Shown here piece by piece: positions 1 to 64,000 of a stretch of DNA of 64,000 nucleotides (its first letter is position 1; every line of letters begins with the position of its first letter). The stretch lies in contig CAKPPI010000001.1 of assembly GCA_934177545.1 (NCBI GenBank), positions 4,255 to 68,254 on the forward strand, in the 5' to 3' direction. This stretch comes from an uncultured Bacilli bacterium. GTDB taxonomy: Bacteria; Bacillota_I; Bacilli_A; RF39; UBA660. The position numbers and the translations under genes are program-made. The notes beneath the pieces were generated by a model. The model was not told the DNA's origin. It did not search any database and worked only from the letters and a program-made list of their open reading frames with translations.

Positions 1-2515
1 TCTTGGTTATAAAGATGAGCAAGAAAAGAATAAAGCTTTAGAAATAACAAAGAGAGTAGTATTTCTTAAAGAGTGTTTATATAAAGAAAAAAAAGATGCT
101 AACTACTTAAAATATCTATATCTAATAAGAGATGGTAAAAGTATTTATGACGAAGTTAGTTATGACTTATTGAATAAAGAATTTATAAATGATAGGACTT
201 GTCTAGAAATAGTTAGAGAATGTAATGTTACCTTTCCTAAAGCTTCCTTACTACTACCTATCTATGATTGTCCTAATAACTTGGATGCTGATACTTATCT
301 AAGAGAATTAGCTATTAAAGGACTTACTAGAAGATTAAAAGGTAATGTTTTAAAAAATTATTCCGATAGATTAATATATGAACTATCTATTATTAAAAAG
401 ATGGGGTTTTCTAACTATTTCCTAGTAGTTTATGACTTTATTTTATATGCTAAGAAAAATAATATTTTAGTTGGACCGGGTAGAGGAAGTGCTGCTGGTA
501 GCTTAGTGGCTTACTCCCTTGGAATTACGGAAATAGATCCTTTGAAATATGACTTACTCTTTGAAAGATTTTTAAATCCAGAACGTGTTAGTATGCCTGA
601 TATTGATACTGATTTACCTGATATATATAGAGAAGATGTAATTAATTATGTAAGGGAAAAATATGGTGATAAGAAAGTAGCTGGAATAGTAACTTTTTCT
701 ACCATGTCAGCTAAACAAGTATTAAGAGATGTAGCAAGAGTATTAAAGATACCAAATTATAAAATAGATAGATTAAATTCTTTTATACCACCAATGAGTA
801 AAGAGAGACTAAACTATTACTATCAGCATGATAGATTATTTAAAAGTGAAATAGATAATGATAAAGATTTAAAAGAGACTTATTTAATAGCTAGTAGACT
901 AGAAGGCTTTCCAAGACAAATTGGTACTCATGCCGCTGGTATTGTAATGTGTCAGAAAAATCTAGATGAAGTATTACCTCTTACTAAGAGTGATGATATG
1001 TATTTAACTAGTTACTCTATGAATTATCTAGAAGAGCTAGGACTTTTGAAGATGGACTTTCTAGGTATAAAAAACCTTACTTTGATTATGAATATCTTAA
1101 AAGATATAGAAGAAAACCTTCATATTAAAATACCGTTTTATGATATACCCCTTGATGATAGTAAATGTTATCAGCTTTTTACCAAAGCCTTTACTACGGG
1201 AATATTTCAGTTTGAGTCTAGTGGTATGCGAAAATTTTTAAGAGAATTAAAGCCTAATAACTTTGAAGATATAGTAGCTGCTATAGCACTATTTAGACCA
1301 GGACCTGCTGCTAATATAGATACTTATATTAAAAGAAAAGAAGATAGAGAAAAAGTTACTTATCTAGATAATAGTCTAGAACCTATCTTAAAGAAAACTT
1401 ATGGTATAATGATTTATCAAGAACAAGTAATGCAGACAGTTAGTTATTATGCAGATTATTCCTTGGGAGAAGCTGATATCTTAAGAAGGGCAATTAGTAA
1501 AAAGAAAAAAGATGTATTAATAGAAGAAGAAGAAAGATTCTTAAGAAAAGCTAAGGCTCTTGGAAAAGATGAAAATATCTCTAAAGAGTTATTTGCTCAG
1601 ATACTTAAATTTGCTGGCTATGGATTCAATAGAAGTCATGCGGTTGCTTATTCAATGGTAGCTTATAAAATGGCTTACTTAAAAGTACATTATCCTTTAT
1701 ACTTTTATACCAACTTACTAAGTAACGTTATAGGAGTAGAAAGCAAACTAAATGAATATGTAAGAGAGGTTAGAAGTGTTAAAATAAAAATAGTAAAACC
1801 AGACATAAACCTTAGTACTTCAATGTTTAGAGTAGTAGATAGTAAGATACTTTTTCCTTTTTCTACTATTAAAGGAATAGGAGTTAGTGTTTGTAAGACA
1901 ATAATTAAAGCAAGAAGTGAAGAGTTTACCGATATATTCATGGCTATTAGATCGTTAGTAGTAGCGGGAATAACTAAGAAACAGTTGGAAACCTTGATAT
2001 TAGCAGATACTTTTAGAAACTTTAATTATAATAAAAGGACATTGATAACTAATCTAGATTCACTATATAATTATGGGGAACTAGTAAAAGATTTAGATCC
2101 TAGTTTAGTTTTAATACCAGATATAGAAATAGTAGATGAATATGATAACTATCTATTATTAGAACAAGAAAAAGAGTTGTTTGGTTTCTATATAAGTAAT
2201 CATCCAGCTACTTCTTATAAAACTAATACAAATGCTATTTCTTTGGAAAACTTAGATAAATACTTTGATAAACTAGTAACTACTATAGTATTAGTAGAAA
2301 ATATTAAAGAAATAACTACTAAGAAAGGTGATAAAATGGCTTTTGTTAGTTGTAGTGATGAAACAGGAAGTGTTGACTATACCTTCTTTCCAAAGATTTG
2401 GAATAATATAAATATTAAGAAAGGTAATTTATATAAGATAGTAGGAAGAGTAGAGAAAAGATATAATCAAATACAAATTATTGTAAATGGGGTAGAAGAG
2501 TTAGGTGATAATTAA
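1..2515 (+). CDS. dnaE: DNA polymerase III alpha subunit, DnaE-type; the 5' end lies outside the window (C-terminal ~835 aa present)
   Basis: The frame is open from position 2. It carries the GPGRGSAAGSLVAYSLGITEIDPL pol III alpha finger/palm motifs and a C-terminal OB-fold region. It stops with TAA at 2515. Confidence 0.9.
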   Translation, partial: LGYKDEQEKNKALEITKRVVFLKECLYKEKKDANYLKYLYLIRDGKSIYDEVSYDLLNKEFINDRTCLEIVRECNVTFPKASLLLPIYDCPNNLDADTYLRELAIKGLTRRLKGNVLKNYSDRLIYELSIIKKMGFSNYFLVVYDFILYAKKNNILVGPGRGSAAGSLVAYSLGITEIDPLKYDLLFERFLNPERVSMPDIDTDLPDIYREDVINYVREKYGDKKVAGIVTFSTMSAKQVLRDVARVLKIPNYKIDRLNSFIPPMSKERLNYYYQHDRLFKSEIDNDKDLKETYLIASRLEGFPRQIGTHAAGIVMCQKNLDEVLPLTKSDDMYLTSYSMNYLEELGLLKMDFLGIKNLTLIMNILKDIEENLHIKIPFYDIPLDDSKCYQLFTKAFTTGIFQFESSGMRKFLRELKPNNFEDIVAAIALFRPGPAANIDTYIKRKEDREKVTYLDNSLEPILKKTYGIMIYQEQVMQTVSYYADYSLGEADILRRAISKKKKDVLIEEEERFLRKAKALGKDENISKELFAQILKFAGYGFNRSHAVAYSMVAYKMAYLKVHYPLYFYTNLLSNVIGVESKLNEYVREVRSVKIKIVKPDINLSTSMFRVVDSKILFPFSTIKGIGVSVCKTIIKARSEEFTDIFMAIRSLVVAGITKKQLETLILADTFRNFNYNKRTLITNLDSLYNYGELVKDLDPSLVLIPDIEIVDEYDNYLLLEQEKELFGFYISNHPATSYKTNTNAISLENLDKYFDKLVTTIVLVENIKEITTKKGDKMAFVSCSDETGSVDYTFFPKIWNNINIKKGNLYKIVGRVEKRYNQIQIIVNGVEELGDN

Positions 2516-2985
2516 TGAAAGATAAAGTTAAATATACATTAGCAATTATTGGTTTATTTTTAATAGATAGATTATTTAAAATATTAGTAGTTAGTTATTT
2601 AAAAACTACTGTTACTTTAATACCAAATGTACTTAGTCTAACTTATGTTAAAAATATAGGAGCAGCCTTTTCACTGATGGAAGGGAAAACCCCTCTTTTA
2701 ATAATTATTTCCTTAATAGCATTCTTCTTTCTCTATAAAGAATTAATAACAAGAGGGAATAGGTCAATCATTAATCTTTCTTATATACTAATACTAGGGG
2801 GAATTTTAGGAAACTTTTATGATAGATTAGTACTTTCCTATGTAATTGATTATATTAGTGTTATAATATTTAATTATTACTTTCCAATCTTTAACTTTGC
2901 TGATATGTTAATTGTAATTGGAGTATTGATACTTATCTATGGATTATGGAAGGATGATAAAGATGAAGTTAGAAATAAAAGATGA
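2515..2985 (+). CDS. lspA: lipoprotein signal peptidase II
   Basis: 156 aa polytopic membrane protein with the NxGAAF and FNFADMLIV motifs typical of LspA. Adjacent to rluD, as in many Firmicutes. Confidence 0.85.
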   Translation: MKDKVKYTLAIIGLFLIDRLFKILVVSYLKTTVTLIPNVLSLTYVKNIGAAFSLMEGKTPLLIIISLIAFFFLYKELITRGNRSIINLSYILILGGILGNFYDRLVLSYVIDYISVIIFNYYFPIFNFADMLIVIGVLILIYGLWKDDKDEVRNKR

Positions 2986-3847
2986 ACAAGGAAGAATAGA
3001 TGTTGTTTTAAGTAAAATGTTAGATGAGTCTAGAAGTAAGATTCAAAGAAAAATAAAAGATGGTAAAGTACTAGTTAATAATAAAAAAACTAGTTGTAAC
3101 TATCAAGTAAGTATAGGAGATATAATTGATATCTTTAAAGAAGAAGTAGATAATAAATTAGAGAAAAAGGAAATACCAATTGATATTGTATTTGAAGATG
3201 AAAACTTACTAATTATTAATAAACAAAGTGGTTTAGTTGTTCATCCAGCTCCGGGGCATTTAAACGATACTTTAGTAAATGCTTTATTAGTAGATTATCC
3301 TTTAACTGATGATTTATTAAGACCAGGTATTGTTCATCGTTTAGATAAAGATACTAGTGGGTTAATGCTAGTAGCTAAGAATGAAGAGACAAAAGAAGCA
3401 TTAAGTATGATGCTTAAGAAAAAAGAAGTTAAAAGAACTTATCTTGCTTTAGTAGAAGGAGTTATTAAAGAAAGTAGAGGAACAATAGATGCTCCTATTG
3501 GAAGAGATCCTAAAGATAGACTTAAGATGAAAGTAGTAAGTGGGGGAAAAGAAGCGGTTACGCACTTTAGTGTTATTAAAAGATATCAAAATAAAACCTT
3601 AATAGAATGTGTGCTTGATACAGGAAGAACCCATCAAATAAGAGTACATCTAGCTTATATTAATCATCCGGTAGTAAATGATCCAGTCTATGGGAATAGT
3701 AAAAAGACAACTAGCTTTGGTCAAATGCTTCATAGTTATAAGATAGAATTAATAGAACCAATAACTAAAGAACATTTAGAGTTTACTAAAGATGTACCTT
3801 TAGAGTTTAAAGCTTATTTAGATGAACTTGATAGTGTTGAGAATTAA
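2939..3847 (+). CDS. rluD: 23S rRNA pseudouridine synthase, RluA/RluD family
   Basis: S4-like N-terminus and the HRLDKDTSGL catalytic Asp motif. The start is uncertain: ATGs at 2939, 2954 and 2963 all overlap the lspA 3' end. Confidence 0.85.
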   Translation: MDYGRMIKMKLEIKDEQGRIDVVLSKMLDESRSKIQRKIKDGKVLVNNKKTSCNYQVSIGDIIDIFKEEVDNKLEKKEIPIDIVFEDENLLIINKQSGLVVHPAPGHLNDTLVNALLVDYPLTDDLLRPGIVHRLDKDTSGLMLVAKNEETKEALSMMLKKKEVKRTYLALVEGVIKESRGTIDAPIGRDPKDRLKMKVVSGGKEAVTHFSVIKRYQNKTLIECVLDTGRTHQIRVHLAYINHPVVNDPVYGNSKKTTSFGQMLHSYKIELIEPITKEHLEFTKDVPLEFKAYLDELDSVEN

Positions 3848-3891
3848 GAAAAATTCGTGTATAATACTTTGATGAAGAAGGATGTGAAAAG

Positions 3892-5046
3892 ATGGAAAAT
3901 ATATTTGAAATAAATGATACTAATATGATAGCAATGAAACTACTTCATTATTTTATAACTGAAAGAAATTATACTCCCATAATTCTAAATGGAGTAGAAG
4001 ATGAAATTTGGTTAGAAAACTTAGATGAAGACTGTGAAATAGTAAGAATCGTTTTGCATCATATTCATAATGATGAACAATATAAATTTGATGTTTTTAA
4101 GACTAATCGAATTGTGAAAAAGATAAAAGCGAAAACATTTTCTTTTAAGTTAAATACACTAAGTATCTTTCTAAATCTAGGAAGTAGTGTTGATCTTAGT
4201 AAAGAATTACCAAAGAATGGAGTAGCTACTTGTGTAACTGATGAAAAAGATGTTAAAAAAGATAAGTTGTTACTAGCGACTTATCCTGACATATATAAAA
4301 ATATTTCTAGAAATAAAGAAAAAGGAGCAGATTTGTTTATTAAGATAACAGATGAGATTAATGAACATAATCATAGAGATCAAAAGCAGATGGATAAAGT
4401 ATTTAGACCGAAGAAACCGATTATCACTTATCTTTTAGTTCTTATAAATGTACTATTATTTGTAGTGCCTGCTCTACTTGGACAGACAGATAATATCTTT
4501 AGAGAACTAGCTGTCTTTGGACCATATATTAGACAAGGTGAATATTATAGATTAATAACAGGTACCTTTATTCATGCTAATATTGCTCACTTAATATTTA
4601 ATATGTATGCTTTGTGGATAATTGGTATTCAACTTGAGAGTTTTCTTGGTAAATGGAAATACTTACTCATCTATTTATTTAGTGGTTTAACAGCTTCCTT
4701 GATGTCCATAACTTTCCATAATACAACCGTAAGTGTGGGAGCCAGTGGAGCCATCTTTGGTTTACTTGGAGCTATGTTATACTTTGGCTATCACTACCGA
4801 GTTTACTTAGGAACTGTTATTAAAAGTCAGATAGTACCATTGATAGTTTTAAACTTAGGTTTAGGATTTTTAGTACCAGGAATTGATAATGCTGCTCATA
4901 TTGGCGGATTAATCGGGGGAGTATTAATGATGATGGCAACAGGAGTTGACTATAAAAGTGCTACTTTTGAAAAGGTAAATGGAGTAATAGTTTCTATTCT
5001 TTATTTAGCATTCTTAATTTATATGGGAATATTCTATATTCATTAG
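3892..5046 (+). CDS. rhomboid family intramembrane serine protease with an N-terminal cytoplasmic extension
   Basis: The C-terminal half has six transmembrane segments with the GASGAIFGLLGA motif (catalytic Ser) and the HIGGLIGG motif (catalytic His). Confidence 0.8.
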   Translation: MENIFEINDTNMIAMKLLHYFITERNYTPIILNGVEDEIWLENLDEDCEIVRIVLHHIHNDEQYKFDVFKTNRIVKKIKAKTFSFKLNTLSIFLNLGSSVDLSKELPKNGVATCVTDEKDVKKDKLLLATYPDIYKNISRNKEKGADLFIKITDEINEHNHRDQKQMDKVFRPKKPIITYLLVLINVLLFVVPALLGQTDNIFRELAVFGPYIRQGEYYRLITGTFIHANIAHLIFNMYALWIIGIQLESFLGKWKYLLIYLFSGLTASLMSITFHNTTVSVGASGAIFGLLGAMLYFGYHYRVYLGTVIKSQIVPLIVLNLGLGFLVPGIDNAAHIGGLIGGVLMMMATGVDYKSATFEKVNGVIVSILYLAFLIYMGIFYIH

Positions 5047-5060
5047 AAAGGGAAAAAATT

Positions 5061-6485
5061 ATGAAAAATGAAAAAATAACAGAAAGAGATAAAGATTTTG
5101 CTAAGTGGTATACTGATGTTGTAAAAGCTGCCCATCTTGCTACTTATTCAAGTGTTAAAGGATGTATTATTTTTGAACCTAATGGTTATGCTTTATGGGA
5201 AGAAATTCAAAAAAATTTAGATAGAATGTTTAAAGAAACTGGTCATAGAAATGTTTATATGCCTTTATTAATACCTAAGTCTTTATTAGAAAAAGAAGGA
5301 GAATTAGTAGAAGGATTTGCTCCTGAAGTAGCTTGGGTTACTAAAGGTGGGCAAAAAGAGTTAGAAGAACCATTATGTGTTAGACCTACTAGTGAGACAT
5401 TATTTAGTGATTACTATCATGAAGTGGTTAAAAGCTATCGTGATCTTCCACTTAAATATAATCAGTGGTGTAGTGTTTTTCGTTGGGAAAAGGAGACAAG
5501 ACCATTTTTAAGGAGTCGTGAGTTTTTATGGCAAGAAGGACACACTGTTCATGAAACTAGTGAAGAAGCTGAAGAAGAAACTAAAAGAATGCTTGGTATT
5601 TATGAAAAACTATTTAAAGAATATTTAGCTATTCCAGTTATTACGGGTAAGAAAACTGAAAAAGAAAAATTTGCTGGAGCAGAATATAGTTTGACAGTAG
5701 AAGCTTTAATGTATAATGGAGTAGCTCTTCAATCTGGAACTAGTCACTATTTTGGAGATAAGTTTGCTAAAGCATATGATATTACTTTTAAAGATCGAAA
5801 TAATAAAGATAGTTATTGTTATCAAACATCATGGGGTGTTACTACTAGAATGATTGGAGCTTTAATTATGGTTCATAGTGATGACTTTGGTTTAGTATTA
5901 CCACCAAAAATAGCACCAGTTAAAGTAGCAATTATTAAAATAGGTGATAGTGATAAAGTTAATACTAAGATAGATGAAATAGTAGATGCTTTAAAAGCCA
6001 AAGAAATAAGCTATATGGTAGATGATTCAGAAAAAAGTCCAGGCTTTAAGTTTGCAGAAGCGGAAGTTAATGGAATACCAGTTCGCATTGAAGTGGGTGA
6101 ACGTGATCTAAATGCTAATAAAATAGTTCTAGCAAGAAGAGATACTAGAGAAAAAATCACTTGTGAAGCAGATAGTGATATAGCCTCTACTGTTAGTGAT
6201 TTATTAGATACTATTCAAAAAGATATGTATCAAAGAGCCTTAGAACGAAGAGAAAAACTAACCTTTGAAGCTCATAATCTAGATGATGTTAGAAAGATAA
6301 TGGATACTCAACCTGGTTTTATTAAAGCTATGTGGTGTGGAGATGAAGCGTGTGAGTTGAAAATGAAAGAAATAAAAGGAACTAAGTCTCGTTGTATCTT
6401 AGAAGATGAAAAGAAAATAGATGATAAATGCGTTGTATGTGGAAAAGACGCTAAACACTTAGTAGTATGGGGTATTCAGTATTAG
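5061..6485 (+). CDS. proS: prolyl-tRNA synthetase (archaeal/eukaryote-like class II form)
   Basis: 474 aa. N-terminus MKNEKITERDKDFAKWYTDVV, class II core motifs and a C-terminal zinc-binding domain (CGDEAC...CVVCGK). Confidence 0.9.
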   Translation: MKNEKITERDKDFAKWYTDVVKAAHLATYSSVKGCIIFEPNGYALWEEIQKNLDRMFKETGHRNVYMPLLIPKSLLEKEGELVEGFAPEVAWVTKGGQKELEEPLCVRPTSETLFSDYYHEVVKSYRDLPLKYNQWCSVFRWEKETRPFLRSREFLWQEGHTVHETSEEAEEETKRMLGIYEKLFKEYLAIPVITGKKTEKEKFAGAEYSLTVEALMYNGVALQSGTSHYFGDKFAKAYDITFKDRNNKDSYCYQTSWGVTTRMIGALIMVHSDDFGLVLPPKIAPVKVAIIKIGDSDKVNTKIDEIVDALKAKEISYMVDDSEKSPGFKFAEAEVNGIPVRIEVGERDLNANKIVLARRDTREKITCEADSDIASTVSDLLDTIQKDMYQRALERREKLTFEAHNLDDVRKIMDTQPGFIKAMWCGDEACELKMKEIKGTKSRCILEDEKKIDDKCVVCGKDAKHLVVWGIQY

Positions 6486-6557
6486 ATAAATAAAGTGCAA
6501 CTAGTTTGTGCTTTTACTTTAATTAAAAATAAATTTATGATATATTAGCTTCGGGAG

Positions 6558-6761
6558 GTGTTTATGGGATATATTGTTAAAAATACAACACAAGATAATG
6601 ATACAAATAACTTGGAAATAGGTAATAATGTATATATACCAAAGACAAAAGAAAAAGGAATTATTGTCTTAAAGATTGGTAATCTTTATCAAGTTAAAAC
6701 AGAAGATGGAAAAGTAAGATCATACTTAGCAGATGAATTAGAAGGACAAATAAATGAATAA
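6558..6761 (+). CDS. small hypothetical protein (67 aa)
   Basis: ORF with RBS GGGAGGTG 7 nt upstream. Its stop overlaps the start of the next gene. No recognisable motif. Confidence 0.45.
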   Translation: MFMGYIVKNTTQDNDTNNLEIGNNVYIPKTKEKGIIVLKIGNLYQVKTEDGKVRSYLADELEGQINE

Positions 6762-7722
6762 TAAGATAATACTACCTTATAATATAGAAAAGAAAATGAG
6801 CATAGCATTAAGAAAAGAATATTATAAAGATTTAAAAAGATACTGTATTGATAATGTAGTACCTAATATTAATAATTATTCTTTTGGACAAAAAGTAGTT
6901 ACTAACTTATATATGAAAGATTTTTATAATGAAAGATTAGAGTTAGAAGGAGTAGAAAACCTTGATATGAATCAAGCAATATTCCTTTGTAATCATTCAA
7001 CTGCTCATGATATATTTTCAATGTATAATATAATGGAAAGACTAAAGAGAAAGACAACTGTAATGGTTGCCACTGACTGCTTAAATCCTTTCTCTATCGC
7101 TACCTTTAAACTAGCAGATGCTACCTTTTTAGATAGAAATAGTAAAAAGTCAGCTAATAATAGTATTTTACTAGCTTCAGCTAAAGTGTTAAATGGTAAA
7201 AATTTAGTAATATTTGGAGAAGCAACCTGGAACTTACATCCTTTTAAATTAATGCATGATATTAAAAAAGGTGGAACAATGATTTCAGCTATAACTAGTG
7301 TCCCTGTTGTTCCAACTATCTTAGAGTATATAGAAGAATCAAGGCTTTGTGATAAAGAACTTGATTTATATAAAAAAATAATAGTTAGATTTGGTAAACC
7401 ATTATCAATAAACAGTAGTGACGACATAATTATTAAGACATTAGAAATTCAAGCAGAAATGGAGAAAATGCGAAGAGAAATTTGGCAAGATAATGGAGTT
7501 AATAGAACTTCTTTATCCGATATTGATCAAGATATTTATCTAAATCATACTTATCAAAAGAAATATAAAGCCTTTGGCTTCACATATGACTCTTTAAAAG
7601 AAGAGAAATTCTTAAGAAGTAATGATGGTAGTAAAATAGAAAATGAATATTGTTTAGATGAAAATAATAAACTAGTACCAGGTATTACTCCTAAGAAAAA
7701 AATATTAAAACTAAGTAACTAA
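6754..7722 (+). CDS. lysophospholipid acyltransferase (PlsC/LPLAT family)
   Basis: The H(X4)D acyltransferase motif (NHSTAHD) and a downstream FGEATW-type motif. 322 aa. Confidence 0.6.
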   Translation: MNNKIILPYNIEKKMSIALRKEYYKDLKRYCIDNVVPNINNYSFGQKVVTNLYMKDFYNERLELEGVENLDMNQAIFLCNHSTAHDIFSMYNIMERLKRKTTVMVATDCLNPFSIATFKLADATFLDRNSKKSANNSILLASAKVLNGKNLVIFGEATWNLHPFKLMHDIKKGGTMISAITSVPVVPTILEYIEESRLCDKELDLYKKIIVRFGKPLSINSSDDIIIKTLEIQAEMEKMRREIWQDNGVNRTSLSDIDQDIYLNHTYQKKYKAFGFTYDSLKEEKFLRSNDGSKIENEYCLDENNKLVPGITPKKKILKLSN

Positions 7723-7748
7723 CCCTATGATTAGTTGCTTTTTTTGAT
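7720..7748 (+). terminator. probable rho-independent terminator after the acyltransferase gene
   Basis: Hairpin aactaa-ccctatga-ttagtt followed by a T7 run. Confidence 0.5.
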
Positions 7749-7803
7749 TGTTACCTAAATAATTTTGTGATATACTCTTATTGTTAAGGTAGGTGGTAGA
7801 GTT

Positions 7804-9633
7804 TTGAGCAGTATGTACTTTACAATTAGTGGCTTATTTTGTATAGTGCTATTAATGATACTATTCTTTTCTAAAAGTAGAATAGATAGTAAAGAAACTA
7901 AACTATATGGTTTTATGCTACTTAGTAGTTTCTTTGATGTAATTTTAGTATTAGCAGAGCTTACAATAACTTATTATTTCCTAGATGATGTTAATATGTA
8001 TTTAGTAAAAGGATTAAATAAAATAGACTTTATTCATTATATAATGTGGCCGACATTACTTAGTCTATATACAATTTATGTTACCTATCTAGATGAAGAA
8101 AAATATAATAAAGCGAAAAAGATATTCTTAACTATAGATATAATTGCTATTCTTATCGAGTTTATGTTACCAATTAATATAATATCTAATAAAGAAGCAA
8201 TGGGAGTTACAGGTATTGGACCAACCTTTGTTTTTCTAATATCTTCTTTCTATGTAATAGTAAATATAATTATTTTAATAAAGAATTATAAGAAAATTAA
8301 GAATAAAAAAAATCTTCCATTTCTTTTCTTTCTTATCTTTATAATAATAGCTATGCTACTTAGAGTTTATAATCCAACATTAATAGTAATACCAGCTATA
8401 ATTGTTTATATTAATATGATAATGTATTTTACAATTGAAAACCCTGATGTTAAACTGATAGAAGAGATTAATATAGCTAAAGAGTCAGCTATTAAAGCTA
8501 GTAATGCTAAGACTGAATTCTTATCAAATATGTCTCATGAGATAAGAACACCACTTAATGCGATAGTTGGGTTTTCAGAAGCTTTACAAAGTGATGAGAG
8601 AATACCAGTAGAGACTAAGGAAGATATTAAGAATATAGTAATGGCTAGTGATAGTTTATTAGAAATAGTAAATGGTATATTAGATATTTCTAAGATAGAA
8701 GCTGATAAATTAGAAATTATTAATACAACTTATTCACCTAGAAAAATATTTGATGAATTAGTAGTATTAACTAGAGGAAGACTTGGATTTGAGAAACAAA
8801 TAGAATTTAGAACAAGTTTTAGTAGTGATATACCAACTACTTTGTATGGAGATTATGCAAGAGTAAAACAAATAGTTTTAAACTTATTAACTAATGCTGT
8901 TAAGTATACTAATGAAGGATATATTAGTTTTACGGTAGAATGTGTTAATATAAATAAAGATTTATGTAGATTAATTATTTCTGTTGAAGATAGTGGTATA
9001 GGAATTAAAAAAGATAAAATAGATAAATTATTTACTAAATTTGAACGCCTTGATGAAGAGAAAAATATTACTATTGAAGGTACTGGTCTTGGACTTGCTA
9101 TTACTAAAAAACTAGTTGAATTAATGCATGGGAAGATGGTAGTTCAAAGTATCTATGGTAAAGGAAGTAAGTTTACTGTATCACTTGATCAAAAGATAGT
9201 TGCTACTAAAGAAAAAGAAGAAATTAAAGAAAAAACAGTAGTAAAAGGTAACTATAAAGGAAAAAGAGTTTTAGTAGTAGACGATAATAAACTTAATCTA
9301 AAAGTAGCAGAAAGACTATTAAGAGAGTATAATTTATTTGTAGATGAAGTAGCAAGTGGATTTGATGCTATAGATAGAATTAATATGGGAGTACCTTATA
9401 ATCTAATCCTAATGGATGATATGATGCCTAAGATGAGTGGGTGTGAAACTTTAAAAGAATTAAAGAAGAATAAAGACTTTCATACTAAGATAGTGGCACT
9501 AACTGCTAATGCTATTTCTGGAATGAGAGAAAAATACTTAAGTGTTGGTTTTGATGATTATTTAGCTAAACCAATAAAAAAAGAAGAGTTAGAAGTTATT
9601 TTAGATAAATATTTAAAGGAGGATAAGAAATGA
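7804..9633 (+). CDS. hybrid sensor histidine kinase: multi-TM sensor, HisKA, HATPase_c and a C-terminal receiver domain
   Basis: An N-terminal membrane region of about 6 TM segments. H-box SHEIRTPLNAIVGF, G-box GTGLGLAI, and a receiver with VLVVDD...MDDMMPKMSG. TTG start at 7804, with an alternative ATG at 7813. Confidence 0.85.
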   Translation: MSSMYFTISGLFCIVLLMILFFSKSRIDSKETKLYGFMLLSSFFDVILVLAELTITYYFLDDVNMYLVKGLNKIDFIHYIMWPTLLSLYTIYVTYLDEEKYNKAKKIFLTIDIIAILIEFMLPINIISNKEAMGVTGIGPTFVFLISSFYVIVNIIILIKNYKKIKNKKNLPFLFFLIFIIIAMLLRVYNPTLIVIPAIIVYINMIMYFTIENPDVKLIEEINIAKESAIKASNAKTEFLSNMSHEIRTPLNAIVGFSEALQSDERIPVETKEDIKNIVMASDSLLEIVNGILDISKIEADKLEIINTTYSPRKIFDELVVLTRGRLGFEKQIEFRTSFSSDIPTTLYGDYARVKQIVLNLLTNAVKYTNEGYISFTVECVNINKDLCRLIISVEDSGIGIKKDKIDKLFTKFERLDEEKNITIEGTGLGLAITKKLVELMHGKMVVQSIYGKGSKFTVSLDQKIVATKEKEEIKEKTVVKGNYKGKRVLVVDDNKLNLKVAERLLREYNLFVDEVASGFDAIDRINMGVPYNLILMDDMMPKMSGCETLKELKKNKDFHTKIVALTANAISGMREKYLSVGFDDYLAKPIKKEELEVILDKYLKEDKK

Positions 9634-10406
9634 GAGATGTAACACTACTAACTAGTAATGGAGTAAATGTAGCTAAAAGCTTAGAATTATTTGGAGATAT
9701 GACAACTTATGATAGTACCCTAAGTGACTTTTTAGCAGATATTAATGAAAAAGAAAATAAAATTAAGGCTTATAAAGAAAGTGGTGATATGGCTAACTAT
9801 TCTATCTATGTTCATGGTCTAAAGAGTGATGCTAAATACTTTGGATTTGATGCTTTAGCAAATTATGCTTATCAACATGAAATGGCTAGTAAAGAAAATA
9901 ATCTTTACTTTGTAACAGAACACTTTGCAGAGTTAATCCTAGAACTAGATAGAATTGTACACTTAGTAAAACAATATTTAGGACTAGAAAGTGCTGGAGT
10001 ACAAACTACTATTGTAACCCCTAAAAAAGATAGAGCTTTAATAGTAGTAGATGATTCAGCAGTTATTAAAAACTTTGTTTTAAAAATATTTGATCAACAG
10101 TTTGAAGTTTTAATGGCAGGAGATGGAGAAGAAGCCTTAAAAATGATAAATAATGCAAATGGTCAAAAAATAGTAGGAATGTTGCTTGACCTTAATATGC
10201 CAAACGTTGATGGATTCCAGGTATTAGAATACTTTAAAGACAACAATTTATTTGATTCTATTCCTGTATCAATAATTACCGGAGTAGGGGACAATACTTT
10301 GGTAGCTAAAGCTTTTGAATATCCAATCGTTGATATTATTAGAAAACCATTCAATGAAAGAGACATAAAAGCAGTAGTAGAAAAAACAATTCAATATGCT
10401 CACTAA
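9630..10406 (+). CDS. HPt-receiver phosphorelay protein (N-terminal HPt domain plus C-terminal CheY-like receiver, no output domain)
   Basis: HPt signature HGLKSDAKYFG and a receiver with LIVVDDS...LLDLNMPNVDG...K. It overlaps the kinase stop by 4 nt. Confidence 0.75.
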   Translation: MRDVTLLTSNGVNVAKSLELFGDMTTYDSTLSDFLADINEKENKIKAYKESGDMANYSIYVHGLKSDAKYFGFDALANYAYQHEMASKENNLYFVTEHFAELILELDRIVHLVKQYLGLESAGVQTTIVTPKKDRALIVVDDSAVIKNFVLKIFDQQFEVLMAGDGEEALKMINNANGQKIVGMLLDLNMPNVDGFQVLEYFKDNNLFDSIPVSIITGVGDNTLVAKAFEYPIVDIIRKPFNERDIKAVVEKTIQYAH

Positions 10407-10422
10407 AAAAATTAAAAAGAAT

Positions 10423-10452
10423 TTGACATAGTTCGACAAAATGTGTTATTAT
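10423..10452 (+). promoter_or_regulatory. sigma-A-type promoter driving the rnr leader
   Basis: -35 TTGACA (10423-10428), about 17-18 nt spacer, TG-extended -10 TTATTAT. Confidence 0.5.
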
Positions 10453-10456
10453 TTTA

Positions 10457-10620
10457 TTGGGAAGTTGGTACAACGATTGAGTATAAACTTGTGCTTATCT
10501 TAAAACGATGTGGTATCCATAAATTTTATATCTAGTTGTAAACTTCCCAACACTTACGTAGTAGGTGTAAAGAGGGAAAAATAGTACTCCGATCATTTTT
10601 TCCCTCTTTGTGCCTACTAC
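10457..10620 (+). ncRNA. highly structured 5' leader segment (two long hairpins) preceding the T-box element
   Basis: ttgggaagtt (10457-66) pairs with aacttcccaa (10541-50). A 24-bp stem (10558-10581 with 10596-10620) contains three consecutive G-U wobbles, so it is perfect only as RNA. Confidence 0.45.
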
Positions 10621-10639
10621 ATTTTAATATGTTTGAGCA

Positions 10640-10831
10640 GGGGATATGATAAAATATCAAACTTATTTAGAGACTTCGTGGCTGGTGAAAACGAAGAAGA
10701 AGTATTTTATTACTACCTTTGTGAGTAGAATTATGAAAAGTAATTCCGGGTGACCGTTATTCTAAATAAAGTAAAACAGTGGATGGTACCGTGTTTATAC
10801 ACTCCTATGATTAATCATAGGAGTTTTTTGC
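10640..10831 (+). promoter_or_regulatory. T-box riboswitch leader (candidate Thr specifier) upstream of rnr-thrS
   Basis: Stem-I distal motif GGCUGGUGAAAACGAAG. T-box sequence AGUGGAUGGUACCGUG (about 10779-10793). Terminator hairpin ctcctatga/tcataggag plus T6 (10801-10831). A candidate specifier ACU-A sits in the Stem I 3' strand. Confidence 0.55.
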
Positions 10832-10849
10832 TTTGTGAGGTATATAATT

Positions 10850-13150
10850 ATGATAAAAGAAAGACTTAAAACATATTTTAAAAAGAATAAACAATCTGTT
10901 GGAATCAATGAGTTGGCTAAAATATTAAAACTAACTAAAGAAGAGAAATCTGTTCTTTCTAAAAATTTGTATGAACTTGAAAAAGAAGGAACATTAATAC
11001 TTACCGAAGACAATAAATATTTGCCAGTAGCAGATGAGTTTTATTTAAAATGCGGAGTAGTAAAACAGTCTAATAAGGGAAGACTTTATGTTGATTTGAA
11101 AAACGGTATACGTATACATCTTTCTGACAAATTTATGGATAAGGTAAAAGTAGGAGATACCGTATATGTAGAGGAGAAAGAGAAGGAAAATACTAAACAT
11201 AATAAATATCATGAAGGAAATATTGTAAGAATTGTAAAAGAAACAGAAGGAGAGAGTCCTTTATCTTTAATGAAAGGAGTGCTTGAAAGAGATTATGATA
11301 GTAATAGATTGTTTTTAAAAAAAGATAATCATAAATACTTTGTTACAACTGGAAAAACAGCTAGTGCATATCCTCTTGATGTTGTTACTATCTTAGTAAA
11401 CAATGTTACCAAAGAAGTTGAAGTTAAAGACATAATTGAAAGGAAACATAGCAAACATGTTTTTGAATGTATAGAAAATAACGGAGTTAAAAAATGGGCA
11501 CCAGTTGGTACTGAGTATTTTGAAATAGAAAAAAAACCAAGAGAAGATGATCAAGTTGGCAAAAGAGTTTTTGCAAGTTTAATAGAAATTGATGATAAAT
11601 ATACAATAAGTATAGAAAAAGAAATAAGTGCTAAGACTAAGATGGAAAAAGTAATATTTTCTTCATTGTTAGAACATGGATTTGCTACTTCTTTTTCCAA
11701 TAAAGCTATTTTAGAAGCCGAAAGAGTATCAAATAAGAAAGATGATTTTAAGAGGAGAGATTTATGTGACTTAGAGACTTTTACTATAGATTCGATTTAT
11801 GCAAAAGATTTGGATGATGCTATTTCTTTAGTGCGAGAGGAAGATAATTTTGTATTATATGTATCTATTGCTGATGTATCGTTTTATGTTAGACCAGAAA
11901 TGAGAGTGTTTGATGAGGCACTTGATAGGGCTACATCGGTTTATCCTGCTGATACAGTGTCTCCAATGATACCAACTATTTTGTCAAATAATAGTTGTTC
12001 ACTAAATCCTAATGAAGATAAATATGCACTAACTTTAAAAATAGTTTTGGACAAAATGGGAAATACTAAGGATTTTGAAATATTTCCAAGTATTATTAAA
12101 AGTGATTTGAAGATGAGTTATGAAAAGGTAGATAATTTGTTATTAGGAAAGGATAAACCATTAGAATATTTATCTCATTATAGAACATTAATAAACATGT
12201 ATCATTTAGCTAATCTTTTGTTAAATAAGAGATTAGAAAAAGGAATGCTAGGATTAGAAGGGATAGATATAAATTTTGATATAGATGATCTTGGTAATCC
12301 ATTATCTATCAATGAACGGACTAAAGGGCCAGCTGGAATGATTATTGAAAATTTTATGTTGTTAGCTAACCAAACAGTAGCAGACTATGCCTATTATTTA
12401 GGTATACCGTTTGTTTATAGAAATCATGAGGGACCAGATTTTTCTAAGAAAAAAAGCTTAGAACGAGATCTTAATAGAGTAGATAAGAGAATAAAACATA
12501 TACCTAATATAGATGATCCTGTTAAGATGCAACAATTTTTCCTGACGGTTACTAAAGGAAAAAACGAAGAAGAAGTCAAAATGCTTTCAGAAATATTTAT
12601 TAAAAATTTTCAAAGAGCATATTATAGTGATCAAAATATTGGGCACTACGGATTAGTTATACCAAGATATGCCACATTTACATCGCCGATTAGAAGAGGT
12701 AGTGATTTATTAAATCATCTTTTCTTGAATGAAGTTTTAAGATATAATGGTAATGATCAAAGTTTAACTGAGATTAAAAGTAGTTTATCAGCAATAACAG
12801 AACACTTATCAACTATGCAGGAAGAAGCAGAACAAGTTGAAAATGAGGTTAATTTCTATTTGTTAAAGAAATATAGTAAAGAATTTAGTGGAGTAGTACT
12901 TCCTGCTAGTTTAAACTTCCTGCGAGAAGATATGGCTTATTTAAAAACAGATAACTTAATACCAGGTATTATTAATAGGAGTAGTAGATATCAGATTAAT
13001 ACAATAAATGGAACACTATATGATAAGAAGATAGATAAGCTTTATCATCTCGGGGATAAGGTAGCAGTAGAAATTAAAGATAAAAAAGCAGTAAGAAATC
13101 AAATAACATTTGATTTAGTAGAAAAAGAAAAAATATTGATTAAAAGATAG
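10850..13150 (+). CDS. rnr: ribonuclease R
   Basis: N-terminal HTH/cold-shock domains, an RNB catalytic domain and a C-terminal S1 domain. Start ATG at 10850 with GTGAGG RBS. Confidence 0.9.
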   Translation: MIKERLKTYFKKNKQSVGINELAKILKLTKEEKSVLSKNLYELEKEGTLILTEDNKYLPVADEFYLKCGVVKQSNKGRLYVDLKNGIRIHLSDKFMDKVKVGDTVYVEEKEKENTKHNKYHEGNIVRIVKETEGESPLSLMKGVLERDYDSNRLFLKKDNHKYFVTTGKTASAYPLDVVTILVNNVTKEVEVKDIIERKHSKHVFECIENNGVKKWAPVGTEYFEIEKKPREDDQVGKRVFASLIEIDDKYTISIEKEISAKTKMEKVIFSSLLEHGFATSFSNKAILEAERVSNKKDDFKRRDLCDLETFTIDSIYAKDLDDAISLVREEDNFVLYVSIADVSFYVRPEMRVFDEALDRATSVYPADTVSPMIPTILSNNSCSLNPNEDKYALTLKIVLDKMGNTKDFEIFPSIIKSDLKMSYEKVDNLLLGKDKPLEYLSHYRTLINMYHLANLLLNKRLEKGMLGLEGIDINFDIDDLGNPLSINERTKGPAGMIIENFMLLANQTVADYAYYLGIPFVYRNHEGPDFSKKKSLERDLNRVDKRIKHIPNIDDPVKMQQFFLTVTKGKNEEEVKMLSEIFIKNFQRAYYSDQNIGHYGLVIPRYATFTSPIRRGSDLLNHLFLNEVLRYNGNDQSLTEIKSSLSAITEHLSTMQEEAEQVENEVNFYLLKKYSKEFSGVVLPASLNFLREDMAYLKTDNLIPGIINRSSRYQINTINGTLYDKKIDKLYHLGDKVAVEIKDKKAVRNQITFDLVEKEKILIKR

Positions 13151-13162
13151 GAGAGATAAAAA

Positions 13163-14920
13163 ATGAAAAATATAAAAGAAGATAAAATATTAATGCCGCT
13201 TAATCATAGTTGTGCACACTTATTAGCAGAAGCAGTAAAAAGTTTATATCCAAAGGCTAAGTTTTGGGTAGGACCAGTTATTGAAGAAGGATTTTATTAT
13301 GATATAGATTTAGGAGATAAGACTCTAACTGATGAAGATCTACCTAGAATAGAAAAAGAAATGAAAAAGATTGCTAAAGGTAATAAAAGAATAGTACGTC
13401 ATGAACTATCTAAAGAGGAAGCTTTAGAAATGTTTAAAGATGATCCTTATAAGATAGACCTTATTAATGAGTTTCCTGCTGATGAAGTTATTACTTGTTA
13501 TACCCAAGGGGAGTTTACTGATCTTTGTCGTGGACCACATGTTGAATCTACTAAAGAATTAAGACATTTTAAATTATTAAAGTGTAGTGGAGCCTACTAT
13601 AAGGGTGATTCTAAAAATAAAATGTTACAAAGAATCTATGGCGTATGTTACCAAAATGAAGAAGATTTAGAATCTCACTTAAAGGAACTAGAAGAAGCTA
13701 AAGAGCGAGATCATAGAAAACTAGGTAAAGACTTAGGAATATTTATGTTATCAGACTTAGTAGGTAGAGGACTACCTCTATGGTTACCTAATGGTTATAC
13801 TTTATGGAGAACAATTCAAAACTATATAACTGAAAAAGAAGTAGAGCATGGTTATAAACATGTCCATACTCCAGACCTTGGTAGTATAGAGCTATATAAG
13901 ACATCTGGACACTGGGATCATTATAAAGATGATATGTTCCCACAAATGGAGTTAGATGAAGAAGCATACGTTCTTCGTCCAATGAACTGTCCTCATCATA
14001 TGGTTATCTATGGTAATAGACTTCATTCATATCGTGATTTACCAATAAGAATAGCAGAAATAGCTAATGACTTTAGATATGAAGCAGCAGGAGCAGTAAA
14101 AGGTATTGAAAGAGCAAGATCATTTACTCAAAATGATTCACATATATTCTGTACTCCAGAACAAATAGAAGAAGAGTTTAAAGGTGTATTAGATTTAATT
14201 ATTGAAGTATATAAAGATTTCAATATAGATATAACTAAACATAAGTTTAGATTATCTTTAAGAGATAAAAATGATAAAGAAAAATACTTTGATGATGATG
14301 AGATGTGGAATAGAGCAGAAGATGCTTTAAGAAAAGTATTAACAGATTTAAAAGTAGACTTTATAGAAGCAGAAGGAGAAGCAGCATTCTATGGACCAAA
14401 ACTTGATATTTTAATTAAACCAGCTGTTGGTAATGAAGTAGCTATTCCAACTATTCAGTTAGATTTCTTACTACCAAGAAGATTTAATTTAACTTATATA
14501 AATGAACAAGGAGAAAAAGTAACTCCAGTTGTTATCCATAGAGCTATATTAGGTTCTCTTGATAGATTTATAGCCTTCTTATTAGAGGAGACTAAAGGTA
14601 ATTTACCACTATGGTTAGCACCAGTTGGGGTAGAAGTTATTCCAGTATCTAGTGAACATCATTTAGAATATGCTAAGAATGTTTATCAAGAACTTCTTAA
14701 GAATGGTATAAGAGTAGAATTAGATGACCGTAATGAAAAATTAGGATATCGCCTAAGAGAAGCTCAAACTAGAAAGATTAATTATACTTTAATATTAGGA
14801 GATAATGAAAAATTAGATAGAACAGTAAGTTATAGATTACATGGTGAAAAAGAAACTACTACTGTTAGTTTGGATGAGTTTATCAAACTATTAAATGATG
14901 AAATATCAAATAAAAGATAA
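13163..14920 (+). CDS. thrS: threonyl-tRNA synthetase (short form lacking the N-terminal TGS domain)
   Basis: The CAHLLAEA editing-domain motif, the HRDLPIR class II core and an anticodon-binding domain. 585 aa. Confidence 0.9.
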   Translation: MKNIKEDKILMPLNHSCAHLLAEAVKSLYPKAKFWVGPVIEEGFYYDIDLGDKTLTDEDLPRIEKEMKKIAKGNKRIVRHELSKEEALEMFKDDPYKIDLINEFPADEVITCYTQGEFTDLCRGPHVESTKELRHFKLLKCSGAYYKGDSKNKMLQRIYGVCYQNEEDLESHLKELEEAKERDHRKLGKDLGIFMLSDLVGRGLPLWLPNGYTLWRTIQNYITEKEVEHGYKHVHTPDLGSIELYKTSGHWDHYKDDMFPQMELDEEAYVLRPMNCPHHMVIYGNRLHSYRDLPIRIAEIANDFRYEAAGAVKGIERARSFTQNDSHIFCTPEQIEEEFKGVLDLIIEVYKDFNIDITKHKFRLSLRDKNDKEKYFDDDEMWNRAEDALRKVLTDLKVDFIEAEGEAAFYGPKLDILIKPAVGNEVAIPTIQLDFLLPRRFNLTYINEQGEKVTPVVIHRAILGSLDRFIAFLLEETKGNLPLWLAPVGVEVIPVSSEHHLEYAKNVYQELLKNGIRVELDDRNEKLGYRLREAQTRKINYTLILGDNEKLDRTVSYRLHGEKETTTVSLDEFIKLLNDEISNKR

Positions 14921-14925
14921 AAAGA

Positions 14926-14960
14926 AAACTACTAGGATTTGACTCTTAGTAGTTTTTTTC
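14926..14960. terminator. bidirectional rho-independent terminator between thrS (+) and the lipoprotein gene (-)
   Basis: Hairpin actacta...tagtagt with a T7 run on the plus strand. It lies between convergent genes. Confidence 0.55.
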
Positions 14961-15851
14961 TTAATCATTAGTACCGTGATATAACTCTTCTTTTAAAGTA
15001 TCCAAGTTTTGATTCATTAAAGTGACATAATCACTTTTATTTTTTCTTGCTTCCTCTGTTAATAAATTCATGTGTTTAAATGATGCAAAGGAAACAGTAT
15101 TAGGATATTTATTAATAATATTTTGCACATTAGCAGTTGTCTTATCTTCTTCATAGTTAAATATCTTAGTAATCTTACCTTGTTTGATTAAAGTATCAAT
15201 TTCACTTAAGTCCTTACTAGATGTATCATCATTTACTAAATATACTTTAACACCATATTTTTCTAGGAACTTATAAGCTGAATTAGAAGTAACAATTGTC
15301 TTATAAGGAGCATTTTCAACTGCTAGTCTAATGTTAGCATCTAACTCAGAAACTGTTATCTTTAATGTTTCGTAATTTTTATCAATTTCTTTTCTCAAAT
15401 AATTATTTTCTACATATTCTTTTAAACTAATTCTAACATTTTGACACATCATTAACATAAATGAGGGATCATTCCATAACTCTTCCGTATCATTATTATC
15501 TTCTAAAACATAAGAACTATCAATTATTTTTAAGTTACTATTATAATCAAGTAGTTTAACAGCTAAGTTTCTTTCTCTCTCAATTAGACCAGTATAGATA
15601 AGTAAATCTTGACTAGCTAAATCTTCTTTTCTTTTATTAGTTATTTTATAAGTTTTAGTATTAACTCCATCTGGATAGACCGATGAGATAGTAGCATGCT
15701 TTCCATATAAGCTTGATATTATATATTCATTAGGATAGTTTGTAGTGATAATCGATATATCTTCCATATTATCCCTTCTACATGCACAAGTGGTTAGGAC
15801 TAATCCTAAGCATATTATTATTTGTAAAAATAAACGTCTATTTTTTTTCAT
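14961..15851 (-). CDS. lipoprotein with a ZnuA/TroA-like (cluster 9) solute-binding fold that lacks the canonical metal-ligand histidines
   Basis: Lipobox [23 protein letters not shown] and ELWNDP resemble the ZnuA IVTSHDAFGYF and DPHxW motifs. No adjacent permease or ATPase. Confidence 0.45.
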
Positions 15852-16077
15852 TAATTACTCCTTCTTTCTTCTTTATTACTGGATCATATCCAAAGCTAGC
15901 TCCAGGGTGACATCTAAAGATTCTTTTTATTCCAAGATATAGTCCTTTAACTGTTCCATACTCATTAAGAGCATCTATCATATAATTAGAACAAGTTGGA
16001 TAAAAGTGGCAGCTAGCATGATAATATCCAGGTGTTTTTTGATATATTTTAATCAAAGCGATAATCATCCTCTTCAT
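15838..16077 (-). CDS. yidD: membrane protein insertion efficiency factor YidD
   Basis: 79 aa with the signature [21 protein letters not shown]. Confidence 0.85.
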
Positions 16078-16164
16078 AGAATCCTCACAATCTTATTGTA
16101 CTATAGATTTTTCTATTTTACAAACGAAAATGGTTGAATAACTAGCAAATATTTGTTATCATTT

Positions 16165-16960
16165 AATTAAAGATAAGGAAGAGGTGATTAACTGTGTATA
16201 TGTCAATCAATATGTCAAGTTTACAACTAGTTAACATGGGGGGGGGCAATTTAGACAGTAATAATACTCTTTTTTATCATGCATTAATAACAGGATAGGA
16301 TTGGCCTTATCTTGTTTTTTAGTGTAAATAAAATAGAAGGAGTGAAAGAAAAAATGAACAACAAAAAGCAATTAATTGTATCAATTGGACTAACCTTAGT
16401 ATTAGTTCTAATGATAGTAGGAATCAGTTATGCAGCTTTTAAGTTTGTAGGACTAGGTCAGAGGGAAAATACTATAACAACAGGAGCTATAACGATGGAG
16501 TATACTGAAAGTACTAATACTATCAGTATGACAGGAGCCTTACCAACAACTGATACAACAGGAAAGGTAAGATTAACTAAAGGAGAATACTTTGATTTTA
16601 CTATTAAAAGTAGTATTCAAGGAAATGCTAATATTAACTGGGAAATAGCAGCAGAAGATATAACACCATCATCAGCTAAAAAGATGGCTGGTAAAAATAT
16701 AAAACTTTATTTAACAAAATTAGATAGTACTGGAGCAGAAACACAGGTAATGGCACCAAAAGTATATAATGTTAGTACGTCAGCAAATACAAAGACAGGA
16801 AGACCATCAGGAGTAATGAGTCTAGCAACAGGAACAATGAGTACAAGTGAGACAACAAACTATCGTCTTAGAATGTATGTAGATGAAGACTATAATCCCC
16901 AAGGAGATGGAGGAGGTTTATCATTTAGTGTTAAGATAAATGCTTATGGAAAAGTAAAAG
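16165..16960 (+). repeat. copy 1 of a ~0.8 kb duplicated segment (promoter region plus 5' CDS) shared with 60271..61060
   Basis: Near-identical sequence from aattaaagataaggaagaggtgatta through the first ~200 codons. It carries a G9 homopolymer at 16238-16246. Confidence 0.85.
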
Positions 16961-18099
16961 AAGCCCCAACAGGTAGTAAGATAAAAGCTTATATGACACA
17001 AGCTGATTATGATAATGATAACTATCCAGAAACAGACTTTCATACTGATGCTTATAGGTCAAAAATAACTAGTATTATCACAAAAAAAGATAATATAGTA
17101 CCAGCAACAGCAGTTGAAAGTTGGGATATCTCAGAAGCAGGTGATGGTTCAGTAATGGCTTATGTAGAGAAAACTGATGAGGTATTGAAACCAGAACCAG
17201 CTAATGCAGAGATATATTCTAATAAAGGAGAAACAAAAGACATGTTAGAAACAATATACGCTACACCTCTTGAGGGAACCAATACTAATTATGCTTATAA
17301 GTTAACAATAGGTGGAAAGGGTGGAATTATTGCAAATGAAAATATGGTAGGTTATTTTTATAAGTTTAAAAGAGTAACATCAATAGATTTGTCATCCTTA
17401 GATACATCGGAAGTAACAAATATGGTTGGAATGTTTAGACACTGTATCAGTTTAACAAGTTTAGATGTAAGTAAGTTTGATACATCGCAAGTAACAGATA
17501 TGAGTAATATGTTTATTGGTTGTGAAAGTTTAACAAATCTAGATGTAAGTAGTTTTGCTACATTAGAAGTAACAGATATGAGTAATATGTTTTATGAGTG
17601 TAGCAGTTTAACAAGTTTAGATTTAAGAAACTTTGATACCTCAAAAGTGACAAATATGAGTTATATGTTTGATTACTGTATCAGTTTAACAAGTTTAGAT
17701 GTAAGTAAGTTTGATACATCTAACGTAACAGATATGAGTTGGATGTTTCGTAATTGTAGCAGTTTAACAAGTTTAGATTTAAGAAACTTTGATACCTCAA
17801 AAGTGACAAATATGAGTGAGATGTTTGGTTATTGTGAAAGTTTAACAAATCTAGATGTAAGTAGTTTTGTTACATTAGAAGTAACAGATATGAGAGGTAT
17901 GTTTAATAATTGTTGCAGTTTAACAAGTTTAGATTTAAGAAGCCTTGATACATCACAAGTAACAGATATGAGTGGTATGTTTGATATATGTAGTAACTTA
18001 ACCCAAATAACTGTTTCTAATAAATGGGTAGTAGGATCAAGTACCTTAACTGATAGAATGTTTTTTAACTGTGGAACTGATCATGTAACTACTATCTAG
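16354..18099 (+). CDS. secreted or surface protein with a conserved N-terminal domain and C-terminal DUF285-type leucine-rich repeats (Mycoplasma/BspA-like)
   Basis: Signal-anchor MNNKKQLIVSIGLTLVLVLMIVGISYAAF. Eight tandem 26-aa repeats fitting C-SLTSLD-S-FDTS-VT-MS-MF. The real start is ATG at 16354; the track ORF starts further upstream. Confidence 0.75.
   Translation: MNNKKQLIVSIGLTLVLVLMIVGISYAAFKFVGLGQRENTITTGAITMEYTESTNTISMTGALPTTDTTGKVRLTKGEYFDFTIKSSIQGNANINWEIAAEDITPSSAKKMAGKNIKLYLTKLDSTGAETQVMAPKVYNVSTSANTKTGRPSGVMSLATGTMSTSETTNYRLRMYVDEDYNPQGDGGGLSFSVKINAYGKVKEAPTGSKIKAYMTQADYDNDNYPETDFHTDAYRSKITSIITKKDNIVPATAVESWDISEAGDGSVMAYVEKTDEVLKPEPANAEIYSNKGETKDMLETIYATPLEGTNTNYAYKLTIGGKGGIIANENMVGYFYKFKRVTSIDLSSLDTSEVTNMVGMFRHCISLTSLDVSKFDTSQVTDMSNMFIGCESLTNLDVSSFATLEVTDMSNMFYECSSLTSLDLRNFDTSKVTNMSYMFDYCISLTSLDVSKFDTSNVTDMSWMFRNCSSLTSLDLRNFDTSKVTNMSEMFGYCESLTNLDVSSFVTLEVTDMRGMFNNCCSLTSLDLRSLDTSQVTDMSGMFDICSNLTQITVSNKWVVGSSTLTDRMFFNCGTDHVTTI
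17380..18010 (+). repeat. tandem array of about eight 78-bp (26-codon) DUF285-type repeats
   Basis: Long exact DNA matches between units, for example agtttaacaagtttagatttaagaaactttgatacctcaaaagtgacaaatatgagt appears twice. Confidence 0.8.
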
Positions 18100-18871
18100 T
18101 TAAAATAATAGATATTAACATAAAGAGGGCACCTATAAAGAAGAATAGACATGTCTTCTTTTTCTTTTGGTAAGAGATAGATTCTTTTAATAATTCAAAT
18201 AGGGCTATATGAATCATTAGACCAGCTATAAAAGACAGTAAGATACTCATTAGAAAATTATTCATATATTTAGCTAGAAATAAATAAGCGATTAATGATC
18301 CGATTGGTTCTGAAAAACCTGATATAAAAGTATATAGAAAAGCTTTTTTCTTGTTCTTAGTACTAAAATAAATAGGTATGGCAATACTAATTCCTTCGGG
18401 AATATTATGAAAACTAATGGCAAGAGCAAGAGAAAGACCTAACTTTTGATTAGTAGATGCTGATAGGAAAGTAGCAATACCTTCAGGAATATTATGAAGA
18501 ATAATAGCAAGCATAGATACTATTCCTAGATGAAATAGCTTGTTGTTATTATTTGGTAAGAATTTATCTATTAAGATAGAAAATATTATTCCAATAACTA
18601 AAAAAATTAATAATAATAAAAGAGCAGGAAAACCTTTAAAAATAGTGACTAGTAAATTATAACTTTCTGGTATTAAATCAATAATAGATACGGTTAACAT
18701 AACTCCACTAGCAAAGGCTAAAGACTTAAGAATTATACTACTTTCATCTTTTAAATTAAAAAGAAGGGGTAAAAAACCTAGAAGAGTAGAAAGACCTGCT
18801 AGAGTTGATAAAGTAAAAGCAAAGACTATATTAGACATGTAATCACCACTATTTTTTATGCTTAAAGACAA
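18092..18871 (-). CDS. zupT: ZIP family metal (zinc) transporter
   Basis: Eight TM segments with HNIPEGIA and HNIPEGIS motifs. Confidence 0.8.
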   Translation of the reverse strand: MSLSIKNSGDYMSNIVFAFTLSTLAGLSTLLGFLPLLFNLKDESSIILKSLAFASGVMLTVSIIDLIPESYNLLVTIFKGFPALLLLLIFLVIGIIFSILIDKFLPNNNNKLFHLGIVSMLAIILHNIPEGIATFLSASTNQKLGLSLALAISFHNIPEGISIAIPIYFSTKNKKKAFLYTFISGFSEPIGSLIAYLFLAKYMNNFLMSILLSFIAGLMIHIALFELLKESISYQKKKKTCLFFFIGALFMLISIILTR

Positions 18872-18936
18872 TTATTTATTCCTTGCTAAATATTAGAAAA
18901 AGTTGTAAAATAATACTGTTTTTTGGGGGTGTAACG

Positions 18937-19692
18937 ATGGAATATAAAAATATGAAAAAAAACTTAGATATTATCTTAGATAATATAGTGTTATTAGCAG
19001 AACAATTTGGCTTTAAGGAAGAAATAGATAAGTTTACTTTAATGGAACTTCTTATTAGTGATGGCTATTTGACAAAAGATAGGAAATTTGTAGTTAATGA
19101 AGATATACTATATAGAGATTTGTATGATGATATTATATTTGAACTTGGAGTAGTTCCTTTTACTGGTGAAGGTTGCTGTAGACATACTACTTCACTTGCT
19201 AAACTAATACTTGATAGATTTAATATAGAAAATGAAGTGTCTACTGCTCTTATTACTGATAAAGAAATAAATTCTAAAGAACTAATTGCAGTAAGTGATA
19301 TGGTCTTACAACCTTTAGACTGCAACCATGCTGTTAATATAGTAAAGATTGATGATAGATATATGGCTTTTGATGTAGACGTTAATAAACCAATATATTT
19401 ATATAGTATTAAGGAAAACAAATTGACTGGTTTTTTTCAAAAGGAAAGTTTAAACAGTAGCTATCTTATATATAATTATTCACCTTTCTTTGAAGGTAAA
19501 AGAAATTTTAATAGTATTACGCCACTTAGTATTTTAGAACAAGAAGATATTATAAGGAATCATAACAATACATTACTAGTGGCTAGAGCTAATATAGATT
19601 TGTTAGAAGAATTTTATACTAATAATAGACCATATATGGAAGAGATAGATAATAGTTATAAAAAAATACTAGTTAAAGAGAAGAGGCTATAA
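18937..19692 (+). CDS. transglutaminase-like (papain-fold Cys-His-Asp) domain protein, paralog 1
   Basis: GEGCCRHTTSLAKLILDRFNI fits the TGase core G-x-C-x-x-x-A...R. Downstream NHAVNIV...FDVDV supplies the His and Asp. No signal peptide. Start taken at MEYKNMKK with a GGGGGTG RBS. Confidence 0.5.
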   Translation: MEYKNMKKNLDIILDNIVLLAEQFGFKEEIDKFTLMELLISDGYLTKDRKFVVNEDILYRDLYDDIIFELGVVPFTGEGCCRHTTSLAKLILDRFNIENEVSTALITDKEINSKELIAVSDMVLQPLDCNHAVNIVKIDDRYMAFDVDVNKPIYLYSIKENKLTGFFQKESLNSSYLIYNYSPFFEGKRNFNSITPLSILEQEDIIRNHNNTLLVARANIDLLEEFYTNNRPYMEEIDNSYKKILVKEKRL

Positions 19693-19694
19693 TT

Positions 19695-20549
19695 ATGTCT
19701 ATAATGGAAATTATCAGATTTAAACAATATAAAAAGTATGTTGACAGTTACTTAGAACAAACCGAATATAAAAATATGGTAAAAGACTTAAATTGTATCT
19801 TTGATAGTATGATTAATTTATCTGATATATTTAATTTTACTAAAGATATTGAAAAGTTGTCTCTTGCTTATTTTCTTGTTGATGTCGGATATTTCTCATC
19901 TAGTGGTAGATACCATTATAATAATAATATAGAAGAAATAGGAATGGGTAGTAATCATGATAGAATTATCTCTCTTTCTTTAGTACCTATTATGGGAAAT
20001 GGTGGTTGTTGTAGACATACGGCTGCTTTATTAAGTCAAGCTTTGCACCACTTAGATATTAAAAATGACATTGCTATAGTTGATACTAGAAAAAGGGAAG
20101 TAGAGCTTTCTAGAATAAGACATTTTCTTAGTGAATTTCATCAAAAAATGTTATATAGCAGTCATGTTATTAATTATGTCTCTATTGATAATGATGAATT
20201 CTTTGTTGAAGGAGACTATGGTGGTTTTCCTCTTGATTTCTATTATGGAGATAATGGACTAGCTTTTCACTTTTTACAAGATAATTCAGTTATTAATCAT
20301 TACTTACTTTATAATTTTTCTATGTTATATGAAGAAAAAAAGAATTATGATAAAATTAATAAGATTCCAGTTGATAGACAATTAGAAATATTAGCTAATT
20401 ATAAAAAAACAATTAAACTTATTGATGATAATATTGATATAGTTATAGAGTCATATGAGGAAAATATGCCATATATGGTTGATATCAAAGATAATTATCA
20501 AAAAGTTTATACTAAAGAAGGGAAATTTAGAGAATGGTTGGAGAAATAA
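19695..20549 (+). CDS. transglutaminase-like (papain-fold Cys-His-Asp) domain protein, paralog 2
   Basis: GNGGCCRHTAALLSQALHHLDI, then SHVINYVSIDNDEF. Its overall architecture parallels the upstream paralog. Confidence 0.5.
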   Translation: MSIMEIIRFKQYKKYVDSYLEQTEYKNMVKDLNCIFDSMINLSDIFNFTKDIEKLSLAYFLVDVGYFSSSGRYHYNNNIEEIGMGSNHDRIISLSLVPIMGNGGCCRHTAALLSQALHHLDIKNDIAIVDTRKREVELSRIRHFLSEFHQKMLYSSHVINYVSIDNDEFFVEGDYGGFPLDFYYGDNGLAFHFLQDNSVINHYLLYNFSMLYEEKKNYDKINKIPVDRQLEILANYKKTIKLIDDNIDIVIESYEENMPYMVDIKDNYQKVYTKEGKFREWLEK

Positions 20550-21184
20550 AAGTTAATTATAATTTAGAGTGTGAAAAGATTCTTAATAGTCTTGATTTAA
20601 ATAATAAGAAGACATTATTATTGCATTCTTGTTGTGCTCCATGCTCATCTGCTGTCTTAGAAAGAATAAGTAAATACTTTAAAATTACTATTTTATTTTA
20701 TAATCCTAATATAACAGATTACTCCGAATATCTTAAAAGAAAAGAGGAATTAAAAAGATTAATTAAAGAAGTAGGCTATGACATAGAAGTAATGGATTGT
20801 GATTATGATAAAGAAAAATTTATTTCTATGGCTTTAGGATTAGAAGATAAAAAAGAAGGAGATATTCGTTGCTATAAGTGTTATAAATTAAGACTTGAAA
20901 AGACAGCTTTAATGGCAAAAGAAAATAACTTTGATTATTTTACTACTACTTTATCAATTAGTCCTTATAAGAATAGTAAGTGGTTAAATGAAATAGGAAA
21001 AGAGTTAAGTGCTAAATATAAAGTTGATTATTTGTATGCTGATTTTAAAAAGAAAAATGGTTATAAAAGAAGTATAGAACTATCTAATATATACCATTTA
21101 TATAGACAAGATTATTGTGGTTGTATTTATTCAAAAGTTGAAAGAGAATCTATTAAAGCCCTTCAAGATCAAAAGGGGGAATAA
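20534..21184 (+). CDS. queH: epoxyqueuosine reductase QueH (DUF208 family)
   Basis: LLLHSCCAPCSS and C-terminal YCGCIYS Cys motifs. Confidence 0.65.
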   Translation: MVGEIKVNYNLECEKILNSLDLNNKKTLLLHSCCAPCSSAVLERISKYFKITILFYNPNITDYSEYLKRKEELKRLIKEVGYDIEVMDCDYDKEKFISMALGLEDKKEGDIRCYKCYKLRLEKTALMAKENNFDYFTTTLSISPYKNSKWLNEIGKELSAKYKVDYLYADFKKKNGYKRSIELSNIYHLYRQDYCGCIYSKVERESIKALQDQKGE

Positions 21185-22049
21185 AAGATTCATCACTAGT
21201 ATCACCTTCTTGGATATAGGCATTTTTTACTCCTAAGTCTAGGGCATAATTAATAATATCATCATATTCTTCCTCGCTTACTTTACTATTTAGAAAAGGA
21301 AAACTAGTATTAGTAGTAACTGGGGTATATTGGTTCATGATACTAAGATAGATATTATCTTGGTATTTTTTGTATAGATAATTAATTATCTTTTTAGTAT
21401 CATCCCCTTTAGTAGGTAGGACTAAACATCTTACGATGATACCATTTGTCATTAAACCATTACTAGAAAATTTGTTTTTTGATACTTGTTTATACATCTC
21501 GTCAAGAGCAGTTGTTGCTACTTCAAAATAATTTTTAACTTTCGATAAATCTTCTCCTAACTTATCGTTAAAATATTTAAAATCAGTTAGATAAATATCT
21601 ACATAGCCATCTAATAATTTAATAGTATCAACATTTTCATAACCACTAGTATTATAGACAATAGGAATAGTAAGACCATTTTCTCTTGCTAGTTTAATAG
21701 CTTCAATAATACTTGGTACAAAGTGAGTAGGAGTTACTAGATTGATATTGTTAGCATTTTTTGACTGTAAATCTAGCATTAGTTCACTTAATCTTTCAAT
21801 AGAAATATTAATGCCAAAGTTATTAGTAGATATTTCTTTGTTTTGACAGTAACAACACTTTAAATTACAACCACTAAAGAAGATAGTACCACTACCATTA
21901 CTACCGGAAATAGATGGTTCTTCAAAATAGTGGAGGGCACTTCTTGCTACTTTAATACTACTAGTATTGTTACAAACACCGGTAGTTACATTTCTATTGA
22001 TATGACATTTTCTAGGGCATAAATTGCAAGCATTATATAACTCATTCAT
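21153..22049 (-). CDS. radical SAM protein, PflX/pyruvate-formate-lyase-activase-like family
   Basis: CNLCPRKCHINR N-terminal motif and a CxxxCxxC cluster (GCNLKCCYCQN). Confidence 0.55.
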   Translation of the reverse strand: MNELYNACNLCPRKCHINRNVTTGVCNNTSSIKVARSALHYFEEPSISGSNGSGTIFFSGCNLKCCYCQNKEISTNNFGINISIERLSELMLDLQSKNANNINLVTPTHFVPSIIEAIKLARENGLTIPIVYNTSGYENVDTIKLLDGYVDIYLTDFKYFNDKLGEDLSKVKNYFEVATTALDEMYKQVSKNKFSSNGLMTNGIIVRCLVLPTKGDDTKKIINYLYKKYQDNIYLSIMNQYTPVTTNTSFPFLNSKVSEEEYDDIINYALDLGVKNAYIQEGDTSDESFIPPFDLEGL

Positions 22050-22154
22050 CTAAATTCACCAAAAGTATCATACTATAAAGAGAAAAAAGTGTAAAGTTTG
22101 TTTAAAAAAAATTATTAATAGTATATAATAATGTATAGAAAGAAGTGATTAGTT

Positions 22155-23453
22155 ATGAAATATTATTGCATCGGAATAAAAGGGACAGGAATGGCAACTC
22201 TTGCTTCAATGCTTTATGATATGGGAAATACTGTATCAGGCTATGATGATGCTAAAGATTATAAGTTTACTGAAAAAGGATTAAAAGAGCGAGGTATAGA
22301 AATATTTTATGATTCTACTCATCCACTAGATAAAGATACAATTGTAACAGCTTCTAAAGCTTTTAGTGATGATCATAGAGAGATTAAAAGAATTAAAGAA
22401 TTAGGTCTTACTTTTAAACCTTATAATGAAGTAGTAGGAGAAATAACAGCTAAGTTTGATACCATTTCTGTTTGTGGAACTCATGGTAAGACAACTACTA
22501 CATCACTACTTAAACATTTATTTGAATCTACTATTGGCTGTAATTATTTTATTGGTGATGGACAAGGTCATATTGATTTAAAGAATAAATTGTTAGTTAT
22601 TGAGTCAGATGAGTTTAATAGACATTTCTTAGCTTATCATCCTAAAACAGCAGTTATTACTTGTGTGGAGTTAGAACATACAGAAATATATAAGGATTTA
22701 GCAGATACTATTGAAACATTTGAAAAGTTTGTTAATAAAGCAGAACTAGTAGTAGCTAATGGTGATGATAAGAATATAAGACAAATAAAGTTTAATAATA
22801 AAGTTATCTTCTATGGCGAGAGTAGTGATAATGATTATATTATTAAGAATATTAAACTTGAAAGTGATGGTTCTCATTTTGATTTATTTGAAAAAGATAA
22901 GTTGCTTTCTAATTTCTTTGTACCTTTATATGGACATCATATGGTGATGAATACTGCTGCTAGTATTATAGTTGCTTTACAAAACAATTTAACTGTAGAA
23001 GAGATAAAAAAATTATTAGAAAACTTTAAGAATGCTGCTAGACGTTTTGCTATTGAAGAGGTAAACGGTACTATTATAGTAGATGATTATGCTCATCATC
23101 CAACTGAGGTTAAAGTAACATTACAAGCGATTAGACAAAAATATCCTGATAAGAGGTTAACTGTTATCTTTAGACCTAATACTTATTCAAGAACATCAGC
23201 CTTTAAGAATGAGTTTGCTAGTGCCTTAAGTGAAGCTGATAAAGTTTATTTAACCCCAATTAAGTGTGATAGAGAAAGAAAAGAAGATTATCCACCAATA
23301 TCATCAGAAGATATAATTAAATTAATTCCAAATAGTGAATTAGTTGATGAAGAGTCTATTTCTAAAGTATTAAAAGATAAAGATGGAGTAGTGGCTTTTA
23401 TGGGGTGTGCTACTGTAGCTCACTTGATTGATAACTTTAAAAAATTATTATAA
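22155..23453 (+). CDS. murC: UDP-N-acetylmuramate--L-alanine ligase (Mur ligase family)
   Basis: N-terminal IGIKGTGM Rossmann motif and the P-loop CGTHGKTTTTSLL. 432 aa. Confidence 0.65.
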   Translation: MKYYCIGIKGTGMATLASMLYDMGNTVSGYDDAKDYKFTEKGLKERGIEIFYDSTHPLDKDTIVTASKAFSDDHREIKRIKELGLTFKPYNEVVGEITAKFDTISVCGTHGKTTTTSLLKHLFESTIGCNYFIGDGQGHIDLKNKLLVIESDEFNRHFLAYHPKTAVITCVELEHTEIYKDLADTIETFEKFVNKAELVVANGDDKNIRQIKFNNKVIFYGESSDNDYIIKNIKLESDGSHFDLFEKDKLLSNFFVPLYGHHMVMNTAASIIVALQNNLTVEEIKKLLENFKNAARRFAIEEVNGTIIVDDYAHHPTEVKVTLQAIRQKYPDKRLTVIFRPNTYSRTSAFKNEFASALSEADKVYLTPIKCDRERKEDYPPISSEDIIKLIPNSELVDEESISKVLKDKDGVVAFMGCATVAHLIDNFKKLL

Positions 23454-23507
23454 AATTCGTGTTCTACGGATTTTTTCTTTACCTTTAAAAAATATTAAAA
23501 AATGTAT

Positions 23508-23540
23508 TGACGAATATATGTTCTATAGAATATAATTAAA
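23508..23540 (+). promoter_or_regulatory. promoter for addB-addA
   Basis: -35 TTGACG, then about 18 nt, then -10 TATAAT. Confidence 0.45.
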
Positions 23541-23570
23541 ACATATCAGTCAAAAGAAAGGAAATGACCA

Positions 23571-25847
23571 ATGAAGTTTAGTGATAATTTGTATTATATA
23601 GTACCTAATAATTTAAAAGAAGTGATGCTTAAGAAGTTGTCTTTAGAAGATAAAATTTATGATATTCACTTTGATACAATGGAAAACTTTATAGAAAAGT
23701 ATATTTGTAAGATTGATAAGAAAGCAGTAGAGTTTCTTTTAGAAGAGGGAGATAGTCTAGATATAATTAATTCATATCTTAAAGTATTACCTAGTATTGA
23801 TATTAATAAAGAATATGACTCTTTAAAGTTAAACTTTTTAAAAGAGAGAAAGAAGTTATTAATTAGTAATGACTTACTAATAGATATTAATGATTTAACT
23901 TATCTAAAAGATAAAGAAGTAATAGTAATGGGTTATCCTTTTATCGATAAATATCTTGAAGAAGTACTAACTAAGATTAATGCTACTATAATGATAGGAA
24001 TAGATAAGTGTCCTATTAAAGAAATATATGAGTATAAGAGTAAGAAAGAAGAAATAGTAGCTCTTGCTAGAAGAATAAGAAGTTTGAATGAGAAAGGTAT
24101 TTCTTACTCAAAAATATTTATAGCTGGAAAAGATGATGATAGTAATTTCTTAATAAATGATATATTTAAAGACTTTGATATTCCTTATAATGATGATGGG
24201 GTAAGCTTTTTAGCAACTATTATAGGTAGAAAGTATCTAGAAACCAAGGACTTAAGTCTTATTAAAGATAATGATTTATTAAAAAAGATAATAAGAGTCC
24301 TAGAAGAAATGTTAGTATTTAAAGATAGTAAGTATTATGACTTATTATTAGAAGATAAATTAAGTAAGATAAAGATGCCTAATAAGAAAGAGATAGATGC
24401 TGTAACATTTCTAGAAGATGTTTTTGAAGTACCTTATTTACTTAGTGATGATGATTATTTATTTGTTATTTCCTTAGTGCAGAATAAATATCCAAAGATA
24501 TACAAAGATGATGATTACTTATCAGATAAACAAAAGAATAGTCTTAAATTAATAAATAGTATGGAAAAGAATAAGAATAGTAAACTGGCATTTCTACATT
24601 CCTTAGGGACTATTAAAAATGTTACTTATAGTTATGCTTTATCAACATTACAAGATGAATGGTTACCTTCTTCCCTTCTTTCTGAATATAATGTTTTAGT
24701 TAAGACTGATAATTTATATAAAGTAGAATATAGTGATAAATATAATAAAAAATATCTAGGGGAGTTATTAGATAACTATTATATGTATGGAGAAAAAGGA
24801 AAAGATTTAGATTTGTTATTTCCTTATTATCATTTCTTTGACTATGAAAGTTATAACCATGATTTTTCTTCCTTTGCTATTCCTAAAGAAGAATTAATCT
24901 TATCATATTCTAGTATAGATGATTATGCTTTATGTCCATTTAAATATTACTTAAAGTATGTTTTAAAACTTGACCAGTTTGAAGAAAGTTTTAGTCAGAA
25001 ACTAGGAACTTTGTATCATGCTGTTTTAGCATCATCCTATAAAGATAACTTTGATTTTGAAAGTAGTTTTAATTATCAAAAAAGTAAGTTAGACTGGGAT
25101 AGTAAAGATGAGTACTTTTTAAATAGATTAAGGGAAGAGTTAAAGTTAATTATCACTTGGAATAAGAAAATGGAAGCTCACTCCTTCCTAACTACACCAT
25201 TACTTGAAAAAAGACTAGAATTATCTTTAGGTGATGATATTAAGATAAAGGGATTCATTGATAAAATACTGTTGAGAGAAAAAAATGGTAAGACTTATTA
25301 TGCTATTTTTGATTATAAGACAGGAAAGATTTCTTTTAATCTTGATTATTTAGATTATGGACTACATCTACAGTTACCAATCTATGCTTATTTATTAGAG
25401 AAGAGTAATAAAGATAAAGATATGGAGCTAGCAGGATTGTTTTATCAAATGTTATTAGTAAAAAATAATGATTTAGAAGAACGAAAGAAAAGCTTGAAAG
25501 TGTTTGGAATAGTAGCAGATGATATTACTACTTTAGAATTATTAGATGATGAATATGAAAATAGTAATTGGGTTAAAAACTTAGCAGTTACTAAAGCTGG
25601 AACTTTATCAAGATACTTAAAAACTATTACTAAGGAAGAAAAAGAAGAATTATTAAATAAGATAGAAGAGTTAATTTTATCTTTTGCTAAAGGTATTAGA
25701 AATTGTGACTATAGTATTAGTCCAAAGATAGAAAATAAAGTTAATGTAAGTTGTATGTATTGTCCATTTAAAACGGTTTGTTATCATGAGAAGAAAGATG
25801 AAATAATCATTGAGAAAAAGGAAAAGGAGGTAGAGATGGATGCCTAA
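23571..25847 (+). CDS. addB: ATP-dependent helicase/deoxyribonuclease subunit B (AddB/RexB-type, short form)
   Basis: C-terminal PD-(D/E)xK nuclease with DYKTGK, an iron-sulfur Cys cluster (CPFKYY...CMYCPFKTVC), and position upstream of addA. Confidence 0.7.
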   Translation: MKFSDNLYYIVPNNLKEVMLKKLSLEDKIYDIHFDTMENFIEKYICKIDKKAVEFLLEEGDSLDIINSYLKVLPSIDINKEYDSLKLNFLKERKKLLISNDLLIDINDLTYLKDKEVIVMGYPFIDKYLEEVLTKINATIMIGIDKCPIKEIYEYKSKKEEIVALARRIRSLNEKGISYSKIFIAGKDDDSNFLINDIFKDFDIPYNDDGVSFLATIIGRKYLETKDLSLIKDNDLLKKIIRVLEEMLVFKDSKYYDLLLEDKLSKIKMPNKKEIDAVTFLEDVFEVPYLLSDDDYLFVISLVQNKYPKIYKDDDYLSDKQKNSLKLINSMEKNKNSKLAFLHSLGTIKNVTYSYALSTLQDEWLPSSLLSEYNVLVKTDNLYKVEYSDKYNKKYLGELLDNYYMYGEKGKDLDLLFPYYHFFDYESYNHDFSSFAIPKEELILSYSSIDDYALCPFKYYLKYVLKLDQFEESFSQKLGTLYHAVLASSYKDNFDFESSFNYQKSKLDWDSKDEYFLNRLREELKLIITWNKKMEAHSFLTTPLLEKRLELSLGDDIKIKGFIDKILLREKNGKTYYAIFDYKTGKISFNLDYLDYGLHLQLPIYAYLLEKSNKDKDMELAGLFYQMLLVKNNDLEERKKSLKVFGIVADDITTLELLDDEYENSNWVKNLAVTKAGTLSRYLKTITKEEKEELLNKIEELILSFAKGIRNCDYSISPKIENKVNVSCMYCPFKTVCYHEKKDEIIIEKKEKEVEMDA

Positions 25848-28800
25848 ATTCACAGAAGAACAACAAAGAGCAATTGACTTAGAAGGTGAAAATATCTTAG
25901 TAAGTGCTGGAGCAGGTAGTGGAAAAACAGCTGTTTTATCAGAACGTGTTTTAAGAAAAGTAATGGGAGGTGTTCCTGTTAATCAACTACTAATATTAAC
26001 ATTTACTAAGAAAGCAGCTAGTGAGATGAAAGAACGAATTAGAAAGAAACTTAGAAAAGCTAATTTGACTCATCAATTAGAACTGTTAGATAGTAGTTTT
26101 ATCACTACCTTTGATGCTTATTCAATGGCTATTGTAAAAAAATATGCAGATAATTTAAATATTTCTAGTAATCTAGAAGTAATGGATGACGTTATTCTCT
26201 CTTTAAAAGAAGATGAGATAATAGATGAAATATTTAAGGAATACTATGATAAGAAAGATATAAATTTTTATAAGTTTTTAGATGCTTTTACTTTTAAAGA
26301 TGATAAGGAAATAAAGACTAAAATAAAGAAAATGTCAGCATCTCTTGATTTGGTTCTTGATTTAGATGATTATTTAGATTCTTATCTAGATAACTACTAT
26401 CAAGAAGAAAATCTTAATGGGTATCTTAAAGAATATTTAAAACTTGTTATGGAAAAAGATAATTACTTAAAGAAACTAATTAATGACTTTTTAGGAATGA
26501 TAGATGACAAGTACTATAATAAAGTAATAGATATTACTAGTAATTATCTAGCTAGTACTGATTATAGTGAAATAAGGGAAGGCTTAAACTTTAAAATACC
26601 AAACCTACCAAAAGGTAGTGAAGAAGATGTTAAAAATCTAAAGAAAGAAATAAATAATAAACAAGCTGAATTACTAGACTTGATGGTTTATCCAAAAGAA
26701 GCAGATTATATTACCTCACTAAAAAACACTTATCCATATGTTTCTATGCTTTTAGAAATAATTAAAAAATTAAGAGCTAGAATATGGGAATATAAAACAA
26801 AAGAAAATGCTTACACTTTCCTAGATATTGAAAAATTAGCTATTAAATTAGTTAAAGAGTTTGAAGAAGTACGAGAAGAGTTAAAGAATAGTTATCAAGA
26901 AATACTAATAGATGAGTATCAAGATACTAATGATATACAAGAAACTTTTATTTCCTATATAGCTAAAAACAATGTCTATATGGTTGGGGATATAAAACAG
27001 TCAATTTATCGTTTTAGAAATGCTAACCCAATGTTATTTCAAGAAAAGTATGATAACTATAAAGTTCATAATGGTGGAACAGTAATAGACCTATCTAAAA
27101 ACTTTAGAAGTAGAAGGGAAGTTATTAATACCATTAATGATTTATTCTGTCATATAATGGACCAAGAAATAGGAGGGGCTAATTACCTTGACGGTCATGC
27201 TATGATATTTGGTAATTTAACTTATGAAAATAAAGCTTATGTAGAAGATAATTGTGATATGGAAATATTAACTTATAGTACGGAAGATAAAGAATATGAA
27301 ACAAGAGAAAAAGAAGCTTTTCTAATAGCTAGTGATATTAAAAAACAAATTGTTTCTAAAAGATTAGTATTTGATAAAGATAAGGAGATACTAAGAGAGG
27401 TAGATTATCAAGATATCGCAATATTACTAGATAGATCAACAGACTTTACTCTATATAAACAGATTTTTGAATATCTAGGAATACCAATTACTCTTTGGCA
27501 AAGTGAAAATGCTAAAGCTGCTTATGACTTAGAAATAGTTAAGAATTTATTCTTGTTAGGCAAAAAGATTTATTTACATGAGTTTGATACTACCTTTAAA
27601 TTAGTTTATACTTCACTTGCTAGAAGCTTCTTATATAGCATGAAAGATGCTTTAATTTATCATGATTTAATAGATAATAAGTATCAAGAAAGCAAGTTAT
27701 ATCAAGACTTTAAAGAATTAGTTAGTGACTATGAGACACTATCACCAATAACATACTTTAATAAGATATTAGAAATAACTGATTATACTAATAAATTAAC
27801 AAAGATAGGAACTGTGGCTACTTATAGAGCTAGAATTGAATATTTTTATAAGATGATTAGTAATTTAGAAAAGAAGAATAAAACTTTATTAGAAGTAACT
27901 GATTATTTAGAAAGTTTATGTGATACCGATTTAGAGGTTAAGCTATCTTTATCAAAGAGTGATAGTAATAGTGTTAAAGTAATGACTATTCATACCTCTA
28001 AAGGACTTGAATATCCCCTATGCTACTTTGCTGGTTTTTCTAAGAAATTTAATGATTCAGATAATAAAGAGACAGTTTTCTTTGATAGAAATTATGGTAT
28101 TGTTATACCTGATATAGAAAAAGACTGTGATTTAATTACTAAGAAACTAGTAGTAGCTAAAAATAGACAGGAAGATATCAGTGAAAAAATAAGACTATTT
28201 TATGTAGCACTAACAAGAGCAAGAGAAAAAATAATAATTGTTATGCCAGAACAAGAAGAAGTAAAAGAAGTAGAAGATATTGTAGCTAAAGAAGAAAGAT
28301 TAAACTATCATTCTTTTATGGATATGATGAAGAGTGTATTATTAAAATTTAGTAATAATATTACAAATATTAAAGAAATAGAAAATATAAGTAAGGACTA
28401 TTTAAATCGTAAAGAAATAGTTAAAGAAGCTAAAGGCGAGATGAAACCACTTTCATTTATTAATTCAAATTATAGTTTAGAAGAAGAAGAGACACTTCAC
28501 TTTTCTAAAGAAACAGTAGAAGAAAAAACTATTAAAGAAATAGAGCTTATGGAATATGGAAGTCATATTCATGAACTGTTAGAAAGATGCGATATAGAAA
28601 ATAAAATATTACCAACTAATATTACTTTAAAAGAAGAAAAACTACTTAATGACTTTTTAAATCAAGAGTTCTTTAAAACACATAATAATATGAAAATCTA
28701 TAAAGAGTATGAATTTTTTGATTATGAAAATAATACTAGGTTACATGGTAAGATAGACTTATTATTAGTAGGTAATGATAATGCCATAATTGTTGATTAC

Positions 28801-28938
28801 AAGCTACAAAATACGCAGGATAGGGCTTATTTAAAACAATTAAATGGCTACAAAAAAGTTATTGAGAAAAAGTTAAGTATTCCTGTTACTTGCTATTTAT
28901 ACTCAATTATTGACGAAAAATTTATTAAAATTATATGA
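25840..28938 (+). CDS. addA: ATP-dependent helicase/nuclease subunit A (UvrD-like helicase with a C-terminal RecB nuclease)
   Basis: Walker A AGAGSGKT, UvrD motifs and the C-terminal nuclease motif IVDYKL. Confidence 0.85.
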   Translation: MPKFTEEQQRAIDLEGENILVSAGAGSGKTAVLSERVLRKVMGGVPVNQLLILTFTKKAASEMKERIRKKLRKANLTHQLELLDSSFITTFDAYSMAIVKKYADNLNISSNLEVMDDVILSLKEDEIIDEIFKEYYDKKDINFYKFLDAFTFKDDKEIKTKIKKMSASLDLVLDLDDYLDSYLDNYYQEENLNGYLKEYLKLVMEKDNYLKKLINDFLGMIDDKYYNKVIDITSNYLASTDYSEIREGLNFKIPNLPKGSEEDVKNLKKEINNKQAELLDLMVYPKEADYITSLKNTYPYVSMLLEIIKKLRARIWEYKTKENAYTFLDIEKLAIKLVKEFEEVREELKNSYQEILIDEYQDTNDIQETFISYIAKNNVYMVGDIKQSIYRFRNANPMLFQEKYDNYKVHNGGTVIDLSKNFRSRREVINTINDLFCHIMDQEIGGANYLDGHAMIFGNLTYENKAYVEDNCDMEILTYSTEDKEYETREKEAFLIASDIKKQIVSKRLVFDKDKEILREVDYQDIAILLDRSTDFTLYKQIFEYLGIPITLWQSENAKAAYDLEIVKNLFLLGKKIYLHEFDTTFKLVYTSLARSFLYSMKDALIYHDLIDNKYQESKLYQDFKELVSDYETLSPITYFNKILEITDYTNKLTKIGTVATYRARIEYFYKMISNLEKKNKTLLEVTDYLESLCDTDLEVKLSLSKSDSNSVKVMTIHTSKGLEYPLCYFAGFSKKFNDSDNKETVFFDRNYGIVIPDIEKDCDLITKKLVVAKNRQEDISEKIRLFYVALTRAREKIIIVMPEQEEVKEVEDIVAKEERLNYHSFMDMMKSVLLKFSNNITNIKEIENISKDYLNRKEIVKEAKGEMKPLSFINSNYSLEEEETLHFSKETVEEKTIKEIELMEYGSHIHELLERCDIENKILPTNITLKEEKLLNDFLNQEFFKTHNNMKIYKEYEFFDYENNTRLHGKIDLLLVGNDNAIIVDYKLQNTQDRAYLKQLNGYKKVIEKKLSIPVTCYLYSIIDEKFIKII

Positions 28939-29009
28939 TTTAAATAAAAAAAATACATATACTAAGTGTATAGTAATAGTTAAATTTACCCATCCTTGTT
29001 CGATAATGT

Positions 29010-29040
29010 TTGACAAATTGAGTACTTTGTAGTATAATAT
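29010..29040 (+). promoter_or_regulatory. consensus sigma-A promoter
   Basis: TTGACA, then a 17-nt spacer, then TATAAT upstream of the 29084 ORF. Confidence 0.55.
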
Positions 29041-29083
29041 TAGCAACTTCAGAGGATAGGGGTTAACGAAGGGGGTTACGGCT

Positions 29084-29503
29084 ATGGAGAAGTCATTTAT
29101 ATTTGAATATTTAGATGAAAATAACTTTAAGAAAAGAGAACGTTCTGTTAGAAAGTATAATATGTTAGCATATAAAAAGTTAACATTTGAATACTATCCA
29201 ACTATTCGTTCTGGAAAGTTTTTAGGTAAGAAAATTAGTGAAGATAAAACTGCTAAGACAGAAAGTTATGAACTTAAATTACCAACAGATGAATCTTTTG
29301 CTAAAGTACATGGAGAAATAATTGTTCATTATACTGTATATCTTGATAAGAAAGTAGTATTATTAACAAATATTACTCCAGAAGGTATTTTAGATGAAGG
29401 ACATCGTGCTGAACTTTCTACTTATAAAGGTGTTATGATATCTAAGACAGATCCCGAAAGAGATATGTTTAAAATTAATCTTCTAAATATGTTAAATAAA
29501 TAA
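29084..29503 (+). CDS. hypothetical protein (139 aa); the C-terminal half is weakly RelE/ParE-toxin-like
   Basis: ORF with RBS GAAGGGGG. The motif VHGEIIVHYTVYLDKKVVLLTNITPEG resembles the RelE/ParE core. No antitoxin partner is seen. Confidence 0.4.
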   Translation: MEKSFIFEYLDENNFKKRERSVRKYNMLAYKKLTFEYYPTIRSGKFLGKKISEDKTAKTESYELKLPTDESFAKVHGEIIVHYTVYLDKKVVLLTNITPEGILDEGHRAELSTYKGVMISKTDPERDMFKINLLNMLNK

Positions 29504-29596
29504 TTGTTCTCACTGTAAAGTGGGAATTTTTATTTTTATTTAATTGCACCCTTAAATTTCCTGTGCTATACTTTTGCTAGAGAGGATAGAAGTGAT

Positions 29597-30343
29597 ATGG
29601 AAAAAAAAGAATATCTAAGCGAGGAAAGATACCAAAAGAATAAGAAACACATAATAGCAGGAGCAATAATAGTACTAATAATAGGATTGTTGTTAGGTGG
29701 CAGTTTAATAGCTATAGGACTTTCTAAACAGAGCAAGGTTAATGCCAATTATTCAGAAGCTAATAAAGAATCTTTATCAAAAAAATTAGAGATAGAAAAA
29801 CAAAGCCTTATTAGTAGTAAGGAAAAAATAGAAGAAGAGATTAAACCAGTAGAAGATGAAATTAAAAGTCTAGAAAGAGAAAAATTTACGGGCTTTGATG
29901 ATGCTTATTATCAAAGACAAGATAAAATAGAAGAACTAGAAAAAAGTATAAATGAATCAAAGAAAAATATAAGTGCTATTGAAACAGCTTTAGGTGATAG
30001 TATGTCAGCTTGTGCTTTTGATACAACTGCTAATAATTCTTATACTAAAGAATACTGTTCAATTAAAAATAGTTTAGAAGCTGCAAGCAGTTCTTTTAAT
30101 AAAGAATTTGATTCACATAACAGTATTCCATACTATATGTTTGGTGGCTTTATTATTGCTGCAAGTCTTATGATTTCAGTATCAATTTACACTTTTGCTA
30201 AAAGAAGAGAAATACTAGCTTTCTCTGCTCAACAAGTAATGCCAGTAGCAAAAGAGGGAATAGAGAAGATGACACCAACGGTTTCTAAAAGTGTAGAAGA
30301 AATTACAAGAAGTGTTAAAAAAGGCTTAAAAGACGATAAATAA
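29597..30343 (+). CDS. membrane-anchored coiled-coil protein, hypothetical
   Basis: An N-terminal TM helix, a long coiled-coil region and a second TM helix near the C-terminus. Confidence 0.5.
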   Translation: MEKKEYLSEERYQKNKKHIIAGAIIVLIIGLLLGGSLIAIGLSKQSKVNANYSEANKESLSKKLEIEKQSLISSKEKIEEEIKPVEDEIKSLEREKFTGFDDAYYQRQDKIEELEKSINESKKNISAIETALGDSMSACAFDTTANNSYTKEYCSIKNSLEAASSSFNKEFDSHNSIPYYMFGGFIIAASLMISVSIYTFAKRREILAFSAQQVMPVAKEGIEKMTPTVSKSVEEITRSVKKGLKDDK

Positions 30344-30426
30344 TATAAAAATTGCAAAAAGTTTTAGAAAATTGTTAAAATCTCTTGCCAAAATATCAAG
30401 TTTATTATATATTAATAGTGTTGTAT

Positions 30427-30503
30427 GTCTCAGTAGCTCAGCTGGATAGAGCATCGCCCTTCTAAGGCGAGTGTCATGGGTTCGAATCCCCTCTGGGACA
30501 CCA
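30427..30503 (+). tRNA. tRNA-Arg (anticodon TCT) with an encoded CCA end
   Basis: Cloverleaf with acceptor stem gtctcag/ctgggac, D-arm tagctcagctggatagagc, anticodon loop CTTCTAA, T-arm gggttcgaatccc. A terminator hairpin follows at 30516-30543. Confidence 0.9.
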
Positions 30504-30515
30504 TTATTGATAATT

Positions 30516-30543
30516 AACTAGAATGATATTTCTAGTTTTTTTG
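30516..30543 (+). terminator. rho-independent terminator after tRNA-Arg
   Basis: aactagaa-tgata-ttctagtt followed by T7. Confidence 0.7.
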
Positions 30544-30698
30544 TTAGCTAGAATTTGATGAATAATAAGCAAATATTAAATAAAATTAAAAACTTATCTA
30601 CTAATTTATAAAAAATTATTAATCATTTATTAAAAAATACTTTTTATTCTTTTAAAACATATAAATGTGCTATATAATAGTTATACAGGGAGGGTTAT

Positions 30699-31295
30699 AT
30701 GAGTGATTTAAAAAGAAAGTATGAAGAACTAGAAAATCAAAGAGAAAAAACTATAGAAGAGTTGAACCAACTTGAGGAAGATGACAGGGTAAAAAGATAC
30801 GTTGAATTACAAAGTAAAAATGAAGCTTTATATAATAAACAAATTGCTCTGTATCAAGAATTAAAAAAGGAAGAATATAGTTCTTGTAATCATATATTAG
30901 TATACTCAGAGATAGATTATGATAGATATGAAGGACGTTCACATAAAAGCTGTGGGTGTATAAAATGTGGCTTAGACGGAAGTGTTTCTAGTCAAAGTAG
31001 AGAATATCTTCCATTTTCTCAAAAAATAATGTATGATTATCTTCGTAAAAATTATCTTAGAGGTAAGGAGACAAACATTACTTGTGATTTAGATCTAGCA
31101 CATGCAATATATTCTAAAGTAAAAGAAGTGCATCCTGATATAGATGATGATACAGCTATTGGATATTTTGAAATAGCTCTAAATAATATAAGAAACACTA
31201 AAGTAAGTGAAGAAAGAAAAACTAATAGAGCAAAAAGATTATCACTAGGTCCTAAATTTAAAAATTGGAATGCTAGTGACGTACACCATGGATAA
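30699..31295 (+). CDS. hypothetical protein with an N-terminal coiled coil and Cys/His zinc-ribbon-like motifs
   Basis: 198 aa with CNH...HKSCGCIKCG. No family recognised. Confidence 0.45.
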   Translation: MSDLKRKYEELENQREKTIEELNQLEEDDRVKRYVELQSKNEALYNKQIALYQELKKEEYSSCNHILVYSEIDYDRYEGRSHKSCGCIKCGLDGSVSSQSREYLPFSQKIMYDYLRKNYLRGKETNITCDLDLAHAIYSKVKEVHPDIDDDTAIGYFEIALNNIRNTKVSEERKTNRAKRLSLGPKFKNWNASDVHHG

Positions 31296-31382
31296 AAATG
31301 ATTGTAATCTAAAAGTCTTGAACTATCAGGACTTTTTAGTTTAACAAAAAGTTGCTTGATTTGTTAGAAATTGAGTAATAAA

Positions 31383-32468
31383 TCATTTATCTTTTGCAAT
31401 ACTTAACAATATTCCAATGGATGCTGTACTGATTAATAAACTACTACCGCCATAAGAAAGAAAGGGTAAAGTGACTCCAGTTACAGGAATCAGTCCAACA
31501 ACCACTGCTAGATTCATTGAAGCTTGAAATAACATTTGAAAAGCTATACCAAATGACAAATATTTAGCAAATAGATTTTTAGCATTTAAAGAAATCTTTA
31601 AGGAAAAATAGAATAGAAGAAAAAATAGAGTACAGACAAATATACAACCAACAACCCCAAACTCTTCGCAAACAATAGAAAAGATAAAGTCTGTTTGTGG
31701 TTCAGGTAGATAAAAGTGCTTTTGTCTAGAATTTAAAAATCCTTGTCCAAGAAGTCCACCAGGGCCAATGGCATACATTGATTGAATCATTTGAAAACCA
31801 GTTCCTAATGGATCTTTCCAGGGATTAATAAAAGAAGTTATTCTATTCATTCGATAAGGGGCAATAGCAATTAAAAGACAAGTACCAATAACACCTAAAA
31901 CAAAAGCTCCATAGAAAAATTTCATATCAAGACCAGCAATAAATAAAAGTGCAATAATACTAACCATTAGGACAAGACCAGTACCAAGGTCTGGTTGTAA
32001 CATAATAAGACCAAAGGCTAGAAAAGTAACACCAAGAATTGGTAATATACCTTTCTTTAAATCCTTTAAATACTTATCCGAATTATTTAAATATTTACTA
32101 GTAAAAATAATAAGACCAAGTTTAGCTGCTTCACTAGGTTGTATACCAAAAGGACCAATTCCAAACCAACTTCTACTACCATTTCTAACACTTCCAATAA
32201 AAGGTACTAAAACTAAAATTAATAATAAAAAGCAAATACCTAAAATGATATTTGCCTTTTTGTAATAGATTTTATAATCTATCTTAGAAATAAAATTCAT
32301 TAGTATAAGTCCTGCTACTGTAAATAATGCTTGTTGTTTCACATAGTGGAAACTATCATGAAACTTATATTCTGCCCAAATATTACTAGCAGAATAAATC
32401 ATTACGAGTCCAAATATTAGTAAGAGTATTACGGTGATTAGTAAAGGCAAATCAAACCGTTTTTTCAA
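31383..32468 (-). CDS. ftsW: SEDS-family peptidoglycan glycosyltransferase (FtsW/RodA)
   Basis: Ten TM segments, SASNIW and PEPQTDFIF motifs. Immediately downstream of mraY. Confidence 0.8.
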   Translation of the reverse strand: MKKRFDLPLLITVILLLIFGLVMIYSASNIWAEYKFHDSFHYVKQQALFTVAGLILMNFISKIDYKIYYKKANIILGICFLLLILVLVPFIGSVRNGSRSWFGIGPFGIQPSEAAKLGLIIFTSKYLNNSDKYLKDLKKGILPILGVTFLAFGLIMLQPDLGTGLVLMVSIIALLFIAGLDMKFFYGAFVLGVIGTCLLIAIAPYRMNRITSFINPWKDPLGTGFQMIQSMYAIGPGGLLGQGFLNSRQKHFYLPEPQTDFIFSIVCEEFGVVGCIFVCTLFFLLFYFSLKISLNAKNLFAKYLSFGIAFQMLFQASMNLAVVVGLIPVTGVTLPFLSYGGSSLLISTASIGILLSIAKDK

Positions 32469-32486
32469 AAGAAAATTATCTCCTTT

Positions 32487-33467
32487 CTATAACCAAACTC
32501 CAAATAAGATACCTAACATAGCAAGAATAAGACCAAATGTACAGAATAACTTAACTATATCTGTTTCACTCCAACCAAGTTTTTCAAAATGGTGATGAAG
32601 TGGCGTCATTAAAAATAACTTATGATGAAATAATTTTACCCAAATAACTTGTAAAATAACTGATAATGTTTCAATTACAAATACTAAAGCTACGACAAGT
32701 AAAGTTAATTCTCTATGCGTTAAAATAGCAACTGCTCCCATAACTCCACCTAAAGCTAAGCTTCCGGTGTCTCCCATAAATATTTTGGCAGGATGGGTAT
32801 TGTAGACTAAAAAACCAATAAGCGAACCAACTAGTACTAAACAAAATATTCCAATATCTTCAAAGCCAACCATGAATGAAATTAAAGCAAAAGCTATAAA
32901 AGCAATAGCTGATAAGCTACCAGCTAGTCCATCTAATCCATCCGTTAAATTAACGGCATTACTAGAACCAATTAAGATTAAAAGAATAAATAGACCATAG
33001 AGCCATTTCATTTCAATATCAATATGAAGTGTACCTACTACCCATGATGTCTGTCCTCCATTTTTCATATAGATATAGAAAAAAATAGTAGAAATAATAA
33101 TTTGTCCAAATAGCTTTTGATAAGTTGTTAATCCTTCATTATTATGTTTTCTAAGTGATAAAAAGTCATCTAAGAAACCAATAATAGCAAAGCCACAAAA
33201 TACTAATAAAACAATAGCTAAGTTATCGGTATAGGAGACCTTTCCTAAAAATAATAAAGCTAGCATAATAAGAACTGTTGGTAAGATGAAAATAATTCCA
33301 CCCATCGTTGGAGTACCAGCTTTCTTTCTATGACTTTCTCCAACATAAACACTAATTGTTTGGCCTACATGTAGCTTTTTTAGAATAGGTACTAAAATAA
33401 GACCTAGACAGACGCTAAATAAAAAGCCAATCATGACAGCAAAGACTGCCTTTGTTAATAATAACAC
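32487..33467 (-). CDS. mraY: phospho-N-acetylmuramoyl-pentapeptide transferase
   Basis: DDFLSL, NAVNLTDGLDGLA and HHHFE motifs. Confidence 0.9.
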   Translation of the reverse strand: MLLLTKAVFAVMIGFLFSVCLGLILVPILKKLHVGQTISVYVGESHRKKAGTPTMGGIIFILPTVLIMLALLFLGKVSYTDNLAIVLLVFCGFAIIGFLDDFLSLRKHNNEGLTTYQKLFGQIIISTIFFYIYMKNGGQTSWVVGTLHIDIEMKWLYGLFILLILIGSSNAVNLTDGLDGLAGSLSAIAFIAFALISFMVGFEDIGIFCLVLVGSLIGFLVYNTHPAKIFMGDTGSLALGGVMGAVAILTHRELTLLVVALVFVIETLSVILQVIWVKLFHHKLFLMTPLHHHFEKLGWSETDIVKLFCTFGLILAMLGILFGVWL

Positions 33468-33648
33468 TTTTTTATCACTCTCCCGTTTCTTCCTTTGTAT
33501 TATAACATACTAGATATATTCTTTTAAGCTTTTTTTCTAAATTTACTTATCCCTTGACATATTACTTTTCATTTAAGTCTATGAAAAACTTAAAAAAACT
33601 TTCCATTTAATTAGAAATAACTTATAATAATTAGCTAAGAGGTAGACC

Positions 33649-34803
33649 ATGATAAAATTAAATGATAATTATAGAAGTATATATACTAAGATAGAAGAAT
33701 TAGAAAATCATTTTATTGATTGCAAAAAACCACTAGATAGTGAAGCATATGTTAAAATGTATGAAACTCTTCTAATGATATATATGGGATTAGATAAAGA
33801 ATATAGTCCAAATACAAAACTATATAGAAATAAATTTGTTCATTTTTCATCAGTAGATAAAGATAATTCTATTCAGAAGAAAAGTATGGAAGAGTTAATC
33901 AATAATAAAGACAGTCATAGTAAATTAATACTTGATTTTATTGATGATATTAATGAGATAATAAATGAATACTTGATATTACATAATGATGAATTAGATA
34001 GTAAAGGACTTTCCTATATAAGTCCAAAAGAGCAGGAAGAAATATTAGAAGCTTATTTTGATAGTGAAGGTATGGAACTTAAAGATTTATTTGTTGAGTG
34101 TCAAAGAAATGGTTCTATATATAAGATGCCTGATTCTTTTTTAAGTATGATAATGTCAATTGGAGCTACAATTTATAATCCATTAGGAAATGAAAAATTA
34201 GTGTTTTTAGCAGAAACAGAAAATAAAATAGGGGAACTTAGTACAATAGTTCATGAGTTTGGTCATGTTTTAGATCTTTCTACTTATAACAGTACTCATT
34301 CTAATAGTATGACTAGTCTTTATTTTCAAACATCACCTTATATTGAGGTTAATTCTACTTATCAAGAATATAAGTTTTATGAGTATTTATTAAAGAACAA
34401 TATTTATAAAGATGATACTAAGGCTTTCTTGGCAGATAGTGTTGTAACTTATTTAGAAGGCTTATCAGTATTAGCACTAGTAGGATTTATTGATTCTAAA
34501 CTATTAAGAAAACATAAAGGAGTTTTATCTAGTAAAGAAATAACTGATTCTGTTAGACAAGAGACAGGGGTATCTTTAGATATGTCTTTATGCAATAATT
34601 TCATTGATATGAGGTCAGCTCTTGAGTATAGTTATGGTATGATGATTGCATTTTCTATGTTAGATGATAAAACACTATATGATAAGTTTCAAATGATAAG
34701 AGCCCCATATTTTGATAAAGGCAAATTAGATAGTATTGGACTTGACGATGATAAAATATCTAAAGTAATGGTTAAAAAGATGACAAATTATTTCAAAAAA
34801 TAA
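33649..34803 (+). CDS. M3B (PepF-like) zinc metallopeptidase, short form
   Basis: HEFGH, then about 25 aa downstream EVNSTYQEYKFYEYLL, which resembles the PepF third-ligand EIASTFNE motif. Confidence 0.45.
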   Translation: MIKLNDNYRSIYTKIEELENHFIDCKKPLDSEAYVKMYETLLMIYMGLDKEYSPNTKLYRNKFVHFSSVDKDNSIQKKSMEELINNKDSHSKLILDFIDDINEIINEYLILHNDELDSKGLSYISPKEQEEILEAYFDSEGMELKDLFVECQRNGSIYKMPDSFLSMIMSIGATIYNPLGNEKLVFLAETENKIGELSTIVHEFGHVLDLSTYNSTHSNSMTSLYFQTSPYIEVNSTYQEYKFYEYLLKNNIYKDDTKAFLADSVVTYLEGLSVLALVGFIDSKLLRKHKGVLSSKEITDSVRQETGVSLDMSLCNNFIDMRSALEYSYGMMIAFSMLDDKTLYDKFQMIRAPYFDKGKLDSIGLDDDKISKVMVKKMTNYFKK

Positions 34804-34804
34804 A

Positions 34805-34833
34805 TTGCTAATTATAATTAAATGTTATATAAT
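34805..34833 (+). promoter_or_regulatory. promoter of the hisS-aspS leader
   Basis: -35 TTGCTA, then a 17-nt spacer, then -10 TATAAT (34828-34833). Confidence 0.5.
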
Positions 34834-34859
34834 AAGCTTATCTTCTTTGGAAAGAGTAT

Positions 34860-35035
34860 ATTTTTAATTCTATTTAGAGAAAGTATGGCTGGTGAAAATA
34901 CTTATAGAAAAGAAAATAGAAGACATCCATTTAAAAAAAGAAGCGTTAAACCACGATATGGTTATTTAGAGTATAAACTAAGGTGGCACCACAGGAAAAC
35001 CTGTCCTTAATAAGTGTCATCTTTTTATTTTAAGG
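34860..35035 (+). promoter_or_regulatory. T-box leader upstream of hisS-aspS
   Basis: Stem-I distal motif GGCUGGUGAAAAUAC (about 34883-34900). T-box sequence AAACUAAGGUGGCACCACAGG (34975-34995). Only a weak hairpin follows (acagg-aaaa-cctgt) with no immediate U-tract. The 62-aa ORF at 34822-35010 lies inside this leader and is probably not coding. Confidence 0.5.
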
Positions 35036-35044
35036 AGGAATATT

Positions 35045-36391
35045 ATGATACAAAGACCAAAAGGAACTAATGATATTTATGGAAGGGAAGCTAAGATTTG
35101 GAAATGTGTAGAAGCAGTAATTGATCAAGTTATGGAAAAGTATAACTATAACTATATAAGAACACCTATCTTTGAATCTAGTGAATTATTTCATAGAGGA
35201 ATAGGAGAAACTACTGATATTGTTACCAAAGAAACCTATGACTTTGTAGATAGAGGAGATAGACATCTTTCTTTAAGACCAGAAGGTACAGCTGGAGTTT
35301 GTAGAAGTTATATTGAAAACAAAATGTATGGAGATGCCAATCAACCAGTTAAAGTTTATTATAATGGAACCATGTATCGTTATGAAAGACCACAATCTGG
35401 AAGAGATAGAGAATTAACTCAGTTTGGTATGGAGATCCTTGGAAGTGATGATCCACTAAGTGATGCAGAAATAATATCAGCAGCTGTAAATATCTACAAA
35501 CTATTAGGATTAAAAGAAATAAAAGTTAATATTAATAGTTTAGGAGATACTGCTTCTCGTAATACTTATCGTGAAGCTTTAGTTGAATACTTTAGACCAC
35601 ATATTGATGAGTTTTGTGATGACTGTAAGGAAAGATTTTTAAAAAATCCTCTTAGAATATTAGATTGTAAAGTAGATGCTGATAATGAAATATTAAAGAA
35701 TGCTCCTAAGACAATTGATTATTTAAATGAAGAATCAAAAGAAAGATTTGAAAAAGTAAAAGACTATCTTGATATTATGCAAATAGATTATGAAGTTAAT
35801 CCAAGTATTGTTAGAGGACTTGATTATTACAATCATACAGTCTTTGAAATAGAAGCAAAAGTAAAAGGCTTTGGAGCTAATAATGTTATAGGAGCAGGGG
35901 GAAGATATAATGGTCTAGTTAAAGAATTAGGTGGACCAGAAACACCATGTATTGGTTTTGCTTCAGGTATTGGTCGTTTAGTAATGGCTCTAGAGCTTGA
36001 ACAAGCTAAATTACCAATTGTAGATAGTATTGACTTATTCTTAATGTATGTTAATGAAGATGAGAAAAAGTATGCTGTTTATCTAGCACAAGAATTAAGA
36101 ATGGCTGGCTTTATCGTTGAGACTGAATACACTGGAAGAAGTTTGAAAGGACAATTTAAGCAAGCTGATAGATTAAATAGTAAATTCTTAGTAATACTTA
36201 ATAGTGAAGATTTAAATAATAATGAAGTAAAAGTTAAAAATAATAAGACTAAAGAAGAAGAAATAATTAGTTTAGATGCTTTAATTTACTATTTAGATGA
36301 AAAATTAACTATTGATAGTGATGATTGTGACTGTGATCATGAATGCAACGGTGAATGTGGTCATGATGGATGTCACTGTAAGGATGAATAG
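35045..36391 (+). CDS. hisS: histidyl-tRNA synthetase with a C-terminal Cys/His-rich tail
   Basis: Class II HisRS motifs including RYERPQSGR and an anticodon-binding domain. There is an extra C-terminal DCDCDHECNGECGHDGCHCKDE. Confidence 0.9.
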   Translation: MIQRPKGTNDIYGREAKIWKCVEAVIDQVMEKYNYNYIRTPIFESSELFHRGIGETTDIVTKETYDFVDRGDRHLSLRPEGTAGVCRSYIENKMYGDANQPVKVYYNGTMYRYERPQSGRDRELTQFGMEILGSDDPLSDAEIISAAVNIYKLLGLKEIKVNINSLGDTASRNTYREALVEYFRPHIDEFCDDCKERFLKNPLRILDCKVDADNEILKNAPKTIDYLNEESKERFEKVKDYLDIMQIDYEVNPSIVRGLDYYNHTVFEIEAKVKGFGANNVIGAGGRYNGLVKELGGPETPCIGFASGIGRLVMALELEQAKLPIVDSIDLFLMYVNEDEKKYAVYLAQELRMAGFIVETEYTGRSLKGQFKQADRLNSKFLVILNSEDLNNNEVKVKNNKTKEEEIISLDALIYYLDEKLTIDSDDCDCDHECNGECGHDGCHCKDE

Positions 36392-36403
36392 GAAGTGTTA
36401 AAT

Positions 36404-38149
36404 ATGAAAACAATAGAAAATAATAGTTTAAGATTAACTGATAAAGATAAAGAAGTAACTCTATATGGTTGGGTACAAAAGAAACGTGACTTAGGAGGAG
36501 TATGCTTTATTGATCTTCGTGATAGAAGTGGTATAGTTCAATTAGTAGCTCGTGAAGGAGATACTTATACTCTTGCTAGTAATCTAAAGAATGAATCTGT
36601 CTTAAAAGTAGAAGGTATTGTTAAAGAAAGAGAATCTAAAAACAAAAATATAGCTACTGGAGATGTTGAAGTTGAATTAACTAATATTGAACTACTAAAT
36701 TCTTCAAGAGATTTACCTTTTGAAATAGCAAATGATACCACTGCCTTAGAAGATACTAGACTAAAGTATCGTTATCTTGATCTTAGAAGAAGTAACTTAA
36801 AAGACAATTTAATAACTCGTCATAAGATTACGCTTGCTATTAGAAACTTCTTAGATAGTAAAGGCTTTATTGAAGTAGAAACTCCAGTACTTTGTAAATC
36901 AACTCCAGAAGGAGCAAGAGACTATTTAGTACCTAGTAGAGTAAATAAAGGAAAGTTTTATGCTCTTCCTCAATCACCTCAATTATTTAAACAATTATTA
37001 ATGGTAGGTGGTATGGAAAAATACTTTCAAATAGCAAAGTGTTTTCGTGATGAAGACTTAAGAAGTGATAGACAACCAGAGTTTACGCAAGTCGATATGG
37101 AAATGAGTTTCGTTAATGAAGAAGATGTAATGAGTATGACTGAAAAGTTAATTGCTCATGTCTTTAAAGAAATTAAAGGAATAGAAATTGAATTACCACT
37201 TAAGAGAATGGAATATGATGATGCTATGAAGTATTATGGCTCTGATAAACCAGACTTAAGATTTGATATGAAAATAACTGATGTTAAAGATATATTTAAA
37301 GATAGTGAATTTAAAGTATTTTCAAATGCACTTGATGAGAAAAGTACTATCGCTTGTATAAAAGTAGATGATAATGCAACGTATTTTTCTAGAAAGAAAA
37401 CTGATGAGTTAACTGAATTTGTAAAAATTTATAAAGCAAAAGGTCTTCCATTTGTAAAATATGAAAATAAAGAGTTTACTGGTGGTATTAGTAAATTCTT
37501 AAGTGATAAAGAAAAAGAAGAGTTAGTTAAAAAACTAGAACTTAAAGATAATGATATCTTATTCTTTGGAGCTGATAACAAAATGATAGTTTATCAGACA
37601 TTAGGTGCTTTAAGATGTAAATTAGCTCGTGACTTAGACCTTATCAAAAAAGGTGATTACAAATTATTATGGGTTACTAAATTTCCATCATTTGAGTGGA
37701 GTGAAGAAGAAAATAGATTTGTTGCTTGTCATCATCCATTTACAGCACCACTTGACAGTGATGTAGATAAACTTTTAACTGATAAAGCACATTGCTACTC
37801 TAAAGCTTATGATATTGTTATTAATGGCTATGAAGCGGGTGGTGGATCTATTCGTATCCATAATGAAGAAGTTCAAGAGAAAATGTTTGAAGCTTTAGAA
37901 TTAACTAAAGAAGATATTGATGAGAAGTTTGGTTTCTTTGTTGAAGCTTTGAAATATGGAACACCACCTCATGGTGGACTTGCTATTGGACTAGATCGTC
38001 TTACTATGTTATTAACTGAAACTGATAACATTCGTGATGTAATAGCTTTTCCGAAGACTGCTAGTGCTAGTTGTTTGATGAGTGAAGCTCCTAATAAGGT
38101 TGCTAAAAAACAACTTGAAGATTTAGGTGTAAAATTAGAAAAAGAATAA
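36404..38149 (+). CDS. aspS: aspartyl-tRNA synthetase (bacterial type with GAD insertion), copy 1
   Basis: An OB-fold N-terminus, [20 protein letters not shown] and GGGSIRIH motifs. 582 aa from ATG 36404. Confidence 0.9.
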
Positions 38150-38233
38150 TAACTATCAAGAAAGTTTCAGAAGTTAGGCTTTCTTTTTCTTTGGTATTTT
38201 GTTATAATCTTATTTAGAAAAGAGGTATTAATT

Positions 38234-39055
38234 ATGAATCATATTATTGCAGCCGTTATATTAGGCATAGTTCAAGGTATAGCTGAGTTCTTACCAATTT
38301 CTTCAAGTGCACATTTAATTATTTTTAGGGATGTGTTTGGTATTGGAAAAGGTATGGGTAGTGAACTTGCGTTATGTTTTGATCTTGCTCTTCATCTTGG
38401 AACTTTACTTGCTATTGCTGTATTTTTCTTTAAAGACTTTTTAAATATGGTAGTAAAAGGTTTTACTAAAGGCGTAAAAGATAAGGAAGGAAAACTTTTC
38501 TTTGAGATAATTGTAGCAACTATTCCGGCTGCTATTGCTGGAGTATTATTTGAAGATGTTATAGAAAACGCTATTAGAACTAATTACTACTTAATAGCCA
38601 TTGCTTTAATTGTTATGGGAATAATTATTTATTTAGTTGATAAGAATTCTAAACAAGTTAAAAAGGTGGGTGATTTATCATTTAAAGATGCATTTTTAAT
38701 TGGTTGTAGTCAAGTATTTGCTTTAATTCCAGGATTTAGTAGAAGCGGCACTACTATTGCTTGTGCTAGAGCTTTAAAAGTAAATAGAGAAGATGCTGCT
38801 AAGTTTTCTTTCTACTTATCAGCACCAGTTGTTCTAGGAGCTTGTCTATTACAATTTCTAAAAGGAGAAGCTGTTACTTTAATTGCTAGTAATTTAGCTA
38901 TATTCTTAGTAGGAATAGTTATAGCTTTTATAACGGGAATTATCTGTATTAAGTTTTTATTACAATACTTAAAAAAACATGACTTTAAAGCTTTTATGAT
39001 CTATCGTATCTTATTAGCACTTATCGTTATCTTATTAGTAACATTTAGGGGGTAG
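38234..39055 (+). CDS. uppP: undecaprenyl-diphosphate phosphatase
   Basis: GFSRSGTTI and SSSAHL motifs, eight TM segments. Confidence 0.85.
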   Translation: MNHIIAAVILGIVQGIAEFLPISSSAHLIIFRDVFGIGKGMGSELALCFDLALHLGTLLAIAVFFFKDFLNMVVKGFTKGVKDKEGKLFFEIIVATIPAAIAGVLFEDVIENAIRTNYYLIAIALIVMGIIIYLVDKNSKQVKKVGDLSFKDAFLIGCSQVFALIPGFSRSGTTIACARALKVNREDAAKFSFYLSAPVVLGACLLQFLKGEAVTLIASNLAIFLVGIVIAFITGIICIKFLLQYLKKHDFKAFMIYRILLALIVILLVTFRG

Positions 39056-39060
39056 ATATA

Positions 39061-39810
39061 ATGAGTAATACACTTTCATTATTTATTACTTTTCTATTAG
39101 GATTATTCTTAGTAGTTGGAATAATCTTTTCTTTCTTTCTAAAAAAGAAAAGAAAAGTTCTAGACTATATATTTTCACTAGCTTTTTCACTATTAATCAT
39201 GTTAATGCTGTTTGATCTTTTAAAGGAAGCATTAGAAGTATTTGGCTTTGGAAAACTTTATCTATTTATAATCTTTTCTTTAATAGGTTTCTTAATATTT
39301 AAAGTACTTGATCACTTTATTCCAGATCATCATGATCATTTAAAAACTAATAAAGAAGTTAGAGAAAATATTCATCATATTGGTCTACTTTCTATAATAG
39401 TATTAATTATTCATAATATAATAGAAGGAATGGCTATTTATTTTGTAACACTTTCTAATATGTCTTTAGGAGTGATGATGAGTATTGGTGTTGGTATTCA
39501 TAATCTTCCTTTAGGAGTGATGATAGGTAGTGTGTATTATCAAAGTGATGCCAAAAAATCACTTCGCCTTCCCATGTTTCTTTTAAGTATTTCAACATTC
39601 CTAGGAGGCTTAATTCCTTATATGTTTGGTCTAACTAGTGCTAGTAATACTTTTATGGGAATACTACTTTCTCTAGTACTTGGTATGTTATTTTACTTAG
39701 TATTCTTTGAATTACTACCTAAAGTTAAAGATACTAAGAATAAAAATATGACTATCTATGGTTTAATAAGTGGAGTATTAATATTTTTACTTACCTTATT
39801 GTTTGATTAG
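39061..39810 (+). CDS. ZIP-family metal transporter (second copy)
   Basis: IHNIIEGMAIYF and GIHNLPLG motifs, plus an HHDH His-rich loop. Confidence 0.65.
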   Translation: MSNTLSLFITFLLGLFLVVGIIFSFFLKKKRKVLDYIFSLAFSLLIMLMLFDLLKEALEVFGFGKLYLFIIFSLIGFLIFKVLDHFIPDHHDHLKTNKEVRENIHHIGLLSIIVLIIHNIIEGMAIYFVTLSNMSLGVMMSIGVGIHNLPLGVMIGSVYYQSDAKKSLRLPMFLLSISTFLGGLIPYMFGLTSASNTFMGILLSLVLGMLFYLVFFELLPKVKDTKNKNMTIYGLISGVLIFLLTLLFD

Positions 39811-39820
39811 GAGGTTTTAG

Positions 39821-40552
39821 ATGTATAAAATATGTTATTGGTTTTTCTTTTTTATGATATATTCTTTTATTGGCTACTTAACCGAGATTACTTCTTGTTC
39901 TATAAATAATAAAAAGTTAATAGTAAATAGAGGATTTTGTCTAGGACCATACTTACCAATTTACGGATCTAGTAGTGTTATAATGAATATCTTTCTAGCT
40001 AAGTATAGTAAAGATATAATTACTTTATTTGTTATGTCTGCTTTTGTTTGTACTTTAATGGAATATATGACTAGTTTAATTTTAGAAAAAATATTTCATG
40101 CTAGATGGTGGGATTATACTGAGAAGAAATTTAATTTATCAGGTAGAGTATGTTTAGAAAACTCTTGCTTATTTGGTTTAGGAGGAGTATTTATTGTAAG
40201 TATCCTCCATCCTTTTCTAGATGGATTAGTATCAATGATCCCACATAATGTTTTAATAATATTATCTATCGTTTTATTTGTTATTTTTATGATTGATGTA
40301 ATTATTACAGTAACTACTATGTGTCAAGTTAAAATAGCTACTACCAAGTTTACAGCAAAGGATGCTACAGAAGAGATAAGTAGAAAAGTAAGAAATGAAA
40401 TTATTAAGAATAAAGGCTTAATGCTTCATATGTTAAATGCCTTTCCAAAGATAAAATTATCTAATCATGATCCATTAGGTAGAATAAAGAAGTATTTAGC
40501 AAAACAAAGAGAAGAGTATAAAAAGCTAAAAGAAAAAAGCAAGAGAAAGTAA
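39821..40552 (+). CDS. polytopic membrane protein of unknown function (WWDY motif; possibly CmpB-like)
   Basis: Six TM segments and a basic C-terminal tail. The family assignment is tentative. Confidence 0.4.
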   Translation: MYKICYWFFFFMIYSFIGYLTEITSCSINNKKLIVNRGFCLGPYLPIYGSSSVIMNIFLAKYSKDIITLFVMSAFVCTLMEYMTSLILEKIFHARWWDYTEKKFNLSGRVCLENSCLFGLGGVFIVSILHPFLDGLVSMIPHNVLIILSIVLFVIFMIDVIITVTTMCQVKIATTKFTAKDATEEISRKVRNEIIKNKGLMLHMLNAFPKIKLSNHDPLGRIKKYLAKQREEYKKLKEKSKRK

Positions 40553-41638
40553 TTAATCTTTTGCTTTTTCTATTAGTAATTTATTACTTTTTAGTCTTTC
40601 ATTATCAGGTGATATTTCTAAAGCTTTATTAATATAGTCTAAAGATTCTTGATATTTTCCTTGATAAAAACAACTGATTGATAACAAATCATAGATAGTA
40701 TGATCAAAACTAAATGGTTCATTTATATAAGTCTTTTGATGAGTTGTTATCTTTAAGGCTTCCAAACAATTTTTTTCTACTTCTTGATAGTTTTCTAGAT
40801 TATATTCTAAAAGAGCAAGTTCTACAAAAGCATCCCTTAAATAAGGTGCTTCTTTTATAGCTTCTTTATACCACATTTTAGCTTCCTTATACCTTTCTAG
40901 ATTAGTATAACATCTAGCAATAAAACGCATAGAAGCAGCTCGCTCATCACGCCAAGTAGCAGATTTTAACGATAGATGTTTAATTAGTGTATCAATCGCT
41001 TTATTAAAGTAACCATGATACATATATTCTCTTCCAAGATAATGCATATTTCTATCATCTGTTGGATCTTCCTTGATTGATAATTCAAGGAGGGGAAGAT
41101 AACTACTTCTACTTTTAGTTTTATCAGGGTAATGATTTAGAGTGATTAAGTCAGTAGTAAGTTTAATCTCTTTCTTATCACCTATATAGGAAAGAACTTC
41201 ATGAACAGGATGAGTCCAAGTATAATCATTCCTAGAATGTATTTTTTCTGTATAGAAGTTTATAATAGGTTTATTATTTTTATCTAGACTCCAGTTATAG
41301 TTATAAGCAAGTCGAGTAGTGTTTTCTTGCCATACTTCTTCAAGACTACTTCGCCAACCTTTAAGAAAAACTTCATCTAAATCAGTACAAACACAAATAT
41401 CAGTATCTTTAGGAACTAAGTCTAGTGATAAATTCCTTGCTATATCAAATCTAAAAGGTTTAATTTTTTTACTTTTAACATTAACACCTAAATCTTTTAA
41501 TAATTTTACAGTCTTATCAGTACTACCAGTATCAAGAACAATAATTTCATCCGCTTCTTTCATAGATTCTACCCATCTTTTAACATGCTTTTCTTCATTT
41601 TTACTAATGGCATAGACAATAACTTTGTATTTATGCAT
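40553..41638 (-). CDS. family-2 glycosyltransferase fused to a C-terminal TPR-repeat domain
   Basis: N-terminal GT-A motif VIVYAISKNEE...DEIIVLDTGSTD. The C-terminus has about five TPR-like repeats. It starts 1 nt after the collagen-like gene's stop. Confidence 0.7.
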   Translation of the reverse strand: MHKYKVIVYAISKNEEKHVKRWVESMKEADEIIVLDTGSTDKTVKLLKDLGVNVKSKKIKPFRFDIARNLSLDLVPKDTDICVCTDLDEVFLKGWRSSLEEVWQENTTRLAYNYNWSLDKNNKPIINFYTEKIHSRNDYTWTHPVHEVLSYIGDKKEIKLTTDLITLNHYPDKTKSRSSYLPLLELSIKEDPTDDRNMHYLGREYMYHGYFNKAIDTLIKHLSLKSATWRDERAASMRFIARCYTNLERYKEAKMWYKEAIKEAPYLRDAFVELALLEYNLENYQEVEKNCLEALKITTHQKTYINEPFSFDHTIYDLLSISCFYQGKYQESLDYINKALEISPDNERLKSNKLLIEKAKD

Positions 41639-41639
41639 A

Positions 41640-42461
41640 TTATCCTAATTTAATAATACTAACCCTTGCTCCTGTATTACTATCAAGTGTTAAGGTAAGT
41701 CCTGTTGCTGAATTAGCTACAAAATCTATAACATCTCCTGTAGCTAGAGTAGTAATGATACTTCCTGTGAATAATTTATTTTCATTAGCAGGAGCATTTA
41801 AAGTAATAGAGCTGCTATCAATTTCTGTATTATTTTTTCTAACAAATACGGTTATATCTGCTTGTTGGGAACTAGAAGCATCTAATAAATAGTAGATTTG
41901 GTAAGTACCAGCATCTCCTACAGTAATAGCATTAGAAGTAGTATAAGTAGTATTTAAACTAGGACCATTTGTTTGTAAAGGAATTTGTCCATCTTGATTA
42001 GGAGTAAGCGTTACTGTTTCAGCACCTTCTGTGTATCTTTCACCGTATGCTGCTATTCCTCCAGTAGGTCCAGTAGGTCCAGTGGGTCCTGTAGGTCCAG
42101 TAGGACCAGTTGCTCCAGTTAAACCAATAGGACCAATATTACCCTGAGGTCCAGTTGGCCCTGTTGGCCCAGTAGGACCCGTAGCACCTGTAGCACCAGT
42201 TAAACCAATAGGACCAATATTACCTTGAGGCCCAGTAGGTCCAGTGGGTCCTATACTTCCTCTTGGAATAGAAAAGTCTAAGATGACATTCTCATTAGTT
42301 CCACTATTAGTAACCGAAGCATTACTACCAGCATCAGTTGTAGTAGTAGTTCCTACCGTAATAGTAGCAGCACCAGCGGGTCCAGTAGGTCCAGTGGGTC
42401 CTTGTACATAACAAAACTTACATCTTGTTTTTTCTTTATTTTCATTACAGTTATCAAACAT
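41640..42461 (-). CDS. collagen-like triple-helix repeat protein with a C-terminal globular (BclA/C1q-like) domain
   Basis: More than 40 G-X-Y triplets ([22 protein letters not shown]...). It contains an ~81-bp internal direct repeat. Local GC is elevated. Confidence 0.8.
42058..42255 (-). repeat. GXY collagen triplet repeat tract containing an ~81-bp direct duplication
   Basis: The unit ccagttaaaccaataggaccaatattacc(c/t)tgagg occurs twice about 81 bp apart. Confidence 0.7.
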
Positions 42462-42760
42462 GTTTTTTTCTCCTTTCCTTATAGTTTATGCGAGTGAAAT
42501 ATTAGTTTTTAATAAATTTGTCTTATATGCTTTAATTTGTGATGAATAAATAAAAAAAGAAGAAATTATTATTGGGACAATAATGTTATTTGGCAGTTTT
42601 AAATATTAGTGGAGATAATGATAGAGACAGAAGATTTATCTTTAAAGTATTCTACTAGCTATATTTAAATAAACTAGACATAAAAATAGTAATAAATTAA
42701 AGGAATCACTAATACTCATAATGATTCCTTTTTAATATCATTTTTATAATATACTTAGAA

Positions 42761-43657
42761 TTAGTTATGTAATAAGAAATTAATCATTTGCTTAACTTCA
42801 TCTTCAGTCAATGTTATATCTTCACCAACTAATCCAATAATAGGGTGAATCCCATCTTTTTTATGAAAGTCTGAACCGATTGTTGTCTTTAAATTGTGTT
42901 TTTTAGCAAAATCATTCCAACGGACTATATCATTATGTTTGATATCATTACGATCTATATAAATATAGTTCGTTTCTATTCCATCTGGTTGCATTTCCAT
43001 AACTAACTTTTCGATATCTTCTTCTGTTAGATTATCTTCATAACTATATGCAACAGGATGAGCTAAAATAACCTTGCCACCGGCTTTATGTATAAGAGAA
43101 GAGGCTTCTTTTGGGCTAATCGTTTCTTTTTTTACATAAGCAGGACAACCTTCATTCATAATAGTTTCGATAAATTCTCCCATTTGGGGAACATAACCAA
43201 AAACTTCCTTTAATTTAGCTTCATTTTCTTTGTTTCCTATTACATCATTGGCAATATGAGCTTTTGTTACGGCATCTATTTTGTCAAGTTCATCTACTGC
43301 TACTTTATATCCTAATTCTTCTAGCTTTTTAGCAACATTTCTCAAGTATATATGTCTAGCATTTCTTAGATTATATAATTTTTCTCTAAACTCTTTATTG
43401 TTTAAATCAAAGTTGTAACCTAAAACATGTATACCACATTTCTTGGTTTTAGTAGAGATCTCTACACCTGGTATTAACTTAATACCTTTTTCTTTAGCAT
43501 ATTCAAAAAGCTCTTCATTATAAGCCTCAATTGTATCGTGATCACATATCGCAATAGTACTTACTTTATTTGTTAAAGCCTCATCTATAACTTCTCTTGG
43601 TGTTAAAGCACCATCTGAACAGACAGTGTGAATATGTAAATCTATTAATTTTTCCAT
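42761..43657 (-). CDS. PHP-domain phosphoesterase (TrpH/YciV-like)
   Basis: The N-terminal LIDLHIHTVCSDGALTP motif, then AICDHDT and LAHP metal-binding motifs. 298 aa. Confidence 0.6.
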   Translation of the reverse strand: MEKLIDLHIHTVCSDGALTPREVIDEALTNKVSTIAICDHDTIEAYNEELFEYAKEKGIKLIPGVEISTKTKKCGIHVLGYNFDLNNKEFREKLYNLRNARHIYLRNVAKKLEELGYKVAVDELDKIDAVTKAHIANDVIGNKENEAKLKEVFGYVPQMGEFIETIMNEGCPAYVKKETISPKEASSLIHKAGGKVILAHPVAYSYEDNLTEEDIEKLVMEMQPDGIETNYIYIDRNDIKHNDIVRWNDFAKKHNLKTTIGSDFHKKDGIHPIIGLVGEDITLTEDEVKQMINFLLHN

Positions 43658-44601
43658 GAATTTATTCTCCTTTTATATAATTTTTGTAATGTTTTATTTT
43701 CAAATCTCCTTTTCACAGAATCAGGAGATACTGAATCAAGTATTTTAACGGTTTCTTTTTCTGTCAACGTAGAAGCAACTGTGCTTCTGGCATAATCAAG
43801 CTTTTGTTTTAAAGTTTCTTCAAAGTTAAATTCACTCATACTATATAAGAAATCTAGTGTGAAATTATAAGCTTCATCATCTTTTTGCCATTTTTTTCTT
43901 AGTGAATCTGGCAGTATAGGTAGATATGGTATAGTATTCGTTTTAACTGAATTAATAACTGTAAAAGGAACTTGATCTAATAGTTTACTTAATTCTGAAT
44001 ATTTTATAACATGAATATCAAGTGGTAGCATTTTTCTAGGCATTTTACCATTTTCCAAATCATTAATAGTTTCTTTAAAATCCTTAATTGTCTGAATTGG
44101 ATTTACATCCGATGTATGCATATCAAGGGAATCAAATGTTTCCTTCAATTCTTTTTTAGCATCATCTACTTTAGAATCTTCACAGACCATCCACATATCA
44201 ATATCAGGTAAGCGATTTATTATTTTTCTAGGTTTTAATCCTTTTTCTAATCTAGGACAAGGAATACAGATTTGTTTTAAATCTTCCATATAAGGACCAT
44301 TTATTGGTAGGCAACTTTCGCAAGGCCATTTTTTTAACTTTGATTTTAATATAGTATTTTTTAATTCCTCATTATAACGCAATTGTTCTTGTATAATGGG
44401 TAATTTTCCTTCAAAGTTTTTATCTAGTGTATAAAATGGATAGCCAGTTCCAAATGATCCACAATATCCTGTTGTAAACTGCATAACTTCATTAATAATA
44501 TCAATATTCTTTTTTATGTACATTTTTTTAATATTATTATCTTCAAAATTACTTCTTTCAAATTTATTGGACCCTTCTACTGCTTCTAAACAAATATTCA
44601 T
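43645..44601 (-). CDS. hypothetical protein with a Pol-beta-like nucleotidyltransferase signature and an inserted CxxC...CxxC zinc ribbon
   Basis: GYCGSFGTG (hG[GS]), RLPDIDMWMV (DhDh), LPLDIHVI (third acidic residue), CESC...CIPCPR. Start taken at the internal Met (MNICLEAV) preceded by a GAGGGGGG RBS. It overlaps the PHP gene by 13 nt. Confidence 0.45.
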   Translation of the reverse strand: MNICLEAVEGSNKFERSNFEDNNIKKMYIKKNIDIINEVMQFTTGYCGSFGTGYPFYTLDKNFEGKLPIIQEQLRYNEELKNTILKSKLKKWPCESCLPINGPYMEDLKQICIPCPRLEKGLKPRKIINRLPDIDMWMVCEDSKVDDAKKELKETFDSLDMHTSDVNPIQTIKDFKETINDLENGKMPRKMLPLDIHVIKYSELSKLLDQVPFTVINSVKTNTIPYLPILPDSLRKKWQKDDEAYNFTLDFLYSMSEFNFEETLKQKLDYARSTVASTLTEKETVKILDSVSPDSVKRRFENKTLQKLYKRRINSWKN

Positions 44602-44855
44602 ATAAATTCCCCCCTCATTTTTTAGAAAAGATAGCATGTGTAATAGCTATTTACAAAGATATCTTCTCTTTATAATTTACTACTTAATTTAATTTTGGGT
44701 ATTAATATATGTAAAAATGTGTTGATATTATATCATGAGATAATAACATAAGTCAATCTTATTTTGAGTAAAGTGACTGAATTTATGATTAACTTATGAT
44801 AATGTCTTAAGCGTTAGATATATTTCTTGTTCAATTCTAGATATAATTTTATGTT

Positions 44856-45260
44856 TTAGTTGCTGTTAGTATTTATTAAATTACTATAGTATTTGGTTTT
44901 ACCAGTTAAAACACAATCATGGAAATTTTGCTTTTTATAAATATAGTTAATACTGTCATCTATTTCTTTTTTCTTATTGTTAAGTTCCAAAAGTTTATCA
45001 TTTAATATTTCTTTTCGTCTAGGAATAGAAGTTTCACTTTCTAGACAAAGTAGCATATACTCCTTAATCTCTTTAATGCTCATTCCACATCTCTTAAGAC
45101 AAGCAAGAGTATCTAACCAGGCAAGATCTTTATCATCAAATACTCTATAGTTATTTTTATTTCTTTTAACATTAGGAACTAATCCTTCATTACACTAATA
45201 CTTTAAACTATCATAAGATAGATTTCTTATTCTACATACTTCTTTCATTGAATATAACAT
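44856..45260 (-). pseudogene. MerR-family transcriptional regulator interrupted by an in-frame TAG
   Basis: The translation MLYSMKEVCRIRNLSYDSLKY*CNEGLVP...KDLAWLDTLACLKRCGMSIKEIKEYM shows the MerR HTH with a TAG (45195-45197) where MerR proteins normally carry Tyr. Only the 75-aa C-terminal ORF remains. Confidence 0.55.
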
Positions 45261-45272
45261 TTTACCCCCCAC

Positions 45273-46115
45273 CTATTTTATTACTTTTTCTTTAACTAGC
45301 ATTGGAATAGTATGTAACATGTAAGTACATTGATCATTTAGCATACAGTAATTTTCTAATCTACTAAATGATTTGGTTATATCAGAAGATTTGTTATTAT
45401 CTTTATTTGCTGATAGTAGCTTCTTACTTAACTCTTCTTTAGAATAATCTGATTTGATCTTATTTTGTTTAAATAAATCTTCAATAGTAAGTCTTATTTG
45501 TTGCTTTGAGTCTACTTGATTAATCATCTCTTTCATTTTTAGTAGTTGTTCTTTTGTGTAATGGTACTTATTTTGAATACATCTATCAAAATAAGTTAGT
45601 AATAAATCAGTTTGACTATTGTCTAATAGTTCATAATCTAACATATATGAAACCATATCTAGTTTTTTATCAATCATATCGTATCTCTTATAAAAAGGAT
45701 CTTCATCATATTCTATTCTTGCAAAAGATCTTGCAAAAAAATCAAATATCGTATAACCAGAAGTGAATGGTTCTATGCCTAAATCAACCTTATAATTATG
45801 TAAGATGTAATCTGCTAACTCCAAGCCGAAATTTTGTGGATTAACAGCTAAATTACCAAATACAGTTTCATTTCTTTTATATATACTGTTTTCAAACGGA
45901 TCGGTATAAGTTTTTACATGATTAATATCAAAACTTTTCTCTAATAACTTAGTTTCTGATGCTAAAACAATAAGCTTCAATGATTTCAGAGCATCAACAT
46001 TAGTTCTTCTTGCTAAGTATATACCCAGCTCATTTAAATTTTCTAAATCTTTAGTAGTATCATTCAATATATGAATTCCACTTTCTACATAACAGTTCAT
46101 AATAACACCTCTCAT
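45273..46115 (-). CDS. hypothetical protein (280 aa), co-oriented upstream of the disrupted merR
   Basis: ORF only. No recognised motifs. Confidence 0.45.
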   Translation of the reverse strand: MRGVIMNCYVESGIHILNDTTKDLENLNELGIYLARRTNVDALKSLKLIVLASETKLLEKSFDINHVKTYTDPFENSIYKRNETVFGNLAVNPQNFGLELADYILHNYKVDLGIEPFTSGYTIFDFFARSFARIEYDEDPFYKRYDMIDKKLDMVSYMLDYELLDNSQTDLLLTYFDRCIQNKYHYTKEQLLKMKEMINQVDSKQQIRLTIEDLFKQNKIKSDYSKEELSKKLLSANKDNNKSSDITKSFSRLENYCMLNDQCTYMLHTIPMLVKEKVIK

Positions 46116-46339
46116 TGTTAATTATTATAGCATGGATGTTAATAAACTAAAGTTAAAACTTAATAATTCGTAAATTATGATTTTTTAACTTTGACGTATT
46201 TATGACTTTCTATATTAACATTTATAATAGTTAAAGAATTTAAGTATAAGACAAAGTATGATAGAGATTTTAAAGCAAGCGTGAATATAATGCTTGAAGG
46301 TTTAAAAATATATATACAGAACTTAATTTAAAATAAAAT

Positions 46340-46462
46340 TCAGCGAAAAATAATAGGGTAGTGACCATCCGATATTGGTCTTTTAAGAACTAATTTAGTT
46401 TGGTGAAGCAGAAATGCCTTACCGTGAGGTAAGGCTGCTGAAAATTTGTTTTCAGTTTTGTT
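46340..46462 (+). ncRNA. candidate small RNA or orphan terminator element upstream of the nitroreductase gene
   Basis: Hairpin gacca-tccgatat-tggtc, then a strong stem gcag-aaat-gccttacc-GTGA-ggtaaggc-tgctg followed by aaaatttgtttt. There is no plus-strand CDS upstream. The nitroreductase gene has its own -10 TATAAT downstream of this element. Confidence 0.35.
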
Positions 46463-46502
46463 CAAGAAATTGTTATAATAACTGTAGAAAGAAGGATAGA
46501 TA

Positions 46503-47009
46503 ATGGAATTTGATAAAGTAATAAGAAAAAGAACAGCTACTAGAAGTTTTAAAAGTGATGAGGTAAGTGATAGTAAGATAAGTAAAATATTAGAAGCAGG
46601 AAGAGTGGCACCAACTGCTAAGAATAAACAACCACAATTAGTACTTGTAGCTAAAAGCAAGGAAGCACTAGAAAAGATAGATAAACTAACTAACTTTAGA
46701 TATAATGCTCCAGTAGTTTTAGTTGTTTGTAGTGATAAAGATATAGCCTTTAAAAATAGAGAAAATACTTGCTATATAATAGATGCTACAATAGTTGCTA
46801 CTCATATGATGTTAGAAGCTACTAACCAGGGACTTGATAATATTTGGATAGAGATGTTTGATAAAGAGATGTTAAAGAAAGAATTTAATCTTAATGATAA
46901 TATAGAACCTATTTGTTTGTTACCAATTGGTTATAAAACTGATGATTACCTAGAAAGTCCTATGCATAATGTTAGAAAAGAATTAGAAGAGATGGTAAGA
47001 TACGTGTAA
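46503..47009 (+). CDS. nitroreductase family protein
   Basis: RTATRSFKSDEVSD...ILEAGRVAPTAKNKQP nitroreductase motifs. 168 aa. Confidence 0.75.
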   Translation: MEFDKVIRKRTATRSFKSDEVSDSKISKILEAGRVAPTAKNKQPQLVLVAKSKEALEKIDKLTNFRYNAPVVLVVCSDKDIAFKNRENTCYIIDATIVATHMMLEATNQGLDNIWIEMFDKEMLKKEFNLNDNIEPICLLPIGYKTDDYLESPMHNVRKELEEMVRYV

Positions 47010-47087
47010 AGTTTAATACTTCTAATAACTAATAATTGACTAATACTTAAGAAAAGACTTAAAATAAATTAAGAAAGAGGTGTTAGT

Positions 47088-47642
47088 ATGTATCAAGCAT
47101 ATTATAAAAAACAAAGGAGAAAGAGTATAATAATTATTACTTTTTTAATAGTATTTTCTCTTGTATCTACTTATCTTATATATGAAAAATTTGCAAACTC
47201 TAGAAATAAAGATTATGATACTGGGGAAATGGAAGTTGTCTTTCATGAGAAGAATGGTAATGAAATATCACTTGATAAATTTACACCTGTAACTGATGCA
47301 ATTGGTCTTTCTAGCCCTAGTTATACTTTTACTGTGAAGAATAACACCGATAAGAAAGTTAAGTATAGTATTAAATTAGTAACTAATAAAGAAAAGATAC
47401 AGCAAGATAATTGTGACAATAAGCAAATACCTAAAGAACTACTAAAATTAAGTTTTAGAAAAGATCATCAAACACCTGTTGCTTATGTTTTATCAGAATT
47501 TCCTAATGATGTTATTTATGAAGATAGTCTAAAACCTAATAGTAGTGAAGACTATTCTATTAGATTGTGGGCTATGAATAGTAATTTTACTTTAGATAAA
47601 ACAAGTCATTATCATGCATTGATAGAGGTAGTAGAAGAATGA
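47088..47642 (+). CDS. hypothetical secreted or membrane-anchored protein (184 aa)
   Basis: An N-terminal TM or signal segment IIIITFLIVFSLVSTYLIY. No family recognised. Confidence 0.45.
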   Translation: MYQAYYKKQRRKSIIIITFLIVFSLVSTYLIYEKFANSRNKDYDTGEMEVVFHEKNGNEISLDKFTPVTDAIGLSSPSYTFTVKNNTDKKVKYSIKLVTNKEKIQQDNCDNKQIPKELLKLSFRKDHQTPVAYVLSEFPNDVIYEDSLKPNSSEDYSIRLWAMNSNFTLDKTSHYHALIEVVEE

Positions 47643-47819
47643 GACTAAATCAAAAGGGATTTGCTGTTTCGACTATTTTATATGGTTTATTATTAGTTAT
47701 GAGTTTTGTTATTTTCTTACTTTTAAGTTTAACTAGTTTTGAGCAAAAAAATAATAATGACTATACTAAAACTATTATTAGTGAATTAAATGATTGCATG
47801 GACGAAGGAAGTTGTTAAC
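47640..47819 (+). CDS. small membrane protein (59 aa) with a prepilin-like N-terminus
   Basis: MRLNQKGFAVSTILYGLLLVMSFVIF. Its start overlaps the upstream stop (ATGA). Not in the ORF track because it is under 60 aa. Confidence 0.3.
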
Positions 47820-47847
47820 ACTTCTTTTTATTTTTTAGCAAAATCTA

Positions 47848-47876
47848 TTGACAAGTGCCAACTAAATGCATACAAT
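47848..47876 (+). promoter_or_regulatory. sigma-A promoter of the hrcA-grpE-dnaK operon
   Basis: -35 TTGACA (47848-53), 17-nt spacer, -10 TACAAT (47871-76). Confidence 0.65.
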
Positions 47877-47880
47877 ATTA

Positions 47881-47906
47881 TTAGCACTTAGGAAAAAGAG
47901 TGCTAA
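47881..47906 (+). promoter_or_regulatory. CIRCE operator (HrcA binding site)
   Basis: TTAGCACTT-aggaaaaa-GAGTGCTAA is a near-consensus inverted repeat immediately upstream of hrcA. Confidence 0.85.
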
Positions 47907-47920
47907 GGTGGTGCTTAATA

Positions 47921-48913
47921 ATGGATATGTTATCAAAAAGACAAGAACAATTATTAAAAATGATTGTTGAAAATTATATAAAGCAAGCAACTCCCGTTAG
48001 TAGTAAGCAACTATGTAAAAAACTAAAATGTTCTAGTGCTACTATTAGGAGTGAGATGGCAAATCTTGAAGAGGCAGGACTCTTAGAAAAAACACATACA
48101 TCCAGTGGTAGAATACCTAGTCAAAAAGGATATCGTTATTATGTAGATAACTTATTGAAACCTAGAAGAATGAATGGTGAAGATATGTTAAATCTACAGA
48201 TAATTTTACATAATCAATCATTAGAATTATCAGATTGTATTTCTAAGAGCTTGCAATTAGTTTCTGATATGACTAGTTATACAGCAGTAGTATTAGGTCA
48301 AACTTCTCATGATAACTTATTAAAAGAAGTTAATGTTGTTCCCTTGGCTGATAATCAGTTAATAATGATAGTAGTGACTGATAAAGGAAAAGTGGAACAT
48401 AAGACGGTAACGCTAGATCAAGTTAATATGAACGATGTTAAGAAAACGGTTGATTTGATTAATAAACTAATAGTTGGTACACCAATTGATGAGATTAGTA
48501 CTAAACTTGAGTTTGAAATTAAACCAATCATTGGAAACTATGTTGAGCAACATGAAAAACTATATGATGTTATTTATCACGTCTTTGATGATTTAACTCA
48601 TCCTGATATCAATGTAGTAGGAAGAACTAAATTTTTGGAACAACCAGAGTTTGGTAGCATTGATAAAGTAAAAGGGTTATTTGCTAAGTTAGATGATCAA
48701 GACTTAATAAAAGAAATTAAACAAGATAATTCTAATAATATTGAGGTTTATATCGGAAGTGAAAATAATATTGATTCTGATGTAACCGTTATAAAGACTG
48801 GCTTTAAAACGAAAAATGAGGAAGGAACAATTGCTATAATTGGACCAAAGAGAATGGAATATGAGCGAGTTATGAGTTTACTAGAATTTATTAAAGATAA
48901 TATTGAAGGGTGA
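47921..48913 (+). CDS. hrcA: heat-inducible transcription repressor HrcA
   Basis: N-terminal winged HTH MLSKRQEQLLKMIVENYIKQATPVSSKQL. Start ATG at 47921 with an AAGGTGGTG RBS. Confidence 0.9.
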   Translation: MDMLSKRQEQLLKMIVENYIKQATPVSSKQLCKKLKCSSATIRSEMANLEEAGLLEKTHTSSGRIPSQKGYRYYVDNLLKPRRMNGEDMLNLQIILHNQSLELSDCISKSLQLVSDMTSYTAVVLGQTSHDNLLKEVNVVPLADNQLIMIVVTDKGKVEHKTVTLDQVNMNDVKKTVDLINKLIVGTPIDEISTKLEFEIKPIIGNYVEQHEKLYDVIYHVFDDLTHPDINVVGRTKFLEQPEFGSIDKVKGLFAKLDDQDLIKEIKQDNSNNIEVYIGSENNIDSDVTVIKTGFKTKNEEGTIAIIGPKRMEYERVMSLLEFIKDNIEG

Positions 48914-49545
48914 TGAAAATGGAAAAAGAACATAAAAAGCATAAACATGAGCATAATAATCAAGAGAAACATGAAGAGAAGAAATGTAATTGTGAGAAAA
49001 CTTGTGCATGTCAAGATGAAAAATGTGAATGTAAGCATGATAAAGTAGAAGAAAGGCAAACAGAAGAAATTGAAAAATTAAGAAATCAATTAACAGAAAT
49101 CTTAAATGAAAAACAAAACTTGTTAGAAAAATTACAATATAGTAAAGCAGAAATGATTAATTATCGTAAACGTAAAGAAGAAGAAACTGATAATAAATTA
49201 AAGTATGCTAATCAAGATTTAATCTTAGAAATAATACCAGTACTTGATAATTTTGAGAGGGCTATTAAGTTAGATGATAATGATTTAACTGATGAGTTAT
49301 CAAAATTCTTAACTGGTTTTAAGATGATGTATGCTTCCCTTTGTGAAGTGTTAAAAAAATTTGGTGTTGAAGAAATCGACTGTGAGGGTAAAGAATTTGA
49401 TGCCAATACTATGCAAGCACTAATGACTGATAGTGATTCTAACTTTGGAGATGAGATAGTTTTAGATGTATTATTAAAAGGATATCGTTTAAAAGATAGA
49501 GTTATTAGACCAGCTAGTGTAAAAGTAAATAAGATAGAGAAATAG
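48910..49545 (+). CDS. grpE: nucleotide exchange factor GrpE with an N-terminal Cys/His-rich extension
   Basis: GrpE core (IPVLDNFERA...). The first ~45 aa are rich in His, Lys and Cys (KHKHEHNNQEKHEEKKCNCEKTCACQDEKCECKHDK). Confidence 0.85.
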   Translation: MMKMEKEHKKHKHEHNNQEKHEEKKCNCEKTCACQDEKCECKHDKVEERQTEEIEKLRNQLTEILNEKQNLLEKLQYSKAEMINYRKRKEEETDNKLKYANQDLILEIIPVLDNFERAIKLDDNDLTDELSKFLTGFKMMYASLCEVLKKFGVEEIDCEGKEFDANTMQALMTDSDSNFGDEIVLDVLLKGYRLKDRVIRPASVKVNKIEK

Positions 49546-51384
<1,839 letters not shown>

Positions 51385-51388
51385 TAAT

Positions 51389-51418
51389 CTAAAAGTTCTA
51401 GGTGACTAGAACTTTTAG
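51389..51418 (+). promoter_or_regulatory. perfect 13-bp hairpin with GTGA tetraloop, no U-tract, directly after dnaK
   Basis: ctaaaagttctag-GTGA-ctagaacttttag. It may be an attenuator or an RNA stability/processing element separating dnaK from the downstream genes. Confidence 0.5.
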
Positions 51419-51440
51419 CCTAATAATAGAAAGAGGATAT

Positions 51441-53231
51441 ATGAAACAATATAAGAATAGAGAAGAAGTAGAGGAAAAATATAAGTGGGATTTAACGGAA
51501 TACTATAAAAGTGATGATGAGTTTTTTGAAACTTACTCTAAACTAAATAAAGAGTTAGATATATTAAAAAATTATGTAGGGTGTACTACTGATTCTTTTA
51601 AACTCTATGAATATTTAGATAAAGAAATTAAATATGAAACAGAAATTGAAAGAATGTATATTTATGCTAGTGTAAGAAATGATGAATTGTTAGGACAACC
51701 TATTCCTTTAGATATGTTAAATAAAGCTAGCTTATTAATAACTAAATTAAATAATTTAACAGCTTTTTTCAATCCGGAGTTATTAAAAATAACAAGCACT
51801 TCTTATAAACAATTATTTATTACTAATAATAAATTAAATGATTATAAGCCATATTTAGATGATATCTATCGTTATAAAGAACACGTTTTAAACGAAGAAG
51901 AAGAGAAATTAGTAACTTCTTTAGTATCTGCTACTGATGACTTTAGTAATATTTCTTCTAACTTGCTTAATGGTGAACATAATTATGGTAAAGTAATAAT
52001 TAATGAACATGAGAAAGTTGAGTTAACAACAACTAATTCTCGTTTTCTTAAAACTTCTAAAGATAGAAAGGTTAGAAAACAAGCTGATACAAAGTTATTA
52101 AAGAAAGCAAGTGAATACGCCTCAACCTCAGCTAGTCTTTTGAATGGGTATGTTAAATTAAAGGATACATTAGCAGGTATTTATCACTTTAGTGATTCTT
52201 TAGAAGCAAAATTATTTTCCAATGAGTTAAATGTTAAAGTATATGATACTTTATCAAAAGTAGTTAGAGAAAATGTTTCATCATTACAAAGATATTATAA
52301 AGTAAGAAAGAAGATACTTGATCTAGATGAATTATATACTTATGATTTATTGGCAAAACTTTCTAATTCTACTAAAGAATATTCAATAGAAGAAGCACAA
52401 CAAATTGTAAGAGAAGCTTTAAAACCATTAGGAGAAGACTATTTAGCTAAGTATGATAAGATAATTAAGAACAGGTATATTGATTACTGTCAATATAAAG
52501 GTAAATGTAGTGGTGGCTATTCTATTAGTGGACATGAGAATAATTCAAGAATACTTATGAGTTATAATTATGATTTCGAATCTATTTCAACTATTGCTCA
52601 TGAAGCTGGTCATAATATTAATCATCAGTATTTAATTGAAAATAATTTTCTACCTTACCGTGAGAATGCTATAATTAATGCTGAAGTTACTTCCTTAATA
52701 AATGAGTGTTTACTTGCAAATTATATGATTAAGAATGCTAAAACTAAGGAAGAAAAGATACTTGGACTTGAAAATATTATTGGTGTTATTGAATCTAACT
52801 TATTCGGTGCTACTCGCGAATGTGATATGGAACGTTTAATGTATGAACATGTTCATAATGGTAATTGTTTAACTAAAGAATTCATGGGTAAAATAACTAA
52901 AGATTCGCTAAAATATTATTATGGTAAAGAAGTTAAACTAACTAAGTATAGTCCATATAACTGGATATATAGAAGTCATTATTATATGAATTTCTACTTA
53001 TATAGCTATGCTATTTGTATATCAGTAGCATCTCACTTAGCAAGTGACATATTAAATGGTAATAAGGAAACACTTGATAAATACTTAAAATATATTAAAA
53101 CTGGTTCAAATGTTACTCCTCTCGATACTTTTAAAATATTAGGTGTAGATTTAGAAAAAGAAGATGTTTATCTAGATGCTATTAAATATTTTGATAGTTT
53201 AGTAGATGAACTTGAAGAATTAACAAAATAG
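51441..53231 (+). CDS. pepF: oligoendopeptidase F (M3B family)
   Basis: HEAGHNINH zinc motif. The N-terminus [12 protein letters not shown] is PepF-like. Start ATG at 51441 with an AAGAGGA RBS. Confidence 0.8.
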
Positions 53232-53242
53232 GAGGTACAAGT

Positions 53243-54385
53243 ATGGCAACTAAAAGAGATTATTATGAGGTGTTAGGTGTTAGTAAAAGTGCTAGTCAAG
53301 ATGAAATAAAGAGTGCTTTTAGACGTCTTGCAAAGAAATATCATCCGGATATTAGTAAAGAAGAAAATGCTGAAGAAAAATTTAAAGAAGTACAAGAAGC
53401 ATATTCAGTTTTGTCAGATGAAACTAAAAGAAAACAATATGATCAATTTGGTCATGCAGCTTTCCAAGGCGGAGCAGCTGGTGGTAATCCTTATGGAGGT
53501 TTTTCATCAGGTGGTTTTGGCTTTGATGCTAGTGACTTAGGAGATATTTTCGAAGACTTATTTGGTGGAGGCTTTGGAGGTTTCTCTAGTGGCAGTAGTA
53601 GAACAAGTAATAGAAAACAACGTGGTAGTGATATGCTACTTAGAATGAATCTTACTTTTGAAGAAGCAGTATTTGGTTGTGAGAAGGATATAGATGTAGA
53701 TGTAATTGATGAATGTGATAATTGTCATGGTAAAGGTGGTTTTGATGAGAAAACTTGTTCAAGATGTCATGGTAGTGGAACAGTTACGGTAGAACAAAGA
53801 ACAATTTTAGGTTCATTTGTTACTAAATCAACTTGTCCTGATTGTAAAGGAAAAGGTAAGACTTTTGCCAAAACTTGTTCAGATTGTCGTGGAACAGGTA
53901 CTGTCAAGGTAAGAAAAACTATTACTGTACACGTTCCTGCTGGAATAGATAATGGAGAAAGATTAAGATTAGCAGGTAAAGGACATGCTTCCCCTAATGG
54001 TGGAGAGTCAGGCGACTTGTATTTAGAGTTTACCATCAAAGAACATGACTACTTTAAAAGAGATGGTAATGATATCTACTTAGAAGTACCAATTACTATT
54101 GTAGAAGCAACACTAGGCTGTAAAAAAGAAATACCAACTATCTATGGTAATATAACTGTATCTGTACCAGCTGGAACTGATAGTGGTACTAAACAACGAG
54201 TAAGAGGAAAGGGCATCAAAGACGATAGAAGAAGAACAGGGGATATGTATATAATCTATCGAGTACAAACTCCTAAAAAACTTTCAAGAGATCAGAAAAA
54301 ACTATTTGAGTCCCTTGCTAATACCGACTTTAAGGATATAGATATTGATAGATTTGATAAATTTACAAGAAAGAATGAATCTTAA
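53243..54385 (+). CDS. dnaJ: molecular chaperone DnaJ
   Basis: J-domain with HPD (KYHPDIS), a G/F-rich region and four CxxCxGxG zinc-finger repeats. Confidence 0.95.
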
Positions 54386-54449
54386 AGATTTGTTCTTTTT
54401 TTGACATAATTTTTATATACAATGTGCTAAATTATCATTAGGTGATAAA

Positions 54450-54941
54450 ATGAAAAAAGAAAAATGGTGGGGTACAATTCTTCTTCTATTAATAATAATG
54501 TTTAGTTTTATGACTAAGGATGATATAACAACAGATACAGTTTATGTTACTAATACAAATATGACTTTTGAAATAGAAAACTTAACTAAAAAAATTAATA
54601 TAGATGATATCTCTTATGAAGAAATTAATTCAAAAGAAAAAATACTAACCATTAATAATTCCAAAGAAATAACTTATCAACTAGCAGAATCTTATTTATC
54701 TAGTGATTTCCTAAAGAAATATCCAAACTTTATTTTTAATAATGAAAGGTATCAGATATTTACCGTTATTTATAATAAAGACATTAAAGTATTAAATAAC
54801 CATTTAGACTATATAAATGAATTGCAAGAGTTATCTAACTATTATATATTTTATGAACCGAGATTAGATGATGAAATTATATTATTAAGAGTTGTAAAAG
54901 AGAATAAAGAAATAGTATTAGGTGCTACAAAATTTAAATAA
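54450..54941 (+). CDS. hypothetical membrane-anchored protein (163 aa)
   Basis: An N-terminal TM segment WWGTILLLLIIMF. No family recognised. Confidence 0.45.
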   Translation: MKKEKWWGTILLLLIIMFSFMTKDDITTDTVYVTNTNMTFEIENLTKKINIDDISYEEINSKEKILTINNSKEITYQLAESYLSSDFLKKYPNFIFNNERYQIFTVIYNKDIKVLNNHLDYINELQELSNYYIFYEPRLDDEIILLRVVKENKEIVLGATKFK

Positions 54942-54959
54942 AATCACCAAAAATAATTG

Positions 54960-55231
54960 ACAAGTTATAAAATAGTATTGTAAACTTTACTAGAAAACGT
55001 TGATGAAGAGAAGTAGTAATACTTGACTTATAAGAGAAGCTGTGGTTGGTGAAAACAGTTAAGAAAAGTATTAACGAATAACACTTCGGAGTGCTTAAAG
55101 AATAAAGTAGACTAAGCCGGGTAGACTCCCGTTAACAAGATAAGCGATTATCATGCTTGATAATAAATTGGGTGGTACCGCGGGTAAAAGACTCGTCCCT
55201 TAACTGGGATTAGAGTCTTTTTCGTTTTCTA
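54960..55231 (+). promoter_or_regulatory. T-box leader (candidate Asn AAC specifier) upstream of gatCAB-aspS2
   Basis: Stem-I distal motif GGUUGGUGAAAACAGUU. T-box sequence AAAUUGGGUGGUACCGCGG (55166-55184). Terminator aagactc...gagtctt followed by a T-run (55187-55231). Confidence 0.65.
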
Positions 55232-55249
55232 AAGAAAGGACTGATAAAT

Positions 55250-55558
55250 GTGATAACTAAAGAAATGCTAAAAGACTATGCTAGAAAGTTAATGTTTGAC
55301 ATGGATGATAATGAGTATGAAACCTTAGAAGATGAGTTTAAAACTATTCTTAAACAAATGGAACTTATCGAAAATATTCCTAATATAAAAAAGACAGAAC
55401 CATTATTTTATCCATATGTCTCATATGAAGCGAAGCTTAGATGTGACGAGATTAATGAAATGGAGATGCTTTCTGTTAATGAGGTGTTAGAAAATACAGA
55501 ACATCAAGTAAGAGATCAAGTAAAAGTACCAAGGGTGGTGGAAGCTGATGAATTATAG
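55250..55558 (+). CDS. gatC: Asp-tRNA(Asn)/Glu-tRNA(Gln) amidotransferase subunit C
   Basis: About 100 aa and acidic, immediately upstream of gatA. GTG start at 55250; the alternative is ATG at 55265. Confidence 0.8.
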   Translation: MITKEMLKDYARKLMFDMDDNEYETLEDEFKTILKQMELIENIPNIKKTEPLFYPYVSYEAKLRCDEINEMEMLSVNEVLENTEHQVRDQVKVPRVVEADEL

Positions 55559-56996
55559 AAAATGTTTAATTAGTGATTTAAGAGAAAATTTAGATGATGG
55601 TAGTATAACTAGTGAAGAACTATTTAATGAAGCAGTTAGTCTTGCTAATAAGTATCAGGATCCTTATAACTGTTTTGTAACTATCTGTGATAAGTTTAAG
55701 ATGAAGAAAAGAACTACGCCACTAGCAGGTATACCTTATGCTTTAAAAGATAATATTTCAACTAGTAATATTTTAACAACAGCATCTAGTAACATCTTAA
55801 AAAATTATGTACCAGTCTATGATGCGACAGTTTATAAGAAATTAAAGAATGCTGGAGCAGTATTAGTTGGAAAAACCGTTTTAGATGAACTTGCTATGGG
55901 TGGAACTGGAACAACTGGACATACTGGAATAGTTAGAAATCCTTATGACAAGACAAGAGAGATTGGTGGATCAAGTGCAGGAAGTGCTGCTGCAGTTGCT
56001 CTTGGAATTGTACCTTTTGCTATTGGAAGTGATACTGGTGACTCTATTAGAAAACCAGCTGCTTTTGGCGGAGTGGTTGGCTATAAACCAACATATGGTT
56101 TAATATCTCGTTATGGTCTATTTGCTTTTGCTTCAAGCCTTGATCATGTTGGTTGCTTTGCAAGAAGTGTTAAAGATGTCGCTTTAGTTACTAATACTAT
56201 TAAAGGATATGATCCTCATGATATGACTACTTATCAAGATGATAGTGATTTACTATCTGGTATCGATGAACCGTTAGCAGGTAAAAAGTTATTTTATATC
56301 AAAGAAATAGTAGATAGAAGCTTATATAAAGAAGACGATGATGAGTTGATGCAAGTATTAGATAACTTTTATTCACTTCTTGAAAGATTAAAAACTAGGG
56401 GAGCAGAAATAACAGAAGTATCCATTGATAAAGCGTTACTAGAAGCGATATATCCTACTTATATGACTATATCTTGTGCCGAAGCGACTAGTAATAACTC
56501 TAACTTAACAGGAATAGCTTTTGGAAATAGAGTAGCTAAAGATGATGTTAATAGTCTAATAACTGCTACTAGAACAGAAGGCTTCTCAGAACTTATTAAA
56601 AGACGTTTTGTCCTAGGTAGTTATATTTTACAAAAAGAAAATCAAGAGAAACTTTATCTAAATGCCTGTCGAGTTAGAAGATTATTAGTAGATAAATTAA
56701 CAAATCTTTTCAAAGAATATGATAGCTTAATCTTACCTTGTAGTGGTGGACCTGCTCCTAAGTTTGATGATGATAGTGACAAGCTAAGTGATAAATACCT
56801 ATTATTAGAAAACCATATGGCACTAGGTAACTTCGGAGGATTCCCATCAATTACTATCCCATCAGGATTTGTAAATAACTGTCCAATTGGTATTAACCTT
56901 ACTAGTGGAATAAAAGAAGATAAGAAAGTATTAAATATTGCTAATGAGATAGAAATGCTAACCGGTCTTAAAGGACAAATAGGAGGTGAAGAGTAA
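55548..56996 (+). CDS. gatA: amidotransferase subunit A (amidase signature family)
   Basis: GGSSAGSAAAVA amidase signature. 482 aa. Confidence 0.9.
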   Translation: MNYRKCLISDLRENLDDGSITSEELFNEAVSLANKYQDPYNCFVTICDKFKMKKRTTPLAGIPYALKDNISTSNILTTASSNILKNYVPVYDATVYKKLKNAGAVLVGKTVLDELAMGGTGTTGHTGIVRNPYDKTREIGGSSAGSAAAVALGIVPFAIGSDTGDSIRKPAAFGGVVGYKPTYGLISRYGLFAFASSLDHVGCFARSVKDVALVTNTIKGYDPHDMTTYQDDSDLLSGIDEPLAGKKLFYIKEIVDRSLYKEDDDELMQVLDNFYSLLERLKTRGAEITEVSIDKALLEAIYPTYMTISCAEATSNNSNLTGIAFGNRVAKDDVNSLITATRTEGFSELIKRRFVLGSYILQKENQEKLYLNACRVRRLLVDKLTNLFKEYDSLILPCSGGPAPKFDDDSDKLSDKYLLLENHMALGNFGGFPSITIPSGFVNNCPIGINLTSGIKEDKKVLNIANEIEMLTGLKGQIGGEE

Positions 56997-58423
56997 TGTA
57001 TGATGTAGTTATTGGACTTGAAGTACACTGTGAATTAGATACGTTATCTAAAAACTTTTCAAGTAGTGAAAATAGTTATACTAAGATTCCTAATATTCAC
57101 GTTTCACCAGTTGATTTAGGACTACCGGGAATATTACCTGTTGTAAATGAAAAAGCTTGTTATAATGCTTTAAGAACAGCGATGGCTCTTCACTGTGAAA
57201 ATCCTGATGAGATAATGTTTGATCGCAAGAACTATTTTTATCCCGACCTTCCTAAAGGCTACCAAATAACTCAAGTTACTAAACCAATGGGAAGAAACGG
57301 TTACTTAGATATATTAGTAGATGGTTCTATCAAAAGAGTATTAATTCATCAGTTACATCTAGAAGAAGATACAGCTAGTCTAGAGCATGATAAGAACTAT
57401 TCCCTAATAGATTATAACCGTAGTGGTATACCACTAATGGAAATAGTAACAGAACCATGTCTTACCAGTGCTCTTGAAGCAGTAACTTTTCTAGAAGACT
57501 TAAGAGATGTCTTCTTATATCTAGGAGTTAGTGAAGCAAAGACTGATAAAGGTCAGATGAGATGTGATGTTAATATCTCTTTAAAAGAAAAAGGTAGTGA
57601 TAAGCTTGGTACTAAAGTCGAGATGAAAAACATTAACTCATTCACAAGTGTCAAAGAAGCGATAGAATATGAAATAAAAAGACAAAGTGAAGCCTTGGCT
57701 AATGGCGAGAAGATAATTCAAGAGACAAGACGAATTGATGAGACGGGAAAAACTCACTCTATGCGTGAAAAAGTAGATGCCATTGATTATAAATACTTTG
57801 TCGATGCTAACTTACCACCAGTTAAAATAACGGATGCTAAGAAAGAAGAACTAAGAAGTTCTATTCCTAAATTAAAACTAGATAGAATTTTAACTTATCA
57901 AAAAGAACTAGGACTAGATTATTATGATGCTTCTATTATTGCTAAAGAAAGAGACCTAGCAGACTACTTTGAAGAGACTGTAAAAGATGTAAGCTTAGCT
58001 GTTAACTTTATAACAACTAGTATCTTATCAACTTTAAATAAACTAGAAATTACTATTGAAGAGTTAGTAGTAACTCCTTCAATGCTAAGTAGTTTAATAA
58101 ACTTAGTAAGTAGTGATAAGTTATCACTTGATCATGCTAAGAAAATACTTTATAAAGCAATAGAATTAAAAACTGATCCTATTAAATTAATAGAGAAAGA
58201 AAATTTGTCACAAATAAACGATAAAGATGAATTAATTAAATACATAAAAATAGAGTTTGATAAATATCCTAATCAAGTAGAACAATATATAAAAGAAGAT
58301 AATTTATCAGTTATTAATTTCTTTATGGGAAAAGTTATGTCATCTACTAAAAGACAAGCTAATCCTAATATGACAAGAGAATTAATCAAAGAAGAACTAG
58401 AAAGGATGAAGAAGAATGATTAA
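56996..58423 (+). CDS. gatB: amidotransferase subunit B
   Basis: MYDVVIGLEVHCEL N-terminus and a GatB/YqeY C-terminal domain. Confidence 0.9.
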   Translation: MYDVVIGLEVHCELDTLSKNFSSSENSYTKIPNIHVSPVDLGLPGILPVVNEKACYNALRTAMALHCENPDEIMFDRKNYFYPDLPKGYQITQVTKPMGRNGYLDILVDGSIKRVLIHQLHLEEDTASLEHDKNYSLIDYNRSGIPLMEIVTEPCLTSALEAVTFLEDLRDVFLYLGVSEAKTDKGQMRCDVNISLKEKGSDKLGTKVEMKNINSFTSVKEAIEYEIKRQSEALANGEKIIQETRRIDETGKTHSMREKVDAIDYKYFVDANLPPVKITDAKKEELRSSIPKLKLDRILTYQKELGLDYYDASIIAKERDLADYFEETVKDVSLAVNFITTSILSTLNKLEITIEELVVTPSMLSSLINLVSSDKLSLDHAKKILYKAIELKTDPIKLIEKENLSQINDKDELIKYIKIEFDKYPNQVEQYIKEDNLSVINFFMGKVMSSTKRQANPNMTRELIKEELERMKKND

Positions 58424-60161
58424 AAATATATATCGTGACTGCTATGCTGGTAGTCTTAGAGAAAAAGATATTGATAAAGAAGTAAAAGTAGCTGGTTTCA
58501 TTGAAAATATAAGAGACCATGGTGGAGTAATCTTTGTTGATTTAAGAGATTACTATGGAACACTACAATTAGTTAGTAATGATGATAAGATGTTTGATGA
58601 TTTAACAAGAGAGTCATCTGTTACAGTAACAGGAAAGATTCGTAAAAGAGATAGTGATGACTATAATGATCGAATTGAAACTGGTACTATTGAATTATTA
58701 GTTAGTTCTATAAAGGTACTTGGTAAGAGTAAGAATGTTTTACCATTTGAAGTTATGACTAGTAAAGATGTATCAGAAGATGTAAGACTAAAGTATCGTT
58801 ATCTAGATTTAAGAAATCCTAAAGTTAAACAATCTATTCTATTTAGAAATAAAGTTATTCACTTTTTAAGAAACTTAATGGAAAGTGAAGACTTTGTTGA
58901 ACTACAAACTCCAATCTTAACTTCATCATCTCCTGAAGGAGCAAGAGACTTTCTAGTACCTAGTAGAAAATATAAAGGAAAGTTTTATGCCCTACCACAA
59001 GCTCCTCAACAATTTAAACAACTACTAATGTGTGCTGGTTTTGATAAATACTATCAAATAGCACCATGCTTTAGAGATGAAGATGCAAGAAGTGACCGTG
59101 TTTATGGTGAATTCTATCAATTAGACTTTGAAATGGCTTTTTCAACTGAAGAAGATGTCCTAAGAATGGGTGAGAAAGTATTTTATGAAACATTTAGGGA
59201 GTTTGCTAAAGATAAAGATATATCAGAACCACCATTTATTAGATTAACTTATAAAGAAGCGATGGAAAAGTATGGTTCTGATAAACCAGATTTAAGAAAT
59301 CCTTTAGTTATAATTGATTTAACAGAAGAGTTTGAAGAGACAGAATTTCGTCCTTTTAGAGGTGTACCAGTTAAAGGAATAAAAGTAGAAAACTTAGCTA
59401 GTAAGAGTAATTCTTGGTTTAATGAGGTAGTTGATTATGCCAAAAGTATTGGTATGCCAGGAATTGGTTATTTAAAAGTAAATGAAGATTTATCATTTGC
59501 TGGTCCTATTGATAAGTTTTTAACTGAAGATGAACGTGAAGCTTTAATAGATAAAGCTGATCTTAAGAAAGATGATGTCTTATTCTTTATAGCAGATCGT
59601 AAAAAATCGCTAGAACTAGCTGGTTCTATTAGAATGGAGTTAGGTAGAAAACTTGATTTAATGGATCCTAATAAATATGTCTTTGCTATCATTCATGACT
59701 TTCCAATGTTTGAGTGGGATGAAGAAAATGAATGCTATACTTTCATGCATAATCCATTTAGTATGCCAAAAGATGGAATGAAAGGGCTTGATCAAAAAGT
59801 AGAAGACATTCTAGCTTATCAATTTGACTTTGTTTGTAATGGTGTAGAATTATCTAGTGGAGCAGTTAGAAACCATGACTTAGAAATCATGAAGAAAGTC
59901 TTTGCAATAGCAGGTTATGAGGAAGAAGAAATCGAAAAGAGATTTAAAGCTTTATATGAAGCTTTCCAATATGGAGCACCACCTCATGCTGGTATGGCCC
60001 CTGGACTTGATCGTATTCTAATGATGCTTCTAGATGAAGACTCTATTAGAGAAACAATCGCATTCCCAATGAGTGCTTCAGGAAGTGATATCTTAATGAA
60101 TGCTCCAAGTACTGTTACAGAACAACAATTAAGAGAAGTACATATCAAAGTAAGAGATTAG
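58416..60161 (+). CDS. aspS: aspartyl-tRNA synthetase, copy 2 (likely the non-discriminating AspRS, given operon context)
   Basis: Full-length bacterial-type AspRS with FRDEDARSDR and a GAD domain. It overlaps the gatB stop. Confidence 0.85.
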   Translation: MIKNIYRDCYAGSLREKDIDKEVKVAGFIENIRDHGGVIFVDLRDYYGTLQLVSNDDKMFDDLTRESSVTVTGKIRKRDSDDYNDRIETGTIELLVSSIKVLGKSKNVLPFEVMTSKDVSEDVRLKYRYLDLRNPKVKQSILFRNKVIHFLRNLMESEDFVELQTPILTSSSPEGARDFLVPSRKYKGKFYALPQAPQQFKQLLMCAGFDKYYQIAPCFRDEDARSDRVYGEFYQLDFEMAFSTEEDVLRMGEKVFYETFREFAKDKDISEPPFIRLTYKEAMEKYGSDKPDLRNPLVIIDLTEEFEETEFRPFRGVPVKGIKVENLASKSNSWFNEVVDYAKSIGMPGIGYLKVNEDLSFAGPIDKFLTEDEREALIDKADLKKDDVLFFIADRKKSLELAGSIRMELGRKLDLMDPNKYVFAIIHDFPMFEWDEENECYTFMHNPFSMPKDGMKGLDQKVEDILAYQFDFVCNGVELSSGAVRNHDLEIMKKVFAIAGYEEEEIEKRFKALYEAFQYGAPPHAGMAPGLDRILMMLLDEDSIRETIAFPMSASGSDILMNAPSTVTEQQLREVHIKVRD

Positions 60162-60192
60162 CTATAGAACACTCTATAGTTTTTCTTTTTAT
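60162..60192 (+). terminator. rho-independent terminator after aspS2
   Basis: ctatag-aacact-ctatag followed by tttttcttttt. Confidence 0.5.
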
Positions 60193-60270
60193 AGTTTGAC
60201 ATATTAACTGTATAAAATTAGTTTAAAACTAAAAATTAATTGAAAATCACCCCCTCTTTGTGTTAGAATC

Positions 60271-61060
60271 TAATTAAAGATAAGGAAGAGGTGATTACTA
60301 TGTATTTGTCAACCATAATGTCAAGTTTACAATTAGTTAACATGGGGGGGGCAATTTATATAGATTAATCACTTCTTTTTATCATGCATTAATAACGGGA
60401 TAGGACTAGTCTTATCTTGTTTTTTAGTGTAAATAAAATAGAAGGAGTGAATAAGAAAAATGAACAACAAGAAACAACTACTATTATCAATCGGACTTGT
60501 TTTAATACTAGTTCTAATGATAGTAGGAATCAGTTATGCAGCTTTTAAGTTTACTGGAACAGGTCAAAAAGCCAATACTATAACAACAGGTGCAATTACT
60601 ATGAAGTATACAGAGTCAACTAATACAATAAGTATGAATAATGCTCTACCAACAACTGATGCTACTGGGAAAGTAAGATTAACAGCTGGAGAATACTTTG
60701 ATTTTACTTTATCAGGTACAATTAAAGGATCAGAAAACATCAACTGGGAGATAGCAGCAGAAGATGTAACAACAGCATCTAGAAAGATAGATGGTAAATA
60801 TATAAAACTATATTTAACAAGTCTAGATGACACTGGTAATGAGAAAGAGGTAATGGTACCTAAAGTATATAAAACTGAATCAACAGAAAATACATATACT
60901 GGACGTCCTGCTAATATGATGAGTCTAGCTAAAGGAACAACATCTACAAGCTTCTCTACAAAATACCGTCTTAGAATGTATGTAGATGAAAGTTATAACC
61001 CGCAGGGAGATGGAGGAAACTTAGCATTTAGTATAAAGATAAATGCTTATGGTAAAACAG
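60271..61060 (+). repeat. copy 2 of the ~0.8 kb duplicated promoter/5'-CDS segment (G8 tract at 60344-60351)
   Basis: Near-identical to 16165..16960. The homopolymer length differs by one G. Confidence 0.85.
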
Positions 61061-62373
61061 GTGAAATGATGCTTTCTACAGTAGCAGAAGCACTACAAAG
61101 CAATGGACTAGGAGCAAATGGAGTATTTGATACAAGTGACCCAGAGCAGACATTTGTTACTGGAACAGGTCCTGATAACTATATTTGGTATAGTGGAAAA
61201 CTATGGAGAGCAGTATCAATAGATTCAACTGATAACTCTGTAAAATTAGTAACACAGTGGAATATATCAGCCTTACCATATAATGAAGAAAATAATTCTG
61301 AATTTAAAGGAAGCTATATGGAGCAGTGGTTGAATGATACTTCAGTAGATGGTTTCTTAGGAAACCTAAGAGAACCAGATAAATTTATTAAAACAGATAG
61401 TGTTTGGAATGCTACTATGACTAAGGAAACTACAAAGCCAGAGAAGACTACCATGGTAACAGATACTGTAGGTTTACTAAATTTTTATGAGTATACAATG
61501 AGTTACAAAAATGCTAAAGCTGAAACTGGCTATTTAAATAATGGTTTAGAGTGGTGGACGTTGACACCTTATAGTACGTCGAACGTCCGTTACGTCGAGG
61601 GCCGCGGTTACAGCAGCAGCTATAGTCCGGCGCATTCGGATGGCTCTCGCCCATCTATAAATCTAAAATCTGCTGTAAAAATTATAGACGGTGATGGAAC
61701 CAGTAATAATCCGTACAGGCTTCAAGGCGATAATGATAATCCAACAGGAGCATTGTTATCAACAAGATATAGTGGTGAATATATAAGTTTTGGAACCGGC
61801 GAAAATGATCTGTATCGAATAGTAAGCCATGAAAATGGAACTGGTACTAAAATAACAAGTGCTATACCTATAAAATATAGTGGTAGTTATAAAGAGCTTG
61901 CTTTTGGAAGTAATACAACATTTTCTAAAGATAATACAATAGGAACGTTCTTAAATAGTGATTATTTGACAAATGGTACCTATCTAACTAGTGACCAAGT
62001 AAGTATGATAGAAGATAATACAACATGGTATTTGGGAACTGTAGGATATGCTAGTTATAAATTAGCAAAATATCAAGATGCAACAGGTAGCAATCTAACA
62101 ACATCAACTACTACTGCTCAAATAGGACTACTAAGAGTAGGTGAATTAATGGCAGGACAATTTGACAAATATAATAATAATGTTAGTTATTGGACATTAA
62201 CACCTTATAGTACCTCGTACATCCGTGGCGTCAGCTACACCGGTGTCAACGGCGGCTTTCATCCGGCGAATTCGTACGGCTCTCGCCCATCTATGAATCT
62301 AAAATCTAATGTGATAATAACTGGTGGAAAAGGTACGGCTCGGGAACCATTCACTATAAAGTTAGGTAGCTAA
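60460..62373 (+). CDS. secreted or surface protein paralog with a distinct C-terminal region that carries two GC-rich motif repeats
   Basis: The N-terminal ~200 aa are near-identical to the 16354 protein. The C-terminus contains the motifs WWTLTPYSTSNVRYVEGRGYSSSYSPAHSDGSRPSINLKS and YWTLTPYSTSYIRGVSYTGVNGGFHPANSYGSRPSMNLKS. Confidence 0.75.
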   Translation: MNNKKQLLLSIGLVLILVLMIVGISYAAFKFTGTGQKANTITTGAITMKYTESTNTISMNNALPTTDATGKVRLTAGEYFDFTLSGTIKGSENINWEIAAEDVTTASRKIDGKYIKLYLTSLDDTGNEKEVMVPKVYKTESTENTYTGRPANMMSLAKGTTSTSFSTKYRLRMYVDESYNPQGDGGNLAFSIKINAYGKTGEMMLSTVAEALQSNGLGANGVFDTSDPEQTFVTGTGPDNYIWYSGKLWRAVSIDSTDNSVKLVTQWNISALPYNEENNSEFKGSYMEQWLNDTSVDGFLGNLREPDKFIKTDSVWNATMTKETTKPEKTTMVTDTVGLLNFYEYTMSYKNAKAETGYLNNGLEWWTLTPYSTSNVRYVEGRGYSSSYSPAHSDGSRPSINLKSAVKIIDGDGTSNNPYRLQGDNDNPTGALLSTRYSGEYISFGTGENDLYRIVSHENGTGTKITSAIPIKYSGSYKELAFGSNTTFSKDNTIGTFLNSDYLTNGTYLTSDQVSMIEDNTTWYLGTVGYASYKLAKYQDATGSNLTTSTTTAQIGLLRVGELMAGQFDKYNNNVSYWTLTPYSTSYIRGVSYTGVNGGFHPANSYGSRPSMNLKSNVIITGGKGTAREPFTIKLGS

Positions 62374-62474
62374 ATAATTGATAGAGAAAAGCTTAAAAAA
62401 TTATAGCTTTTTTCTTTTGTGCTTTAAAGTTGTGTGGTATACTTATCTTATGATAGGAGGATAGGAAAAAGACA

Positions 62475-64000
62475 ATGAATATTAGAAAAATTAGTACTAA
62501 GAATTTAGTACGAATACTAGTAGTTTTAATTATTTTAATAGGTGGAATCTTTGCTAAGAAAACATTAACATCTTATGCTTTATTAGAAAGTAGTGAAGCA
62601 CCTAGTAAATTAGTTACTAGTACAGGTAATGTTATGTCTGATAGAGTAAGTCTTTTTGATGACTTAGATGGGGATGAAATTATTTCATTAGTACCTTTCT
62701 ATGGAATGGATGATAATGGTAATAAATATACTGTATATTGTCTTGAGAAAAGTAAAGACTTTGCTCCAAATCAGACAGTAACTAAAGTTAATACACCACT
62801 TGATGATGGATATACCTATATAATAAAAAATGGTTATCCTAATAAAAGCTTAACAGAAAATAATAAAAATGATAATTATTTAACGCAAATAGCAGTATGG
62901 CTCTATCAAGATAGATCAGCAGGTGTAAGTGATACTACTAATGGAGTGCTTACTGCTAATCAAAAAAGTTCAATTAAGAAAAGTAGTTATTATACTGTAA
63001 TTAATAATTTAGTAACAGGAGCGATGAATGCTAAAAACACTACTAATATTACTAATCCGACCTTTAGTGTAAGTAGTGGAACATTATCTACTGATAGTGA
63101 TAATACTTATCTAATCAGTAATGTCATGAGAATAACTTCTAATACTGATGAGTTTATTAACTATAAAGTAGTCGCTTCTAGTAGTGATATTTTAGCAAGT
63201 GATATAGAAATACTTGATGAAAATAATAATGTAATAACTACTAATAGTGCTATAGCTAAAGATAAAGGCTTTAAAATTAGAGTACCTTTAGCAAAGATAA
63301 AGAAAGCATCTAGTATAAATATTGATATTATCAATAACTATAAAGATTATAAGACCTATGGTTATGAACCACCAGAGGGTATGAAAGATACTATGCAAAA
63401 GTCATTTGTATCCTTGCTAGCTGCTAATGTAACATCTAAACAAATATCTACTAGTCTTAATATGCCAGTAGGAAGTATTACTATTAATAAAATAGATAGT
63501 ACTAATAATAACTTAGCTGGAGCTAATTTTACTATTAAGAGATTAGCAACTAATGAAATAGTAGATAGTTTTACTACAACAACTACAGCACATGTAACAT
63601 CTAACTTGTTACCAGGTAATTATGAAATTACCGAAACAGCTGCTCCTAGTGGTTATTATATAACAGATAAGACAACTAATATAACAATAACAAGTAATGC
63701 CTTAAATAAAACTAAAACAATAACTAATAGCCAAGCAGAAGTATCAATTAGAAAGATAGATAGTGTTAGTAAACAAGTAGTAAGTGGGGCAGTTTTGAAA
63801 ATAGTAAATAGTGCTAATCAAACAGTAAAAACTATTACTACTACAAATGACTATACTAAAATAACTGGTCTTTCACTTGGAACTTATAAAGTAGTAGAAG
63901 TAACTGCTCCTGATGGTTATACCGTAAATACTACGGCTAAAGAATTTACTTTAAGTAGTACTAATCCAAAGGTAACTCTAGATTATGCTGATCAACAAAA
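62475..64000 (+). CDS. thioester-domain (TED) adhesin with CnaB/SpaA-type isopeptide domains; the 3' end lies outside the window
   Basis: Signal or TM segment at the N-terminus. Cys in YCLEKSKDF plus TQIAVWLY (the TQxxxW thioester motif). Repeated prealbumin-like domains (ITINKIDSTNNNLAGANFTI...LLPGNYEITETAAPSGY). No stop before position 64000. Confidence 0.65.
   Translation, partial: MNIRKISTKNLVRILVVLIILIGGIFAKKTLTSYALLESSEAPSKLVTSTGNVMSDRVSLFDDLDGDEIISLVPFYGMDDNGNKYTVYCLEKSKDFAPNQTVTKVNTPLDDGYTYIIKNGYPNKSLTENNKNDNYLTQIAVWLYQDRSAGVSDTTNGVLTANQKSSIKKSSYYTVINNLVTGAMNAKNTTNITNPTFSVSSGTLSTDSDNTYLISNVMRITSNTDEFINYKVVASSSDILASDIEILDENNNVITTNSAIAKDKGFKIRVPLAKIKKASSINIDIINNYKDYKTYGYEPPEGMKDTMQKSFVSLLAANVTSKQISTSLNMPVGSITINKIDSTNNNLAGANFTIKRLATNEIVDSFTTTTTAHVTSNLLPGNYEITETAAPSGYYITDKTTNITITSNALNKTKTITNSQAEVSIRKIDSVSKQVVSGAVLKIVNSANQTVKTITTTNDYTKITGLSLGTYKVVEVTAPDGYTVNTTAKEFTLSSTNPKVTLDYADQQ

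Follow-up and report, generated by a model that had tools for sequence, protein, structure and literature searches.

A T-box leader with an asparagine specifier precedes a gatCAB-aspS2 operon in uncultured gut Bacilli

The DNA analysed here (the window, 64,000 nucleotides from an uncultured Bacilli bacterium) carries two genes for aspartyl-tRNA synthetase (AspRS), one of which closes an operon of gatC, gatA and gatB behind a putative regulatory leader. This arrangement raises the question of whether the leader responds to tRNA-Asn and controls the indirect route to Asn-tRNA(Asn). Our analysis indicates that a transcription-attenuating T-box reading tRNA-Asn very probably gates gatC-gatA-gatB-aspS2, the whole of this route. 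The data below establish the match to the RNA family, where the codon lies, that the structure is conserved, how the operon is laid out and which sequence signatures it carries. The leader contains the following elements.

54957..54986, + strand: sigma-70-type promoter TTGACA-18 nt-TAAACT, 10 of 12 matches in a promoter scan
54991-55203, + strand: T-box leader (Stem I, Stem II/IIA-B region, Stem III and antiterminator), RF00230
55076-55083, + strand: 3' strand of the specifier loop, GAA-U-AAC-A, from the Rfam alignment
55080-55082, + strand: specifier codon AAC (Asn), filling the codon columns of RF00230, with the purine A at 55083 next
55165-55183, + strand: conserved T-box sequence AAAUUGGGUGGUACCGCGG, from a string search and the RF00230 alignment
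55173-55176, + strand: UGGU bulge within AAAUUGGGUGGUACCGCGG, with the tRNA 3' end NCCA as predicted partner
55186..55231, + strand: terminator hairpin and U-run, from fold energy and covariation

In cmscan, the leader gave a full-length match to RF00230 (model positions 1-219) with 141 bits, where the gathering score is 93 (E = 2.1e-31). In Stem I, AGUA...GAA-U-AAC-A, the AGAGA bulge and GGUUGGUGAAA all fit the consensus of the Rfam alignment. The terminator hairpin (55186-55221) with its U-run folds with -18.4 kcal/mol (z = -3.3, none of 200 shuffles as good); its 5' arm shares sequence with the 3' half of the antiterminator, and the two structures are mutually exclusive. The earlier note, made from the letters alone, had described a clean T-box and terminator before gatCAB, and both are confirmed by these scores; the T-box string that it quoted is AAAUUGGGUGGUACCGCGG. 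The full canonical architecture with a terminator/antiterminator switch is the one known from the RF00230 T-boxes that precede aminoacyl-tRNA synthetase genes in Firmicutes. Unlike those, the cargo here is an amidotransferase together with a putative mischarging synthetase.

Leader and operon are kept in seven species-level genomes of gut Bacilli (Clostridium sp. CAG:451 / Ca. Onthousia group), the AspRS2 proteins of which are 76-99% identical. In the seven orthologous leaders, 88.6% of cells of the T-box structure are paired, compared with 38-50% in slid controls, and eight pairs are altered on both sides; in the distal Stem I helix such changes affect five of six pairs. The terminator is likewise conserved (88.2% of cells paired across the seven species, double-sided changes at five pairs). 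The -35 box TTGACA is invariant in all seven, and the -10 box is kept as TAAAAT or TAAACT. Alongside these compensatory changes in the stems, the specifier loop GAAUAACA is unchanged across the seven species and the string GAAUAACAC within it is identical in 7/7 leaders.

The assignment of the codon depends on the alignment to the consensus, and the triplets AUA, UAA and ACA do occur beside AAC in the loop. A wrong frame would mean that another tRNA is sensed, e.g., through ACA (Thr) or AUA (Ile), and that the link to Asn is coincidental. We give this reading almost no credence. AAC falls exactly in the codon columns, as the Infernal alignment proposed in the earlier note shows; after it come the conserved purine and the basal helix CUUC/GAAG, and the posterior probability is marked '*'. 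Applied to two further leaders in the window, the same rule yields ACU (Thr) for the one preceding thrS and GAC (Asp) for that of hisS-aspS1; the ACU-A that the note had ascribed to its first leader belongs to a sub-threshold T-box at 10623-10809. The variable base of the T-box bulge is U in the leader of gatCAB-aspS2 and C in that of a related locus (L009); both can pair with the discriminator G73, which is present in tRNA-Asn. In bacteria, A73 is usual for tRNA-Thr and tRNA-Ile; C would not pair with it, and this counts against a Thr or Ile reading of the leader. Neither the window nor 14 related loci yielded a gene for tRNA-Asn; G73, the anticodon and the U1-A72 pair, which GatCAB requires, are assumed for the tRNA-Asn of the source organism.

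The specifier AAC may be read by one tRNA or by two. A precedent named in the earlier note does exist: the 'NT-box' of Clostridium acetobutylicum is a T-box controlling an AspRS/GatCAB operon (Saad 2012 J Biol Chem 287:20382; Saad 2013 PNAS 110:12756), as described in PMC4206432, PMC4052509 and PMC4574755. That leader binds both tRNA-Asn and tRNA-Glu via overlapping GAA/AAC codons. A leader of this kind, balancing two pathways, could be suspected here because the operon is homologous, because the loop strand of 8 nt belongs to the class said to permit dual reading and because the overlapping GAA/AAC string GAAC occurs within GAAAGAACA of a relative from the Clostridia (L025). The overlapping two-codon feature is absent from the loop GAAUAACA, where moving one nucleotide upstream from AAC gives the stop codon UAA, and UAAC is invariant in 7/7 species. 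GAA occurs only once, as the conserved element ahead of the codon (GAAauuca in the Rfam consensus). With UAAC in place of overlapping GAA/AAC, a single tRNA specificity is expected, and we consider a T-box for both tRNA-Asn and tRNA-Glu improbable.

For the genes behind the leader, the order gatC-gatA-gatB-aspS2 given in the earlier note is upheld by overlapping reading frames and by NCBIfam and Pfam assignments.

55250-55558, + strand: gatC, 102 aa, GTG start; TIGR00135 and Pfam GatC
55548-56996, + strand: gatA, 482 aa; TIGR00132 and Pfam Amidase
56996-58423, + strand: gatB, 475 aa; NF004012, 545 bits against a cut-off of 338
58416-60161, + strand: aspS2, 581 aa; bacterial-type AspRS with a GAD domain and the RDHGG motif (His35)
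60162..60190, + strand: likely operon terminator, AU-rich hairpin CUAUAGA-N4-UCUAUAG followed by UUUUUCUUUUU

For gatC, the hit to TIGR00135 spans the full profile with 35.4 bits, below the cut-off of 47.1, and that to Pfam GatC (24.6 bits) is above its cut-off of 23; the orthologues have ATG at the position of the GTG start. GatA covers positions 2-463 of the 466 in TIGR00132 with 446.5 bits, below the cut-off of 481.1, and exceeds the Pfam cut-off for Amidase with 353.6 bits. GatB matches Pfam GatB_N and GatB_Yqey above their cut-offs. AspS2 scores 732 bits with NF001750 (cut-off 443) and contains the Pfam domains tRNA_anti-codon, GAD (48 bits) and tRNA-synt_2. The four genes are likewise called in independent assemblies. 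They overlap by 11 nt (gatC/gatA), 1 nt (gatA/gatB) and 8 nt (gatB/aspS2) with no internal gap, and promoter-like sites inside the operon do not exceed the number expected by chance (26 found, 31 expected). From this layout we infer that the genes are co-transcribed. The region past aspS2 (60156-60200) folds with -11.1 kcal/mol in ViennaRNA; its hairpin was uncalled by the consensus terminator scan, which needs at least three G-C pairs.

The other AspRS gene and its surroundings are as follows.

34840..35011, + strand: companion T-box before hisS-aspS1, specifier GAC-A (Asp), bulge UGGC
35045-36391: hisS, before aspS1
36395-38149, + strand: aspS1, 584 aa, RDLGG motif; NF001750, 854 bits

A separate aspS behind hisS, as the earlier note had it, is present. 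The companion T-box scores 82.9 bits with RF00230 (E = 1e-18), short of the gathering score of 93. AspRS1 and AspRS2 are 42% identical. The Leu of RDLGG in AspRS1 aligns with the Leu of the discriminating E. coli AspRS and T. thermophilus AspRS1. The His of RDHGG in AspRS2 aligns with that of the H. pylori, M. tuberculosis, M. smegmatis and P. aeruginosa enzymes and is common to 4/4 bacterial-type PDB enzymes deposited as Asp/Asn ligases. By signature the two copies are not both of the discriminating type, and the non-discriminating character suspected for AspRS2 is favoured. A second non-discriminating signature is reportedly 'usually' Gly at P. aeruginosa position 83. AspRS2 has Asp (RKRDSDDYN) where the Asp/Asn ligases have the Gly of RPEG or RGAG at this position.

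Among 79 related loci, His-type AspRS occur in 13, of which 11 are linked to gatCAB, and Leu-type AspRS in 65, none of them so linked. The His/Leu rule is correlative, and apparent AAC-A T-boxes occur as well at one locus with a Leu-type AspRS (L029) and one with Met at the signature position (L018). We propose aspartate--tRNA(Asp/Asn) ligase as the annotation of aspS2 in these genomes, instead of a generic duplicate. AspRS2 resembles the bacterial-type non-discriminating AspRS of P. aeruginosa, H. pylori and Mycobacterium (PDB 4wj3, 5gro, 4rmf, 4o2d) in its GAD domain and bacterial architecture, in the RDHGG His of the anticodon-binding OB fold and in its genomic association with GatCAB. It departs from them in the Asp of the following loop and in the variant motif 2 (DRxxGEFYQLD) of its subfamily. 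It also coexists with a Leu-type enzyme, whereas model organisms with a non-discriminating AspRS have only one. A discriminating AspRS beside a second AspRS for tRNA-dependent Asn synthesis with GatCAB is known from Thermus thermophilus and Deinococcus radiodurans. In these, the second enzyme is of archaeal type, with a length of about 420-440 aa and no GAD domain, and T-box control plays no part; here both enzymes are bacterial-type.

Most Firmicutes (nearly all of those analysed) are without GlnRS and need GatCAB for Gln. If this holds for the source organism, the same GatCAB is also needed for Gln-tRNA(Gln), which an Asn-only sensor leaves unexplained. The operon might then be a housekeeping one, with GatCAB mainly for Gln-tRNA(Gln), AspRS2 a redundant discriminating enzyme and the Asn codon physiologically minor. 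Bacterial GatCAB enzymes handle both substrates in vitro, and no second gatCAB was seen in the 64-kb window. The AAC leader, however, is conserved in seven species, AspRS2 bears the His signature, which tracks linkage to gatCAB, aspS2 overlaps gatB by 8 nt and relatives carry asnS in the same operon. These features argue that the unit is centred on Asn, and a mainly Gln-directed operon is highly unlikely. A dual role of GatCAB for Asn and Gln is fully compatible with gating by tRNA-Asn.

Gating by tRNA-Asn would operate as follows, with tRNA binding, antitermination, the choice of tRNA by each AspRS and what GatCAB does in vivo entering as predictions. Transcription would begin at the TTGACA/TAAACT promoter. 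A build-up of uncharged tRNA-Asn (anticodon GUU, G73) would lead its anticodon to pair with the specifier AAC and its free NCCA end with the UGGU bulge. This pairing would stabilise the antiterminator and let RNA polymerase enter the operon; with charged tRNA-Asn, the hairpin 55186-55221 would form and transcription would end. AspRS2 would load Asp onto tRNA-Asn, and GatCAB would amidate the Asp to Asn. The Asp-specifier T-box before hisS-aspS1 would separately govern the discriminating-type AspRS1 for tRNA-Asp.

In this design, an Asn (AAC) specifier leader controlling one operon with AspRS and the full GatCAB set is shared with C. acetobutylicum, as are another AspRS elsewhere in the genome and, in our case presumably, the tie between expression of the indirect pathway and tRNA-Asn charging. 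The locus is therefore not a new kind of system but a real and well-conserved example in an uncultured gut bacterium of a design already shown there. It differs in having UAAC in place of overlapping GAA/AAC and in having both AspRS genes under T-boxes (Asp and Asn), compared with one of three in C. acetobutylicum. The host is also different, an uncultured gut Bacilli with identical AspRS2 on contigs of up to 1.35-1.44 Mb as opposed to a large-genome solventogenic Clostridium. The gene order gatCAB-aspS2 is unlike that of the related loci L010 and L025 (aspS-gatCAB) and is presumably also the reverse of that in C. acetobutylicum. In L010, a T-box operon of this kind even includes asnS. GatCAB and AsnRS occur together in some Clostridiaceae, C. 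acetobutylicum being one of them, and it has asnB genes too. The redundant background of the C. acetobutylicum type comprises an extra AspRS, a second GatCAB, AsnRS and AsnB, of which the window displays the second AspRS. The earlier note had taken canonical asnS and asnB as grounds for rejecting its reading; given the cases of L010 and C. acetobutylicum, that view is too strict.

A survey of Firmicutes in 2008 listed no T-box upstream of amidotransferase genes, and in the literature searched C. acetobutylicum is the only case in which T-box control of tRNA-dependent amidation was demonstrated by experiment. The same logic appears conserved across a clade of uncultured Bacilli from animal and human guts in a simpler form, with a single codon and with two AspRS paralogues under separate sensors. 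In the sister clade, AspRS is Leu-type and both leaders found (L011 and L015) have Asp specifiers, GAC and GAU. Possibly, though we hold this only tentatively, the T-box-gated gatCAB is the only amidotransferase and AsnRS and GlnRS are absent, so that the supply of both amide aminoacyl-tRNAs (Asn and Gln) hangs on an operon gated by a single-codon sensor of tRNA-Asn. AspRS2 and GatCAB would then amount to a dedicated 'AsnRS in trans' under a riboswitch of their own, tRNA-Asp would be left to AspRS1 with its separate Asp sensor, and the specifier change from GAC/GAU to AAC would have accompanied that from Leu to His across the sister clades. The Leu-type Asp-specifier sister clade, the His-type Asn-specifier clade, the asnS variant L010 and the GAAC variant L025 form a natural comparison set for joint change of a T-box specifier and an anticodon-binding residue of a synthetase. 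The regulation of GatCAB in organisms needing it for two tRNAs can be addressed as a second question.

The leader ahead of gatC-gatA-gatB-aspS2 was searched against Rfam with Infernal cmscan, the check named by the earlier note, and gave a full-length match to the T-box family RF00230 at 54991-55203(+), scoring 141 bits where the gathering score is 93 (E = 2.1e-31). The T-box sequence quoted in that note, AAAUUGGGUGGUACCGCGG, occupies 55165-55183. It is followed by a hairpin at 55186-55221 and then UUUUUCGUUUUC; the hairpin (−18.4 kcal/mol, z = −3.3, with 0 of 200 shuffled sequences as stable) is the alternative pairing for the 3′ half of the antiterminator. The full T-box leader and the leader terminator, both claimed from the sequence, are thus borne out, as is the operon behind them, which consists of four ORFs with overlaps of 11, 1 and 8 nt and with matches to the GatC, GatA, GatB and AspRS families. 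A consensus terminator scan called neither the leader terminator nor the AU-rich terminator of the operon; folding detected both.

Promoter, genes and terminator of the T-box operon
54957-54986, sigma-70-type promoter, TTGACA-18-TAAACT, where the coordinates of the earlier note start
55250-55558, gatC; TIGR00135 35.4 bits over the whole profile, below the cut-off of 47.1; passes Pfam GatC
55548-56996, gatA; TIGR00132 446.5 bits, profile covered end to end, below the cut-off of 481.1; Pfam Amidase 354 bits
56996-58423, gatB; 545 bits against a cut-off of 338
58416-60161, aspS2, bacterial-type AspRS; NF001750 732 bits against 443; OB-fold, GAD and class II core domains
60162-60190, AU-rich hairpin and U-run, directly 3′ of the aspS2 stop codon

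The 102-aa GatC carries no Pfam family in the gene table of independent assemblies. The GatC and GatA of this clade, which score below the NCBIfam equivalog cut-offs, may be annotated automatically as "amidase" or hypothetical proteins. The four-gene core is identical across independent assemblies (loci L081-L084), and the genes on its flanks (54450-54941 and 60460-62373 in the window) vary among strains of one species. They encode DUF285, SpaA/TED and DUF6273 surface proteins, one assembly having a wholly different set; hence, the operon lies between strain-variable surface-protein regions.

On its 3′ side the specifier loop reads GAA-U-AAC-A (55076-55083). In the Rfam alignment the codon columns hold AAC, with the conserved purine behind it and then the basal helix CUUC/GAAG, at maximal posterior probability throughout, in agreement with the Asn specifier proposed previously. 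The same codon-column rule was applied to the other two T-boxes of the window, both scoring below the gathering score. It gives ACU-A (Thr) in the leader of the thrS operon (10623-10809; 59 bits, E about 1e-10) and GAC-A (Asp), with the bulge UGGC, before hisS-aspS1 (34840-35011(+); 82.9 bits), both of them sensible readings. Moving the codon one base 5′ of AAC gives UAA, and the loop is therefore without the overlapping GAA/AAC of the Clostridium acetobutylicum type. The base of the UGGN bulge facing the tRNA discriminator is U in the window leader and C in one orthologue; either can pair with G73, the discriminator of tRNA-Asn. No tRNA-Asn gene was found in the window or in 14 related loci.

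AspRS2 shares 99-100% identity with proteins that carry the labels "MAG: Bacilli bacterium" and "Clostridium sp. CAG:451" and are encoded on contigs reaching 1.35-1.44 Mb. When species-representative genomes were scanned with AspRS2, 80 loci were returned. The T-box-gatCAB-aspS2 unit is present in seven species-level genomes (L001-L006 and L009), including Ca. Onthousia faecigallinarum, from human, chicken and rabbit guts, with AspRS2 identities of 76-99%; loci L007 and L008 end at contig ends. Seven leaders were aligned (the window, L002-L006 and L009). All of them have the same -35 box, specifier loop (GAAUAACAC) and T-box sequence, and standard pairs fill 88.6% of the leader base-pair cells, compared with 38-50% when the partners are slid. 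Both sides have changed at eight leader pairs, including five of the six that make up the distal helix of Stem I, and at five pairs of the terminator, which is 88.2% paired.

The second aspS reported behind hisS was found as an ORF at 36395-38149, downstream of hisS at 35045-36391. AspRS1 and AspRS2 are only 42% identical. An alignment of their N-terminal anticodon-binding domains with all solved structures gave the following motifs.

Motif in the anticodon-binding domain of AspRS
AspRS2 (window), RDHGG
Helicobacter pylori 5gro, RDHGG, deposited as Asp/Asn ligase
Mycobacterium tuberculosis 4rmf, RDHGG, deposited as Asp/Asn ligase
Mycobacterium smegmatis 4o2d, RDHGG, deposited as Aspartate--tRNA ligase
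Pseudomonas aeruginosa 4wj3, RDHGG, deposited as Asp/Asn ligase
AspRS1 (window), RDLGG
Escherichia coli 1c0a, RDLGS, discriminating
Thermus thermophilus AspRS1 1efw and 6hhv, RDLGG, discriminating (6hhv deposited as Asp ligase)

The His or Leu of RDHGG/RDLGG is taken here to be position H31, which Bernard et al. in 2006 reportedly tied to tRNA-Asn recognition; a second position, G83, is said to be "usually Gly". The non-discriminating character proposed for AspRS2 agrees with His (His35) at the H31 position, where AspRS1 has Leu. It departs from expectation at the G83 position, which holds Asp in AspRS2 and Lys in AspRS1 instead of Gly. For a discriminating AspRS, the preference between the two tRNAs is typically 500-2,250-fold. 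The retrieved loci served as an independent test. Among 79 AspRS loci, 13 have His, 65 Leu and one Met at the H31 position; linkage to gatCAB occurs at 11 of the 13 His loci and at none of the 65 Leu loci. The two unlinked His enzymes belong to hisS-aspS units of Verrucomicrobiota-type MAGs.

A rough neighbor-joining tree, which has no support values, groups the His-type, gat-linked enzymes of the AspRS2 clade (L001-L010) as sister to Leu-type enzymes from related gut Bacilli (L011-L016). Two leaders were found in the sister clade, in L011 and L015, and both have Asp specifiers (GAC and GAU). With His and AAC in one clade and Leu and GAC or GAU in the other, the specifier of the riboswitch and the anticodon-binding residue of the enzyme appear to have switched together. 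Two further loci, L029 (9718-9901) and L018 (1-227), have T-box loops that apparently read GUGAAACA, with AAC-A overlapping the conserved GAA. They precede a Leu-type AspRS in L029 and the Met-type in L018, in both cases at a locus without gatCAB. Either the link of His with Asn sensing fails in these two loci or their leaders read GAA (Glu), and the His/Leu rule is therefore not absolute.

The AspRS2 subfamily has a common variant of motif 2, DRxxGEFYQLD, and AspRS1 is a long branch outside this subfamily in the rough tree. The AspRS2 form, DRVYGEFYQLD, was considered as a mark of an enzyme dedicated to tRNA-Asn and rejected, because the variant is common to the whole subfamily, including Leu-type stand-alone enzymes. 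A recent duplication of AspRS1 as the origin of AspRS2 was also rejected, given the 42% identity of the pair compared with 51-57% between AspRS2 and enzymes encoded in other genomes of Bacilli and Clostridia, and the long outside branch of AspRS1.

Very probably, the gatCAB-aspS2 transcript is gated by tRNA-Asn and serves the indirect Asn-tRNA route. Uncharged tRNA-Asn would pair with AAC and the UGGU bulge and stabilise the antiterminator, allowing transcription of gatC-gatA-gatB-aspS2; AspRS2 would then place Asp on tRNA-Asn for amidation by GatCAB, and charged tRNA-Asn would permit the terminator to form. Observed here are the RNA family, the place of the codon, the structural conservation, the layout of the operon and the signatures of the proteins; the tRNA binding, antitermination and enzyme specificities in this scheme are predicted from the families and from the studied C. 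acetobutylicum system. AspRS1 would be under a separate, tRNA-Asp-reading T-box, placing the two AspRS genes under T-boxes for different tRNAs. With an Asp T-box ahead of hisS-aspS1, hisS too would answer to tRNA-Asp charging.

No asnS, asnA, asnB, glnS or second gatCAB was found within the 64-kb window. With the AsnRS of locus L010 as a probe, each of the 120 matches listed shared 76% identity or more with it, and the species-typical contigs of 1.3-1.4 Mb did not appear among them, a listing that carries no weight either way on AsnRS in this species. The presence of asnS would be compatible with a tRNA-Asn-gated indirect route, because C. acetobutylicum, among the Clostridiaceae possessing GatCAB and AsnRS together, has both, and the L010 operon joins them. 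This operon (8001-15093, a rabbit-gut Bacilli MAG) has an Asn T-box of 89.9 bits with the loop GAAAAAACG and AAC-G, followed by orf184-asnS-aspS-gatCAB; asnS scores 628 bits, and the His-type aspS product is 57% identical to AspRS2. Direct and indirect Asn-tRNA routes are here within one Asn T-box operon. GlnRS is absent from almost all Firmicutes. If the lineage has no GlnRS and this GatCAB is its only one, the supply of Gln-tRNA(Gln) would be under the control of a sensor for tRNA-Asn, a reading judged less likely than not.

The C. acetobutylicum precedent mentioned in the earlier note exists. According to secondary descriptions (PMC4206432, PMC4052509, PMC4574755, PMC11404447), Saad et al. 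(2012) showed that genes for an AspRS and for one GatCAB set share an operon whose T-box depends on tRNA-Asn, and Saad et al. (2013) showed that its leader binds tRNA-Glu as well as tRNA-Asn, by means of overlapping codons within a specifier loop of larger size. The window operon, an Asn T-box over AspRS and a GatCAB set, is the same kind of system. It differs in its single-codon loop (UAAC), in the T-box control of both AspRS paralogues and in its host, an uncultured gut Bacilli lineage. The gene order is gatCAB-aspS2, compared with aspS-gatCAB in L010, in the Clostridia MAG locus L025 and, presumably, in C. acetobutylicum. In L025 (5828-10995) a T-box of 135 bits, with the loop GAAAGAACA, precedes gatA-gatB and an aspS of the His type; GAAC within this loop is the string of overlapping GAA and AAC that has been reported for the C. 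acetobutylicum T-box with two codons. No T-box upstream of amidotransferase genes was reported in a 2008 survey of Firmicutes, and a full-text literature search found no other description joining T-box riboswitches and GatCAB; the extension to a gut Bacilli clade therefore looks unreported, although incremental.

Several other features of the window were noted. In the Thr T-box unit (10623-14920(+)), the first gene is an RNase R/VacB-like ORF (10835-13150; TIGR02063 414 bits, below the cut-off of 598), with thrS (13163-14920) 13 nt past it; an exoribonuclease heading a Thr T-box operon is unusual. The gene queH for epoxyqueuosine reductase lies at 20534-21184(+) (235 bits). Queuosine is a modification of position 34 of tRNA-Asn, tRNA-Asp, tRNA-His and tRNA-Tyr, a set including both tRNA-Asn and tRNA-Asp, which are read by T-boxes of the window. 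Within the heat-shock cluster hrcA-grpE-dnaK-dnaJ (47900-54385(+)), dnaK and dnaJ are separated by a gene for a pepF-like oligoendopeptidase (51402-53231; 425 bits, below the cut-off of 490). A PARCEL-repeat surface lipoprotein (16312-18099(+); TIGR02167), of a type usual in Mollicutes and Listeria, resembles Mycoplasma bovis Mbov_0838. Another surface-protein type, usual in Bacillus, is represented at 41640-42461(−) by a protein with collagen repeats and a BclA C-terminal domain.

Follow-up and report, generated by a model that had tools for sequence, protein, structure and literature searches.

A shared 5' module of surface-protein paralogues in uncultured gut Bacilli, with a candidate poly-G phase-variable attenuator as its leader

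Introduction

Both leader-peptide attenuation and the phase variation that arises from repeat slippage are textbook mechanisms. In contingency loci such as opa and pilC of Neisseria or the poly-G genes of Campylobacter jejuni, the repeat lies in the structural gene and the OFF state yields a truncated protein. In leader-peptide attenuators, including E. coli pyrBI and those of Firmicutes resistance genes, the position of the ribosome decides between termination and read-through. Furthermore, the vlp, vsp and vsa genes of Mycoplasma associate a conserved 5' region (promoter, leader, signal peptide) with divergent C-terminal repeats and are switched by homopolymers or recombination.

Two other systems act upstream of a surface-protein ORF. 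For cwpV of Clostridioides difficile, Emerson et al. (2009, PMC2784873) place the switch between promoter and ORF, where an intrinsic terminator is formed or not in the leader transcript; switching is by recombinase-driven site-specific inversion of a 195-bp element. In Moraxella catarrhalis, a G8-G12 tract lies upstream of the uspA1 adhesin ORF; the mRNA level varies with tract length, and the lengths giving high expression shift upon insertion of a neighbouring base (PMC7302503).

The window analysed here, i.e. the whole stretch of 64,000 nucleotides, carries two genes, A and B, that belong to a multigene family whose products are secreted or surface proteins; its hosts are uncultured Bacilli of the human gut related to 'Clostridium sp. 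CAG:451'. Judging from the sequence, the best explanation of the locus as a whole is probably that A and B have kept the shared 5' module of old surface-protein paralogues, the leader of which is a candidate poly-G phase-variable attenuator.

Results

Anatomy of the two copies

The module can be read as four parts: a predicted sigma-70 promoter, a leader of ~185 nt, a signal peptide with SYA/AF and a putative beta-sandwich of ~170 residues. The following features were located in copy A:

16134..16162, + strand: sigma-70 promoter (TTGAAT, 17 nt spacer, TATCAT with TG extension), from a promoter scan
16169..16353, + strand: leader RNA, ~185 nt, 86.6% identical to that of copy B
16194..16298, + strand: leader ORF of 34 codons (VYMSINMSSLQLVNMGGGNLDSNNTLFYHALITG, then stop) in the long frame, with the SD AGGAAGAGGTGA upstream
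16238..16246, + strand: G9 homopolymer in the leader ORF, read ATG GGG GGG GGC
16289..16322, + strand: intrinsic terminator with an 11-pair stem, a 6-nt loop and a T-run (0.0 expected in shuffles)
16354..16962, + strand: shared N-terminal module of gene A, a signal/TM helix with the conserved GISYA/AF followed by the beta-sandwich of ~170 residues
16963..18099, + strand: variable C-terminal module of gene A, a linker and DUF285/PARCEL leucine-rich repeats

Copy B and its 3' neighbour comprise:

60240..60269, + strand: sigma-70 promoter (TTGAAA, 18 nt spacer, TAGAAT with TG extension), from a promoter scan
60276..60459, + strand: leader RNA with the P1 hairpin and the terminator
60300..60368, + strand: leader ORF of 22 codons (MYLSTIMSSLQLVNMGGAIYID, then stop) in the short frame, with its stop 28 nt before the terminator stem
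60344..60351, + strand: G8 homopolymer inside the leader ORF
60394..60427, + strand: intrinsic terminator with a 12-pair stem, a 4-nt loop and a T-run
60460..61068, + strand: shared N-terminal module of gene B, a signal/TM helix with GISYA/AF followed by the beta-sandwich domain
61069..62373, + strand: variable C-terminal module of gene B, two DUF6273-type domains with WWTLTPYSTS...GSRPS motifs
62475..64000, + strand: start only of a thioester-domain/SpaA-fold adhesin gene, which runs off the window

The preliminary description of this DNA had assigned a promoter, an RBS, a signal sequence and ~200 codons to the shared segment, and all of these are present in both copies. It had missed the ~185-nt leader with its ORF, its G9 or G8 homopolymer and its intrinsic terminator.

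Gene A as a whole (16354-18099) matches DUF285 (PF03382, 1.8e-55, Pfam) and PARCEL, a family of repeated 26-residue units (TIGR02167, 2.3e-82, 8 stretches). Gene B (60460-62373) matches DUF6273 (PF19789, 38.6 bits for a cut-off of 23.5, 1.3e-09, two stretches) and contains an internal repeat (61555-61682 and 62191-62318). These matches, together with the 37% identity (i.e. unrelated sequence) of the 300 nt that follow the N-domain, confirm the C-terminal divergence announced earlier, with DUF285 in A and WWTLTPYSTS/GSRPS repeats in B. The AlphaFold model of the N-module of gene B has a pLDDT of 80 and a pTM of 0.72.

Extent and age of the shared segment

Positions 16165-16960 and 60271-61060 had been presented as near-identical, with a dot-plot or alignment as a check. 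The alignment, run as BLASTN, shows that the shared segment is real, lies at about these coordinates and is far beyond chance (16154-16953 against 60261-61056, 802 columns, E = 0), but its DNA identity is 79.05%, i.e. well short of near-identity. Homology begins at the sigma-70 promoter, which also precedes related leaders, and ends at about codon 203. Upstream of the -35 box, the two sequences are unrelated (38% identity). Identity is 57% in the promoter, 85.6% in the signal-peptide codons 1-30 and 74.3% in the N-domain codons 31-200. The leader, from promoter to RBS, is the best-conserved part: at 87% identity, it is far above the conservation of synonymous sites (pS 0.44).

The shared coding part has a protein identity of 73% over 203 residues, a dS of 0.66, a dN of 0.21 and a dN/dS of 0.32. 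Therefore, A and B did not arise by a recent duplication; they are paralogues of old date that have evolved under purifying selection. A search for further copies by tblastn found only these two in the window.

Leader ORF, G-run and terminator

In each copy, a single intrinsic terminator separates the leader ORF from the main RBS, a stretch where shuffled sequences yield ~0. In both, the stop of the long frame lies 7 nt inside the terminator stem and the other two frames end 28-37 nt before the stem. The leader ORF of copy A is in the long frame and stops within the terminator 5' arm (TAG, 16296-16298). In copy B, one additional G would give the long frame, which then ends within the terminator (TAG, 60401-60403). 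This is the layout of a leader-peptide attenuator, i.e. an SD-led short ORF that reaches an intrinsic terminator upstream of a gene. The terminator hairpin of copy A has an energy of -11.5 kcal/mol and only 3 G-C pairs in its stem.

We counted frames in a set of 72 unique related leaders. Among those that lack a G-run, 24 of 26 keep the long frame. Conversely, among leaders with a G-run of at least 6, the frame is long in 10 of 46 and shifted in 36 of 46 (Fisher p = 3.5e-9 against tract-less leaders). The tract-less leaders include at least 11 different variants replacing or deleting the tract, of 27-48 codons and all in-frame. Since the long ORF has been kept in 24 of these 26 leaders despite so many different variants, the leader ORF carries a coding signature at the level of sequence comparison.

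Tract length differs directly between leaders with identical flanks (G8 in L087, G9 in L091 and G10 in L089) and ranges from G6 to G11 among related leaders, all lengths being assembly consensus values for poly-G, a known sequencing trouble spot. In L002, G8+A counts like G9 for the frame. The only G/C runs of at least 7 in the window are the two leader tracts, for 0.04 runs of at least 8 expected. Moreover, of the 63 runs of at least 8 present in 845 kb of loci, 62 occur in this leader context. As in contingency loci, the homopolymer is of a slippable kind and polymorphic in length between otherwise identical alleles; it lies inside an SD-led leader ORF, and a change of one unit in either direction alters the frame.

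In the distant leaders L020, L022 and L023 (57-60% N-module identity), the terminator sequence differs but the long frame still ends at the 5' arm or loop. The longer 'type 2' leaders have an internal ATG without SD directly before the G-run, which makes their ON or OFF class ambiguous. The tract region is wholly deleted in ~10 leaders, and some family members (L004, L005 and L010) have no 5' leader at all.

Folding of the leader RNA

In the long 5' hairpin P1, the SD and the first part of the leader ORF are paired with the segment located just before the terminator. The leaders fold strongly, with z-scores of -5.85 for copy A and -7.14 for copy B. P1 is also present in the RNAalifold consensus of 45 leaders, in which one pair clearly covaries (AU 22, GC 12, GU 7); covariation support for P1 comes mainly from this pair because the leaders of this set are closely related. 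Since P1 sequesters the SD and the start codon, translation of the leader ORF would need co-transcriptional loading of ribosomes.

With a modelled ribosome footprint at the long-frame stop, 0 terminator pairs remain, for 11-12 pairs with the footprint at the short-frame stop. The 5' sequence AAGAUAAGG is complementary to the terminator 3' arm (duplexes of -11.9 and -9.3 kcal/mol), and this pairing is absent from all minimum-energy folds. Our reading does not rely on such antiterminator pairing; direct occlusion by the ribosome may be enough. The Rfam scan of the whole window at the gathering threshold found a T-box and tRNA only and did not match the leaders; permissive scans of both leaders gave chance-level matches only.

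Protein family and C-terminal modules

The N-module family comprises ~1,900 clusters at 50% identity, and its domain, a beta-sandwich of ~170 residues, has no family annotation. An exhaustive search found the module always in N-terminal position. Some members are stand-alone modules of ~200-230 aa, whereas others carry a fused region that can reach 1743 aa. In the 65 complete family genes, at least three C-terminal classes follow the same N-module:

PARCEL/DUF285, with a variable number of repeats
two DUF6273 domains
a class of 493-563 aa without Pfam match

The modular architecture proposed earlier is thus found, with a constant N-module and at least three C-terminal classes, but the cassette system that it had suggested is not supported: silent copies and an adjacent recombinase are absent, 0 of 97 leaders are inverted, and the genes have their own promoters among housekeeping genes. 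The neighbours of A and B in the window are znuA, a ZIP transporter, gatB, aspS and the adhesin gene. Recombination through the module has occurred, as L072 is a mosaic of A-like and B-like sequence and P0018, located at the B locus of L132, is an A/B chimera.

An invertible element of the type of cwpV, fim or Bacteroides promoters was also considered and rejected: the search for an inverted leader core was negative in all 97 leaders, no recombinase is adjacent, and the P1 arms are not DNA repeats, since their reliance on G-U pairs makes them match as RNA and not as DNA. Likewise, a type IV pilin was considered on the basis of weak Pilin_N matches in 17 of 61 members (best E = 0.011, below the cut-off). 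It was rejected because these matches are limited to the hydrophobic helix and the class III cleavage motif is absent.

Relation to TasA and SipW

The shared N-terminus had been likened to the signal peptides of TasA/camelysin-type proteins, with a comparison of the N-domain as a check. Homology of the domain to these proteins was not supported: Pfam, NCBIfam, a PDB profile search, Foldseek and hhalign were all used, and only the signal peptide and the first strands align. Neither window protein matches PF12389 (Peptidase_M73) or NCBIfam NF046066, and Pfam M73 matches 0 of 61 family members at E <= 10. Two distant members reach E ~ 0.01 with NF046066 over their ~65 N-terminal residues (15 bits for a cut-off of 450). 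Comparison of the family profile with a profile of 36 TasA/CalY sequences by hhalign gave a probability of 8.7% (E = 0.0039) over columns 1-70 only, where SYAAF...NTITTGAITM aligns with TWAAF...ATFASGTLDL. In Foldseek, TasA appears at rank 21 with a TM of 0.34.

The SipW-cognate nature of the signal, also proposed in the preliminary description, fared better. Peptidase genes are linked to relatives and SYA/AF aligns with TWA/AF; however, TIGR04088 (SipW-cognate signal) does not match the window proteins at E <= 1, and the distant P0344 reaches 13.3 bits for a cut-off of 19. SipW-type cleavage of the gene A product is predicted after A27. The search for a peptidase gene, by genomic context and tblastn, found none inside the window but TIGR02228 genes in four related loci (L128, L130, L053 and L132), for instance at 9431-10096 in L128 (97.7 bits) and 4262-5416 in L053 (81.3 bits), for a cut-off of 51.85. 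In L128 and L130, this SipW/archaeal-type peptidase gene directly adjoins 3-4 tandem stand-alone N-module genes.

L053 and L132 share their gene order with the 3' end of the window. There, the adhesin gene is followed by genes for a 217-aa secreted protein, the SipW-type peptidase, a DUF5305 protein and a 502-aa protein, the peptidase being ~4.4 kb downstream of the B-type gene. Since the window ends before this position, linkage in the present genome is deduced from the shared gene order. The peptidase of the window's lineage is a fusion protein with a polytopic membrane domain.

Discussion

A candidate switch in the leader

Comparative and folding evidence together point to phase-variable attenuation. 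The leader contains an SD-led short ORF with a hypermutable run of G8-G11, one of its three frames running to a stop within the terminator 5' arm and the other two ending ~30 nt earlier. We infer that this ORF is translated. In the long frame, a ribosome trailing the RNA polymerase would cover the terminator 5' arm; the hairpin would then be unable to form, and transcription would continue into the surface-protein gene. Such occlusion would make the long frame the ON state. In the short frame, early release of the ribosome would let the terminator form and transcription would stop (OFF). A single G gained or lost by strand slippage would toggle the state, heritably and separately in every member of the family. 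For the assembled tract lengths, the prediction is ON for gene A (G9) and OFF for gene B (G8). Processing of their products probably falls to a SipW-type signal peptidase encoded close by. The terminator stem, with only 3 G-C pairs and -11.5 kcal/mol, argues against this mechanism. Furthermore, Bacillus subtilis often transcribes without coupled translation, which would weaken occlusion by the ribosome; leader-peptide attenuators do operate in Firmicutes.

Some of these data can be explained in other ways. The leader may be an ordinary cis-regulatory RNA, i.e. a riboswitch or an attenuator controlled by a protein or sRNA, whose P1 hairpin and terminator react to a signal and whose ORF and G-run are incidental. 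Its strong folding (z = -5.9 and -7.1), the conservation of P1 and the terminator with one covarying pair, and the attenuator-like pairing of the 5' AAGAUAAGG with the terminator 3' arm (-11.9 kcal/mol) are consistent with this. However, that pairing lies outside every minimum-energy fold, Rfam families are unmatched, and maintenance of the frame through many indels in 24 of 26 tract-less leaders is unexpected for non-coding RNA. Moreover, an aptamer would be intolerant of G6-G11 variation or of deletion of the tract region, as seen in ~10 leaders. We consider this explanation unlikely. It is quite unlikely that the G-run acts on transcription without any translation, as spacer of an internal promoter or through DNA or RNA structure, as proposed for uspA1, where the length of an upstream tract can set the mRNA level (PMC7302503). 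The promoter-like TTAACA-18-TAGATT of copy B spans the tract, and the distance from TTAACA to TATAGT is near 16 nt in several leaders. Nevertheless, copy A and many other leaders lack a promoter spanning the tract, a transcript starting there would still include the terminator, and the SD-led ORF, its conservation in frame and the position of its stop in the terminator would be left unexplained. This role of the G-run was thus reduced to a minor rival.

The mosaic or chimeric genes (L072 and P0018 at L132), the tandem arrays of relatives L002, L006 and L009 and the IS elements within or between family genes would also fit the model of the preliminary description, in which C-terminal modules are exchanged behind a constant 5' module, by programmed cassettes or gene conversion, so as to vary the surface. 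This is very unlikely: both window genes are complete, have their own promoters, lie 44 kb apart among housekeeping genes and have no recombinase next to them. In addition, a dS of 0.66 excludes recent homogenisation, no leader is inverted (0/97), and the recombinants look like occasional evolutionary events. Finally, all data are metagenome consensus assemblies, several of them at low coverage, and homopolymers are error-prone; tract differences could be sequencing or assembly errors in an ORF that is always long or never relevant, in which case nothing switches. Errors on an always-long ORF would leave most leaders long, whereas 36 of 46 are out of frame, the same lengths recur in both window copies and in independent assemblies, and the concentration of 62 of 63 long G-runs in one context needs selection as explanation. 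We regard an origin of the differences in errors as highly improbable.

If a phase-variable attenuator is real, it would provide full and reversible gene switching in which a truncated product is never made. It would also help to recognise contingency loci among Gram-positives and uncultured gut bacteria by a sequence signature, i.e. an SD, a short ORF with a homopolymer and a stop inside a terminator. In the literature searched, we found no description of a contingency tract in an upstream ORF that gates a terminator. More tentatively, it is quite possible, though short of probable, that poly-G in a translated leader peptide, with a stop inside the terminator, is an undescribed type of switch that precedes most members of a SipW-dependent surface-protein family, and that the N-terminal beta-sandwich is perhaps a TasA-like polymerising unit displaying interchangeable adhesin modules. 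If the attenuator is real, it would moreover bring to light a large unannotated N-terminal family with genomic links to SipW-type peptidases. The concept of secreted fibre or matrix proteins known from TasA and SipW would then extend to gut Bacilli with reduced genomes, and a stochastic host-facing adhesin repertoire would be indicated for these uncultured organisms.

Comparison with known systems

Like TasA of the tapA-sipW-tasA system of Bacillus subtilis (TasA fibre, PDB 8AUR), members of the present family are secreted beta-sandwich proteins with a signal peptide ending in xxA/AF and, after it, a (N/A)T(F/I)xxGx(L/I) strand, and a SipW-type gene lies beside the substrate genes. In contrast, whole-domain homology is not detectable, the C-terminal modules are large and adhesin-like, and the peptidase is fused to a membrane domain. 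The multigene layout recalls the vlp, vsp and vsa genes of Mycoplasma, and DUF285/PARCEL repeats also occur in mycoplasma lipoproteins. However, the Mycoplasma proteins are lipoproteins controlled by poly-A in promoter spacers or by inversions, whereas the proteins described here have no lipobox, carry a putative SipW-type signal and are preceded by a leader ORF and a terminator.

As with cwpV, the product is a putatively phase-variable Gram-positive surface protein and an intrinsic terminator in the leader would serve as read-out. Unlike cwpV, the present locus shows 0 inverted states and no adjacent recombinase, and its variable element is poly-G in a putative translated leader ORF. As with uspA1, a neighbouring base matters, since G8+A in L002 counts like G9. 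Nevertheless, the response of uspA1 is graded, and a leader ORF or terminator is not described for it; here, an SD-led ORF is followed by a terminator and the predicted response has a period of 3.

The short upstream ORF that runs into an attenuator hairpin is shared with attenuators of the pyrBI type. These sense the UTP level or a ribosome stalled by an antibiotic, whereas the input proposed here is a heritable frameshift. Lastly, the locus resembles opa, pilC and the poly-G genes of C. jejuni by its hypermutable homopolymer in an AT-rich genome, by the effect of a shift of one unit and by its many family members, most copies of which are out of frame. In contrast to these contingency loci, the structural gene stays intact, and the frameshift is proposed to act via the leader ORF.

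Two old paralogues with a common 5' module

The preliminary description of this stretch had reported two surface-protein genes with a near-identical 5' module, read as a cassette system for surface variation. The observation was partly confirmed and the interpretation partly supported. The two regions (16154-16953 and 60261-61056) are related, yet they share only 79% of DNA positions over 802 BLASTN columns and 73% of residues across the 203 N-terminal amino acids. These are the only two copies detected by tblastn in the 64-kb window. As described, the C-termini differ. The features of both genes, A and B, are as follows:

16134-16162, sigma-70 promoter of A with TG extension, TTGAAT-17-TATCAT
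16238-16246, G9 homopolymer of A
16289-16316, intrinsic terminator of A, followed by a T-run
16354-18099, gene A, 581 aa, C-terminal DUF285/PARCEL repeats
60240-60269, sigma-70 promoter of B with TG extension, TTGAAA-18-TAGAAT
60344-60351, G8 homopolymer of B
60394-60421, intrinsic terminator of B, followed by a T-run
60460-62373, gene B, 637 aa, two C-terminal DUF6273 stretches

The similarity is sharply bounded at both edges. Segment-wise comparison gave 57% identity for the promoter, 86.6% for the leader (the ~185 nt between promoter and RBS), 85.6% for signal-peptide codons 1-30 and 74.3% for N-domain codons 31-200; sequences 5' of the -35 box (38%) and in the 300 nt past the N-domain (37%) are unrelated. 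Since dS reaches 0.66 with a dN/dS of 0.32, A and B are old paralogues on which purifying selection acts.

A structured leader carrying a G-tract and a terminator

The leader, which the preliminary description had overlooked, exceeds the coding sequence in conservation. No Rfam family matches it, and its folding is much more stable than that of shuffled controls (z = -5.9 for A and -7.1 for B). Each leader holds exactly one intrinsic terminator, shuffles yielding about none. In both copies, an SD (AGGAAGAGGTGA) precedes a short ORF that spans the G homopolymer. The ORF of A has 34 codons and its stop (TAG, 16296-16298) lies 7 nt into the 5' arm of the terminator. One G fewer shifts the frame in B, and its ORF therefore has 22 codons and ends at 60366-60368, 28 nt short of the terminator. 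Past the tract, only one of the three frames, hereafter the long frame, reaches the terminator in A and B alike. AGTTWAC-N4-5-AGTTAAC(A/C)T always stands ahead of the G-run (16230-16237 and 60335-60343 in the window, and in related leaders); this near-direct repeat could also form a small hairpin.

RNAalifold recovered two elements from 45 type-1 leaders: the terminator and a long hairpin, P1, in which the SD/start region of the leader ORF base-pairs with the stretch immediately 5' of the terminator. Covariation is clear at one P1 pair (AU 22, GC 12, GU 7), and the other pairs vary one-sidedly because the leaders are closely related.

Long G/C runs are essentially restricted to this element. 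The tracts of A and B are the only G/C runs of at least 7 in the window, where 0.04 runs of at least 8 are expected by chance, and 62 of the 63 runs of at least 8 found in 845 kb of loci sit in leader context.

Tract length and reading frame among related leaders

Searching reference genomes with the N-module (signal/TM helix and beta-sandwich domain) identified 25 loci, all from uncultured gut Bacilli or 'Tenericutes' MAGs, 'Clostridium sp. CAG:451' among them; each genome has at least 4-6 paralogues. Metagenome contigs were scanned with a leader segment outside the G-run, so that the scan was unbiased by tract length; this added 80 loci, mostly from human gut. Among the combined 85 leaders (81 unique), two types share the promoter and a 5' AAAGATAAG. 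Type 2 is distinguished by a longer SD-led ORF (MMYILICKSTTRKLRKSISTSLVNQQLTW-Gn...), which runs into the tract in another frame, and by an additional ATG lacking an SD immediately 5' of the tract.

Frame statistics cover the 72 unique leaders in which an SD-led ORF could be parsed. Where the G-run is decayed or deleted, the long ORF is retained in 24 of 26 leaders; among these G-run-less leaders, replacement or loss of the tract took at least 11 distinct forms, all in-frame (27-48 codons). With a G-run of at least 6, just 10 of 46 leaders are in the long frame (Fisher p = 3.5e-9). In the sequence context of A and B, G9 gives the long frame and G8 or G10 a short one, the state thus tracking tract length; identical flanks occur with G8 (locus L087), G9 (L091) and G10 (L089), every length being an assembly consensus value. 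In the distant relatives at L020, L022 and L023 (N-module identity 57-60%), the terminator sequence differs and the long frame still stops at its 5' arm or loop.

A G7 leader at L106 (4647-4796, minus strand) has an ORF that passes the terminator in-frame into the main gene; read-through would yield an N-terminally extended protein, the sole such case among the leaders. In some family members, on Clostridium sp. CAG:451 scaffolds (L004, L005, L010), the leader is reduced to its final ~40 nt (T-run and RBS), without promoter, leader ORF or G-run; these genes may be constitutive or co-transcribed with an upstream gene.

A proposed phase-variable attenuator

In each leader folded, a 30-nt ribosome footprint on the long-frame stop left no terminator pair, versus a full hairpin of 11-12 pairs (-11.5 kcal/mol) with the footprint on a short-frame stop. 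These results lead us to propose phase-variable attenuation driven by G-tract length. In the long frame, the ribosome following RNA polymerase would shield the 5' arm of the terminator and transcription would reach the surface-protein gene. In each of the two short frames, the ribosome would leave ~30 nt sooner and the terminator would form. The locking of tract-less leaders in the long frame argues that this frame would be ON; the assembled tract lengths predict A (G9) to be ON and B (G8) OFF. Because the leader SD is sequestered in P1, ribosomes have to load during transcription. With just three G-C pairs, the terminator is a modest one. We regard the overall explanation, phase-variable attenuation of a SipW-linked surface-protein family, as reasonably probable, with greater confidence in the anatomy and the tract-driven frame switching and less in the terminator-occlusion step and the ON-state assignment.

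The N-module family and its link to SipW

The N-module matches no Pfam or NCBIfam family. Its AlphaFold model (pLDDT 80, pTM 0.72) comprises a TM helix and a ten-strand beta-sandwich. Representative clusters numbered 1,893 at E <= 1e-3 in an exhaustive search, and 703 at E <= 1e-10. In every case the module occupies the N-terminus; some proteins consist of it alone (~200-230 aa), and others continue for as many as ~1,500 residues beyond it. The fetched loci show at least three C-terminal classes: PARCEL/DUF285 repeats in varying number (411-744 aa), a pair of DUF6273 domains (~637-650 aa), and proteins of 493-563 aa without Pfam match.

Recombination through the N-module is visible: L072 is 88% identical to A in columns 45-135 and 83% to B in columns 135-216, and in protein P0018 at L132 an A-type 5' part is fused to the final 13 residues encoded by the resident B-type gene. 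Family pseudogenes and IS insertions are common. IS elements break up or separate family genes (L001:7089-8249; L002:4034-5391 and 7358-8715), IS110 cuts P0019 short, and one tandem array has family genes and IS3 copies in alternation. The main genes of L091 and L103 encode 115 aa; those at L007, L002:6001, L106, L113 and L058 are also truncated. The lesions include A-run frameshifts near the 5' end, nonsense changes and replacement by unrelated sequence.

The suggested resemblance to TasA/camelysin does not extend to the whole domain. Pfam M73 matched none of 61 members even at E <= 10, and a PDB profile search found nothing. Foldseek returned generic jelly-rolls, the TasA fibre ranking 21 (TM 0.34), and hhalign against a 36-sequence TasA/CalY profile gave 8.7% probability and aligned only the first ~70 columns. 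These columns, pairing SYA|AF with TWA|AF and NTITTGAITM with ATFASGTLDL (in a TasA sequence validated against 8AUR), are suggestive; TasA and SipW-cognate-signal models had sub-threshold matches in two distant members.

Genomic context gives stronger evidence than alignment on SipW, and it supports the earlier hunch. In two spore-forming Firmicutes MAGs (L128, L130), three to four tandem stand-alone N-module genes are directly followed by a SipW/archaeal-type peptidase (TIGR02228, 97.7 bits; cut-off 51.85) and three uncharacterised genes. This conserved eight-gene cluster (L128:6524-11764; L130:7218-11996), flanked by tatD and ksgA, resembles an operon, so far uncharacterised, for a secreted fibre or matrix; its stand-alone genes encode 204-216 aa, and the three others 180 aa with N-module-like motifs, 229 aa, and a 145-aa polytopic membrane protein. 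At L053 and L132, gene order agrees with the 3' end of the window: the B-locus gene is followed by the same thioester/SpaA adhesin as begins at 62475. Next are genes for a secreted protein of 217 aa bearing a GFAAF signal, a SipW-type peptidase (TIGR02228, 81.3 bits) joined to a polytopic membrane domain, a DUF5305 protein, and a 502-aa protein whose signal is similar. These linkages support the SipW idea, not membership of the TasA family. The fused peptidase domain lies behind ~250 polytopic residues (L053:4262-5416, minus strand; L132:12303-13433), always adjoining the DUF5305 protein. In the window, the adhesin gene (62475-64000) begins right after the gene B terminator and exits the window; a full-length relative (L053 6181-9696) has 1171 aa and nine SpaA stretches.

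A programmed cassette system is not supported. Both genes are complete with their own promoters, and 44 kb separates them. Each has housekeeping neighbours: A is surrounded by znuA and a ZIP transporter, and B is preceded by gatB and aspS. No recombinase adjoins either gene, no silent copy was found and none of 97 leaders is inverted. Module shuffling here is evolutionary, not programmed. The operon with gatB and aspS has an upstream T-box leader (54991-55203, 141 bits), and 18883-19692 and 19695-20549 are paralogous ORFs in tandem, of 269 and 284 aa, with a common G(E/N)GxCCRHT motif and no Pfam match.

Comparison with known switches

In classical leader-peptide attenuation, such as pyrBI, the ribosome occludes the terminator. 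In coding-repeat contingency loci (opa, pilC and C. jejuni poly-G genes), the repeat lies within the structural gene, whereas here the tract lies in a leader ORF. Our literature searches retrieved no paper uniting a contingency tract with an upstream ORF or attenuator. In Moraxella uspA1, a G(n) tract 5' of the adhesin ORF sets mRNA level, but no ORF or terminator logic is described (PMC7302503); the leader here has both. The closest functional analogue is C. difficile cwpV, whose switch lies between promoter and ORF and acts via terminator formation (PMC2784873); however, it flips by recombinase-driven inversion, and 0/97 leaders are inverted here. The element is best described as a new variation on known kinds of switch, joined to a new SipW-linked surface-protein family.

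Follow-up and report, generated by a model that had tools for sequence, protein, structure and literature searches.

Paired GC-rich patches in a tandem DUF6273 surface-protein gene of an uncultured gut bacterium are very probably variable repeats of a diversity-generating retroelement

Diversity-generating retroelements (DGRs) are reverse-transcriptase systems in which an adenine-rich template serves to rewrite a short section of a binding protein. An AAC-codon logic, in which the adenines of the template occupy codon positions 1 and 2, has been documented for these systems (PMC5758913), and remote targets together with tandem AAC codons are established features of DGRs, including those that are not carried by phages (PMC5758913). 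DUF6273 is a published C-type-lectin-like target domain of DGRs in gut phages, in which the variable repeat (VR) lies at the C-terminus (PMC10743442, PMC11792537, bioRxiv 10.1101/2024.10.15.618418). One gut-phage DGR serves two DUF6273 targets, one of which is located 17 kb away (PMC10743442, PMC11792537, 10.1101/2024.10.15.618418).

The window analysed here is a stretch of 64,000 nucleotides (64 kb) from an uncultured Bacilli bacterium, and the features discussed below are collected in Table 1. The gene of interest encodes a secreted surface protein that begins with an N-terminal hydrophobic signal or anchor segment, followed by an N-terminal domain common to the paralog at 16312-18099 and then by two tandem DUF6273 domains. 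Homologs of this protein form more than 120 clusters at 80-93% identity. The match to Pfam DUF6273 (PF19789) comprises two stretches (E = 1.3e-9, 38.6 bits against a gathering cut-off of 23.5 bits); the second was reported without coordinates, and the span of domain 2 was taken from the 636-nt register of the repeats. By analogy with published models of other DUF6273 proteins (PMC10743442), the two domains may be C-type-lectin-like. AlphaFold models of the full-length protein (pLDDT 38.8) and of domain 2 (pLDDT 35.9), built on shallow alignments, are both unusable; a PDB profile search with the target protein gave no sequence match, and tblastn of the target against phage records gave none either.

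Table 1. Features of the putative DGR target gene and its surroundings, with positions in the window
Feature	Coordinates	Strand	Basis and remarks
Strain-variable insertion, ~2.2 kb	60190..62394	.	whole target gene and upstream region
Promoter-like site TTAACA-18 nt-TAGATT	60337..60366	+	consensus scan only; G8 tract in spacer
Putative DGR target gene	60460..62373	+	ORF, 637-aa product; DUF6273 matches; homolog clusters
DUF6273 domain 1	61270..61671	+	residues 271-404; profile positions 21-172 of 172 (best Pfam stretch); VR1 at C-terminal end
Putative variable repeat VR1	61574..61651	+	78 nt, 62.8% GC; shares its register with template repeats found in related strains
IMH-like (initiation of mutagenic homing) 3' boundary of VR1	61642..61671	+	GC-rich GGCTCTCGCC then CATCTATAAATCTAAAATCT
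DUF6273 domain 2	61906..62307	+	residues ~483-616, span inferred from 636-nt repeat register; VR2 at C-terminal end
Putative variable repeat VR2	62210..62287	+	78 nt, 61.5% GC
IMH-like 3' boundary of VR2	62278..62307	+	GGCTCTCGCC then CATCTATGAATCTAAAATCT

Two patches within this gene, at 61570-61655 and 62212-62292, had been singled out in an initial annotation for a GC content of about 60% and for codons that are otherwise nearly absent, and both observations were borne out. GC content is 59.3% in the first patch and 60.5% in the second, the means being 28.7% for the whole window and 33.2% for the gene outside the patches. Among equal-length stretches across the 64 kb window both patches lie at z of about 5.6, and no other stretch matches their GC, with a maximum elsewhere of 54.7%. 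Of the 50 codons in the patches, 19 are TCG, CCG, GCG, CGT, CGC or GGC, versus 7 of the 588 elsewhere in the gene; the 40 other genes of the window have 11.3 such codons per 1000. The patches form a 128-nt direct repeat, 77% identical, with a spacing of 636 nt. Each encodes one copy of the motif (W/Y)-W-T-L-T-P-Y-S-T-S-x-(V/I)-R-x-V...G-S-R-P-S-(I/M)-N-L-K-S, as annotated except that the order of the first two residues had been given as W-W/Y. The likeness that had been seen to WWxRSP...GVRPA repeats is correct, the motif belonging to the DUF6273 family that the protein matches, and the foreign composition is indeed confined to the motif-encoding units. The four restriction-site palindromes listed in the same annotation are all present (CCGCGG at 61602, ACCGGT at 62239, GAATTC at 62268 and CGTACG at 62273), but their clustering did not stand, as six-base palindromes are not in excess over shuffled versions of each patch (P = 0.43 and 0.12). 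In relatives these sites fall mostly on hypervariable columns and are not conserved, and a nucleic-acid role for palindromes that occur at chance frequency is unsupported.

It is very probable, from the comparison of the patches with their homologs and with related loci, that they are variable repeats of a DGR. Of the 78 positions, 23 differ between VR1 and VR2, and 20 of these are first or second codon positions. Among 121 homologs at 80-93% identity, the hypervariable residues 375-394 (VR1) and 587-606 (VR2) show about 3 bits of entropy and 10-16 residue types each, while the median column entropy over the whole gene is 0.07 bits. The residues found at hypervariable sites (Y, N, S, G, D, T, H, R, C, F, I and V) are those of the set encoded by NNC/NNT. 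A nucleotide profile of 73 columns (TCG to CGCC) was prepared from 21 unique repeat copies drawn from the window, from Clostridium sp. CAG:451 (locus L011) and from the gut-metagenome contigs L017-L028. All 24 hypervariable columns in this profile are located at first or second codon positions, and in 15 the commonest base is A. Among the 40 conserved columns C occupies 18, G 12, T 10 and A none (P ~1.5e-9, A making up 39.8% of the gene elsewhere); just outside the zone, 14 of 43 conserved columns contain A. This column pattern reads as the signature of adenine-specific mutagenesis by a DGR. Diversifying selection at the protein level, acting on a binding loop rich in Tyr, Ser, Gly and Asn together with a local codon bias and no dedicated mutator, is barely credible as a substitute: the residue repertoire is indeed like that of binding loops, and the repeats are stable within lineages, but such selection would neither fix synonymous third positions at C or T nor ban adenine from the conserved codons of a gene with 40% A, and it offers no account of the 21% versus 0.1% divergence between strains with identical reverse transcriptases that is described below.

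Related strains carry a third, adenine-rich copy of the repeat, which starts about 100 nt past the target stop codon and in L028 and L011 lies 256 nt downstream of the VR2 start. Templates of 78 nt are present in L028, L029, L030, L032, L033, L035 and L053. They were detected by rescanning the fetched loci on conserved columns; an ungapped scan misses the template of L037, which has a 6-nt deletion. Template scans reaching past GGCTCTCGCC yielded nothing but copies of the variable type and chance matches to high-GC genomes, and missed the template because it diverges exactly at that point. At the hypervariable columns the template has A in 23 of 24 cases in L028 and in 20 of 24 in L011, and all 21 mismatches between the L028 template and its repeats fall on template adenines. 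When unique template/repeat pairs from six loci were pooled, the decayed L011 template included, 112 of 247 adenines were changed versus 30 of 533 other bases (Fisher p = 2e-38). Changes of template adenines comprise 56 from A to G, 48 from A to T and 8 from A to C. Both repeats of one gene share third-position signatures with the adjacent template wherever that template is known.

Homology between template and repeat stops exactly after GGCTCTCGCC, the repeats continuing with CATCTATRAATCTAAAATCT and the templates with ATTTCCTCTTAA. This 20-nt repeat flank is kept in nearly all repeat copies, third codon and synonymous positions included. The end of homology at a GC-rich element and the repeat-specific flank appear to match the way IMH and IMH* are arranged in known DGRs. 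Folding of the 80 nt of DNA past each boundary, compared with shuffles, gave no significant hairpin or cruciform downstream of the VRs (z = -1.36 for VR1 and +0.81 for VR2); to our knowledge a downstream hairpin is not universal among DGRs.

The template of the relatives belongs to a larger cassette. In L028 the target stop codon is followed by the template, a spacer, a 111-aa ORF, a 114-aa Avd-like protein and a 316-aa reverse transcriptase (RT). The spacer is about 200 nt long and ends in a hairpin and a T-run; its RNA has a conserved 9-bp stem directly after the template, and five pairs of this stem are compensatory in the divergent L053, which faintly suggests a structured RNA from what amounts to about two independent lineages. 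The 111-aa ORF of L028 has no family match. The 114-aa protein aligns over its full length to bAvd (E = 0.0024, 18.8 bits, below the curated cut-off of 40) and to DivGenRetAVD (E = 0.0052, 17.1 bits, below the curated cut-off of 80). RTs of the relatives, 311-316 aa long, match RVT_1 (E = 2e-18), possess the DGR-type IGNYTSQ motif as well as YMDD, and are 30-35% identical to phage DGR RTs including those of nd12 (~35%), FP_Brigit and ANMV-1; Bordetella phage records are found among the 102 records that match them.

In the relatives the cassette is chromosomal, and complete cassettes adjoin paralogous targets. SpaA pilin is followed by sortase, LtaS, one or two targets with DUF6273, the template, the 111-aa ORF, the Avd-like protein and the RT, with a pseudouridine synthase and, further on, PolC located 3' of the RT. 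A lineage whose RT is 74% identical (L053) shows the same architecture at another site, where template and repeats have co-evolved and encode GVRPS. Homologs of the target are distributed amongst several loci: between aspS and a thioester-domain (TED) adhesin gene in the window, at nusA in L011, L045 and L046, and with murB and glycosyltransferase genes in L047. No cassette is found in the 22 kb around the P0014 homolog at the nusA locus.

The state of the cassette differs among relatives. L029 and L030 have an identical RT protein, yet their repeats differ at 33 of 156 positions (21%). Outside the repeats, only 4 differences occur in about 3.2 kb from position 7813 onward (0.1%, p = 2e-23); for all else in the compared region the figure is 1.7% versus 21% in the repeats. 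A template variant specific to L030 (CCG to CAG) is also encountered in VR1 of L030. The divergence of the repeats and this shared variant indicate that retrohoming is recent in those strains. The cassettes of L037-L044 and of CAG:451 are decaying. In L037-L044 the RT is truncated to 287 aa, the template has the 6-nt deletion, and the repeats are identical in at least five samples from different cohorts; in CAG:451 all that remains is a mutated template and a portion of the spacer.

The islands had initially been ascribed to recent gene conversion or horizontal insertion of motif-encoding units, or to constraint at the nucleotide level. Templated replacement and constraint can be retained from this proposal; horizontal insertion is unsupported. 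No donor could be found for GC-rich DNA transferred from a higher-GC source or from a paralog by insertion or ordinary gene conversion, with no RT involved: pattern scans match only this gene family and, by chance, high-GC genomes, and the target has no phage match. Such a transfer would agree with sharp compositional boundaries, and with a multi-copy, recombining family with mosaic N-terminal parts, one gene of which is located on a 2.2-kb insertion. It would, however, leave unexplained the adenine-free conserved columns, the variation at codon positions 1 and 2 and the adenine-rich template beside an RT, and is considered very improbable. A GC-rich donor is also unsupported by the template of the relatives, which is resident, adenine-rich and 50% GC. 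Nor does the event appear to be recent or confined to this strain, as relatives carry the same GC-rich scaffold codons rather than AT-rich codons for the same residues, and the patches are no more diverged from L024 than is the rest of the gene. An assembly or sequencing chimera, to which odd composition alone might point, is dismissed, for the identical sequence is present in independent assemblies (L001 and L002) and homologous patches occur on dozens of contigs from different cohorts.

If the patches are variable repeats of a DGR, their composition may be explained as follows. The adenine-rich template repeat would be transcribed, as is established for DGRs, and the dedicated RT would reverse-transcribe the template RNA with misincorporation opposite template adenines. 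The cDNA would then replace the variable repeat up to its GC-rich 3' boundary, in a one-way, cDNA-mediated process affecting only the motif units. A nucleotide rule would apply, namely that the codons of residues that must stay fixed contain no adenine. GC content would be raised first by the encoding of fixed residues in adenine-free codons (TCG, CGT, GTC, GGC/GGT, CCG, GCG, TCT and CGC), second by variable codons that are AAC/AAT in the template and become NNC/NNT in the repeat, and third by mutated adenines, which often become G (half of the changes). By class, GC content is 73-75% in conserved columns, 46% in hypervariable columns, 50% in the template and 33% in the rest of the gene. The descending order from repeat (62%) to template (50%) to gene (33%) would thus reflect adenine-free codons ending in G or C, NNC codons and changes from A to G. 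Adenine avoidance alone does not account for the use of G or C, and not T, as the last base of fixed codons; as a guess, such endings may aid the stability of pairing between cDNA and target or of the template RNA in an AT-rich genome.

The window's own copy stands apart from this machinery. Tblastn and pattern scans of the 64 kb window and of the next 10 kb past the gene (L001) found no template, RT, Avd or 111-aa ORF. Both repeats in the window share the third-position signature GGT NNC NNC, and no template with this signature is present in any sampled locus, so that the cognate template of the window repeats would be an unsampled one. Further RT lineages (P0148 and P0143) were considered as its source, and the L053 template differs. 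Between the window repeats and the sampled templates of relatives there are 8-10 non-adenine mismatches. L024 is not near-isogenic with the window (96.4% identical) and served as a control for the background rate; relative to it the repeats are 3.8% diverged versus 3.6% for the rest (p = 0.83). The repeats are almost identical throughout the protein's 90% cluster, which has 7 members, and the exact target protein recurs on 3 contigs. Since divergence from L024 is at background, the repeats of the cluster are nearly identical and the protein recurs on several contigs, the window copy does not appear to have been rewritten recently; it is probably a remote, quiescent copy with no sign of current rewriting. 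Quiescence in this lineage would imply a cassette that is located elsewhere, rarely acting on this copy, or that has been lost.

Whether the repeats are still being diversified is a separate matter from their origin. There is an even chance that they are fossil or orphan repeats, written by a past DGR whose cassette was lost or inactivated and now evolving in the ordinary way, which contests only continuing diversification and not the DGR origin of the patches. The background-level divergence from L024 and the near-identity of repeats across the 7-member cluster and on 3 contigs agree with this, as do the decay of cassettes in L037-L044 and CAG:451 and the absence of a cassette within the 74 kb examined; some phages likewise keep both targets without a DGR (preprint 10.1101/2024.10.15.618418). 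Those 74 kb are, however, all of the genome that was covered, and non-phage DGRs are known to have remote targets lying more than 100 kb away from their RT (PMC5758913). Both window repeats moreover retain an intact IMH-like 3' boundary, and the few differences from close relatives (N375R, V596D and F600Y) all fall on hypervariable positions.

The strain-variable insertion that carries the gene is flanked by the aspS terminator on one side and the TED adhesin gene on the other. In L052 GatC is identical and the flanks are 92-94% identical, yet window position 60189 is joined directly to 62395; in L048-L051 unrelated genes follow aspS. The G8 tract at 60344-60351, within the spacer of the promoter-like site, is a candidate phase-variation tract. 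The TTAACATG(n) motif is also found upstream of family genes elsewhere, with G8, G9 or G11 in other loci or strains, and at one locus L029 has G8 versus G9 in L030 and L031.

Because VRs are located at the C-terminal ends of both DUF6273 domains, one protein would carry two diversified binding sites. A wider picture can be drawn only tentatively and is rather doubtful as a whole, namely that of a two-layer surface variation in a small, low-GC gut bacterium, for which Clostridium sp. CAG:451 is the closest named record. A family of surface proteins encoded at multiple loci, each with two independently diversified lectin-like sites, would be rewritten in trans by a single chromosomal DGR with an unusual layout (target, 78-nt template, 111-aa ORF, avd and RT), with on/off switching by variable poly-G tracts in the promoters of the family and with target modules of about 2.2 kb that are mobile; the gene in the window would then be a live remote target.

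With the patches read as DGR repeats, a striking compositional anomaly is explained by a known mechanism. A pair of sharp GC islands in which fixed codons are free of adenine and variable codons are NNC can be used to diagnose DGR variable repeats in an AT-rich genome, and this works even where RT and template lie outside the available sequence; such targets would be missed by annotation tools that take the RT as their starting point. DUF6273-type DGR targets would be extended from gut phages to the cellular surface proteins of a human-gut bacterium, proteins with two diversified sites each and with copies scattered over several loci. The intact, decaying and absent cassettes of related strains provide a natural series for the study of how DGR targets become orphaned.

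Among described systems, the gut-phage DUF6273 targets compared were the tentaclins and Mtd-like targets of phages nd4 and nd12 and those of the Faecalibacterium prophages Lelie, CP11, Roos and Pioen and of Toutatisvirus. They share with the present gene the Pfam domain, a VR at the C-terminus and the occurrence, in some genomes, of targets without a DGR. In contrast to them, the gene and its homologs lie in a cellular chromosomal context beside aspS, nusA, murB or polC, the protein possesses a signal or anchor segment and has DUF6273 twice in tandem with one repeat per domain, and no phage record resembles the target at the BLAST level. The DGR of Bordetella phage BPP-1 (mtd, avd, TR, brt) resembles the system of the relatives in its adenine-specific transfer from template to repeat, AAC-type codons (first and second positions), GC-rich homology boundary, putative Avd-like protein, RT with [I/L]GxxxSQ and possibly structured spacer RNA after the template. 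The order in the relatives is target, template, 111-aa ORF, avd and RT, whereas in BPP-1 it is target, avd, template and RT; the template here is only 78 nt long, folding detects no hairpin past the repeats, each gene has two repeats, and the window copy is remote. With the Treponema denticola DGR (TvpA) and the non-phage 'lineage 4' DGRs the system shares a cellular setting and several surface-protein targets, some of which in those DGRs are more than 100 kb from the RT (PMC5758913). The targets of the latter use C-type lectin domains of the FGE-sulfatase type where DUF6273 is used here, and the link of the window target to a resident cassette is putative. What is specific to the present system is the cellular context, the presence of two repeats in one protein and of several loci that bear a copy, the order target, template, 111-aa ORF, avd and RT with a short template of 78 nt, and the orphan position of the window copy.

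The target gene, encoding the DUF6273 surface protein, and its paralog at 16312-18099 have their upstream region and first ~200 residues in common, with 74-89% nucleotide identity (window 16191-18099). At its C-terminus the paralog, unlike the target gene, has leucine-rich repeats of the PARCEL/DUF285 type, which show up in the DNA as tandem units of 78 nt (17320-18080). Since the N-terminal parts are alike and the C-termini different, this surface-protein family looks modular, with binding modules that appear interchangeable. About 110 nt upstream of both genes lies a poly-G tract within a conserved TTAACATG(n) motif. The length of the tract varies among loci and among close strains (G8, G9, G11), and in a genome of 29% GC it looks like a phase-variable promoter tract of the family.

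The diversity-generating retroelement is evidently in decay in the related strains L037-L044. Their reverse transcriptase is truncated to 287 aa, their template has lost two codons through a 6-nt deletion, the T-run ahead of the 111-aa ORF is shorter, and the ORF itself is reduced to 86 aa. Their three variable repeats are identical across samples of different cohorts, Hadza samples among them. In L030, a relative's locus, the template (9027) carries CAG in place of the CCG of other templates, and VR1 of the same strain (8133) also carries CAG, which, judging from these sequences, is a template-specific variant copied into the variable repeat.

Downstream of the target gene, the four genes that come after the thioester-domain (TED) adhesin evidently form a second strain-variable block, because L052, a relative without the target gene, does not possess them. 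Immediately upstream of the target gene, and adjoining gatCAB, is the second of two paralogous class-IIb aminoacyl-tRNA synthetase genes, which share 73-80% identity over stretches.

A 57-nt element of the window is 96% identical to copies in two related loci, L011 (Clostridium sp. CAG:451) and L025, whose contexts are unrelated; it is possibly a dispersed repeat of small size. A collagen-like ORF made up of 9-nt GXY-type repeats (GGTCCAGTA and similar) explains the high GC content within 42007-42410, and the remaining GC-rich spot is a tRNA gene.

Features of the window and of related loci
Feature	Location	Strand	Size or composition
tRNA-Arg(TCT) gene	30427-30503		55% GC
Collagen-like ORF	41640-42461	-	
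Synthetase gene, first paralog	36395-38149		584 aa
Synthetase gene, second paralog	58416-60161		581 aa
57-nt element	46172-46228; L011 4887-4943; L025 244-300		
Poly-G tract, target gene	60344-60351		G8
Poly-G tract, paralog	16238-16246		G9
Poly-G tract, relatives	L029 ~19515; L030 ~19447; L046 (nusA locus) ~5884; L047 (murB/glycosyltransferase locus) ~5886		
Region downstream of target gene	62475-64000; L001 (window sequence extended) 12016-20106		
TED + SpaA-repeat adhesin	downstream region		1170 aa
ORF	downstream region		217 aa
SipW-like signal peptidase fused to N-terminal extension	downstream region		376 aa
DUF5305 protein	downstream region		
ORF	downstream region		502 aa
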